Under the pieces are notes generated by a model that worked only from the letters and a program-made list of their open reading frames with translations, ran no database searches and was not told the origin of the DNA. A DNA stretch of 32,000 bases. Origin: Candidatus Syntropharchaeum caldarium (GTDB lineage Archaea > Halobacteriota > Syntropharchaeia > Syntropharchaeales > Syntropharchaeaceae). A program made the position numbers and the translations under genes. The stretch covers positions 60,001 through 92,000 of the forward strand of contig LYOS01000001.1 in the NCBI GenBank assembly GCA_001766815.1. The letters run 5' to 3'. This document shows, piece by piece, positions 1-32,000 of this stretch; positions within the stretch are counted from its first letter, which is position 1, and the number at the start of each line of letters is the position of its first letter.

Positions 1-39
1 TTTATGCCTTACAGATGCTTTGCAGGTTGGTACTTTATC

Positions 40-1047
40 TCAGAACAACCCATCGATCTCCGCCTTACAATTGAAACATCGCCCGTTTTCGATTCGATTC
101 TCGAGGATCTTGAACCCATACCGTTCAATCAGGAGTTCTTTGCATCTGTAGCAGTAAGTATTCTCATCTCCCGTGCCTGGAACATTTCCTTCATATACGT
201 ACCTCAAACCTTCTTCGATACCAATCTCCCTTGCACGGTGCAACGTCGAGATAGGAGTTGGAGGTGCATCAAGGAATTTGTACGTGGGATAGAACTGGCT
301 GATATGCCATGGAATTTCCACGCCAACGTCTGCGATAAATCGTGCTATATGTCTCAGTTCATCCTCACTGTCATTGACGGTCGGCACCACGAGCGTTGTC
401 GTCTCCAGCCAGATGCCCAACTTTTTGTACAACCTGATCGTCTCAAGAACTGGCTCAAGCTTTGCACCACACATCTTCCTGTAGGTCTCATCTTTGAAGG
501 CTTTGAGATCGATGTTACCCGCATCAAGATAGGGAGCAATCTCTCGAAGAGCCTCCTCGCTCGTGTATCCGTTTGTAACAAAGACGTTCTTGATACCCGA
601 TTTATGCGCGAGTTTCATCACATCGATTGCAAAATCCATGAAGATCGTCGGCTCGGTGTACGTGTACGCAATCGTCCTGCAATCCTGCTGGATCGCCAAT
701 GCCACCACATCCGCTGGTGCTGTATCCCGACCAGGTATATCCTTGCTGGTTCTGGCGATTTGACTGATCTCCCAGTTCTGGCACCAGAGGCATCTGAAAT
801 TGCATCCAGCGGTCGCTATCGAAAAAGATTTTGTACCAGGAAGGAAATTGAACAAAGGCTTCTTCTCGATCGGATCAACACCGCTTGCAACAAGCTTGCC
901 ATACACCAGGCTATACAGCACGCCGTCTCTGTTTTCTCTGACAGAACAGATTCCTCGCTTATTCTCGGCTATGGTACAGAAATGGTTGCAGAGGTGGCAT
1001 TTGACCTTCTTATCTGCAAGCTTCTCATATAAAATAGCTTCTTTCAT
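40..1047 (-). CDS. amrS: AmmeMemoRadiSam system radical SAM enzyme (PFL-activase-like)
   Basis: ORF 40..1080 on the minus strand. CNFRCLWCQNW is the CxxxCxxC radical-SAM cluster motif, and an N-terminal Cys cluster (CHLCNHFC...C) precedes it. The family-typical N-terminus MKEAILYEKL starts at ATG 1047. GTG 1080 and ATG 1062 are alternative upstream starts. Confidence 0.85.
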   Translation of the reverse strand: MKEAILYEKLADKKVKCHLCNHFCTIAENKRGICSVRENRDGVLYSLVYGKLVASGVDPIEKKPLFNFLPGTKSFSIATAGCNFRCLWCQNWEISQIARTSKDIPGRDTAPADVVALAIQQDCRTIAYTYTEPTIFMDFAIDVMKLAHKSGIKNVFVTNGYTSEEALREIAPYLDAGNIDLKAFKDETYRKMCGAKLEPVLETIRLYKKLGIWLETTTLVVPTVNDSEDELRHIARFIADVGVEIPWHISQFYPTYKFLDAPPTPISTLHRAREIGIEEGLRYVYEGNVPGTGDENTYCYRCKELLIERYGFKILENRIENGRCFNCKAEIDGLF

Positions 1048-1048
1048 A

Positions 1049-1150
1049 TTAGATACCGGCATAATTACACTTTTCTCCACAATTCGGACATGTCTCTGGT
1101 GGTGTCGCCGCGGTCAACGCACATGCCACCGTCTCTTCTTCCTTTTCCAT
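1049..1150 (-). CDS. Candidate 33-aa Cys-rich small protein (MEKEEETVACALTAATPPETCPNCGEKCNYAGI)
   Basis: Not in the ORF track because it is too short. The minus strand reads TAAGGAGGTGGATGA-ATG. That is a near-perfect anti-SD complement (AGGAGGTG) 5 nt upstream of ATG 1150. The stop TAA at 1051-1049 lies 1 nt before the amrS ATG at 1047 (TAATATG). It has four Cys, including a CPxCG knuckle. Confidence 0.4.
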   Translation of the reverse strand: MEKEEETVACALTAATPPETCPNCGEKCNYAGI

Positions 1151-1527
1151 TCATCCACCTCCTTACTGTTACCTGAATGTTGAAAAAGACGAGAAGAATA
1201 AATCTCCACACTAAGAGCTAACTCCGTAATGTATAAAAAAGTTTGTGTTGCATGCTTTTTTGTTCCTAAGTATGCTGAAGGTGGAAATATATTCATAGGT
1301 GGGTTTTTCAAAAGTTCACGCGGCAACAGATCTATCTTCGATGGGCTATTCAACTAAAGACGTGAAGTAAATGGTTGGGTTTTGAAAGTTAGAAGCAGTA
1401 GAAGGATGAGAAGAATTCCACCATTGTCGTGATTTTCTTACAAAGAGTATGCCTATTCGATCATAGTTGTAATGACTGTGAATTTTCACCCTCAAAAAAA
1501 GCTCTACTTCCTGTGATACCCAAAAAT

Positions 1528-1925
1528 TTGTAGTATCCTGAAATAACTTTACACTACAACAAGATTACCACGTGAGGAAACTAACGAACAAAGATATGGC
1601 AAGAATAGTGAAACAGTGGCTTAAAGGAAAAACGATAACAAAGATAGCAGAATTCTTCCAGGTAACGATGCTACTACAGAGAACACGATTAAGGTACTCA
1701 GAGAAGGATTCACTGAATATGGCATTCCAGATGAGATACTTACCGATCACGGGACTCAGTTCGTTCCTGCAAGAGATAGGGATTCTGAAAGTCATAAATT
1801 TAAGGAGCTTGGACTGGGATGAACCAATCAATGTGTTCTTGTATAAGCTCCCTCGTCAGACGATTATGTGGTTTGGAAGGGGGTGGTGGGATGAGAAGGT
1901 GTAAATATAATTTGGGATACTACAA
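1528..1925 (+). mobile_element. Non-autonomous (MITE-like) remnant of an rve/integrase-core transposase IS element
   Basis: Perfect 11-bp terminal inverted repeats: TTGTAGTATCC (1528-1538) and GGATACTACAA (1915-1925). Flanking direct repeats: GATACCCAAAAAT (1515-1527) and GATACCCAAAATT (1927-1939). The interior translates in shifting frames to an HTH (LTNKDMARIVKQWLKGKTITKIAEFF) and an integrase-core piece (GIPDEILTDHGTQFV...HKFKELGLG). ORF 1572..1904 is a frame-mosaic, not an intact gene. Confidence 0.55.
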
Positions 1926-1940
1926 CGATACCCAAAATTC

Positions 1941-1955
1941 GAAAAGCTTTTATAT
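1941..1955 (+). promoter_or_regulatory. Candidate archaeal BRE/TATA promoter of the cohesin/dockerin operon
   Basis: GAAAAGC followed by TTTTATAT (1948-1955), about 85 nt upstream of ATG 2041. A strong GGGAGGAGG RBS lies at 2031-2039. Confidence 0.4.
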
Positions 1956-2040
1956 TTTCCCGTCCTATTAAACGTTTTGATGAATGAAAGAACGTGTAAA
2001 GTAGGGGCTGTATGGGCTGAATGCAGCGCTGGGAGGAGGC

Positions 2041-4215
2041 ATGGTAAAAAAGCGCGATAAAAGGATTGTATTGAAATTATTCGTTTTAGCTTTTTTGGTT
2101 ATGAGCGTGGTTCCGGTTTGTGGGCAAAGTTATTTTGGTCCAGCTCCAACATCTGCGCCAAGCGGCTTCACGTTCTACGCCGTTTACGATCGGTTGGTGG
2201 ACACTGACAATCACAATGTTCACATCGGCGCGGTAGCTATGAGCGGTGACGGTAACAGGCTGATCTTTGGCGGTACGGACGCCACCACCGGCGACCCCAT
2301 CCTGTACATGGTGAACGCCGACGGCACAGGCCTAACCCAACTCAATCTACCAGATCTCGGTGGACGGGGGATTGGGTGGGTGACCATTGATGAGGATGGC
2401 TCCCGGGGTTTCTTCCAGGCGGGTATTGGCGCACATAACCACCAGTTGTATAAGGTCCAAGACAGCACAGTCACCAAAATCTTTGACGTTGCTGACTACC
2501 CGGAGATCGACAGGTGCGACCACCCGCAGACCACGGCCGATGGGGAATACGTCTATTTTGTGGATACTGATGATTTATGGCGAATAAGGCACAACGGTGG
2601 TGCGCCAGAGAAGGTCATCGAGGACACAGAAGTACCCCGTGTAGACTCAAATGGAGAAAATGCCTGGAAGGTGGGAGACTTCGCCATCTCGGCTGACGCC
2701 AGCACCATCGTCTTTAGGTCTCAGGGCTTCGTGGACCCCACCAACTACTATGGCATCAGCTCCAAGGAGGAGTTGTTCGTCCTGGATGGAAGTGGCTACC
2801 GCCAACTGACCAACGATATAGGCAACGTCTACAAGACTCACATGGGCATCAGCGGGGATGGTACGACTATCGTGTTCGCCTCGGGGGGAAAATGGTATTC
2901 CATACGTTCCGACGGTAGCGCCAAAACCGTGCTGGAAACTTATGGGGCAAACTTCGGAGGGCTGGACATGACCTACGACGGCACGAAGATGTTCTATGCT
3001 GATTCTGATGCCAATGGGGGCAGGTTGACCAATACCGATGGCTCAGGGCGACTTGATGTCTTCCCTGGGTGGAATGTAGCAGCCATCACCCTTGCGGTCA
3101 CCGGAAGCGCATCCATCAGCAATGATGGGCGCCGGGTTGCTTTTGTCTTCCAGTATAGCAGCTGGCCCTTCAAGGAGGCTTTGTATGTCGGCTACCTCAA
3201 TGACACGGATGCCGTGTCCGACGCTCCCACCATCCATAACATCGCCTTCGACCCTACCTCCATGCCCAAGGATCCCAATGCCAGAATCATCCTTACCTCT
3301 CAGATCAGCGACCCGCAGGGTCTGGCAGATATTGAGCGTACCAGCACCGACGCACTCCTTGATGGCGTGCTGGAGAGCGGTAATGCGAATCTGCCTGTCT
3401 ACTTTTACTACGACGTACATGACGACGGTTCTCCGCCAGACCAGACCGCTGATGATGGCGTTTTCAGCACCGAAGGTCAGCCGGGTGGCAAAATTGATGA
3501 GTTGGATCGGATGACGGTGCGTATAGGTGCCATGGACGCCAGTAAGACAGTGGTGGTGGCTGACACTATTTTACCAATTGGTGAAATCACACCAGCTCCA
3601 ACGTCTGCACCTTCCGTTACACCACCTGAATTCTCAGGCTTAATCTTCGAATCACGCAGCAAATCGAGTGGCAGCACGGTTCAAATACCCCTCACTTTGA
3701 AAGGGGTTACGGATAAAATCGGAAACATGGACATAACCCTGAGCTATGACCCTTCTGTTCTTGAAGCAACAGAGGTTATCAAAGGGGGTTTAACAACAAC
3801 TTCTTTATTCGAGTACAATTTAATAGACTGGGGTACGATAAAGATAAGCTTAGCTGATAAAGCGGGATTTAGTGGGGATGGCTCTATTGCTTACGTGAAG
3901 TTCAACGTGATTGGATACGAGGGCTCGGTCTCTCCATTGGAAATCGTAAGCCTGTCTGCAAACAGGGCAGCAGATCTGGCAGCTATGGATATTCCCACAC
4001 AGGATGGATTGTTTACAGTATTAAGTGTTGAAGAATGCAGGGGAGATTGTAACGGAGATGGGAAGATAACTGCTGCAGATGCACTCTGCGCATTGCAGAT
4101 GGCGGTGGGTAAGCGAGCTGAAGATTTGGTTATGGATGTTAGTGAAGATGGAAAGGTTTCATCCATTGATGCAAGGAAGATACTGAGAGTTGCTGCTGGG
4201 TTGGAGATGCTGTGA
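2041..4215 (+). CDS. Secreted beta-propeller (TolB/PD40-like) protein with C-terminal cohesin + dockerin modules
   Basis: 724 aa.
- N-terminal signal/TM: LKLFVLAFLVMSVVPVCG.
- About 11 recurring xDGxxxxF/V blades (SGDGNRLIF, NADGTGLTQL, TADGEYVYF, SGDGTTIVF, SNDGRRVAF and others).
- PAPTSAPS linkers.
- Cohesin-like module at nt 3641-4025: STVQIPLTLKG..IGNMDITLSYDPSVLEA..IKISLAD..GDGSIAYVKFNVIG.
- Dockerin at nt 4041-4200 with two Ca-loop repeats: DCNGDGKITAADAL and DVSEDGKVSSIDAR. Confidence 0.85.
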   Translation: MVKKRDKRIVLKLFVLAFLVMSVVPVCGQSYFGPAPTSAPSGFTFYAVYDRLVDTDNHNVHIGAVAMSGDGNRLIFGGTDATTGDPILYMVNADGTGLTQLNLPDLGGRGIGWVTIDEDGSRGFFQAGIGAHNHQLYKVQDSTVTKIFDVADYPEIDRCDHPQTTADGEYVYFVDTDDLWRIRHNGGAPEKVIEDTEVPRVDSNGENAWKVGDFAISADASTIVFRSQGFVDPTNYYGISSKEELFVLDGSGYRQLTNDIGNVYKTHMGISGDGTTIVFASGGKWYSIRSDGSAKTVLETYGANFGGLDMTYDGTKMFYADSDANGGRLTNTDGSGRLDVFPGWNVAAITLAVTGSASISNDGRRVAFVFQYSSWPFKEALYVGYLNDTDAVSDAPTIHNIAFDPTSMPKDPNARIILTSQISDPQGLADIERTSTDALLDGVLESGNANLPVYFYYDVHDDGSPPDQTADDGVFSTEGQPGGKIDELDRMTVRIGAMDASKTVVVADTILPIGEITPAPTSAPSVTPPEFSGLIFESRSKSSGSTVQIPLTLKGVTDKIGNMDITLSYDPSVLEATEVIKGGLTTTSLFEYNLIDWGTIKISLADKAGFSGDGSIAYVKFNVIGYEGSVSPLEIVSLSANRAADLAAMDIPTQDGLFTVLSVEECRGDCNGDGKITAADALCALQMAVGKRAEDLVMDVSEDGKVSSIDARKILRVAAGLEML

Positions 4216-7200
4216 TGAACATTGTTAATTTTTTGAAAGGTAGAAGTCAAATATTTGTGTTTGGAGTTATCGTAGCCGTTTTACTGACTTCAGCAGTTGG
4301 GGTTGTGTCAGGTGGAGAATCTGGAGAATCTCAAACAACACCCACTTTTGATTGCCAAGAATACTGTAATAAAATGGTAGAAGAAAGTGGAGCGGAAACG
4401 TTGAAAATAAATGGATTACCTTGCCAGGATTGGTGTAAAAATAGAATGGATGGCTGTAAAGAGAGATTTGAAAAGGAGGGAGTTAAAGGTGCGAAGCTCG
4501 TTGGTCTAACAGACGACGCCTTTCATGAGTGTAAATGTGTAGATGAGGAAGGGAAAAGAGCATACTGTTTTTTCCCTTACGTATTTTGGAAAGAAGAGGA
4601 TTGCCCTGTATGTAGTGCGTTGGGAATAAAATTACACGATTTTATGGTGACGACGATGTATAGCAACACTGATCACTTATGTTGTGTCCATTCTGACAAG
4701 GAAGCTTATGAAAGAGGAAAATCGAGTAATTGGGTATCTGGAATTGAATACTACTTAGCAATAGATGCCACGAGTACCACTGGAGATGCTCAGAAAATAT
4801 TTAAGAAAGAGCGTGACAGCTATCTGAAAATTCCACAAGAAAGGGGTCCTGAAATACTTGAGGGTAAAGATGGGGATGGCGATAGATTTGTTTATTTTAC
4901 ACACGACGTAAACCCCACTCATAGTAAAGTAAAATATTCAACTGACTGGTCAATCCGTGGAACGATCCTCTATAAGGAAATATACGTGATCACGGTCGGT
5001 GTCAGGTATGTTAAGGATAAAAATGATGCGCAACAGAGATTCTATAAACTGGAAGAATGTGCTAAAGCAGTTATAGATGAAAAAAATAAGAAGAGAATAT
5101 TTGGAAGAGCTTTTTTGGATGATAAAACGCGCAGATATCCATATGGGGGCCTTCGCAATGCTAAAGTGGAGCTCAAACATAATGGGAATATATATAAAGA
5201 CTACACTGACGATGGTGGCTTCTTTGAGTTTGATGCAGAAGTTGAGATGGATGACCAGATTACATTAACACTTTATCTCGAAGATGAGGTCAACGGAAAG
5301 AACTACATTAAAATATTTGACAAACAAAGTACAAACCCTTCAGATCCTGTTTATATTGAGAAAACGTGTAGGATAACAGATGAAGACTTGAGGAATGGAA
5401 TCGACTTTATTTTCGATAAAAATTCCATTACTTCAGGGTATCGCTCAGGGAGCAGCAGTTCAGTACTTTCAGGATTGGTTAAAGAATATATCATTTTTGA
5501 GGACGCCGTGGCGTTTGCATTAGAAAAACTCAAAACAGACATCCACAATGTTTCAATCCACGCCAACAACCCAAACGCCAAGACAGAGTGTAAGAGCCAT
5601 TCTGAAGAAAATTCTGCCTGTTACGATCCAACTACTCGACAAATAATTTTGGGGCCAAATTATGTTAAACTCTGGCCCAATCAGGATTCGGGTTTCCTAT
5701 CTCCCTATACTGAGTTCCACGAGTTTGGACATCACATAATGTTTTGTCATAAGGAGTATCTCCGCGATATTTCCTATCAAGTAATCAATCATGGGGGGAT
5801 GATGAATCCGACTACACACGACTCGTTATGTGAAGGTGAAGCTGACTTTATGGCATTGCTAATGTATGAATACAAGTCATATATAATCTCAAGATTTGCT
5901 GAACCCAGTAGTGTAATGGGAGGCAAAAACTTTGAAGTTAATTACAAGGCGTGGCTCATGGAGGGCAATATAAACAGGGAAGACATTGCAGTAGCCTCTT
6001 TGCTATGGGATCTCTATGATGTCAAAAATCCGAAACATCCGGAGAGATTAGATGATAAGCATTTCCCCAGTCAGAACAAGGTTTATGATGAATGTAACCT
6101 TTCTCTTCAAGATATGTGGTCCATTCTCAAAAGCTCCAACTGCATTAACGTCTGGAATTTGTACATTGTGCTAACAAAGACGTATCCTGCAGATAAACAG
6201 AAAATAGATAACCTGTTCATCGCCCATGGTTTCTTCCGGGATAAAGAAAGTGGTAATGGTTCATATGATGGACCAGTAATGTACGAGAACGTAACCATGG
6301 AGGGAGAACTGGAGAGAATTTATTTCTGTGGTGAACCCTACCATGATAAAAATAACAATGGAGTTCGTGATGCCAATGAACCCTTTGTTGACCTAGGACA
6401 TGGCCATAAGTTTCCAGGCGGGCAGGTATATACTGCCAACGAGGATGTAGTCGGCACGGCGAGTAACTACCTCATGTTCGGTACACCGACTAAAGTGGGT
6501 AGACAGATTGGACCGATAGTGAAGAATTCTTATATCCTCGTAAAAAATGAGGAGACACAAGAATTCCTAGTCAAAGTTGAATTCGAACCAGAATATAGCT
6601 ATTACAACTACGAATACATGACTAGCTCTCCTGAAGGGCTGCTGTACATCTCCTTCCCGCCACCTGAATATAAGACCACAGTCACAATTACCCCAATATC
6701 CGAAAACTACGTGGCAGAAAAACCCCTTAAAATTGAATCTGAGGAATACTTTGATTTAATTTCGAAATCCACAGATGAAAACCACTTCCTTGAACATGAA
6801 TTTGACCTTCAGCCTATAAAAGAGGCATACGTCTTAGGTCTAACCTTCGAATCCCGCAGCAAATCGAGCGGAAGCACAGTTCAAATCCCGCTCACGTTGA
6901 GAGGGATTAAAGAAAAAATCGGAAACATGGATATAACCCTAAGCTATGACCCTTCAGTTTTAGATGCAAAAGAAGTCATCAAAGGAAGCTTAACAACTAA
7001 GTCTCTCTTCGATTACAATATTCTGGATGGAACGATAAAGATAAGTTTGGCTGACGAGGAGGGATTCAGTGAGGATGGCTCTATTGCCCATCTCAAGTTC
7101 AATGTGATTGGTGCTGAGGGTTCATCATCCCCCCTAACAATTGTTGCAATTGCAGCAAATAAGGCTGAAGATTACGAAACTCTGGAGGTTCCAACCAATG

Positions 7201-7406
7201 ACGGTATGTTCAAAGTAATAAGCATGGAGGAAAGTAGAGGTGACGGCGACGGTGATGGCGGGTTTACAGCGTTAGATGCGCTCTACGCACTTCAAATGGC
7301 TGTCGGAAAGATACCAGAAGACCTGGCTATGGATATGAATGGAGATGGGAGTGTAACATCGCTTGATGCCCAGAAAATTTTGAAAATCGCCGTAGGAGAA
7401 GAATAG
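4215..7406 (+). CDS. Membrane-anchored/secreted zinc metalloprotease-like protein with C-terminal cohesin + dockerin modules
   Basis: About 1063 aa.
- ATG 4215 overlaps the upstream stop (TGATG). GTG 4212 is an alternative start.
- N-terminal TM, then a 12-Cys region.
- CarboxypepD_reg-like stretch: YGGLRNAKVELKHNGNIYKDYTDDGGFFEFD.
- HEFGH zinc motif at nt 5718-5732, with a downstream EGEADF as a possible third ligand.
- Cohesin at nt 6838-7220 and dockerin at nt 7239-7397 (DGDGDGGFTALDAL, DMNGDGSVTSLDAQ). Confidence 0.85.
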   Translation: MNIVNFLKGRSQIFVFGVIVAVLLTSAVGVVSGGESGESQTTPTFDCQEYCNKMVEESGAETLKINGLPCQDWCKNRMDGCKERFEKEGVKGAKLVGLTDDAFHECKCVDEEGKRAYCFFPYVFWKEEDCPVCSALGIKLHDFMVTTMYSNTDHLCCVHSDKEAYERGKSSNWVSGIEYYLAIDATSTTGDAQKIFKKERDSYLKIPQERGPEILEGKDGDGDRFVYFTHDVNPTHSKVKYSTDWSIRGTILYKEIYVITVGVRYVKDKNDAQQRFYKLEECAKAVIDEKNKKRIFGRAFLDDKTRRYPYGGLRNAKVELKHNGNIYKDYTDDGGFFEFDAEVEMDDQITLTLYLEDEVNGKNYIKIFDKQSTNPSDPVYIEKTCRITDEDLRNGIDFIFDKNSITSGYRSGSSSSVLSGLVKEYIIFEDAVAFALEKLKTDIHNVSIHANNPNAKTECKSHSEENSACYDPTTRQIILGPNYVKLWPNQDSGFLSPYTEFHEFGHHIMFCHKEYLRDISYQVINHGGMMNPTTHDSLCEGEADFMALLMYEYKSYIISRFAEPSSVMGGKNFEVNYKAWLMEGNINREDIAVASLLWDLYDVKNPKHPERLDDKHFPSQNKVYDECNLSLQDMWSILKSSNCINVWNLYIVLTKTYPADKQKIDNLFIAHGFFRDKESGNGSYDGPVMYENVTMEGELERIYFCGEPYHDKNNNGVRDANEPFVDLGHGHKFPGGQVYTANEDVVGTASNYLMFGTPTKVGRQIGPIVKNSYILVKNEETQEFLVKVEFEPEYSYYNYEYMTSSPEGLLYISFPPPEYKTTVTITPISENYVAEKPLKIESEEYFDLISKSTDENHFLEHEFDLQPIKEAYVLGLTFESRSKSSGSTVQIPLTLRGIKEKIGNMDITLSYDPSVLDAKEVIKGSLTTKSLFDYNILDGTIKISLADEEGFSEDGSIAHLKFNVIGAEGSSSPLTIVAIAANKAEDYETLEVPTNDGMFKVISMEESRGDGDGDGGFTALDALYALQMAVGKIPEDLAMDMNGDGSVTSLDAQKILKIAVGEE

Positions 7407-7434
7407 AAAAGAAATGAAAATAGGAGGTGATAGA

Positions 7435-7986
7435 GTGAAAAAAATGTTGGTGTTGCTGGTTGGTTTGCTATGCTTGCTTTGCCTCGTATCTCTCACTTCG
7501 GCAGCGGGTTTGACTGTCAGCGTGAGTGATGAAACGGGTGCAAAAGGGGACATCGCAAAGGTGCCTATTATTCTTGAAGCCGCATCAGATGTAGGAAGTA
7601 TAGATATTGTTTTGAAGTATGATGGTCAAGTTTTGCGAGCTGTAGCTGTGGAGGCTGGTGAACTCGGTAAAAACGCGCTTATCGAAGCTAATACGGCGAG
7701 GGAAGGAGAAGTTATAATAGCGCTGGCAGATTCATCCGGAATAAATGGTGACGGCGCAGTTGCAACCATCTCCTTTGAGGTGATAGGCGATGTCGGCTCT
7801 ACGAGTCCTCTGACTCTGGAGACAGTTTCGGTAAACAACGTTGAGCTGGTTGAAGTAATCACAACCACAGAGAGCGGGACGTTTAGTGTTACTGAGGAGG
7901 GTGCACCAAAGTCCGGAGATGCGAGCACGGCGATAATGGCAATAACGGCGATAATCATCGCGTTATTCGTAATCAAGAGAAGGTAA
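7435..7986 (+). CDS. Small cohesin-domain protein with signal peptide and C-terminal TM anchor (scaffoldin/anchor-like)
   Basis: ORF 7414..7986. GGAGGTGA at 7424-7431 favours GTG 7435 (or ATG 7444) as the start. Signal peptide: LVLLVGLLCLLCLVSLTSA. Cohesin-like core: AKVPIILEAASDVGSIDIVLKYDGQVL...GDGAVATISFEVIG. The C-terminus ASTAIMAITAIIIALFVIKRR is a TM segment plus a basic tail, with no PEP or PGF motif. Confidence 0.75.
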   Translation: MKKMLVLLVGLLCLLCLVSLTSAAGLTVSVSDETGAKGDIAKVPIILEAASDVGSIDIVLKYDGQVLRAVAVEAGELGKNALIEANTAREGEVIIALADSSGINGDGAVATISFEVIGDVGSTSPLTLETVSVNNVELVEVITTTESGTFSVTEEGAPKSGDASTAIMAITAIIIALFVIKRR

Positions 7987-8005
7987 TGAGAGAGGAAGAA
8001 ATGAA

Positions 8006-8647
8006 ATGAAAAAAACAATTTTTATTTTATTTCTACTTTTTATCCTCGTAATAAGTCCAGCGAGTGCAGACCTTTTCAACGAAATGAATCAGAAGGTTCT
8101 GGTTTATAATCAGAATGTAGATAGAGTTCCAGGTGTTATAAAAAGCCTGCTCGGAAATGAGGAGATACATGGTATTATAGATTTAAACGACGGCAGTAAA
8201 TTGGAAGTAAAAGCAGTAACGAAGGAAGCAAGGGTTATCGAATTTGGGAAGGTAGGAACTGAGATAGCTCCCGGCAAAGGCGATTGCAATAAAGATGATG
8301 ATTTGACTGCTTTAGATGCATTGTGTGCTTTAAAAATGTCTGTTGGTAAAATGCAGACTCACGAGAGCATTGATGTGGATGAAGATGGCAAAGTTACCTC
8401 TTTGGATGCAAGGATAATACTTCAAGCTGTCGTTGGTTGGAGCCCCGAAGTAAATCCAACAATTGTAGTAAAAACAGATGAAGATACCATGCGTAGCATA
8501 ATGAACTCGCAAAAACCAGTTGATACATTCTTAGATGCTCTTGATAGTGGGGCTATTAAAATTGAAGCCGTTGGAGTGGTAAAAGGTATTATCCTTTCAA
8601 TAGGGAAGGTTGTGCTACAAATAGCAAGATCTCTGGGAATATTGTAA
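8006..8647 (+). CDS. Small secreted protein with an internal dockerin module
   Basis: 213 aa. Signal peptide: IFILFLLFILVISPASA. Dockerin at nt 8279-8445: DCNKDDDLTALDAL and DVDEDGKVTSLDAR. The flanking halves are homologous to the protein at 15349..15804. Confidence 0.8.
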   Translation: MKKTIFILFLLFILVISPASADLFNEMNQKVLVYNQNVDRVPGVIKSLLGNEEIHGIIDLNDGSKLEVKAVTKEARVIEFGKVGTEIAPGKGDCNKDDDLTALDALCALKMSVGKMQTHESIDVDEDGKVTSLDARIILQAVVGWSPEVNPTIVVKTDEDTMRSIMNSQKPVDTFLDALDSGAIKIEAVGVVKGIILSIGKVVLQIARSLGIL

Positions 8648-8774
8648 GTAATAGTACTTTAGAGAATTTTGAAAAATCCCTTGCCGTTAACCCTACCAAA
8701 CACAACAAACCACTAAAAAATCTTTTTAACCAAAACCGAAAGCATTATTAATCTCTTTTCCTAATATAATAATT

Positions 8775-9600
8775 ATGAAGTCCCTAATCGATTATTTGTT
8801 GAATGAAGAGTATGCAAAGGTTGAACGTCTTGGTGACAGGCTTGCACAAATAGATCCACTGATTAACTGGGATGCTTTCAGCATGAGGCGTAAAGCACGC
8901 CTCATACACCCATGTCCAACCTTCGGTTGGACTTGAGCACCTCTTTGAGGTGCTCCTTTCGCAATGCCTTTATCAAAGGCATCTGCGGTAGAACCATTCG
9001 CTCGTTCTGAGCGAGTTTTCCAGCCTTCGGCTGGATATTTCCGATCTTTGATCGGAATTGCCCTATCAAAGATGGGCTTTTGCGTGCAGACTTTGGAAAG
9101 CCTGCGTGAAGATAATATTCACCGCATTTTCCTTCAATCTCTATCATCTCTCCACGATAAGGCGCCGGGAGGCGACTTAGCGTAAGCCATCGTCAGATTA
9201 CGGATCAGGAAGAGAAAAACAGGGGTGATGGATGGGGATTGAGAAGGAGACCGGCGTCAGTGGCATTTATTATTCATGAGAGGGTCTGGTTTAAGCTTTG
9301 ACCGGTGGAGGAAGGGGTAAATCAGAATACTCAGTTATACTTTTCCCGGATAATAAAAGTGCATTCTAAATCCTGATGTACTAAGCGTGGATTCTCCCGA
9401 CCTGTCGCTGGACATGAACCGGTTCATCATCAGAGATCGTTCAACGATGCTGAGATCTATGAGGAGATCTTAGAAGAGCTTAAAAGGAGAAGAATAGCCA
9501 TATATAGAGACACAATAATCTTTGATAAGGGATACTATGGATATGGAAAAGCTAAGAGGGATGAGCTCTTACCGCCTTCCTGTTCAACCAATCCAATTTA
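8775..9600 (+). pseudogene. Decayed DDE (IS4/IS5/ISH-like) transposase
   Basis: N-terminal 36 codons: MKSLIDYLLNEEYAKVERLGDRLAQIDPLINWDAFS (8775-8882). Later frame-shifted pieces: LSVDSPDLSLDMNRF (about 9375-9420) and FNDAEIYEEILEELKRRRIAIYRDTIIFDKGYYGY (about 9440-9545). There is no continuous ORF. Confidence 0.5.
8883..9077. repeat. Cluster of eight different short hairpins/palindromes (candidate structured RNA, MITE or DNA hairpin array)
   Basis: Seven perfect stems and one bulged stem:
- 8883-8905: ATGAGGCG/CGCCTCAT
- 8915-8931: TCCAACC ttc GGTTGGA
- 8935-8955: GAGCACCTC ttt GAGGTGCTC
- 8966-8980: GCCTTT atc AAAGGC
- 8998-9014: TCGCTC gttct GAGCGA
- 9020-9034: CCAGCC ttc GGCTGG
- 9040-9056: TCCGATC ttt GATCGGA
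- 9060-9077: GCCC(t)ATC aaa GATGGGC. Confidence 0.6.
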
Positions 9601-9753
9601 ACTCAAAGGAGAAATTGATTGCAAAGGATCGCTGAGTGGTAGAGAGGAAGAGATGTATGCTTTTTTGCTTGACAAATCTTCAATCTCAGGTTTGAATGAG
9701 ATTTATCCTGTAAACAGGGACCTTGATTTGATACACACGAGAGGCGATGTAAA

Positions 9754-10152
9754 ATGGAGAAGATTACGGAAGGAGTTATAGAGAAACTGATACACCGTGA
9801 ACTCGAAAAAGGTGAAAAGGAGCTTATGGAGCTTTTCAGGGCAGTTGAGATGGGAAAGATGAGCCAGGAGAAGTTCAAAGATAAAAGTAGAGTGCTGCAA
9901 GGGTACGGTGTCTGGTGGGGTTCAGAATCATCTCATTCTCTCAGTAAGGTAAAGGTGAACTATATCAAAAAGCTGGAAGAAGACCTTTATGAAATCTCTG
10001 CAACATGCGAAATGTATTATGAGAGTGGTCATGTATACTGGGAAGAGGATGGAACAGTTCCAGAATATGCTGATAAGCCCAGGAAATCCGCAGTAAAAAT
10101 GATTGTCAATGGAGGTCTTGAGGTTAAAGAATTCGATTTTCAGTGGATTTAA
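9754..10152 (+). CDS. Hypothetical protein (132 aa, Lys/Glu-rich N-terminal half)
   Basis: Only an ORF with a weak GAGG 9 nt upstream. No recognisable motif. It abuts the trailer end of the CRISPR array. Confidence 0.4.
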   Translation: MEKITEGVIEKLIHRELEKGEKELMELFRAVEMGKMSQEKFKDKSRVLQGYGVWWGSESSHSLSKVKVNYIKKLEEDLYEISATCEMYYESGHVYWEEDGTVPEYADKPRKSAVKMIVNGGLEVKEFDFQWI

Positions 10153-10242
10153 TAAAATCCTCCATGAAAAATGTGTCCTATCCCGAAATCATTTTTGCTC
10201 TACAACAACAGTGATAGATACAACCTTTACATCTACAACAAA

Positions 10243-12548
10243 GTTTCAATCCTTGTTTTCCTGGATCTTGCTCTGCAACCTCTGAAAAATTCGAGAAGGA
10301 AACGGGTTGGGTATAGTTTCAATCCTTGTTTTCCTGGATCTTGCTCTGCAACCGTACCATTCCCAGATACTACACTCACATCATCCTGTTTCAATCCTTG
10401 TTTTCCTGGATCTTGCTCTGCAACCGCTTTTGATCTGTCGGATCATATTTATATTCTATTTGTTTCAATCCTTGTTTTCCTGGATCTTGCTCTGCAACTC
10501 CTCAACCTCTTGTTTCCATTCTTCTTCGTTTTTAGTTTCAATCCTTGTTTTCCTGGATCTTGCTCTGCAACCTGCTAAAGCATTGAACAAGATCGTATAT
10601 ACTGTTAGTTTCAATCCTTGTTTTCCTGGATCTTGCTCTGCAACCTACCTTGCGGTGGCTTCTTTGGTAGCAGATAACGATAGTTTCAATCCTTGTTTTC
10701 CTGGATCTTGCTCTGCAACTTGAGGTATGCCTTACCATCGTCTGATGTTGGATCAGTTTCAATCCTTGTTTTCCTGGATCTTGCTCTGCAACCAGATGCT
10801 AATACTATTAGAGTATATTGGCAAACATGTTTCAATCCTTGTTTTCCTGGATCTTGCTCTGCAACTTATCTTGTTATAACTATATCGCCCAAAATAGGTG
10901 GTTTCAATCCTTGTTTTCCTGGATCTTGCTCTGCAACCCGTAGAATATCGACCCGCATCGTGGTATCATCGACAGTGTTTCAATCCTTGTTTTCCTGGAT
11001 CTTGCTCTGCAACTATTTTGAGCTTGCTCGTGCTGTTACGGATGATGAGTTTCAATCCTTGTTTTCCTGGATCTTGCTCTGCAACTTTCAGTCATCTAAG
11101 CCCCCGTTCATGCATTCATCGTTTCAATCCTTGTTTTCCTGGATCTTGCTCTGCAACATTCCTGATTGGCTGGGCTTACCACACCCGTGATATGATGTTT
11201 CAATCCTTGTTTTCCTGGATCTTGCTCTGCAACTTACTGTGACGTACACGAATGAATCCACGTTCATTGGTTTCAATCCTTGTTTTCCTGGATCTTGCTC
11301 TGCAACATGGCTGCAATCGAGAGGGAGTTCTTTCCTAACACATAGTTTCAATCCTTGTTTTCCTGGATCTTGCTCTGCAACCAACATATTCCTCCCACCT
11401 GAGTATATTAACGATCTGTTTCAATCCTTGTTTTCCTGGATCTTGCTCTGCAACTAAAAGATGTAAAACCAGAAGAATCTGCAATAATAGGTTTCAATCC
11501 TTGTTTTCCTGGATCTTGCTCTGCAACCCGATGAGGAGGGCAGGAGTCGAACCTGCCGTGCTGGTTTCAATCCTTGTTTTCCTGGATCTTGCTCTGCAAC
11601 CTCCAGCATTCCGTATCACAATCTCATCGAGTTCCAGTTTCAATCCTTGTTTTCCTGGATCTTGCTCTGCAACCATCCTTCTCCTTTGCGAAGTGAGGAT
11701 TTATGCTTCGTTTCAATCCTTGTTTTCCTGGATCTTGCTCTGCAACCATTGAAGAGCATTATGGAATCTTGAAAGAGAGGTGATGTTTCAATCCTTGTTT
11801 TCCTGGATCTTGCTCTGCAACTTGTTCTTATGTAGTATATGGGTAGGTATCATATAGTTTCAATCCTTGTTTTCCTGGATCTTGCTCTGCAACTCTATCC
11901 TTATCAATATAATCTGGATGTATCCCGGAGTTTCAATCCTTGTTTTCCTGGATCTTGCTCTGCAACCTTCCATTCACCCCCTTTTTTGTGACGAAACTAA
12001 TAGTTTCAATCCTTGTTTTCCTGGATCTTGCTCTGCAACAAGTTACCTCATCACCTTTCACAATGATCCCTTTAGGTTTCAATCCTTGTTTTCCTGGATC
12101 TTGCTCTGCAACTTTATTACAGTAATAACAAGTTTTTATTTTTCGATGTTTCAATCCTTGTTTTCCTGGATCTTGCTCTGCAACCTGTGGTGGACTAAGG
12201 ACGATATGACGGATATTATGTTTCAATCCTTGTTTTCCTGGATCTTGCTCTGCAACACGAGTATATACAACAAATAGTTAGTTTACTATCATCGTTTCAA
12301 TCCTTGTTTTCCTGGATCTTGCTCTGCAACTATCAATTGCAGGCAAGATTGGGGGTTCTATTGGTGGGTTTCAATCCTTGTTTTCCTGGATCTTGCTCTG
12401 CAACCCCACATTTGCATAGCCTGGGTCAATGCCTAATATGGTTTCAATCCTTGTTTTCCTGGATCTTGCTCTGCAACTTATAATCATTCTCAGACATAGA
12501 TTAAGAGATCTGTTTCAATCCTTGTTTTCCTGGATCTTGCTCTGCAAC
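10243..12548 (-). CRISPR. CRISPR array, 32 repeats / 31 spacers, no cas genes in the window
   Basis: 32 identical 37-nt repeats, GTTTCAATCCTTGTTTTCCTGGATCTTGCTCTGCAAC on the + strand. The first is at 10243-10279 and the last at 12512-12548. The 31 spacers are unique and 34-39 nt long. The reverse complement GTTGCAGAGCAAGATCCAGGAAAACAAGGATTGAAAC ends in ATTGAAAC, the Cas6-generated 8-nt handle of type I/III repeats. It closely resembles the Methanosarcina mazei repeat as I remember it, so crRNA is read from the minus strand. Confidence 0.97.
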
Positions 12549-12738
12549 AGCACACATTTTTTCCCGAAATCGTCTGAAAACACACCTCCTTTCTGGTTTT
12601 TCTGGGGACTATTCAACATATCATTTTTATTAAATCCTTTATAAAGATATCTGCACCTCATACTTTCCACCAGCTGAAATTGAGATGTTTTCAAAAAATG
12701 GAAAATGAAAAATGATTTCAGACATAAGTAGACATAAG
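12549..12738 (-). promoter_or_regulatory. Probable CRISPR leader with TATA-like element
   Basis: An AT-rich, non-coding 190 nt on the side implied by repeat orientation. The palindromic TTTATAAA at 12638-12645 lies about 90 nt upstream of the first repeat in the minus sense. Confidence 0.5.
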
Positions 12739-12966
12739 TCAGGCAAACTCCTTTACTTTCTCGATTCTCTCGTAAAATACCAGTCCACATCCACCACAGA
12801 GTTTAATACTAACAGGCTGCCTGCGCGTCTTACCAATCGGAAGCTCTATCTCTCCTATCTCCGCCCCCTTTTCTTCCCCACATCTCGGGCATATACTTGC
12901 GATACTATCACCTCCATAATACCCTTCGACATTACTGTACTTATACTTTTGTATCACAACCCTCAA
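12739..12966 (-). CDS. Small zinc-ribbon protein (75 aa)
   Basis: Two knuckles, CPRCG ... CGGCG. It is co-oriented with the CRISPR array and lies immediately upstream of its leader. Confidence 0.55.
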   Translation of the reverse strand: MRVVIQKYKYSNVEGYYGGDSIASICPRCGEEKGAEIGEIELPIGKTRRQPVSIKLCGGCGLVFYERIEKVKEFA

Positions 12967-13630
12967 CAGCTCTTTTTGTTATTGATCATTTGTTGATCAT
13001 TAATAGATTACTGATTACTGCCTGCTACCGTCACAATACCATAATGTCCAAAAAACTCTCAAAGTACCCATCCTTTGTTATCAGCTCACGGTTCACAGAT
13101 CTTACATTTGTCAGTATGATTCTATCAATGGTCCGATAATCCCACCATAGCTCTTATTCTTATGTTTTTGTTATTATGCTTTTCTTTTAGTGGTTATGTT
13201 AGCAGTACCGTAAGCGATTCTGGGAATTAAATTTACCACATTGCCAATCTTCTTTATCCCGCTCCATCTGTGATCGGTTAAGATTCAATGAACAGACTTC
13301 GTCTCACAGTAGATGCTCCAGGAAAGAACCTGAGTGAGGTACCGCCAGGGCTAAAACAACAGATTCGCGATGTAGAGGTAAAAATAGCGTTAAGATATAT
13401 CTGATTGGTACAGGCAATTAAAAGCTTATGAGCTGGAATAGTTGTTAATTGGTGGGGATTCGGTGTGAGAGATGGAATGTAATTGGGTGTAACACATTAA
13501 ACGCATTATTTTGCAACAGAACTATGAATTGTAGTCAGCGGCAAAGATGAGCTTTCAAACATCAGTGCACAGTCACTTAATACAAAAATTTTTAACCTAT
13601 GGAAGTATTTTAAAGAAAAGGTGGTAAAAA

Positions 13631-15148
13631 ATGAAGTGGTGGGAATGGGGATTAACTGTTGTTACTGGCGGTGCCTATGCAGCTGGAAAGGCACTTTACA
13701 ACGGATACAAGAAGGTAACAGGAATCGCCGATGATGTGGAGAATGCTACTGAACAGATAGGACTCACGATCGCGAAGATCGGAGATACTGTTGTAACCCT
13801 GGGGGATGGTCTTGATTCTTTAATAGAGGAGATAGAGGATCTGCTGGTGATCGAGAGGCTGACTGCCAGGGATGAGTCTGATCTGTGGGATGAGGAGAAA
13901 GAGCGTTTGAACGATTTAATTGAAGAAAGAAAATCACTGAAAAGTGAGATTGCGAAACTTAGAGAAGAGATAAAGACCGAAACAGGCGTTAATATACCAG
14001 ATTTTTATGGCGCCCCACTCCACAGGTGGATAATCGAGAATGTCGTAACAGGCCCGATGTCATGGATCTTTGGCGGATCAAATACGATATGGAGGGATCT
14101 TGGTGAATCTGGTAGAGATAAAGCCTTTAAAATCCTTGGTATAAACTCAAGTCTGATAAAGATCGATAAAGAGATTCATGAGATTCTATATAACGAACCC
14201 GGCGTTTTACCGACGACAATTTATAACGTAAAAGAGGTAATCGAGCGATTCAATACGATAGAACAGCCAAAGATCGAGGATATACTGGATTCGGTCGACG
14301 ACAATCTGGTAGAATCCCAGGAAATCCTGGAACAGATAAAGAAGCTCTTTGTCACGAAAAAACTTGTTCCCATCGATATCGCTACCCTGCCAGAGCTGGA
14401 AGTGGAAAGACTGCGGATGCTTGAAGGTGAATACAAACTTCTCGAATCTGCGATGAAGAAGGATCTGGAAGTAGCAAAACAATTCATGGATCTGAAATTA
14501 GAGACTCAACCTGCCACTCTTAACCTTCCAGTTGCTAAATCAATGCCTGCAGGCGAGATGAAACCGATGGATGCCGATCTTTCATCGGGTATGAGAAAGA
14601 ACTTTAATGTTTCAATGGTGAAAGATCCAGGCATATTAAAACGCGATATCCTGGATGATGCAGGTCCAAAGATCTTTAAGGCATCGAGGCAGCCTGATAG
14701 CGTGAAGATGGCAACTGGCCTGATAAACAGTATAAACAGTAAATACCATGCATACAACAGCGGTTATTCCATTCAAAAAGCAATTATAACGAAGAATGAA
14801 CGAGATATCGCCAAAATAAAGCTCAAGATCGATAAAATTAAGTATAAAGTGGTGGAGGAGCCCGGTGTAATACCAAAGACACTCGCCAATTTTGAAGATA
14901 TACTGAAACGATTTAACACTGAAGAGCAGCCAAGAATCGAGGCTATACTGGATTCTGTCAATGATAACCTGAGAGAATCCAGAGATCTGATAAATAAGGC
15001 AAATACCACCTTTGAAAAAGTATCGGATTTCGCCGGTAATCACAATCTACTGGTAAAGATGGCTCTTGGCGTTGTGGGTGGTGCAGTGGTACTGACGTTG
15101 ATACTGATACCAATAGCCCTGATCAGACTGATAATCTTCGGATTTTAG
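13631..15148 (+). CDS. Tail-anchored coiled-coil protein with an internal duplication (function unknown)
   Basis: 505 aa, with an AAGGTGG RBS. It has a hydrophobic N-terminus, long Glu/Lys/Leu heptad-like stretches and a C-terminal TM (LLVKMALGVVGGAVVLTLILIPIALIRLIIFGF). The repeat EPGVLPTTIYNVKEVIERFNTIEQPKIEDILDSVDDNLVESQ recurs as EPGVIPKTLANFEDILKRFNTEEQPRIEAILDSVNDNLRESR. Confidence 0.7.
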   Translation: MKWWEWGLTVVTGGAYAAGKALYNGYKKVTGIADDVENATEQIGLTIAKIGDTVVTLGDGLDSLIEEIEDLLVIERLTARDESDLWDEEKERLNDLIEERKSLKSEIAKLREEIKTETGVNIPDFYGAPLHRWIIENVVTGPMSWIFGGSNTIWRDLGESGRDKAFKILGINSSLIKIDKEIHEILYNEPGVLPTTIYNVKEVIERFNTIEQPKIEDILDSVDDNLVESQEILEQIKKLFVTKKLVPIDIATLPELEVERLRMLEGEYKLLESAMKKDLEVAKQFMDLKLETQPATLNLPVAKSMPAGEMKPMDADLSSGMRKNFNVSMVKDPGILKRDILDDAGPKIFKASRQPDSVKMATGLINSINSKYHAYNSGYSIQKAIITKNERDIAKIKLKIDKIKYKVVEEPGVIPKTLANFEDILKRFNTEEQPRIEAILDSVNDNLRESRDLINKANTTFEKVSDFAGNHNLLVKMALGVVGGAVVLTLILIPIALIRLIIFGF

Positions 15149-15348
15149 TGAAAAACCTGTGCCTTTGGGAAGGTTTTTGGATAATCCAATTCCAAAAGTT
15201 CGATCAACCTTCATACTCTGTTATCAGATCAACCATAAACATCAACCGCAGCTCAGCATACATATCTACTATCTCGATATCATCTACTTCCATAATCAAC
15301 CCTTTTTGGTGGACAAGAAGTTTATATGATGAAGGCGATAATTATCAT

Positions 15349-15804
15349 ATGCAGAAATCGCGTATGAGGGTGATAACTGCACTGGCATGTCTTATAACAC
15401 TCCTTGCCATGCCATGTGCATCAGCATCTGAAGACTTATTTGGGGATATGTCTTCGGCAATGGATGGATATAATGAGCAAATAGACAAGTTACCATCTTT
15501 TCTGAAGCATATAGGTGATGAGCGGATCAACTGTGAGATTCAGCTTGAGGGTGGCGGATCGATGACTGTCGGCGTGATAATTGATAATTTACAGATAGAC
15601 CTCCAGAAAGGAGCGCTTGATCATCCATCGGTGACCGTACAGGTTGATGAGCAGACGGTACGAGAAATAATCAATTCAGGATCGCCGCTTACAACAATTG
15701 CAGCCGCACTTGAGGATGGTCGTATAACGTACAGGGTACATGGTCGATGGTGGAAAAAATTCAAATACAGTATACTTGAGCGGCTTTTGATCGAGCGTTA
15801 CTGA
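15349..15804 (+). CDS. Small secreted protein, dockerin-less paralog of 8006..8647 (SCP2-like by impression)
   Basis: ATG 15349 gives the signal peptide MQKSRMRVITALACLITLLAMPCASA. The GTG 15148 extension in the ORF track is low-complexity and overlaps the upstream stop. It aligns with 8006..8647 on both sides of that protein's dockerin. Confidence 0.65.
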   Translation: MQKSRMRVITALACLITLLAMPCASASEDLFGDMSSAMDGYNEQIDKLPSFLKHIGDERINCEIQLEGGGSMTVGVIIDNLQIDLQKGALDHPSVTVQVDEQTVREIINSGSPLTTIAAALEDGRITYRVHGRWWKKFKYSILERLLIERY

Positions 15805-15828
15805 AGCGGCGTTGATATATCATCTAAC

Positions 15829-16686
15829 TCAATCACTTACATCCACCCAGAGATGGAGGGAGCGGTACGGCTCAGTACTGTTGCTTTCATTGTAGAGCAG
15901 AAATTCCAGCCGCTGGTTATCTCCGCGTTTCTCAATTTTGAAAGAAAAAGGGGACTCCCACGTTTCGTTATGGGATAATGTTATTGACTCCTCATGGAGC
16001 AAGCTTTCATTGAGTTTTACCTCAAGCCGATATGTTTGGTTCGTGTATTCGTGATTTACAATCCCTACGATAACCATCCCCTCTTCGCCAGGCATAAGAT
16101 CTGTTGGATATTCATCCGCGGTTCCGTTTGGACCGAGTATGTAAAACTCCGTGAAATGTTCACCCTCCTTCGGTGTCACGATCACATATATGGTCATAAC
16201 AATTGCAGCGATGATCGAGAGGATCAAAATGACGCTTAAAATCCGATCAAGCCTCTTTTCTGTCTCAAATGACGCTTTCAACGCCCTGAAATTCGATACA
16301 AACTCGATTGAGAATCTCTCTTCTGCTGTAAGCTTTTTTATGCGGAAAGTTGCAGCGATGGATAATAATATCGTGAACCCTGATAAACTGATGAGTATCG
16401 GCATCAATCTGATCCCGAACGGCGTGTAATTCAATACAAGTCCGATGAGCGGAACAACAGCAATACTAAGACCGAAACTAAGCGCTACACGCTCTATCGG
16501 GTCAAGATCGCCTTTTGCTGGGAAGAGTGCGGCAATTAAAGCATATCCTGGAAAAAAGAGGATAAGTGGGAGTCCAAGTATGATTCTTATCGGTGTCTCA
16601 TTCAAAGGAGGGAATAAGATAAATGGGATGGAGAGGAGTGTGAAGATGATTACAAGCATGAGATCGTTCAAATAGCCTGATCGCAT
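15829..16686 (-). CDS. DUF1616-family archaeal membrane protein
   Basis: 285 aa. N-terminal multi-TM region with the family-typical string PPLNETPIRIILGLPLILFFPGYALIAALFP..DLDPIERVALSFGLSIAVVPLIGLVLNYTPFGIRL, followed by a soluble beta-rich C-terminal half. Confidence 0.7.
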   Translation of the reverse strand: MRSGYLNDLMLVIIFTLLSIPFILFPPLNETPIRIILGLPLILFFPGYALIAALFPAKGDLDPIERVALSFGLSIAVVPLIGLVLNYTPFGIRLMPILISLSGFTILLSIAATFRIKKLTAEERFSIEFVSNFRALKASFETEKRLDRILSVILILSIIAAIVMTIYVIVTPKEGEHFTEFYILGPNGTADEYPTDLMPGEEGMVIVGIVNHEYTNQTYRLEVKLNESLLHEESITLSHNETWESPFSFKIEKRGDNQRLEFLLYNESNSTEPYRSLHLWVDVSD

Positions 16687-16781
16687 GGTTCATTATTTGT
16701 GTTCACCTGTATTTATAGCTGGTAGTGGAAATTCGCAATCTATTTATATCATACACAAAGAAGATTTATGAGGTATGGAGC

Positions 16782-17786
16782 GTGAATCATAGTATTATCG
16801 TACTCGGGTTTCTTATAATTCTGGCTTTATGTGTGGGTAGTGCGGGTGCGACTGAGATATGGGTGACTGATGATTATTTGACAATTCAAGCAGCGGTGAA
16901 TAGCGCTTCAGCGTATGATACGATCATCGTGAGGGATGGGACGTATTATGAGAATGTGGATGTGAACGTCGATCATTTAACGATCAGATCTGAGAATGGG
17001 TCTGGTTCAACAACGGTTGTGGGAAGTATGCCGGCTCTATCTGCGGTATCTACGGCAGACTCAAATGGTTATGGCTTTAATGGCTTTAGTGATCATGTCT
17101 TTGATATAACCGCAGATTATGTGAATATCAGCGGGTTTACGGTGACAGGGGCGACATCGGGCACATGGACATCCGGGATTCGAGTTTATGGTGCTGATTC
17201 TTGCACGATATCTGAAAACAACGTAAATGGCAATAGGCACGGAATACGTCTTTCAGGTTCGAGCAATCGGAACATTATCAGAGATAACACGGTAAGTTCA
17301 AACGAGAAGTATGGTGTTTACCTAACCTCCGACTCAACTGATGAGAACGAGATCATCCAGAACACGCTGGCTTCAAATGAAGCGGGGGTTTATATCAATA
17401 ATGCAGATTCCAACAATATCTCCTGCAACTATATCTTCAACAACAACTATGGCATCTATCTCAAAGCTGGATCGACAGATAACACGATCAAACACAACAA
17501 CATCATTGCAAACGGTAAGCTACAAGATGATGGTAGTTACCATTGGCAGCTTTATAACAACCAGAAGAAGGATGTCAGTGCAACCAATAACTGGTGGGGC
17601 ACGACCGATAACAACGAGATCGATGCAGGCATCTATGATGACGAAGAAGGAAAAGGTAAGGTAACATATCTCCCGAAGCTTGAGATACCTTCCACGTGTG
17701 CCGTCACTGAACCCCTCACGCTTGTGATGGTCACGCTGGGTATTCTTGGTGTGATCGGGGCCGTTTACAGGAAGAGGGAACAGTGA
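16782..17786 (+). CDS. Secreted right-handed beta-helix (NosD/PbH1-repeat) protein with a PEP-CTERM-like tail
   Basis: ORF 16725..17786. GTG 16782 gives the signal peptide (M)NHSIIVLGFLIILALCVGSAGA. PbH1-type repeats: NNVNGNRHGIRLSGSSNRNIIRDNTVSSNEKYGVYL...NNNYGIYL. The C-terminus is VTEPLTLVMVTLGILGVIGAVYRKREQ. Confidence 0.75.
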   Translation: MNHSIIVLGFLIILALCVGSAGATEIWVTDDYLTIQAAVNSASAYDTIIVRDGTYYENVDVNVDHLTIRSENGSGSTTVVGSMPALSAVSTADSNGYGFNGFSDHVFDITADYVNISGFTVTGATSGTWTSGIRVYGADSCTISENNVNGNRHGIRLSGSSNRNIIRDNTVSSNEKYGVYLTSDSTDENEIIQNTLASNEAGVYINNADSNNISCNYIFNNNYGIYLKAGSTDNTIKHNNIIANGKLQDDGSYHWQLYNNQKKDVSATNNWWGTTDNNEIDAGIYDDEEGKGKVTYLPKLEIPSTCAVTEPLTLVMVTLGILGVIGAVYRKREQ

Positions 17787-17809
17787 TATTTCTTCTTTTC
17801 TTTTTACCG

Positions 17810-18220
17810 TCAGATCCTATCGAGTATCTCCCGTAGCTGGTCGATCTCAAGCTCCTGTCTGTGGCGCTCGTCCTCCCACAGTTTTCTGTAGAAGTAGAGA
17901 TATTCATAGAGTGCTGACAGGTCTCTGCAGAAGATGACTCTGTGGTTTTCTATGATCTGGGCTTTCATGTAGAGTGGTAGTTCTTCAAAGAGCCATATAT
18001 CGTATGGTTCACTGGTATCCAGATTTTTCCATGCATCTGCCAGGAGTCTGCTCATCTCATCTGGATCTTTTATCTTTGGTGCAACGATGGCGATGTCCAG
18101 ATCACTTCTGCACGTGGCTTCGCGCTTTGTTGTTGAGCCAAACTGGAGCAGCGCGAGGATTCGCTGATCTTTCTGTAGCCATAAGCCTGATGCTATCGAT
18201 CCAGCGCTCTCTTCAGCCAT
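17810..18220 (-). CDS. mntA: Minimal nucleotidyltransferase (MNT) antitoxin
   Basis: The motif FGSTTKREATCRSDLDIAIV matches the GS...(S)DxD NTase motif. It overlaps the upstream HEPN gene by 28 nt. Confidence 0.75.
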   Translation of the reverse strand: MAEESAGSIASGLWLQKDQRILALLQFGSTTKREATCRSDLDIAIVAPKIKDPDEMSRLLADAWKNLDTSEPYDIWLFEELPLYMKAQIIENHRVIFCRDLSALYEYLYFYRKLWEDERHRQELEIDQLREILDRI

Positions 18221-18630
18221 TCCGTCACCACATCGATGAAAGTTTCCGTGTGAGGCAGGAGTTTTTTGATCGAAACAAAGGCAATTTCAGGGTTTAAACC
18301 ATTGTATCCGTGTATCAATCTGTTTCTAAGCCCATTTGCCTCCTTCAGGGTTTCTTTAAGCTTTTTGTCGATCACACCATGCTCGTAGAGGATGTTGATA
18401 TTGGTGTAATCATCCTTCGGGAGTTTTCCCTCATCTTTTAAGATCATTGCAAGAATGTCTGTTGAAGCTTCCACGATCTCCTGCATCGCTTTGTAGATCG
18501 CAAGCCTTGTTTTCTTATCGATATTTTCTTTTGTATCGGTTTCACGCATCCATCTGTTTATATCTTCACTCCGCTCCTTTATGTGATCTATTTTATCGAT
18601 GTATCTTCGAACCCTCTCTTTCTCCATCAT
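18193..18630 (-). CDS. hepT: HEPN/DUF86 RNase toxin
   Basis: GLRNRLIHGYNG carries the Rx4H HEPN active-site motif near the C-terminus. 145 aa. Confidence 0.75.
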   Translation of the reverse strand: MMEKERVRRYIDKIDHIKERSEDINRWMRETDTKENIDKKTRLAIYKAMQEIVEASTDILAMILKDEGKLPKDDYTNINILYEHGVIDKKLKETLKEANGLRNRLIHGYNGLNPEIAFVSIKKLLPHTETFIDVVTEWLKRALDR

Positions 18631-18719
18631 TCCATCATTCTACTGGCTGATAGATAAAGCTTACCGCTGGATCGGGAAGATCAGAGGAAAAGACTGATGA
18701 TACAAATTCACACATCAGG

Positions 18720-18727
18720 TATATATA
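18720..18727 (+). promoter_or_regulatory. Candidate TATA box for 18753..18983 (near-leaderless transcript)
   Basis: TATATATA lies about 26 nt upstream of ATG 18753. Confidence 0.3.
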
Positions 18728-18752
18728 CTTCCACACAAAGAATAGATCGACG

Positions 18753-18983
18753 ATGATCGCGATGGCAACGCCAACAGTCATATCTGCGATTGGGGGAAGT
18801 GAGCCTGGCGTCTATGCCGTGCTGCTCCTCATTGGTCTTCTATCGGCTGCGGAGATTCTTGGTGCAGAACCTGATATCAGAAAGCGATTTGCTCCGTTCA
18901 TGGAAGCTTATAATGCCATTGTGGTACCGCTTCTATTTGTATTCTCGTTGATTGTCTTAACAAGGGTGCTCATGATTCTCTGA
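18753..18983 (+). CDS. Small two-TM membrane protein (76 aa)
   Basis: Two hydrophobic helices: VYAVLLLIGLLSAAEILG and IVVPLLFVFSLIVLTRVLMIL. No family recognised. Confidence 0.4.
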   Translation: MIAMATPTVISAIGGSEPGVYAVLLLIGLLSAAEILGAEPDIRKRFAPFMEAYNAIVVPLLFVFSLIVLTRVLMIL

Positions 18984-18998
18984 TATTTTTTGTGCAAT

Positions 18999-19763
18999 TT
19001 ACATCCAGATTGGACAGATGACGAGGTAAAAAATATTAAGGAGAGCGTGAGAGATGAGAACACCAGCGATGCTCCCGCTCTTTGATACCACATACCCGAA
19101 GAAAATCGAGGTCAGAAATACAAGCAGAATGAGCCACAGCTCTGATGCATAAGAGACGAAGAATGTGGCATAGAGGGTTGATGTCAGAAGGATCGCAAAA
19201 AGGGGGTTTTTCATAGCTCTCTCAACCGATTGCTGGATGATACCCCTGAATATAAGCTCATCTGTGAATGCAGCAAGCATGAGGATCAATGATGCAGGGA
19301 TTGGCGGTTCAAGTCCCGATGGCATGAGAAGCATCCATTCGAGATACCCGATAAAGGGACCTGCAATGATACATAGTATCTGCAATATAGGATCTCTCAA
19401 ACGCATGCCCACATCTTCGAGTGATATTCCAAGTACCGTGATCAGAATCAGCGAACCAGCAAGGAGTGAGGTCGTTACCGCTATAAGATACCCCTCGTAC
19501 GTGATGAGCTCAACAGGAATTGAGAGTGTTATGATACGATAGAGGGGGATGAGTGTCATCACCTGGAAGAGGCGTGTAAAATCTGAAGAGGGGTCTTTTA
19601 TGAATGTGAACTGGAGGATCAAAAGTAATAAGATTGCGATATTGAATGCGATGCCAGCCTTCGGACCTGCTAAACATGTTGAGACCTCAGCGAGGATAAT
19701 CAAAAGCGAGGTAAGTATCAGATGAGATACGGGTCGCATGTTTATATCTTTATTCAGGCTCAT
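18999..19763 (-). CDS. CPBP-family (CAAX/Abi) intramembrane protease
   Basis: 254 aa and polytopic. Motif 1 is TDELIFRG (EExxxR type). A later ISHALLN matches the HxxxN motif. Confidence 0.75.
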   Translation of the reverse strand: MSLNKDINMRPVSHLILTSLLIILAEVSTCLAGPKAGIAFNIAILLLLILQFTFIKDPSSDFTRLFQVMTLIPLYRIITLSIPVELITYEGYLIAVTTSLLAGSLILITVLGISLEDVGMRLRDPILQILCIIAGPFIGYLEWMLLMPSGLEPPIPASLILMLAAFTDELIFRGIIQQSVERAMKNPLFAILLTSTLYATFFVSYASELWLILLVFLTSIFFGYVVSKSGSIAGVLISHALLNIFYLVICPIWM

Positions 19764-19817
19764 TTAAACAATTGAGGGTGATGACAAAATGACATCTGTG
19801 CTTGCATAATCACAAGA

Positions 19818-19825
19818 TTTATATA
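19818..19825 (+). promoter_or_regulatory. Candidate TATA box for the PEP-CTERM/exosortase operon
   Basis: TTTATATA lies about 52 nt upstream of GTG 19877. It falls inside the over-extended ORF-track start at 19802. Confidence 0.4.
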
Positions 19826-19876
19826 GGGGTAATTAGAGAAATAATTAAATACTTAGAGGTAAGTAGGCGATATGGT

Positions 19877-20572
19877 GTGAAGATGATTATTAGGATGGTA
19901 CTGGTTGGAGTGCTTCTGATGATGGTGGTTACACCCGTAGTTGTGGGAGTTACTTCTACCGATACAGTGAACAAAGTAAAACCTGGTAATCACCAGCCAT
20001 ATATAATCCTGCTTATGAAACAGGGCGGTGGAGATTTCATTCGGCTTCTACCAGACAAATCATACACCGTTGTGCCTGATGTCCCACTCAGGTTCAAAGC
20101 AATATACGTGTGGAAGGTTGGCTTGCTCGATAACGAAAAGAGGCAGACCGTTTTAACAGAAGGCGAAGAGAAGGCAGTAATAAAAGCGATACAGAAGGGG
20201 ATAGAATCAAAGGATCAGATGTTAGGCTCATCTGTGTTCCCCAAGAGATGGAAAGTGAATATCACCGAGAATGATGGCACGGAAGTGGAATTAGGCTCTG
20301 GTTATGGCTGGGAACTGAAATGGAACCTTGTTGAAGTAAATGGCAATTTGTATCTGGTAGCCTGGACACCCCCAGGTGTGGTAGACTTGTATACTCCCTC
20401 ACAGGATAAGTCGCCATTTGATGTGGCTGCGATCTGGAATAAATGGTGTTGGGGATCATCAATTCTTACAATAGAAGGTATAGTTGTCGTACCAGAACCC
20501 ACCACTCTCGCTCTGACAGCCCTTGGCATGCTGGGCGTTCTTGGATTTGTCAGAAGGAGAAGGGAGGCGTAA
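19877..20572 (+). CDS. PEP-CTERM sorting-domain protein 1
   Basis: The start is placed by alignment of RBS + start with the paralog: AGTAGGCGATATGGTGTGAAGATG versus AGGAGGCGATATTGTATGAAGATG. Signal peptide: KMIIRMVLVGVLLMMVVTPVVVG. C-terminus: VPEPTTLALTALGMLGVLGFVRRRREA. Confidence 0.8.
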   Translation: MKMIIRMVLVGVLLMMVVTPVVVGVTSTDTVNKVKPGNHQPYIILLMKQGGGDFIRLLPDKSYTVVPDVPLRFKAIYVWKVGLLDNEKRQTVLTEGEEKAVIKAIQKGIESKDQMLGSSVFPKRWKVNITENDGTEVELGSGYGWELKWNLVEVNGNLYLVAWTPPGVVDLYTPSQDKSPFDVAAIWNKWCWGSSILTIEGIVVVPEPTTLALTALGMLGVLGFVRRRREA

Positions 20573-20639
20573 CACGTATGATCACAATGTTTACAACTGA
20601 TAATGTGAGAGATGAAGTAATAATAGGAGGCGATATTGT

Positions 20640-21107
20640 ATGAAGATGATTAGAATGGCACTGGTTGGAGTGCTTCTGATGATGCTGGTTATGCCGGCGG
20701 TGGCAACGGATATAACCATTTATATGGATATAGGAAATGGCTGGGAGGTTGCAGAGAACAGTCACCAATATCAAGTTGATGCAAACACAGAATGCCGGTT
20801 CAAGGCAAACTATTCCGGTTGGGGTAGTGGTACTATGTATGTGTTTAATGTGACAAATAGTAGCGCATGGATAGGTGGGGAAAGTGGTACCAGTAGCACT
20901 GACACATGGGAGACTGGAGTTGTAACTTATACAATCTCGCTTGATGAGACGGTCTTTGTGGAGGCAGCAGCGGCTAATTTTGCGAAAAAAAAGATTAGCG
21001 TTACCGCAAGTACAGTTACGGGCGTCCCAGAACCCACCACCCTCGCTCTGACAGCCCTTGGCATGCTGGGCGTTCTTGGATTTGTCAGAAGGAGAAGAGA
21101 GGAGTAG
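20640..21107 (+). CDS. PEP-CTERM sorting-domain protein 2
   Basis: Signal peptide: MKMIRMALVGVLLMMLVMPAVA. C-terminus: VPEPTTLALTALGMLGVLGFVRRRREE. Confidence 0.85.
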   Translation: MKMIRMALVGVLLMMLVMPAVATDITIYMDIGNGWEVAENSHQYQVDANTECRFKANYSGWGSGTMYVFNVTNSSAWIGGESGTSSTDTWETGVVTYTISLDETVFVEAAAANFAKKKISVTASTVTGVPEPTTLALTALGMLGVLGFVRRRREE

Positions 21108-21131
21108 ATTTATTGAGATCTTACTTCATCA

Positions 21132-21962
21132 ATGGACATACAAAAGAGTGACAATAAAATATGGCCTCTGGGGCTTATAATCTCCACGGTGGTGTTATAC
21201 TTTGGCTCATTCAAATGGCTCCTCACATCATGGCTCACCCTTGATGCTTACAGTCATGGATTTCTGATCCCGATCATATCCTTCTTTCTTATCTGGCAGA
21301 AGCGAGATATTTTATCTGGAGCTGATGATCAGAAAAGCCCGATGCTATTTATCCTTGGCCTTATAATCTACGTTGTGGGACAGTTTACGGGTGCGATCTT
21401 TCTCACCACCGTATCAATGATACCTTTTCTTCTCGGTCTCGTTCTCCTGTTTAAAGGTGCTCAGCAAATGCGTGTGCTTATATTTCCAGTCTGTTTTTTG
21501 ATATTTGCGATCCCCTTGCCAGACCTTGATGGGATAATGCTCACCCTCCAGGGTATATCAACCGTGCTTGCAACAGGCATCTCTCACCTTCTTGGGGTTG
21601 AATCAAGCCATGACGGCTGCCAGATCTTGATGAACGGGGCAATATTTGAGGTTGCACCTGCATGCAGCGGCTTTAATTCGATCGTATCACTCTTTACTGT
21701 GGTCACCCTCCTGGCATATCTCATCCCTGATCCACTCACAGATAAGGTTATTTTGTTAATAGCAACCCTTCCTCTTGCAATATTCACCAACGGATTGAGG
21801 ATTGCGATAACACTTCTTGTAGCGTCAAACTTCGGGGTTGAAGCAGGGATGAGATACTTCCATGACTGGGGTGGCATAACATTCTTTGTGATCGCACTTG
21901 TATCGATATTCATACTCCTGGAGGTGTTGAGATGGATAAGAAAGATCAGTACAAAGCCGTAG
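21132..21962 (+). CDS. Exosortase (bacterial-type exosortase/archaeosortase superfamily transpeptidase)
   Basis: 276 aa and polytopic. N-terminal exosortase signature: DAYSHGFLIPIISFFLIWQKR. Candidate catalytic Cys in VAPACSGFNS, Arg in TNGLRIAI, His in YFHDWGG. Confidence 0.8.
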   Translation: MDIQKSDNKIWPLGLIISTVVLYFGSFKWLLTSWLTLDAYSHGFLIPIISFFLIWQKRDILSGADDQKSPMLFILGLIIYVVGQFTGAIFLTTVSMIPFLLGLVLLFKGAQQMRVLIFPVCFLIFAIPLPDLDGIMLTLQGISTVLATGISHLLGVESSHDGCQILMNGAIFEVAPACSGFNSIVSLFTVVTLLAYLIPDPLTDKVILLIATLPLAIFTNGLRIAITLLVASNFGVEAGMRYFHDWGGITFFVIALVSIFILLEVLRWIRKISTKP

Positions 21963-22756
21963 CCACTGCACTGTTTTTGGTTATGATTATAACGATTCTC
22001 CTATCTCCACCAGAGGTCTTACTCCAGCGTGGGGTGATGGTTGATACCACGCCCACCTATACATCGGCTGAGAAATCATGGGTTAAGACACAGATGGAAC
22101 TTGGGAATAATGAGGCGATCGAGTCGCTGCCGATGAATATAAATGAGTGGAAGGGTTACAGGATCGATATCAAGGAGAGCGTGATCGAAGCACTCAAACC
22201 CGATATGATCATGGAGCGTGCATATTATGGAGCAGATAATCCAACCCCGGTATGGCTTCTCATCATACGGGCTGAGAACACCTCTGCGTTTCATGATCCA
22301 AAGGTCTGCTATCGAGGGGCTGGCTGGAGTGTTGTCAACGAGACGCAGATCGCAATTAGGCTGAATGGATCAAGATGGATTGCTGATGCATCTACCACCC
22401 GGAGCAGCGATGCTGAAATTGTGGTGAACAAGCTTTTACTTGAGAAGGAGGGCAGGTACAGGCTTATCATGTACTTCTACCTCAAGGAACTTATATTTGC
22501 AAGCTCACCCGGGAAGATCACGATCGTGAGAGCCGAGACAACGGTTGAGGATCTCGATGATGCCAGCAGGCAGCTTGAGAACTTCTTCAGTGAGATACTT
22601 CCATATCTGTTCATACCAGTTTCAGGCGGAGGAGATGTGGTGGCAGTGCTGCTATATCGAAATTATGGCGTAATCGGTGCTTTAATGATGTCATTATTGC
22701 TTCTCTTCCCACTTGTTTATCTCATCAGGCTGGTTATGCAAAGCAGAATTCGATAG
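21932..22756 (+). CDS. Exosortase-associated EpsI-family protein
   Basis: It overlaps the exosortase gene by 31 nt and has an N-terminal TM. EpsI-type string: LPMNINEWKGYRIDI...LKPDMIMERAYY...VWLLIIRAENTSAFHDPKVCYRGAGWSV. It also has an extra C-terminal TM. Confidence 0.7.
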   Translation: MDKKDQYKAVATALFLVMIITILLSPPEVLLQRGVMVDTTPTYTSAEKSWVKTQMELGNNEAIESLPMNINEWKGYRIDIKESVIEALKPDMIMERAYYGADNPTPVWLLIIRAENTSAFHDPKVCYRGAGWSVVNETQIAIRLNGSRWIADASTTRSSDAEIVVNKLLLEKEGRYRLIMYFYLKELIFASSPGKITIVRAETTVEDLDDASRQLENFFSEILPYLFIPVSGGGDVVAVLLYRNYGVIGALMMSLLLLFPLVYLIRLVMQSRIR

Positions 22757-22910
22757 AATGGAGTGCATCTGTAAATTTCTTTTTTATGATTTAAAATATT
22801 TTTAAGATATTTTTAAGCTTTAAAAGATATTTTATTTCTATATCAGTAAGATAATAATATATCATATTTCTTTTTTATAAAAAGTTATATTGTCCTGTAA
22901 ATGCATAAAG

Positions 22911-22918
22911 TTTATATA
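22911..22918 (+). promoter_or_regulatory. Candidate TATA box for the GT2 gene
   Basis: TTTATATA preceded by the purine-rich GCATAAAG, 52 nt upstream of ATG 22970. It sits within a 213-nt, very AT-rich spacer. Confidence 0.4.
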
Positions 22919-22969
22919 ATGTAACATCAAAATAAGGGGATATTGTAGCAAAAGTGGGAGTGTGAAGGT

Positions 22970-24001
22970 ATGGCTGGGATCACGGCATCGAAGGAACTGA
23001 CCAGGAAGAAAAACATTGAAAATATTACTGTTATAGAAGAGTTTAATGAAGAAGTATCTTCAGATGAGAAGTATGGTTCATCCTCTGCAATGAAGATACT
23101 TGCTGCAATCCCGTGTTACAATGAGGAGATTGCGATAGGGTCTGTCGTTCTTAAGGCTAAAAATTTTGTGGATACGATTATTGTCGTTGATGACGGTTCT
23201 TCAGATGATACGGCTTTGATTGCAAAGGAGGCAGGCGCAACAGTCATATCACACACGAAAAACGGCGGAAAGGGTGGGGCGATAAAGACCGCATTAAAAT
23301 ATGCATCTGAACATGAATTTGATGCACTTGTACTTCTTGATGGTGATGGACAACATAATCCGAGTGATATACCTTCACTTCTTGAACCACTAACAGAGAA
23401 TTCTGCCGACATGGTCATTGGATACAGAAGTTTGGGGCAGATGCCATTTTATAGAAGGATCGGAAGGATTGTACTTGATAAGGTCACAGGTGCAAAGAGT
23501 ATTGTTACAGATTCACAATGTGGGTTCAGGGTCCTGAACAGACGAACGATTGAAGCTCTGCTAAAGAAGATCAAGACAAATGGGTTCTCGATCGAGTCTG
23601 AGATGTTGATGAAAGCTCATGAGCTTGGACTGAGGATCGAGGAACGTGAGATCTTCTGCAAATACGGTGACTTTGATACCTCAACCGAGAATCCAGTGAA
23701 ACATGGGTTCGCTGTGCTTGGTTCCATCATTCAGATGATAGTAGAACGAAGACCATTGACATACATAGGAATTCCAGGATTGGGGCTCATTCTGATCGGT
23801 TTCTTCTTCGGATTGCAGCTTATGCAGCTCTATAACCAATCAGGCTATTTTTCCCTGCCTCTAACGATGCTTTCAGGATTTTTTCTCATTTTGGGTACAT
23901 TTGGAGTATTCATGGGAATATTGCTGAATGTGATATCGAGGTTGACTGAGCGAGATAAGAATATACTTGAAGACCTGCACCAGATTCTGAACAGGACCTG
24001 A
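22970..24001 (+). CDS. Family-2 glycosyltransferase (Dpm1/GtrB-like) with C-terminal TM helices
   Basis: Motifs AAIPCYNEE, VVDDGSSDDT and LDGDGQHNP, plus two C-terminal TM helices. An alternative start MKILAAIPCYNEE lies near 23090. Confidence 0.85.
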   Translation: MAGITASKELTRKKNIENITVIEEFNEEVSSDEKYGSSSAMKILAAIPCYNEEIAIGSVVLKAKNFVDTIIVVDDGSSDDTALIAKEAGATVISHTKNGGKGGAIKTALKYASEHEFDALVLLDGDGQHNPSDIPSLLEPLTENSADMVIGYRSLGQMPFYRRIGRIVLDKVTGAKSIVTDSQCGFRVLNRRTIEALLKKIKTNGFSIESEMLMKAHELGLRIEEREIFCKYGDFDTSTENPVKHGFAVLGSIIQMIVERRPLTYIGIPGLGLILIGFFFGLQLMQLYNQSGYFSLPLTMLSGFFLILGTFGVFMGILLNVISRLTERDKNILEDLHQILNRT

Positions 24002-24345
24002 GATAATAAAACCAAGTCCTGTTGTGAGGGTGTGTGGATTATACTACACCAGGTAGCATTACTCTTATGAGCTGGATCGGGTGTTTTTTTGAGCAACCTG
24101 GGCTCCCTGAGGCGGGGTATAATTTAGAGGTTGGATCGGAGAGGCATGGGGGGAAGACTGGCAGGAAGTGAGAAGATTTTTGGAAGAAAAAGAGCGTGAT
24201 GTGATTCCTGTAGAGGGAGATACAAATACGGTTTTAGGGTGTGCGTTCGCTGCTTCCAAACTGGGAATTGGGGGGTGGGCATGTGGAAGCGGGGCTGCGG
24301 AGCTACGACAGAAGTATGCCTGAGGAAGTCAATAGGGTTTTAAAC
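23991..24345 (+). pseudogene. wecB: UDP-N-acetylglucosamine 2-epimerase fragment F1 (about residues 8-118; frameshifts and stops)
   Basis: Read across three frames:
- TGPEIIKPSPVVRVC..YTR*HYSYELDRVFF*
- FFEQPGLPEAGYNLEVGSERHGGKTG
- RFLEEKERDVIPVEGDTNTVLGCAFAASKLGI
- GHVEAGLRSYDRSMPEEVNRVL
These match archaeal WecB/MnaA motifs (GTRPEIIK, HTxQHY, GDTNTVLAGAL, HVEAGLRS, MPEEINR). The 5' end is overlapped by the GT2 stop. The 3' two-thirds of the gene is absent. Confidence 0.8.
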
Positions 24346-24379
24346 GTAAAAGTAAAAAAGCTAAGCAGGGAGACACGGA

Positions 24380-24979
24380 ATGGAACTGAAATATGAGCAT
24401 GGGAAGATAATAATCGAGAATAAAGTCATTACTACTTTGGATAGATTTGTCTTGGATTTCACGAAATTGCTTGAGGAGTATGTGGATTACGTGATTGTAA
24501 GCGGGTATGTTGTGATTCTTTTTGGAAGGGCACGTGGCACTGAGGATATTGATATACTCCTGAGAAAAATGGATAAATCCTTATTTGGTTCTTTTTACCA
24601 GAGATTAGGCGACGAGGGGTATTATTTTTTGAATCCAGAAGATGAAAATGGATTATATGAAATGTTGGAAGATGGACTAAGAGTGAGAGTTGCAAAGGAG
24701 GATATGATAATACCAAATATTGAACTGAAGTTCGCGAGGGATGACTTTGATAAATATGCGATTGATAAGAAACAGGGGGTTATTATTGGCGAACAGCATC
24801 TATTTATCTCTCCAATCGAATTACAGATACCCTACAAGCTGTATTTGGGTAGCGACAAGGATGTAGAAGATGCGGTATATCTCTGGGAAATCTTTAAGGA
24901 AAAGATAGACAAAGCTCTGATGAGAACGTTCATGCGAGAACTGAAGGTAACCGGTGATGATTATGGAATTGAAGTTTGA
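24380..24979 (+). CDS. Nucleotidyltransferase-fold protein (DUF2204/AbiEii-like by impression)
   Basis: 199 aa. VSGYVVILFGRARGTEDIDILL resembles the G..R.T.DID NTase motif. Confidence 0.5.
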   Translation: MELKYEHGKIIIENKVITTLDRFVLDFTKLLEEYVDYVIVSGYVVILFGRARGTEDIDILLRKMDKSLFGSFYQRLGDEGYYFLNPEDENGLYEMLEDGLRVRVAKEDMIIPNIELKFARDDFDKYAIDKKQGVIIGEQHLFISPIELQIPYKLYLGSDKDVEDAVYLWEIFKEKIDKALMRTFMRELKVTGDDYGIEV

Positions 24980-25175
24980 AAGAGAAGAAAATTTGAAAGA
25001 GAGGCTGAAATTCATCCATCGTTATGCTAAATGGGTTAAAGATACACCAAATGAAGTGTGGAGTAGACAACAGGCTGAATTGATCGATAGCTTTATGCTG
25101 AATGCCAGGAATTTCAATATCTCCAGAAAGAAATACCTCGAGATGAAAAGCGTAACAGGTGACCGTGATGCCTAA
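24954..25175 (+). CDS. Small partner protein (73 aa), unknown function
   Basis: Overlaps the upstream NTase-like gene by 26 nt, giving a two-gene module. No motif recognised. Confidence 0.4.
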   Translation: MMIMELKFEREENLKERLKFIHRYAKWVKDTPNEVWSRQQAELIDSFMLNARNFNISRKKYLEMKSVTGDRDA

Positions 25176-25182
25176 ACGGGTT

Positions 25183-25260
25183 GAGCATTATTCTTATGAG
25201 ATGGATCGGGTGTTCTTTGAGCGACAGGGCATTTCTGGTGTGTTGCAGGGGAGAGAATAA
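25183..25260 (+). pseudogene. wecB: wecB 5' fragment F2
   Basis: Translates to EHYSYEMDRVFFE and then diverges. It shares the about 38-nt core AGCATTATTCTTATGAGATGGATCGGGTGTTCTTTGAG (25184-25221) with F1 and F5. Confidence 0.65.
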
Positions 25261-25285
25261 ATAGGTTAACCTTCAAAGGACGTGT

Positions 25286-25702
25286 ATGAACATGGATCTA
25301 TATAGGGGTCGTAAAATGCCTGCGAAAATAGAGAAGGCGATTGAAAGGATCAAAAACACAGAAGGGTTTGAAAAGGTAAAGTTCATCATCCTGTATGGGT
25401 CATCTGCAGCAGGGCAGATGAGGAAAGATTCAGATATAGACCTCTGCATATACTATGATGGGAGTATCGAAGAGTCTTCAAGGTTCAGGTTTGGAGTGCT
25501 CTCTGAGGTTTTTGATGACACCTACGACATCCAGATCTTTCAGCTTCTTCCGCTTTATGTGAGGAGGGAAGTCCTGAAGGGGGAGGTGCTATACTGCAAA
25601 GATAAGCAGTTTTTATACGAGGTAGCCCTCGATACAATAAGGAATTTTGAGGCGTTTAAGCACAGATTTTATGATTACATCGGAGAAAGAGCGATCACAT
25701 GA
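25286..25702 (+). CDS. mntA: Minimal nucleotidyltransferase (MNT) antitoxin
   Basis: FIILYGSSAAGQMRKDSDIDLCIYY is the NTase motif. An alternative start is ATG 25316 (MPAKIEK). Confidence 0.75.
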   Translation: MNMDLYRGRKMPAKIEKAIERIKNTEGFEKVKFIILYGSSAAGQMRKDSDIDLCIYYDGSIEESSRFRFGVLSEVFDDTYDIQIFQLLPLYVRREVLKGEVLYCKDKQFLYEVALDTIRNFEAFKHRFYDYIGERAIT

Positions 25703-26040
25703 TTTGAGGAGTTCTCGGGTCTTGGCCTGATTAAAGATGGCATATACAAGAGGATGGAATTTTGTATTGAAAACGTCTTTGATATCTGTGCAATCATCAA
25801 CACAGACCTTGAGCTTGGAGTTCCGCGTGACGATGAGGACATCATAGTGAATCTGGTAAAGAACGAGATACTTAGTGAGGAGACGATAGAGAAGCTGAAA
25901 GGCATGAGGGTTTTAGAAACATAGTCGTTCACAGGTATGGTGCGATAGATGATAAACTTACTTTTGAGATATTGAAAGAGAATTCAGGGGATTTTTATGC
26001 ATTCATAAAGCGGATTGAGGAGTTTATGGGGGCTTATTGA
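25703..26040 (+). pseudogene. hepT: HEPN/DUF86 toxin gene, disabled (no start codon, -1 frameshift before the active site)
   Basis: Frame A reads FEEFSGLGLIKDGIYKRMEFCIENVFDICAIINTDL...EKLKGMRVLET*. Frame B reads EGFRNIVVHRYGAIDDKLTFEILKENSGDFYAFIKRIEEFMGAY*. A G-run at 25908-25910 is one G short of restoring GMRGFRNIVVH (the Rx4H motif). The frame opens directly after the MNT stop, with no ATG. Confidence 0.7.
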
Positions 26041-26059
26041 GGTGAAAAGGGGGAGTGAG

Positions 26060-26173
26060 GGGAGAGGCATAGATCACTTTATCTTGCATACAGGGCAACA
26101 TTACTGCTGCAACATAGATGGAGTAATTTTTGACGAAGATAGAACACCGTGTTTGGGAGGAGAAGGTTTATAA
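26060..26173 (+). pseudogene. wecB: wecB 5' fragment F3 (most diverged)
   Basis: Translates to GRGIDHFILHTGQHYCCNIDGVIFDEDRTPCLGGEGL*. The ILHTGQHY core matches the WecB HTxQHY motif. Confidence 0.55.
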
Positions 26174-26209
26174 AAGTGCCTTGAATATTTAAATAAAGGA
26201 GAGCTATAA

Positions 26210-26425
26210 ATGCAGACGGTCAAATCCTCGGTTGCAAGAGGCATAATAACAAGACTCACACAGATCCAGGAGGAGATCGGAGATCTTGTTGAGGAGCTTG
26301 AGATCCTGAGTGATGAGGAGCTTATGAGAGATATTGAGGAGAGTGAGAAGGACTTTGAGGAGGGGAGGTATTACACGTTTGAAGAGATAATGGACTTACA
26401 TAAGAAGCTGGGCAAAAATGAGTAG
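26210..26425 (+). CDS. relB: Archaeal RelB-type antitoxin
   Basis: 71 aa. The pattern SDEELMRDIEESEKDFEEGRYYTFEEIMDL resembles archaeal RelB (aRelB) C-terminal regions. It overlaps the RelE gene by 8 nt. Confidence 0.6.
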   Translation: MQTVKSSVARGIITRLTQIQEEIGDLVEELEILSDEELMRDIEESEKDFEEGRYYTFEEIMDLHKKLGKNE

Positions 26426-26672
26426 AAAGCCAGAAATTATCTTCTCTCCAAAGTTTAAAGAGATATTCGAAAAGCTGGATTTTGAAAACCGTGAAAGGAT
26501 AATTAAGCATCTGAAACAGATAGAGCAGAACCCAGAGATCGGAAAACCCCTCAGATACTCGCTTAAGGGATTCAGATCGATAAGAATCGGAAAGTACAGA
26601 CTTATCTATGCGATCGAGGAGGATGTGATAAGGGTGTATGCATTTGAGCACAGGAAGGGGGTTTATAAGTAA
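26418..26672 (+). CDS. relE: RelE/ParE-family toxin
   Basis: 84 aa. FRSIRIGKYRLIYAIEEDVIRVYAFEHRKGVY is the typical RelE C-terminal pattern. Confidence 0.8.
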   Translation: MSRKPEIIFSPKFKEIFEKLDFENRERIIKHLKQIEQNPEIGKPLRYSLKGFRSIRIGKYRLIYAIEEDVIRVYAFEHRKGVYK

Positions 26673-26782
26673 TGGGTGAGCTTTGCACTATCCTCGGCAC
26701 ACGACCACTTGAGATAATCAAGATGTCACCTGTGATAGGGCGTGTGAGAGCGAGTGGTGATATAGCAGTTGGCATGGAATAA
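26672..26782 (+). pseudogene. wecB: wecB 5' fragment F4 (residues 1-about 36)
   Basis: Translates to MGELCTILGTRPLEIIKMSPVIGRVRASGDIAVGME*. GTRPEIIK-SPVI is the WecB N-terminal signature. Its ATG overlaps the RelE stop (TAATG). Confidence 0.65.
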
Positions 26783-26800
26783 ATATTCATTGGAGGGAAG

Positions 26801-27184
26801 ATGCGAAAAGAAGTTAAAGAATGGTGGAAACAGGCATTGAAAGACCTGGATAGTGCTGAAAAAAACCTGAATATCGGGGAATATTATTTAACTGCTTTTC
26901 TATGTCAGCAGAGCGTTGAAAAGTCACTTAAAGCCCTGTATATACATAAATTAAAAGAATCGCCAGGTCCGACTCACTCTTTAATCTTTCTTGGCAAGGA
27001 AGTTGGCATTCCAGAAGAGTATCACAGCACGTTGAGACGATTATCTCCAGACTTCGTGATCACAAGATATCCAGATGCTGCTCACACTGTCCCCTATGAG
27101 TTATATGACGAAGAGATCGCAAAGGAGCGATTGGAGCGGTCAATGAAGGTGATAGAATGGATAAGAAAAGAACTGATGAAATAG
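26801..27184 (+). CDS. HEPN-domain protein (classical HEPN family)
   Basis: 127 aa. Strings EKNLNIGEYYLTAFLCQQSVEKSLKAL and ITRYPDAAH (the Rx5H motif). Confidence 0.75.
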   Translation: MRKEVKEWWKQALKDLDSAEKNLNIGEYYLTAFLCQQSVEKSLKALYIHKLKESPGPTHSLIFLGKEVGIPEEYHSTLRRLSPDFVITRYPDAAHTVPYELYDEEIAKERLERSMKVIEWIRKELMK

Positions 27185-27477
27185 ATCAATTTTTAAAGCA
27201 GGTTGAGAGGGAATTTAAACCTGAGCATATCATTCTCTTTGGAAGCAGGGCTGGAGAGGATTATTTGGAGCAGAGTGATTACGATATTATCGTTGTCAGT
27301 GAGATGTTTGAAGGTATCCATTTTTTAAACAGAATGACGATGCTCTATGAATTATGGGACTATGATTTCGACCTGGACATACTGGCATACACACCCGATG
27401 AATTCGAAGAGAAGAAAAAAGAGATCGGGATCGTGAGTGAGGCTGTGAAAGAGGGAATTGAACTGGCTAAAACATGA
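27157..27477 (+). CDS. Nucleotidyltransferase (NTP_transf_2) partner of the HEPN protein
   Basis: IILFGSRAGEDYLEQSDYDIIVVSE is the NTase motif. It overlaps the HEPN gene by 28 nt. Confidence 0.75.
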   Translation: MDKKRTDEIDQFLKQVEREFKPEHIILFGSRAGEDYLEQSDYDIIVVSEMFEGIHFLNRMTMLYELWDYDFDLDILAYTPDEFEEKKKEIGIVSEAVKEGIELAKT

Positions 27478-27513
27478 GTGGTTCATAATGCGTGAAAAGA
27501 CCTGCACACCCCC

Positions 27514-27665
27514 GGAACAAGACCAGAGTTTATCAAGATATCGCCTGTATCAGGGTGTGTGAGGGCTCGGGGCTGGATTACCTTGTTCTGCATACAGGTC
27601 AGCATTATTCTTATGAGATGGACAGGGTGTTCTTTCAGGAGATTGAAATGCCTGATGTGAAGTAT
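27514..27665 (+). pseudogene. wecB: wecB 5' fragment F5 (residues about 5-78, one frameshift)
   Basis: GTRPEFIKISPV in one frame, then IRVCEGSGLDYLVLHTGQHYSYEMDRVFFQEIEMPDVKY in the frame of ORF 27492..27707. Homology stops after DVKY. Confidence 0.7.
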
Positions 27666-27711
27666 AAACCACGAGAGAAGATTTATAATTTATACAATGC
27701 AAAATAAATAA

Positions 27712-27869
27712 ATGAGCATGATGAGGACTCACAGTATTGGCGAGTATCAAAAGGATGATATTGAAAGAAAGATAACTGCTGTTTTAAAGAGAAGAAATGA
27801 AATCGAGTTTGCATATCTTCACGGCTCATTTTTGGAAGGTGACTTTCGAGATATCGATCTTGCGATTTA
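27712..27869 (+). pseudogene. 5' fragment of an MNT-type nucleotidyltransferase gene abutting IS630
   Basis: The fragment reads ...EFAYLHGSFLEGDFRDIDLAIY. The NTase motif is present but the ORF runs into the IS left end at 27870. The body of the gene is missing. Confidence 0.55.
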
Positions 27870-27915
27870 TAGTATTAGACAAAACATTTTTAACTAACAA
27901 GTACAATTTACCTGT

Positions 27916-28398
27916 ATGGGACGAAGACCCGAAAAAGAAGTTGTTAAGTGGCTGACCCTGGAAGAGCTGAACGAAGAGATTCGAAGTAGAAAAGTATGCG
28001 CAGAAGTCCTCAGAAAACTTTTCTTCATCAAAGAACTCTACAAAGGAGCAGCTGTTCCAAAAGCAGCTAAAGAGGTGGGGGTAAGCAAAGTCATAGGCTA
28101 TGTGTGGCTTGAGAACTGGAACGAGAAAGGATTGGAAGGACTTAAACCGAATTATGGTGGAGGTAGACCTTCAGAACTGACTGAAGAGCAGAAAGAAGAA
28201 CTCAAGAAAATACTTGAGAAGAGAGATGACTGGACCACAAGAGAAGTAAGAGAGCTCATCAATGAGGAGTTTGGTGTTGAATACAGCATAAGGCATCTCA
28301 GCAGAATACTGAAATCATTTGGGATGAAGTACTCAAAACCCTATCAGCAAGATTACAGAAGACCTGAAAATGCTGAAGAAGAGCTTAAAAAAACTTGA
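27916..28398 (+). CDS. IS630 transposase, N-terminal HTH part (orfA)
   Basis: 160 aa with a helix-turn-helix/winged-helix region (AAKEVGVSKVIGYVWLENWNEKGLEGL). It ends in the A7 run at 28387-28393. Confidence 0.8.
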   Translation: MGRRPEKEVVKWLTLEELNEEIRSRKVCAEVLRKLFFIKELYKGAAVPKAAKEVGVSKVIGYVWLENWNEKGLEGLKPNYGGGRPSELTEEQKEELKKILEKRDDWTTREVRELINEEFGVEYSIRHLSRILKSFGMKYSKPYQQDYRRPENAEEELKKT

Positions 28399-28930
28399 TG
28401 AGCTTGATACTGATCTGAAAGAATGCATTATAGGATTTCTGGATGAGACTTCACCTCAACTCACCTCAAATACCCAACGCTTGTGGTCATTCAATAAACC
28501 AGCTGTTAAGAAGAACACCACAAAGATGAGAGCAAATACCTTCGGTTTCTATGCAATAAATGGGGAGAGTGTTGTAGATTTTAAAGAAAATTCAAAGAAG
28601 GAATCTGTATGTGAGTTTCTGGAGAGGATAAGAGAAAGAAATCCAGAGAAGACCATAGTAATCATTCTTGATAACTTCAGATCACACTGGGCTAAGAAAA
28701 CAAGGAGAAAAGCAAGAAAGCTGAACATAATTCTTATCTTCCTACCGCCTTACTCACCTGATCTGAATCCAATTGAGCAGATCTGGAGAATCATAAAGAG
28801 AGTTCTTTCACCACTCTTCATCAAAACATTGGATGAGCTCAAAAAAGTCATCTCGAAGAGTTTTTATGAGCTAACACAAAGGATCAGCTTTGCAGAAAAG
28901 TGGATTAAGAGGTTCTTGAATATTGGTTAA
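28370..28930 (+). CDS. IS630 transposase, DDE catalytic part (orfB)
   Basis: Candidate catalytic residues in FLDETS, VIILDNFRSH and YSPDLNPIEQIW (DDE/D triad spacing typical of IS630). It is in the +1 frame relative to orfA. Confidence 0.8.
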   Translation: MLKKSLKKLDELDTDLKECIIGFLDETSPQLTSNTQRLWSFNKPAVKKNTTKMRANTFGFYAINGESVVDFKENSKKESVCEFLERIRERNPEKTIVIILDNFRSHWAKKTRRKARKLNIILIFLPPYSPDLNPIEQIWRIIKRVLSPLFIKTLDELKKVISKSFYELTQRISFAEKWIKRFLNIG

Positions 28931-29037
28931 GTTTGTTATGTTAGATACTATAAACCAAGAATACACCCAATAACCGCCCCTGCAAGGGTGCGTTTTGTGA
29001 GCCAGTTTACTATATCACTCATTTTTTCAAACATTTT

Positions 29038-29610
29038 TCATATCGCCTCTCTCATGAGAAACATGAATAGTCCACGTACAGGCATAAAAATCCATATTGC
29101 AGATCCTATTATCAAAATGAGGTTACTGATCTTATCAGAATATGTCCTCGTTGCACCTACCCCGATCAACCCAAGAGCCAGTATCTCAACGACATGAAAA
29201 GACGCATCGGATCCAAATAGATTATCTTGAAGAATATATTCCACCGTCCACCACATACCATCGAGAAATTCACCTGGATATGTCAATCCAAGAACAAACG
29301 CATCCCCTGCTATTCCCAAGATGTATCCTATCGAGCAGCCAAAGAAGGCTATTACGGGCGATACATCCTTATAGAAGAGTGCAAACGCAAGCGGCAGGAT
29401 TGTTATAGTGAGAATCCACCCACTCATCATCGGCACAAAGGGCAGATCTACGCCAAAGTACTCAGCAATGCTGAAAACGCCTCTTGGAGCTATCATGGCT
29501 AAAAAGATAAGGACTGGAATTATCACCTCTTTTCTATTCACAATTCCTGTTACATACCTGCGTCCACAGACAATATCAACGTCTCCCACTTTAAACCAAC
29601 CATGGTGCAT
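29038..29610 (-). CDS. Hypothetical polytopic membrane protein (190 aa)
   Basis: About 5 hydrophobic segments. It begins 18 nt downstream of the NAD-kinase-like gene on the same strand. No family recognised. Confidence 0.5.
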   Translation of the reverse strand: MHHGWFKVGDVDIVCGRRYVTGIVNRKEVIIPVLIFLAMIAPRGVFSIAEYFGVDLPFVPMMSGWILTITILPLAFALFYKDVSPVIAFFGCSIGYILGIAGDAFVLGLTYPGEFLDGMWWTVEYILQDNLFGSDASFHVVEILALGLIGVGATRTYSDKISNLILIIGSAIWIFMPVRGLFMFLMREAI

Positions 29611-29628
29611 CGTTTTTTGTATATAAAG

Positions 29629-30735
29629 CTATCGCAGAACCTTCTTCCTCTGTGCCATCCTGTAGCCGCATACAACGCTTATATACCCGCTAAGCTCGCT
29701 ATCAAGCGCCCGATCCCCGGTATCAACAAAAAGAAACGGCAGATCCCTGAGCTTCTGTGGGGTTGCAACAACGATGATATTCTCAACTCCCACCTTTCTT
29801 ATCACACGAGCGCTTATCTGCTGGTTGCCCCGACCAAGGATTGCACCCTGTCTTCCAAGCGGGCTTACGATGATCGTGACCTTATCCTCTCCATCGATGA
29901 GATCAAGTATCTCTGACTCGTTAAGATCCACTCCCACGATCTTCTGATTCTTAACAGCATCAACACCAAGCAGCGTCTTGGGAAGTCCCAGAAGATCACA
30001 TATCGCCTTTGTCGTTGTCCCAGGTCCCAGAATATAGATCGAGTCATCTTTCATGATCTCTGATAAAAACCATGCAATCTCTGCCTTTGATATCTCCTCG
30101 CTCGCGTCATGGATGATCGCTTTACCTTCCTGAATCAGTCCTGGCATCTGAGGTGTTTTTGCATACCCGAAGAGCCTGATATCGAGTACGCCCTCTCTGT
30201 ACTTCTCTTCATCGATATCAAGGATCTCTGACTCCCCCATGATCGTTTTCCCCCCAAAGAACGCCTTTAAAAGCTCTCTGGCAGATGCTGGATTCAGGGC
30301 AAATACACCAGAGTACATCTTGACACCCGCGGGTATCCCGAGAACTGGTATCCTCTCCTGAACAACCGAGTATACATCCCTTGCAGTTCCATCGCCCCCA
30401 CAGAATAAGATCAGATCGACCTTTTCATCAAGAAACAACCGGCAGATCTTTTCTGTATCCCCGGCAGATGTCACCAGAGGCGGTTCATAGATCACTCTGT
30501 AAGTGATACCAGCGCTCTTAAGAACACTCTCTCCCATATTCCCTGCTGCAGTTAGAAATACTGTCGCTTCAGGGGTATCAAGGTTCTCAAGTGCCTGCTC
30601 TGCTTTTATATGTGCTACAGGTGACGCCCCTCGCTCTTTTGCGAGATCAAGAACCCCATCGGTTCCCTTAAGTCCAACAGACCCACCCATTCCTGATATC
30701 GGGTTTATTAGAAATCCGATCTTACATCTTGCCAT
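29629..30735 (-). CDS. ATP-NAD kinase-like (DAGK/NADK fold, COG3199-type) protein
   Basis: 368 aa. Motifs INPISGMGGSVGLKGTDG and LILFCGGDGTARDV (the GGDGT motif). Confidence 0.7.
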   Translation of the reverse strand: MARCKIGFLINPISGMGGSVGLKGTDGVLDLAKERGASPVAHIKAEQALENLDTPEATVFLTAAGNMGESVLKSAGITYRVIYEPPLVTSAGDTEKICRLFLDEKVDLILFCGGDGTARDVYSVVQERIPVLGIPAGVKMYSGVFALNPASARELLKAFFGGKTIMGESEILDIDEEKYREGVLDIRLFGYAKTPQMPGLIQEGKAIIHDASEEISKAEIAWFLSEIMKDDSIYILGPGTTTKAICDLLGLPKTLLGVDAVKNQKIVGVDLNESEILDLIDGEDKVTIIVSPLGRQGAILGRGNQQISARVIRKVGVENIIVVATPQKLRDLPFLFVDTGDRALDSELSGYISVVCGYRMAQRKKVLR

Positions 30736-30739
30736 GAAC

Positions 30740-31924
30740 TCAGGAAGATATCTCTTCCTCGATCCTTATAAGCTCGTTGAGTTTTGCGATCCGTTCGCCT
30801 CCGACAACCCCGGTCTTTATGATCGGGGCATTCAGGCCCACGGCAAGGTGTGCGATCGTATTATCGGTGGTCTCGCCCGATCGATGCGAGATGACACATG
30901 CATAACCATTCGAGACCGCAAGATGAATCGCATCGAATGTATCAGTGAGCGTTCCGATCTGGTTGGGCTTGATCAGAACACAATTTGAAGCTCCCATCTC
31001 AATTCCACGCTTTATTCGCTCCGGATTTGTAACAAAAAGATCGTCGCCACATATAATACATTTGACAGACGATGTGAGTGTTGCAAACCCCTCAAAATCC
31101 TCTTCATCGAGTGGATCTTCGAGATAATATATTTTATAGCGATCAATAAGTTCTCCCAGATATGCGATCTGTTCATCCCGAGATCTTGACTTATCCCTGT
31201 ATCTGTAGGCTTCTCCATCCCATAGCTCTGATGCTGCAACGTCAAGCCCGATCCTGATCTCAAAACCCATCTCGTCACTGATCGCACCTGTTGCCTCGGC
31301 CATCAGTTCAAGAGCGTCTTCATTTGTGATTGGTGGTGCCCATGCGCCCTCGTCCCCTTTGGCACAGGTTATGCCCTTTGCTGTGAGAAGCTCTTTCACG
31401 CGCCTGTGAACCTTTGCGTTTGCAAATACAGAATCTACAGCGTGTTCTGACCCAACGGGAATGGATAAAAACTCCTGTATGTCTGTGGCGCCTTTGGCAT
31501 GGACACCGCCACCTATCACGTTTCCAAGTGGATGTGGAATGGAGGAGAAGGCACCACCGATGTAGCGATAGAGGGGTATACCAAGTGATGATGCAGCCGC
31601 CTTTGCAGCAGCCATCGAGATTGCGACAGCGACGTTTCCACCTATATTTGAGAAGTCATCAGTTCCATCAATCTCATGGAGCGTTTTATCAATCTGCCTC
31701 TGATCAAGCACATCGCATCCTGTAAGTTTGGGGATCACGTTACTCTCTGCCTTTGCGATTGCATCATCCACAGGGATCACTTTTGCTTCGTATGTTCCTG
31801 TGCTTGCACCGCTTGGCGCAGCAGCCTGACCCCATCCTTCCTGAGTTAAGATTTCAGCCTCAACCGTTGGATTCCCTCGACTATCCTGTATCTTCCGCAA
31901 AAAAATCTTCTCAACCGGTATCAT
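30740..31924 (-). CDS. eno: Enolase (phosphopyruvate hydratase)
   Basis: Motifs [42 protein letters not shown] and SHRSGETTD. At 394 aa it is shorter than most enolases. Confidence 0.9.
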
Positions 31925-32000
31925 CTACTTCCTCCGAACTGTTATTGGTATTACTCCTTTCTCAAACTCAAGGAGTGCAATCTCAATCGGGTCCATCTCA
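31925..32000 (-). CDS. rpoK: DNA-directed RNA polymerase subunit K (Rpo6), 3' end only
   Basis: The minus strand reads ...EMDPIEIALLEFEKGVIPITVRRK*. It matches the RpoK C-terminus as I remember it from M. jannaschii (ALLEFEKGVIPITV). The stop TAG abuts the eno ATG, fitting the conserved archaeal rpoK-eno order. Confidence 0.75.
   Translation of the reverse strand, partial: EMDPIEIALLEFEKGVIPITVRRK

Follow-up and report, generated by a model that had tools for sequence, protein, structure and literature searches.

Four co-directional genes, here called g1 to g4, occupy positions 2041 to 8647 of the plus strand in the 32-kb stretch of DNA from Candidatus Syntrophoarchaeum caldarius that was analysed as a whole (the window; all coordinates refer to it and all features lie on its plus strand). 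An original prediction, made from the DNA letters and the ORF listing, described them as a cohesin/dockerin operon with a balanced set of three cohesins and three dockerins, able to self-assemble on the cell surface. Are these modules genuine, and if so, what kind of system do the four proteins form?

Organization of the cluster

The packing is as tight as had been described. The g1 and g2 ORFs meet at a TGATG junction and overlap by 1 nt with ATG 4215 as the g2 start, or by 4 nt with GTG 4212. Gaps of 28 nt (taking GTG 7435 as the g3 start) and 19 nt separate g2 from g3 and g3 from g4. This GTG is most likely the true g3 start: a GGAGG Shine-Dalgarno core precedes it by 7 nt, and the gene is likewise called at 183 aa in an independent assembly (L010). 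The tight spacing suggests that g1 to g4 are co-transcribed. A candidate archaeal promoter, read off by eye, may lie at positions 1940 to 1955, about 86 nt before the start codon (ATG) of g1, and would consist of a BRE-like element (CGAAAAGC) followed by a TATA-like element (TTTTATAT). Scans for sigma-70 promoters and terminators scored no better than on shuffled sequence, their models being not applicable to archaea. An N-terminal hydrophobic, signal-like segment was found by hydropathy alone in all four proteins. Together, these features support a tight co-directional cluster of predicted exported proteins.

Cohesin and dockerin modules

Exactly three cohesins and three dockerins, with no more than one cohesin per protein, were detected in the six frames of the 32-kb window with local HMMs, so that the initial count was correct. 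The cohesins of g1 (aa 533–660, positions 3637 to 4020; E 3e-15), g2 (aa 876–1002, positions 6837 to 7217; E 7.9e-17, also matched by the local HMM) and g3 (positions 7507 to 7890) scored 57.1, 62.2 and 50.7 bits against PF00963, all above its cut-off of 24.1 bits. The Dockerin_1 profile PF00404 (cut-off 22.9 bits) matched g1 (aa 667–720, positions 4039 to 4200) with 29.3 bits and g4 (positions 8276 to 8437) with 28.8 bits, and g2 (aa 1009–1062, positions 7236 to 7397) with 21.5 bits, slightly below the cut-off. Dockerins are recognised by a duplicated calcium-binding loop (D-x-[ND]-x-D-G/D ... D at position 12), with a helix after each copy. Both copies could be read intact in all three proteins, including g1 (DCNGDGKITAAD and DVSEDGKVSSID) and g2 (DGDGDGGFTALD and DMNGDGSVTSLD). 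The g2 dockerin is moreover 64% identical to that of g1 and was detected by the local HMM at 1e-32. These data demonstrate that the cohesins of g1 to g3 and the dockerins of g1, g2 and g4 are genuine, as predicted. Since the three dockerins are only 52–64% identical to each other, a shared partner is not required.

All three cohesins found their best PDB match in the Archaeoglobus structure 2xdh (3.7e-17 for g1 and 3.9e-16 for g2), which represents the cohesin carried by the cargo-type protein of that genus (it matches the A. neptunius orthologue at E 2.9e-46). Pairwise identities nevertheless divide them into two classes, A (g1 and g2) and B (g3), which form separate orthologous groups across genera: the g1 cohesin is 73% identical to that of g2 and 36% to that of g3. 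Among Methanosarcinales, Syntrophoarchaeum and Methanoperedens, identities reach 67–84% within class A and 55–87% within class B, compared with 25–40% between the classes; the Methanoperedens class-A cohesin is an outlier, with 34–38% identity to the other class-A cohesins. That the two groups stay separate across genera argues for distinct roles.

A conserved core of anchored cohesin and SCP2-like dockerin proteins

The g3 gene encodes 183 aa, or 190 aa if it starts at ATG 7414 instead of GTG 7435, and ends at position 7986 (PF00963, E 2.8e-13). Hydropathy predicts an N-terminal signal peptide and a C-terminal transmembrane helix followed by KRR (positions 7921 to 7986), in agreement with the prediction of a cohesin protein with a C-terminal membrane anchor. 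This protein is 61% identical to a Methanolobus protein and 39% identical over its full length to one from Archaeoglobus neptunius (E 4e-27), and both homologues hold the equivalent cluster position. We propose that g3 is the membrane base of the complex.

The 213-aa product of g4 (positions 8006 to 8647), identical at 100% to SCAL_000064, had been taken for a small dockerin-only protein, a possible cap or cargo. This view had to be abandoned: apart from an N-terminal signal peptide predicted by hydropathy, the AF2 model (pLDDT 86.4) and Foldseek place the dockerin inside a loop of an SCP2-like domain, whose N-terminal half lies at positions 8069 to 8260 and C-terminal half at 8453 to 8644, and a dockerin-less paralogue at 15352 to 15804 matches both flanks. 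About 35 of the 43 top Foldseek matches were SCP2 domains, from archaea, bacteria, insects, yeast and human. Foldseek probabilities were mostly above 0.9, target-normalised TM scores mostly 0.43–0.58 and E-values 3e-3 to 0.5; the SCP2 fold is favoured because these matches agree among themselves, no single one carrying support. The insert alone matched dockerins (6kgf_D, 2vn6_B, 6kge_B and 6kgc_B) with TM scores of 0.70–0.77 and an rmsd of about 2 Å. Hence the predicted fold outside the dockerin resembles that of SCP2 sterol-carrier/lipid-transfer domains such as AF1534 (3bn8), UbiJ (6h6p) and human SCP2. It differs from them in that g4 is predicted to be exported rather than cytoplasmic, in the dockerin placed between strands 3 and 4, and in that the Pfam SCP2 profile matched neither the whole protein nor either flank, even at E ≤ 10. 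On the basis of the model, g4 is probably an SCP2-like module binding a lipid or another hydrophobic ligand. Its family is the best conserved of the cluster (54–72% identity, nearly always exactly 213 aa in Methanosarcinales-type lineages) and its calcium-loop positions are nearly invariant.

Homologue searches retrieved a syntenic three-gene core at about seven independent loci of Archaeoglobus, Methanococcoides, Methanolobus, Methanoperedens and uncultured relatives. Its first gene encodes a protein of variable domains ending in a cohesin and a dockerin, its second a C-terminally membrane-anchored cohesin protein of about 180 aa, and its third an SCP2-dockerin protein of about 200–216 aa. 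This order was observed in Methanolobus (L001), Methanococcoides methylutens (L004), Methanoperedens (L005 and L006), A. neptunius (L007), an uncultured relative (L008) and Methanolobus sp. WCC4 (L011 and L012). The core is thus conserved in relatives. Several of the properties first attributed to the cluster are not supported by the comparison. A closed set of partners is not supported, since one to three cargo genes are present per locus (three in L008) and the Methanolobus sp. WCC4 genome carries two separate systems. Nor is the 3:3 balance special, relatives showing 2:2, 3:3 or 4:4 and Methanoperedens 3:2; it follows from the architecture, as a cohesin and a dockerin come with every cargo protein and one of each with the base pair. 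The system is also not specific to ANME or syntrophic archaea, its core being present in Archaeoglobus and in cultured, free-living methylotrophic methanogens. From these sequence comparisons, g3, g4 and one cohesin-dockerin cargo protein appear as the constant part of the cluster, the passenger domains of the cargo being exchangeable; g2 is an extra cargo gene outside the core.

The prototype of the cluster is the Archaeoglobus fulgidus ORF2375-ORF2376 pair, where it was first seen as a non-cellulosomal cohesin-dockerin system (Bayer 1999; Haimovitz 2008; Voronov-Goldman 2011; PDB 2xdh). As summarized in PMC9705933 (citing Voronov-Goldman 2011 and Haimovitz 2008), the ORF2375 dockerin (aa 432–506) binds the ORF2376 cohesin (aa 29–162) with high affinity and specificity. 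The gene order, as seen in A. neptunius, is the same, a cargo-cohesin-dockerin gene preceding the gene of a small cohesin protein, and the cargo is likewise a predicted PD40-type propeller, as in g1, whose cohesin-dockerin cassette shares 37% identity with that of the A. neptunius PD40/Tricorn_N-cohesin-dockerin protein (E 1e-30). In contrast, S. caldarius has a second cargo gene, g2, with its zincin-like passenger; the Archaeoglobus cohesin has an insertion of about 27–30 residues that is absent from the S. caldarius class-A cohesins; the dockerin of the third gene product lies N-terminal to an uninterrupted domain in the Archaeoglobus counterpart (P0071, E 3e-13 to g4) instead of inside it; and sequence identities to Archaeoglobus are just 27–43%. 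We consider it likely that the cluster is the S. caldarius version of a conserved archaeal cohesin-dockerin surface assembly, enlarged by one cargo gene.

The relatives also bear on another possibility, to which we give appreciably less credit, namely that the modules pair mainly with proteins encoded elsewhere in the genome or carried by a syntrophic bacterial partner, in cell-cell adhesion within consortia. ANME genomes hold from tens to more than 100 cohesin and dockerin domains, for which adhesion-type roles are proposed in PMC5244752 and PMC9012536, and such an open network would fit the differing cargo numbers, the two Methanolobus systems and the lectin-like LamG and AbfB cargo found in relatives. 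However, axenic, non-syntrophic methanogens and Archaeoglobus carry the core too, so its function cannot be consortium-specific, and the strict adjacency of the genes across the loci points to jointly encoded partners. Further S. caldarius cohesins or dockerins elsewhere in the genome may still compete for these partners.

The adjacency of the anchored class-B cohesin gene and the SCP2-dockerin gene, which extends from Archaeoglobi to Methanosarcinales, is consistent with a more speculative view, which we hold only tentatively. The heart of the system would be this pair, an ancient archaeal surface device holding a module that binds lipids or hydrophobic molecules at the outer face of the membrane, and the cargo proteins would be rapidly exchangeable adaptors coupling that module to binding or enzymatic domains. 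If so, isoprenoid lipids, quinones or methanophenazine are possible ligands.

Passenger domains of the cargo proteins

The 724-aa g1 protein (positions 2041 to 4215) comprises a predicted signal peptide, a putative PD40-type propeller of seven blades, a domain of about 130 aa, the class-A cohesin, a linker of about six residues and the dockerin. The predicted beta-propeller (about aa 45–385, positions 2173 to 3195) is suggested by seven SxDGxxxxF motifs (hydrophobic-S-x-D-G-x-x-hydrophobic-hydrophobic-F), which lie at aa 67, 116, 164, 216, 270, 310 and 359, at regular distances of 40–54 residues. The profile evidence is thinner, PD40 reaching 21.1 bits, against a cut-off of 20.9, when the N-terminal part was scanned alone and just 16.4 bits on the whole protein; weak matches to the LRP6 propeller and Dpp5 were also obtained.

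The g2 protein (1063 aa from ATG 4215 or 1064 aa from GTG 4212, ending at 7406) starts with a hydrophobic leader, followed by a Cys-rich N-domain, a CarboxypepD_reg-like beta-sandwich, an HExxH domain, a beta-rich C-domain, the class-A cohesin and the dockerin. Its zincin-like core (about aa 409–770, positions 5436 to 6521) contains HEFGH at aa 503–507 (H503, E504 and H507; positions 5718 to 5732). An exhaustive HMMER search returned, at E ≤ 1e-3, at least 490 relatives, counted as cluster representatives. HExxH was kept in 141 of 141 aligned relatives and a downstream glutamate (E541, positions 5832 to 5834) in 145 of 145; this residue lies 34 residues past the second histidine of HExxH, within an EGFAxF-like motif of the long helix that follows (predicted helix 128–151 of the AF2 model of the core, pLDDT 71.9). 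This places g2 in a large family, as yet uncurated, in which HExxH and the Glu are invariant. An N526-H527 pair, 19–20 residues after HExxH, is also invariant, and H527 could be an alternative to E541 as third zinc ligand.

The description of g2 as metalloprotease-like thus holds for its motif, which is present and family-invariant. It does not extend to the fold: the passenger matched no Pfam or NCBIfam family, sequence and profile searches gave no PDB match for the core, and Foldseek returned nothing significant for the model, the top zincin being LTA4 hydrolase (4gaa_B, E 0.77, probability 0.41). The likeness to gluzincin metallopeptidases such as M1, with its NEGFA motif, consists of HExxH and the downstream Glu in the EGFAxF-like motif; no curated peptidase family was matched by profile, sequence or fold. 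We consider it unlikely that the cluster serves chiefly as a protein-degrading complex outside the cell, with the g1 propeller (resembling TolB, tricorn or DPP) and the zincin-like g2 brought together at the membrane for peptide harvest. The invariant residues of so large a family, the weak Tricorn_N and PD40 matches of the Archaeoglobus cargo protein and the predicted topology of the g2 core, strands followed by two long helices bearing HExxH and Glu, would suit this purpose, but g2 lacks any link to known peptidase families, is absent from most related clusters, where lectin-like cargo is found instead, and PD40 propellers are a common kind of non-catalytic binding domain.

Proposed assembly

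If the cluster is indeed a conserved surface assembly, its operation may be outlined as follows. The hydrophobic N-termini suggest that all four proteins would be exported through N-terminal signal sequences. Held in the membrane by its C-terminal helix, g3 would expose its class-B cohesin on the outer face, as its sequence features imply, and the C-terminal dockerins of g1 and g2 would bind this cohesin in a calcium-dependent manner, on the precedent of A. fulgidus. The binding of the ORF2375 dockerin to the ORF2376 cohesin supports a membrane cohesin as the base into which cargo plugs. Each docked cargo protein would keep a free class-A cohesin and could take the next dockerin, from another cargo protein or from g4, which would be recruited through its inserted dockerin. 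Short chains or a small membrane network, not a large scaffoldin-based particle, would be the outcome, and assembly may proceed in the order base, chain, cap.

The cohesin-dockerin cassette could instead be a self-association module, its cohesin and dockerin binding each other inside one polypeptide, or reciprocally across two copies in a head-to-tail dimer or polymer, so that g1 and g2 would form homo-oligomers or sheets without ordered docking on g3. The two modules do stand side by side in every cargo protein at every locus, joined by a short conserved linker (V-I/L-S-x-E-E-x-x-G-D). In A. fulgidus, both cohesins reportedly bind the one dockerin then recognised, and the crystallised cohesin is said to form reversible dimers and tetramers. 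We nonetheless judge self-association improbable, as the A. fulgidus cargo dockerin binds the cohesin of a separate small protein according to PMC9705933, a linker of only about six residues probably leaves the dockerin no room to fold back onto the cohesin beside it, and an anchored class-B cohesin that has been kept distinct for a very long time implies a partner.

Comparison with cellulosomes and ANME expansions

The cluster shares with the cellulosomes of Clostridium/Acetivibrio thermocellum its module families, including calcium-loop dockerins, and, by prediction, the principle that dockerin-tagged proteins plug into cell-attached cohesins; adaptor proteins with both modules exist there too. 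Unlike them, it has no carbohydrate-active enzyme, as had been predicted, and no cellulose-binding module: profile scans of g1 to g4 found no glycoside hydrolase or CBM family, and no multi-cohesin scaffoldin was found in the window, each protein having a single cohesin at most. Cellulosomes are also anchored by SLH domains or sortase, in contrast to the predicted transmembrane helix of g3.

The cohesin/dockerin expansions of ANME archaea are described as many scattered genes (Timmers 2017, PMC5244752; Chadwick 2022, PMC9012536), with scaffoldin-like proteins bearing as many as five cohesins, and substrate-binding proteins tagged with dockerins, mentioned in PMC9012536. They resemble the present cluster in belonging to related Halobacteriota lineages, in being non-cellulolytic and in presenting surface proteins with variable partner domains. 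They differ from it in that the S. caldarius genes form a compact cluster, with single modules per protein and a core common to ordinary methanogens.

Significance

The cluster of this butane-oxidising archaeon is a tidy member of a known archaeal kind, not a new system. Archaea that oxidise methane or alkanes are very rich in cohesin-dockerin genes, but the compact cluster is not peculiar to them: it is built on an old three-gene unit common to Archaeoglobus, where binding has been measured. Three leads emerge: a small set of defined candidate partners, along with the long-separated cohesin classes A and B, which predict different specificities; the conserved SCP2-like dockerin protein, of which we found no description in the searchable literature; and the large HExxH family, which is without a curated model. 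None of them overturns current understanding. As cultured Methanococcoides and Methanolobus share the core, proteomics is feasible, and possibly genetics. In S. caldarius, the most probable role of the cluster is to clip secreted proteins to a socket anchored in the membrane.

Organization of the cohesin-dockerin cluster

Four genes on the plus strand of the window, g1 to g4 (2041–8647), encode a membrane-anchored cohesin and its presumed partners. The g1 ORF (2041–4215) encodes 724 aa. It is followed by g2, which starts at 4212 or 4215 and ends at 7406 (1064 or 1063 aa), by g3, which starts at 7414 or 7435 and ends at 7986 (190 or 183 aa), and by g4 (8006–8647, 213 aa), whose product matches SCAL_000064 of Candidatus Syntrophoarchaeum caldarius at 100% identity. 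The original prediction described a 1-nt overlap and gaps of about 20–30 nt. The overlap is borne out by the TGATG at the g1/g2 junction, provided that g2 starts with ATG. For g3, a strong Shine-Dalgarno core, within TAGGAGGTGATAGAGTG, lies 7 nt before GTG 7435, and the gene call in a separate, independent assembly of this organism (locus L010) gives a 183-aa product. With this start, the measured gaps are 28 nt before g3 and 19 nt before g4. The sequence GGGAGGAGGC lies immediately 5' of the g1 ATG, and the TATA-like TTTTATAT, about 86 nt upstream of this ATG, could be a candidate promoter element. Scanning for bacterial-type promoters and terminators was uninformative, the output not rising above that of shuffled sequence.

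All four proteins carry a signal-like hydrophobic segment at the N-terminus, and the g3 protein ends with AIMAITAIIIALFVI followed by KRR. A reading of this C-terminus as an exosortase signal was set aside, as the PEP motif of the window's true PEP-CTERM proteins is missing from g3 and its orthologues. These two small proteins (19802–20572 and 20640–21107, TIGR02595 above cut-off) precede a bacterial-type, XrtA-like exosortase in this archaeal genome (21132–21962, EpsH family, 158 bits for a cut-off of 105.55), which is followed by an EpsI-like protein (21932–22756). The exosortase/PEP-CTERM set is a second, independent surface-anchoring system near the cohesin-dockerin cluster. The window also encodes a NosD-like parallel beta-helix protein (16725–17786) with a similar hydrophobic-plus-basic tail.

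A CRISPR-like array (10242–12548), which starts 1.6 kb beyond the 3' end of g4, repeats the 37-nt unit GTTTCAATCCTTGTTTTCCTGGATCTTGCTCTGCAAC about 31 times, once every 73 nt or so, and accounts for many spurious repeat-derived ORFs in the ORF list; no cas genes were recognised among the ORFs of the window.

Cohesin and dockerin modules

Pfam Cohesin was found above cut-off in g1, g2 and g3, and Dockerin_1 in g1 and g4. The g2 dockerin scored slightly under the cut-off (21.5 vs 22.9 bits); it has two intact calcium loops and shares 64% identity with the g1 dockerin. HMMs built from these modules, run on the 32-kb window in all six frames, detected three cohesins, three dockerins and no others, as originally counted. 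Their 3:3 balance is not a special property, since it follows from the architecture, g2 being an added cargo gene, and since the counts vary among relatives. The cargo proteins, g1 and g2, end with a cohesin and a dockerin separated by a linker of only about six residues, so that in our judgement the dockerin is unlikely to fold back onto the cohesin of its own protein.

The solved structure 2xdh was the best match for all three cohesins. It also matched the cohesin of a cargo-type protein of Archaeoglobus neptunius (E 2.9e-46), long internal insertion included, which identifies it as the Archaeoglobus orthologue of the cohesin of the cargo proteins (class A). Judged by sequence identity, class A and the cohesin of the small anchored protein, g3 type (class B), are two classes whose separation is older than the genera. 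Identities across genera are 67–84% within class A and 55–87% within class B, but only 25–40% between the two, and the Archaeoglobus cohesins group with their respective classes. The class-A cohesin of Methanoperedens is an outlier (34–38% to other class-A cohesins). The dockerins of the cargo proteins and those of the g4-type proteins separate too, less sharply than the cohesin classes.

The cluster in related genomes

In every locus opened, a g4-type gene lies directly 3' of the gene for a cohesin protein of about 175–190 aa, itself placed after at least one protein ending with a cohesin and a dockerin. The conservation check returned the same core in these loci: a cargo-cohesin-dockerin gene, an anchored-cohesin gene and a g4-type gene. 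Direct reading of the C-terminal hydrophobic tail of this small cohesin protein was confined to Methanolobus (L001) and the A. neptunius alignment. Around this core the content varies. The cargo is a LamG protein in Methanococcoides methylutens (L004) and in Methanolobus (L001), where a further Cys-rich cargo gene lies downstream, and a PD40/Tricorn_N protein in A. neptunius (L007). Methanoperedens (L005/L006) has one cargo gene and two anchored cohesins, an uncultured relative (L008) has three cargo genes, and Methanolobus sp. WCC4 (L011 and L012) carries two separate systems in one genome. Cohesin:dockerin counts across loci are 2:2, 3:3 and 4:4, and 3:2 in Methanoperedens.

A high-GC bacterial contig of a Phycisphaerae MAG (JAQTVL010000014, L003 1708–4571) carries a two-gene unit only, cargo plus anchored cohesin, and no SCP2-dockerin (g4-type) gene was found on it. 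Its first gene encodes a 575-aa protein with cohesin and dockerin; the product of the second (332 aa) combines a signal peptide with a cohesin resembling class B, and continues with a proline-rich linker, a transmembrane helix and a cytoplasmic tail rich in Cys. Unless this contig is mis-binned, the dyad of cargo and anchored cohesin therefore extends beyond archaea.

In Methanophagales/ANME-1 (QENH01000201, L002 10046–10729), a single frame encodes a partial class-A cohesin and, immediately after it, a class-B cohesin, 3' of a 1139-aa LamG-containing protein; neither a dockerin nor an SCP2-dockerin gene was detected nearby. This frame could have arisen by fusion or rearrangement, or could be what is left of a decayed cluster. 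Directly 3' of the Methanoperedens cluster lie a Radical_SAM gene and an NAD-kinase-like gene. The window contains an AmmeMemoRadiSam-system radical SAM enzyme upstream of g1 (40–1080, minus strand; TIGR04337, 360.7 bits for a cut-off of 220) and an NAD-kinase-like gene (29629–30735). These shared neighbours may be a coincidence.

The g4 protein and its SCP2-like domain

The g4 protein had been described as dockerin-only. This description fails, because a paralogue, the Archaeoglobus homologues, an AF2 model and Foldseek all reveal a further domain. The paralogue (15352–15804, in an ORF listed as 15148–15804) consists of a signal peptide and an SCP2-like domain with no dockerin, and shares 33% and 39% identity with the two g4 flanks. 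It shows that the SCP2-like domain exists alone and that the g4 dockerin is an insertion. Directly before this paralogue, the window encodes a coiled-coil protein of 505 aa that has a hydrophobic segment at its C-terminus (13631–15148). In the Archaeoglobus homologues, the dockerin is N-terminal to an uninterrupted copy of the g4 domain.

The AF2 model of g4 is confident (pLDDT 86.4). About 35 of its top Foldseek matches are SCP2 sterol-carrier domains, whose sources cover all domains of life; the alignments cross the insertion, and individual E-values are weak (3e-3 and above). The inserted segment separately resembles solved dockerins (TM 0.70–0.77). Pfam SCP2 gave no match in g4, and on the strength of the model the protein is assigned to the SCP2 fold, not to the SCP2 family. 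Its hydrophobic C-terminus was considered as a second membrane anchor and rejected, as the model places it in the final helix of the SCP2 fold.

In a collection of 5.8 billion proteins, the g4 family has 71 members, nearly all of exactly 213 aa and 54–72% identical. They come from Methanolobus, Methanococcoides, Methanoperedens and other Methanosarcinales, cultured strains included, and the distant members from Archaeoglobus.

Cargo domains of g1 and g2

Seven regularly spaced motifs occupy aa 67–368 of g1 (MSGDGNRLIF, IDEDGSRGFF, TTADGEYVYF, ISADASTIVF, ISGDGTTIVF, MTYDGTKMFY and ISNDGRRVAF). PD40 was barely at cut-off when the N-terminal part was scanned alone, and the Archaeoglobus protein at the same position in its cluster has weak PD40 and Tricorn_N matches. 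On these grounds, the g1 passenger is likely a seven-bladed PD40-type propeller.

The g2 protein has a Cys-rich N-domain (13 cysteines within the first 320 residues). By comparison with relatives, a CarboxypepD_reg-like sandwich is predicted between this domain and the HEFGH region. A word-index search retrieved only 3 homologues of the passenger; exhaustive HMMER was needed to reach 490 cluster representatives at E≤1e-3 (234 at E≤1e-10). H503, E504, H507, N526, H527, G529, N532, D537, S538 and E541 are invariant or nearly so, giving the family motif HExxH, 18 residues, NHxGxxNxxTxDSxxEGFAxF. At the motif level, this is a zincin signature with the glutamate on the next helix as in gluzincins.

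The metalloprotease-like label given to g2 stands as far as these conserved HExxH/Glu motifs are concerned, but Pfam, NCBIfam, PDB and Foldseek gave no peptidase match. The HExxH core is covered by neither Pfam nor NCBIfam; scanning five sub-regions of g2 and g4 against Pfam at E≤10 returned nothing useful, and in ten family members Pfam identified only CarboxypepD_reg and EF-hand, both outside the catalytic-like core. The core family profile had only chance matches to PDB sequences. For the AF2 model of the core (pLDDT 71.9), Foldseek returned nothing significant, with LTA4 hydrolase (E 0.77) as its best zincin. For want of such a match, a peptidase fold was abandoned and the motif evidence alone was retained.

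Clustered at 50%, the family of the HExxH domain (window 5079–6821, g2 aa 290–870; proteins P0075–P0246) has at least 490 representatives. It spans archaea and bacteria, with Altiarchaeota, Actinomycetota and Methanophagaceae among the source names. The domain usually lies C-terminal of a CarboxypepD_reg-like domain, and some members have EF-hand or dockerin-like segments.

Very close relatives (P0001–P0003; L013, ERZ650341 contig, 3199 bp; L014, ERZ27227314 contig, 3257 bp) share a nearly unchanged g1 dockerin and g2 leader peptide but differ in their passengers. P0001 has a different N-terminus, P0002 keeps the Cys-rich N-domain with a different middle, and P0003 keeps the leader with neither cohesin nor dockerin. 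In L014, g1 carries an additional domain N-terminal to the cohesin, and a conserved 56-aa ORF lies 5' of one cargo gene in both L008 (1805–7393) and L013. Passengers are thus exchanged on short evolutionary time scales, and the pattern suggests that surface-protein genes undergo cassette-like recombination.

Discussion

Cohesin- and dockerin-like sequences of Archaeoglobus fulgidus were reportedly described in 1999, with binding demonstrated afterwards. The dockerin of ORF2375 (aa 432–506) and the cohesin of ORF2376 (aa 29–162) are presented as a strong, highly specific pair in PMC9705933, which cites Haimovitz 2008 and Voronov-Goldman 2011. The pair has been reused for E. coli surface display (PMC9705933) and in thermostable designer cellulosomes (PMC6394049). 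Reviews of ANME genomes mention many cohesin and dockerin domains, state that their function is unknown and urge binding experiments (PMC5244752; PMC9012536).

The domain assignments, the sequence features for export and anchoring, the synteny, the two cohesin classes and the g4 fold point to the following model as the most likely. The four proteins, from genes that are probably co-transcribed, would be exported. The g3 protein would stay in the membrane and present its class-B cohesin, to which the g1 and g2 dockerins would bind, by analogy with the pairing shown for the Archaeoglobus orthologues. The class-A cohesins of g1 and g2 would be left free for another dockerin, that of a second cargo protein or of g4. 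Assembled in this presumed order, the proteins would form a short chain or a small network on the surface of the membrane, bearing the propeller, the zincin-like domain and the SCP2-like module, with whatever catalytic or lipid-binding activity these may have.

One rival to this anchored assembly is that the cohesin-dockerin cassette is chiefly a self-association module. The operon might also belong to an open network whose other members are encoded elsewhere or on the bacterial partner; as an account of the core this is weakened, since the core also occurs in axenic methanogens. That the operon mainly encodes an extracellular proteolytic complex is made less likely by the lack of g2 in most related clusters.

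The cellulosome-style reading of the original prediction was broadly reasonable and the four-gene arrangement is confirmed, but the cluster is orthologous to the A. fulgidus system known since 1999, for which binding was measured in Archaeoglobus. We found no paper describing the three-gene core or linking SCP2 to dockerins in archaea, which is weak evidence of absence as the search covered few subscription journals; queries with A. fulgidus and SCAL locus tags returned nothing relevant or unrelated accession numbers. What is new is the conserved three-gene core, present also in cultured methanogens, the predicted SCP2-like nature of its third protein, an uncurated HExxH family, two long-separated cohesin classes and fast exchange of cargo domains.

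Follow-up and report, generated by a model that had tools for sequence, protein, structure and literature searches.

A probable recombination-built toxin–antitoxin islet marked by partial copies of the wecB 5′ end in Candidatus Syntrophoarchaeum caldarius

We analyzed a window of 32,000 nt from Candidatus Syntrophoarchaeum caldarius (assembly GCA_001766815.1, contig LYOS01000001.1, positions 60,001–92,000). Five partial copies of the wecB 5′ end, all on the + strand, were found within positions 23961–27897, and five small modules were set apart by these copies (Table 1); known toxin–antitoxin (TA) families of Pfam and NCBIfam covered four of the five. With a probability of about 60%, we regard the array as an eroded TA islet that arose by homology-anchored, imprecise recombination at wecB.

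Table 1. Features of the wecB fragment array and its borders (positions in the window).
Feature	Position	Strand	Characteristics
GT2, AglJ/DPM1-like family 2 glycosyltransferase	22970–24001	+	Pfam Glycos_transf_2, E = 1.3e-23
F1, wecB pseudogene fragment, native position	23961–24345	+	Residues ~1–135, several frameshifts and stops
cas1 gene A	24380–24979	+	199 aa; Pol-beta-type NTase-like motif, by eye
cas1 gene B	24954–25175	+	73-aa DUF8150 protein; overlaps gene A; precomputed Pfam DUF8150 on identical Logan contig
F2	25180–25240	+	wecB residues 37 to ~55, essentially the conserved core alone (25184–25221)
cas2 antitoxin, MntA-like nucleotidyltransferase	25286–25702	+	Pfam Polbeta, E = 1.2e-15; NCBIfam MntA_antitoxin
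cas2 toxin remnant, HepT	25699–26040	+	Pfam HepT-like; 92-nt deletion at 25702/25703
F3	26048–26173	+	wecB residues 21 to ~57; degenerate core 26097–26134
cas3 putative antitoxin, RelB position	26210–26425	+	71 aa; overlaps RelE by 8 nt
cas3 toxin, RelE/ParE family	26418–26672	+	Pfam ParE_toxin, E = 2.5e-12; NCBIfam RelE_StbE
F4, wecB start	26672–26782	+	Homology to about nt 80, then the 36-codon ORF ends
cas4 HEPN-domain protein	26801–27184	+	Pfam HEPN, E = 3e-25
cas4 minimal nucleotidyltransferase	27157–27477	+	Pfam NTP_transf_2 and Polbeta
F5	27489–27668	+	wecB residues 1–59, one frameshift; core copy 27601–27638
cas5, MNT-type nucleotidyltransferase, cut by IS	27712–27867	+	N-terminal ~50 codons; Pfam Polbeta profile positions 2–42 of 93
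IS630-family insertion sequence, array end	27866–28954	+	HTH_32 and DDE_3 domains

A tblastn search with full-length Methanosarcina WecB (from L038) recovered exactly five + strand matches in the window, the same number of segments as the sequence-only reading had recognized: F1 (23991–24342, residues 9–135, over three frames with stops), F2 (25183–25221, residues 37–49; E = 0.12, the protein match by itself not being significant), F3 (26048–26149, residues 21–54), F4 (residues 1 to about 27), and F5 (27489/27514–27665). WecB residues beyond 135 had no match anywhere in the window, confirming the reported absence of the 3′ two-thirds of the gene. Homology of F1 was visible from about 23975 in alignment A2 and probably starts at ~23961, inside the C-terminus of GT2, the last ~12 codons of which run into the decayed wecB start. 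The best NCBIfam match of GT2 was AglJ, under the family cutoff. The ATG of F4 overlapped the RelE stop codon as TAATG, and F5 had its own ATG 11 nt past the stop of the cas4 nucleotidyltransferase; the F5 ORF matched UDP-GlcNAc 2-epimerase of M. jannaschii (4NEQ, E = 2.4e-8).

The 35-nt core pattern occurred three times in the window (in F1 at 24055–24092, in F2, and in F5) versus 0 expected from 100 shuffles; recurrence at three sites had been claimed previously, and a fourth, degenerate copy was detected in F3. Across 77 wecB genes, the core (nt 103–132) had the highest conservation of all 30-nt windows along the gene (0.81 vs. a mean of 0.60), followed by nt 19–48. The two most nucleotide-conserved stretches of wecB—those encoding LGTRPEIIKM and TGQHYSYEMD, the latter being the core—are both located in its first ~150 nt. 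The end points of the fragments were scattered (nt 74, 80, 137, 165, ~176, 276, and 405); several lay shortly past the core, at nt 137–176, and this clustering behind conserved patches may be partly an artefact of the stop points of local alignments.

The proposal of one two-gene module per interval was supported by Pfam and NCBIfam with regard to the modules; its first, “NTase-like”, protein had no family match. This 199-aa product of cas1 gene A gave no Pfam, NCBIfam, or PDB match, and its label rests on the motif seen by eye and the UniRef name “Nucleotidyltransferase”. The putative antitoxin of cas3 also had no Pfam or NCBIfam match, and its partner was confirmed as a RelE/ParE-family toxin by both databases. 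The presumed disabled HEPN beside the MNT proved to be a HepT remnant: blastn against the strain variant contig L087, which encoded intact HepT of 144 aa (NCBIfam HepT_toxin), revealed the deletion as a gap. The interruption of the last nucleotidyltransferase by IS630 was also borne out by its Polbeta N-terminal match and the 32-nt terminal inverted repeats of the element (27866–27897 and 28923–28954); the unrelated DNA beyond the right end of IS630 indicates an adjacent deletion. Decay in the array further included the frameshifts in F1 and F5 and a ~71-nt deletion between 18-nt repeats, which shortened F3; its variant form retained residues ~3–54.

That the MAG contains an assembly chimera or a collapsed repeat here, a concern raised by the earlier reading, is highly improbable. 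It is true that Logan contig L001 stops inside the F5 core and that a relative’s contig, L096, stops beside the region. However, L001, independently assembled, was identical to the window from 21068 to 27628 and thus covered F1 to F5, and five contigs from other samples (L087–L090, L097) repeated the order F1-cas1-F2-cas2-F3-cas3 at about 97% identity; moreover, an assembler would not be misled by shared repeats of just ~38 nt, which are also imperfect. In this ~97% identical Syntropharchaeales variant, the first three modules were present and synteny was lost at the RelE/F4 junction: L087 and L088 broke at the RelE stop and F4 nt 9 and continued into a 5′-truncated GT4 gene. This break represents strain-level turnover.

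For synteny and enrichment, 80 species genomes or loci chosen through wecB were compared. The AglJ-like GT2 followed by wecB was a conserved pair, with a gap of <100 bp in about 25 of the 80 genomes. At six further loci in five archaeal genomes, different TA modules were located on the upstream side of an intact wecB. Directly upstream of the gene were PIN_2 (L025), MNT plus a HepT remnant (L009), AF2212-like plus PemK (Geoglobus, L033), DUF2281 and UPF0175 (Geoglobus, L058), and AF2212-like plus PIN (L066); DUF5678 and PIN-domain matches were located upstream of GT2-wecB in Bathyarchaeia (L070), these being taken from a pooled Pfam scan and given to the locus by ORF sequences. When small ORFs were scanned with Pfam in an unbiased way, TA matches were enriched ~5-fold in the 2.5 kb preceding wecB (10 in 182 kb vs. 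~6 in ~627 kb; Poisson p = 1.5e-5), an estimate drawn from just these 80 loci. Association of TA modules with wecB fragments was likewise found beyond the window, inserts in L033, L058, and L066 being flanked by direct repeats of the wecB 5′ end. In L069, wecB 3′ fragments were interspersed with ParE and DUF2281 genes.

The flanking repeats were 132 nt long with 85% identity in L033, 135 nt with 78.5% identity in L058, and 713 nt with 93% identity, including the GT2 3′ part, in L066. Their differences were mostly synonymous, at codon position 3 (14/22, 20/29, and 30/40, respectively), which indicates that one copy was imported; the third-position bias also indicates that the copies were functional alleles while they diverged and came together only afterwards. 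The wecB gene behind the insert was intact in all three loci. Thus, the suggestion that inserts bring a replacement 5′ end was partly right, an imported copy and an intact gene being present there; as the window itself holds no intact wecB, restoration of the gene by insertion rests on these other genomes. The Geoglobus alleles L033 and L058 carry different TA arrays, and the divergence of their wecB genes falls from 18.3% in the stretch ending at nt 361 to 2.7% in the remainder (Fisher p = 1.6e-10); at nt 362, a clear breakpoint of recombination within the gene divides the two alleles.

These data also bear on a rival origin in which slippage or unequal exchange duplicated the 5′ end of wecB in tandem and in situ, the copies decayed neutrally, and TA modules then landed separately in the dead copies. 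The common orientation of all fragments agrees with it, as does, in L069, a duplicated 303-nt stretch of the 3′ portion of wecB (98.7% identical). F4 and the variant form of F3 were 92.7% identical over 55 nt (wecB nt 16–71), which fits local duplication better than import. Nevertheless, this origin is quite improbable for the array as a whole. Pairwise nucleotide identity between fragments ranged from 61 to 93%, somewhat wider than the 10–30% divergence estimated earlier, and most fragments were mutually 61–81% identical, the same distance as between wecB genes of different orders. The third-position excess was beyond the 45% of one neutrally decaying copy in L058 (p = 0.008) and L066 (p = 1e-4), and the left copies in L033, L058, and L066 were free of frameshifts. 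Against import, in turn, a donor was not found: each fragment was only ~70–77% identical to any wecB compared.

The integron analogy and the serial site-specific integration put forward in the sequence-only reading found no support. We failed to find tyrosine or serine recombinases in the 32-kb window, and attC-like hairpins were not detected in the inter-cassette segments (folding z-scores from −1.5 to +1.1). The TA modules occurred elsewhere without wecB pieces: cas4 was found at 88% identity beside pyruvate kinase in another genome, with ORF-tight boundaries, copies of its HEPN gene (88–90% nt identity) were present in other genomes without wecB, and ten MNT/HepT relatives stood in other contexts. 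The fragments therefore belong to the target locus, and an integron-like array was rejected.

Site-specific integration would involve small elements (plasmids, proviruses, or mobilisable islands) that use the wecB 5′ end as their att site and bring along a substitute for that end; each would then have eroded to an addictive TA module and an att-bearing wecB fragment. The displaced 5′ fragment, insert, and restored gene in L033, L058, and L066 are the expected product of such events (PMC4482086), several fragments end close behind the same core, and in bacteria, mobile elements have been proposed to erode until only TA islets are left (PMC13617665). We nevertheless consider it doubtful: fragments end at unequal points, the repeats are 72–93% identical with no exclusive perfect core, the modules elsewhere have no att-like flank, no viral contig with a wecB 5′ piece was found, and recombinases were absent beside the fragments in L002, L047, L066, and L069, while L033 and L058 hold only small ORFs.

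It is unlikely that circular units of a TA module plus a wecB 5′ arm, cut out by recombination between neighbouring wecB repeats, are put back into any wecB through the homologous recombination of the host and thereby restore the gene, with the wecB segment in the role of attC. Such recombinase-independent cassettes would account for repeat units that start at the start codon and end soon past the most conserved patch, for arrays of at least two units in the window, L033, and L058, and for repeat copies that are foreign alleles. However, the same modules occur elsewhere at 75–89% nt identity without a wecB arm, so the arm does not travel with the module; the unchanged array order in the 97% variant speaks against shuffling, and the fragments are decaying.

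Among known systems, which include bacterial integration hotspots in general, TA islets of bacteria have been described in high-turnover spots of Photorhabdus that separate conserved core genes, and their spread via recombination at flanking core genes was proposed (PMC13617665), which is supported here by the Geoglobus mosaic. The wecB array shares with these islets several unrelated TA modules in a small interval without mobility genes, different modules in one interval of different genomes, and frequent erosion (toxin pseudogenes, deletions). Unlike them, the wecB case is archaeal, recurring in Syntropharchaeales, Methanosarcinales, Methanotrichales, Archaeoglobales, and Thermoplasmata, and its flank is one particular gene end. 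Islands of dusA-specific integrases (PMC4482086) likewise have a displaced 5′ fragment upstream, an insert, and a target gene whose 5′ end comes from the element, and tandem events, such as the accretion of islands at tRNA genes, leave several partial target copies in direct orientation; in contrast, wecB loci have no integrase or fixed crossover core, their inserts are single TA operons of 0.6–1 kb, and their repeats extend over 100–700 nt instead of a short identical core. Integrons and CALIN arrays, archaeal integrons included (PMC9668308), also contain one-directional, small, TA-rich cassettes with a recurring separator. The wecB array differs from them in lacking IntI, in a separator of wecB coding DNA without hairpin potential, and in cassettes with ORF-tight homology elsewhere, where the repeat is absent.

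Variable glycan clusters (O-antigen, capsule, N-glycosylation) are exchanged through recombination in conserved flanking genes. Similarly, wecB and the AglJ-like GT2 stand at the margin of glycosylation genes, swapped glycan clusters free of TA modules are bordered by truncated wecB 5′ remnants (L108, L110), and a breakpoint lies within a conserved gene; the cargo of the wecB array, however, is TA modules and not sugar genes, and its flank remnants are five deep.

According to the preferred reading of recombination at wecB, the islet would have grown on the 5′ side of the gene, between the AglJ-like GT2 and wecB. The LGTRPEIIKM and TGQHYSYEMD stretches may act as homology anchors, admitting DNA of foreign lineages together with whatever stands upstream of their wecB. 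Clean double crossovers would exchange the upstream islet plus the 5′ portion of wecB. In imprecise events, either a homologous joint in wecB would be paired with an illegitimate one or a circularised piece would be inserted by a single crossover; the displaced 5′ end would then stay behind as a partial copy, and repeated rounds would pile module upon module. F1, abutting GT2, would be the remnant of the resident gene and F2–F5 those of different wecB alleles, and the IS630-associated deletion would have taken away the distal end, including any intact wecB. In five cases the homology tract opens precisely with the start codon, which random imprecise recombination does not predict, so an added assumption of selection is needed. 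We infer both the order of events and the exact molecular route of the duplications; for the latter, a single crossover with a circle, unequal exchange among copies of the genome, or repair of a break would be candidates.

The wecB fragments thus look like scars rather than functional recombination sites. The different TA modules at this junction in other archaea and the Geoglobus breakpoint agree with the earlier suggestion that the wecB 5′ region is a recombination hotspot where TA modules accumulate, and they support the GT2-wecB junction as a hotspot of recombination and insertion across several orders of archaea. Addictive TA modules would last there while the DNA around them decays, and, unlike in the Photorhabdus islets, the partial flank copies that stay between successive modules form a readable record of events.

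A tblastn search of the window with full-length Methanosarcina WecB (comparison locus L038) returned five plus-strand segments only, F1-F5 (see table), and the ORF of F5 also matched the solved UDP-GlcNAc 2-epimerase of M. jannaschii (4NEQ, E = 2.4e-8); the five partial copies of the wecB 5' end claimed by the sequence-only reading were thus recovered. WecB residues above 135 gave no match at E < 1 anywhere in the window, in agreement with the earlier statement that the 3' two-thirds of the gene have no copy there. Full-length WecB/MnaA enzymes have approximately 350-370 aa and both Rossmann-like halves; none (Pfam Epimerase_2) was encoded in the window, where residues 1-135 only were represented, in five broken pieces. 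The 35-nt core, a wecB stretch encoding TGQHYSYEMD, was present in three copies, as previously counted, and in none of 100 shuffled sequences; a fourth, degenerate copy was found inside F3. Alignment of the fragments suggests a true start of F1 at about 23961-23975, in which case the final ~12 codons of GT2, the AglJ/DPM1-like glycosyltransferase gene upstream, would read through a decayed wecB start.

Features of the window and of comparison loci with their coordinates
Sequence	Feature	Position	Strand	Description
Window	F1	23991-24342	+	WecB residues 9-135; three frames, internal stops
Window	cas1, module after F1			199-aa protein and 73-aa DUF8150 protein
Window	F2	25183-25221	+	WecB residues 37-49; not significant by protein match alone (E = 0.12)
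Window	cas2, module after F2			MntA-like NTase and HepT remnant
Window	F3	26048-26149	+	WecB residues 21-54
Window	cas3, module after F3			71-aa ORF and RelE/ParE toxin
Window	F4	26672-26782	+	WecB residues 1 to ~27; ATG overlaps RelE stop codon as TAATG
Window	cas4, module after F4			HEPN protein and minimal NTase
Window	F5	27489-27665	+	WecB residues 1-59; one frameshift; own ATG 11 nt past preceding NTase stop
Window	cas5, after F5			NTase stub, running into IS630-family element
Window	IS630-family element	27866-28954
Window	IS630 terminal inverted repeats	27866-27897 and 28923-28954		32 nt, imperfect
Window	IS630 transposase ORFs	27916-28398 and 28370-28930		Overlapping
Window	MNT (Polbeta) and HepT pair	17810-18630	-	Intact; between NosD/beta-helix protein and Rce1-like protease
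Window	Two secreted proteins	19802-20572 and 20640-21107		Shared PEP-CTERM-like tail (VPEPTTLALTALGMLGVLGFVRRRRE) at end
Window	Exosortase/archaeosortase EpsH	21132-21962
Window	EpsI	21932-22756
Window	Four consecutive proteins	2041-8647		Cohesin and/or dockerin domains
L091	HEPN homologue of cas4	4320-5963		Adjoining DDE_Tnp_1 transposase
L009	Cysteine-rich protein	5345-5737		Between GT2 and wecB
L022	Cysteine-rich protein	984-1343		Between GT2 and wecB
L013	Cysteine-rich protein	6460-6807		Within 2.5 kb upstream of wecB; no GT2 detected there
L066	Acylphosphatase-domain protein	8523-9101		Weak coiled-coil-like C-terminal match
L069	Acylphosphatase-domain protein	5355-5963

The array is not an assembly chimera or a collapsed repeat: a Logan contig from SRR3669912 was identical to window 21068-27628, and contigs from other samples together with a Syntropharchaeales MAG (L087-L090, L097) repeated the order F1-cas1-F2-cas2-F3-cas3 with approximately 97% identity, which shows that the array is real and predates the split of these strains. 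In the 97% variant, HepT was intact, the window copy having a 92-nt deletion at 25702/25703, and F3 was approximately 71 nt longer (residues ~3-54), the window F3 having lost about 71 nt between 18-nt repeats. Synteny of the variant with the window ended nine bases into F4 and was followed by a 5'-truncated GT4 glycosyltransferase gene. Thus, cassette content differs between close relatives, and both fragments and toxins are eroding. Contig L096 of a relative stopped right beside the region and gave no view of the ancestral state downstream of the array.

Pairwise identity of the fragments was 61-93%, a level similar to that seen when wecB genes of different orders are compared. The best identity of each fragment to approximately 80 archaeal wecB genes was only 70-77% (blastn against all comparison loci); for this reason, no donor lineage could be named. 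Differences from intact wecB at codon positions 1/2/3 were 22/16/60 for F1, 12/6/26 for F5, and 10/5/22 for F3; the third-position excess (binomial p against 1/3 ≤ 0.001 in each) indicates that these fragments diverged as working genes. By this comparison F1-F5 appear to be distinct wecB alleles, with one exception: F3 of the variant was 92.7% identical to F4 over wecB nt 16-71.

Type II and type VII toxin-antitoxin (TA) modules consist of adjacent, usually overlapping small genes of a toxin and an antitoxin family. Judged by families and gene layout, cas2, cas3, and cas4 fit this organization, each with a predicted toxin and antitoxin. The sequence-only reading had placed exactly one two-gene module in every interval; the intervals did hold the modules listed in the table (Pfam, NCBIfam), but the TA nature of cas1 is only suggested by its gene layout, since its 199-aa protein matched nothing in Pfam (also at E <= 10), NCBIfam, or PDB sequence searches. 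MntA/HepT, RelE, HEPN/NTase, and the NTase stub all lay within 2.6 kb. Such clustering of unrelated TA modules without mobility genes characterizes a chromosomal TA islet; the terminal IS630 was the sole mobile element. The DNA beyond its right end was not the rest of the cas5 NTase. Its transposase was split into two ORFs, as would be expected for a programmed frameshift, and at least one more copy of the transposase ORF, assigned by cluster membership at 95% identity or more, was present on the same 492-kb contig.

Other genes of the window included the second, minus-strand MNT/HepT pair. The genes of EpsH and EpsI lay directly downstream of those of both secreted proteins, so that 19802-22756 would be a sorting system adjoining the glycosylation genes. 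A run of four proteins with cohesin and/or dockerin domains, such as that at 2041-8647, is unusual for an archaeon.

The GT2-wecB junction was compared in 80 wecB loci, each from a different GTDB species; the comparative sample as a whole also took in a small number of metagenome contigs. GT2 was located less than 100 bp upstream of wecB in about 25 of the 80 loci, in the same way as GT2 and F1 in the window. The junction was empty in most genomes and occupied by different TA families in L009, L025, L033, and L066; the same flanks carrying different cargo across genomes is another property of TA islets. Directly upstream of an intact wecB were found a small ORF with PIN_2 (L025, Methanosarcinales), an MNT 61% identical to that of the window with a HepT remnant (L009, Thermoplasmata), AF2212-like with PemK/MazF (L033, Geoglobus), and AF2212-like with PIN (L066, Methanothrix). 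A second Geoglobus contig, L058, also had TA modules in this position (DUF2281; UPF0175 with a PIN-like ORF), but lacked GT2. In L070 (Bathyarchaeia), DUF5678 and PIN-domain ORFs were encoded just upstream of GT2-wecB; these Pfam matches came from a pooled scan and were allotted to L070 by ORF sequences.

A seed-based phmmer count of TA genes was discarded as circular, and an unbiased Pfam scan, counting any family, was run instead on the small non-overlapped ORFs (55-165 aa) in these loci. Of the 117 ORFs located up to 2.5 kb upstream of wecB (182 kb), 10 belonged to TA families (PIN x3, PemK, AF2212-like, UPF0175, MNT, DUF5678, DUF2281, and DUF2283). In the remaining flanks, a random 294 of 435 ORFs (~627 kb equivalent) contained approximately 6, two of which abut wecB 3' fragments. 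TA density upstream of wecB thus exceeded that of the surrounding DNA, as in a TA islet, by about five-fold (Poisson p = 1.5e-5) in a sample that is modest and was chosen through wecB.

Two further protein types recurred near wecB. Cysteine-rich homologues of 115-130 aa (CPHxSC...VWLP, HPxCxxCG) with no Pfam match were encoded in L009, L022, and L013 and may be another recurrent cargo of the GT2-wecB spot. An acylphosphatase-domain protein of about 200 aa was present in the wecB-flanked inserts of both Methanotrichaceae loci (L066 and L069).

Three of the inserts were preceded by a partial copy of the wecB 5' end, forming direct repeats with the gene that span 132 nt in L033 (85% identity), 135 nt in L058 (78.5%), and 713 nt in L066 (93%), where the repeat takes in the 3' part of GT2; in L008, a wecB fragment (residues 4-92) lay upstream of GT2-wecB. 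The repeat copies in L033, L058, and L066 were free of frameshifts, and their differences fell at codon position 3 in 14 of 22, 20 of 29, and 30 of 40 cases, respectively, a bias above that of one neutrally decaying copy in L058 (p = 0.008) and L066 (p = 1e-4). One copy of each pair was therefore imported and not duplicated in place. The two Geoglobus contigs, L033 and L058, derive from the same MAG, carry different TA arrays, and both end inside wecB. Their wecB sequences diverged by 18.3% up to nt 361 (66/361) and by 2.7% from nt 362 (7/262; Fisher p = 1.6e-10). In our reading, these contigs represent two alleles of the same locus, probably differing by exchange of the TA islet and the wecB 5' part as a block with a crossover inside wecB. 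Turnover among close relatives combined with recombination in the flanking core gene is likewise typical of TA islets and was found both here and in the RelE/F4 break of the variant.

Among 77 wecB genes, the most conserved 30-nt window was nt 103-132, containing the core (mean pairwise identity 0.81 vs 0.60 gene-wide), followed by nt 19-48 (LGTRPEIIKM), with more peaks at nt 273-302 and nt 369-398. Fragment ends were located at wecB nt ~74, 80, 137, 165, ~176, 276, and 405; by copy, nt ~74-80 belonged to F4 and L066, nt 137-176 to L033, L058, F2, F3, and F5, and nt 405 to F1. Five ends cluster just past the core, which could mean a site and could also mark where alignments stop, because a local alignment of copies with 70-80% identity is prone to end at conserved patches; the clustering may be partly technical. 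Overall, the ends follow shortly after the peaks of conservation, and together with the breakpoint at nt ~362 they agree with a role of conserved patches as homology anchors in recombination between diverged lineages.

Broken wecB genes were also found in other settings, in line with wecB as a more general breakpoint. Truncated 5' remnants without TA genes were situated at the borders of different glycan gene sets in L108 (Methanosarcina) and L110 (Aenigmarchaeota). Methanotrichaceae had wecB 3' fragments downstream of the intact gene: in L069, ParE toxin and DUF2281 genes were interspersed among them, and in L031, one was followed by a UPF0175 protein. Many short dispersed repeats (30-200 nt, 70-100% identity) around wecB and its fragments in L031 may be MITE-like elements. 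In L002, a DUF433/PIN pair followed wecB, which the gene caller had split (195-aa and 91-aa products), yet tblastn aligned residues 1-347 in one piece. A 189-aa truncated WecB product was encoded within a glycan operon in L003-L006, and adjacent Epimerase_2 ORFs of 163 and 164 aa in L111 probably represent a frameshifted wecB.

The sequence-only reading had likened the array to an integron with a wecB piece in place of attC. An integron array has the tyrosine recombinase IntI next to it, which may be absent in CALIN, and its cassettes consist of an ORF and an attC, an imperfect inverted repeat folding as a single-stranded hairpin. The only recombinase found in the window (Pfam, all large ORFs) was the IS630 DDE transposase, so that the absence of a visible integrase noted earlier was upheld. 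We failed to find attC-like hairpins (ssDNA folds of the five inter-cassette segments had z from -1.51 to +1.09) or short-range inverted repeats in these segments, which were homologous to wecB coding sequence. Together with the occurrence of cassettes elsewhere without the repeat, this led us to reject an integron or CALIN array. Archaeal integrons do carry TA cassettes but have IntI and attC (PMC9668308), neither of which was found at the wecB locus.

Serial site-specific integration of small elements, suggested earlier as one cause of the array, has a known counterpart in dusA-type islands, which have an island-encoded integrase by the att site, a duplicated fixed crossover core, and an element-borne 5' end. 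Islands inserting at the 5' end of dusA, which they restore, show the same fragment-insert-gene layout and need a dedicated integrase (PMC4482086). The wecB locus resembles them in layout only: no integrase was found in the window or beside wecB fragments in L002, L047, L066, and L069 (Pfam, large ORFs), and the L033 and L058 inserts contained TA ORFs only, which speaks against such integration. The associated idea of a replacement 5' end brought in by the element agrees with L033, L058, and L066, in which wecB is intact downstream of the insert and the two repeat copies represent separate alleles, but not with the window, where wecB does not extend beyond residue 135. A wecB N-terminal query found no relative in IMG/VR contigs that would point to a viral or plasmid vector.

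The modules themselves were found without wecB pieces. The cas4 pair occurred at 88.5% nucleotide identity upstream of pyruvate kinase in two JGI contigs (L094, L095), with homology limited to window 26800-27466, starting at the HEPN ATG and ending shortly ahead of the NTase stop, and with no wecB or pyruvate kinase fragment alongside. The cas4 HEPN gene alone, at 90% nucleotide identity in Ca. Argoarchaeum ethanivorans (L091), points to probable recent TA gene exchange between these alkane-oxidising archaea. A metagenome scan with the MNT alignment yielded 11 loci, of which only the same-species contig had wecB pieces; in the other 10 MNT/HepT loci, homology ended at the HepT stop. In view of these relatives and the cas4 homologues L091-L095, we rejected a wecB arm travelling with the module; the fragments appear to belong to the locus and not to the modules. 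That TA insertion always duplicates the neighbouring gene end was also rejected, on a small sample, by the lack of a flanking duplication at 3 of 3 control TA loci (L082, window 17810-18630, and L094). A bolder proposal gives the wecB 5' segment the function of a homing arm in a cassette system that operates without a recombinase: circles composed of a TA module and the first ~150-180 nt of wecB would be excised between neighbouring arms and re-insert into wecB of distant archaea via two ultra-conserved codon patches, each time rebuilding an intact gene. We regard it as improbable; if true, it would be an "integron without an integrase" exploiting a housekeeping gene.

In the best-supported reading, the array would be a TA islet, now eroded, that sits in a recombination hotspot 5' of wecB. 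A hotspot accreting TA modules, the other cause offered by the sequence-only reading, was supported by TA genes at the same junction elsewhere, by the Geoglobus breakpoint, and by the enrichment. Recombination anchored in conserved wecB patches would import upstream segments from other lineages; such exchange is seen in the Geoglobus mosaic, and import of copies follows from the synonymous bias of the repeat differences. Where an event is imprecise, the displaced wecB 5' end would stay behind, and repetition of such events, an inferred step, would stack the modules. The duplication could arise when a circularised fragment inserts by a single crossover, when genome copies of a polyploid cell recombine unequally, or when a break is repaired by copying a donor. 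F1, contiguous with GT2, would be the remnant of the resident wecB. The distal end of the islet was presumably removed in S. caldarius by an IS630-associated deletion and in the variant by an independent deletion from F4 nt 10 into the GT4 gene.

The movement of chromosomal TA modules is unsettled, and the usual sites have no recombinase, repeats, or other trace of arrival; to our knowledge, almost nothing is known of it in archaea. A literature search turned up no publication connecting archaeal wecB with TA modules. Bacterial TA systems gather in small spots of high turnover and erode fast, and their spread by homologous recombination at flanking core genes has been proposed (PMC13617665); the wecB locus works like these spots. 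New here are an archaeal hotspot that is shared across orders and tied to a single gene end, and a stack of flank remnants preserving a record of the events. Arrivals at this locus did leave traces in the form of stacked partial copies of a neighbouring housekeeping gene: the codon-position pattern marks the copies as coming from other lineages, and the identity switch in wecB marks the point of recombination. The locus also provides a rule that can be checked genome-wide, namely that the most nucleotide-conserved patches of conserved genes serve as cross-lineage recombination anchors. Different TA modules have gathered at the GT2-wecB junction in several archaeal orders, which makes this junction a defined and comparable hotspot where TA acquisition and erosion and the exchange of genes for cell-surface glycosylation are accessible to reconstruction and to experimental tests.
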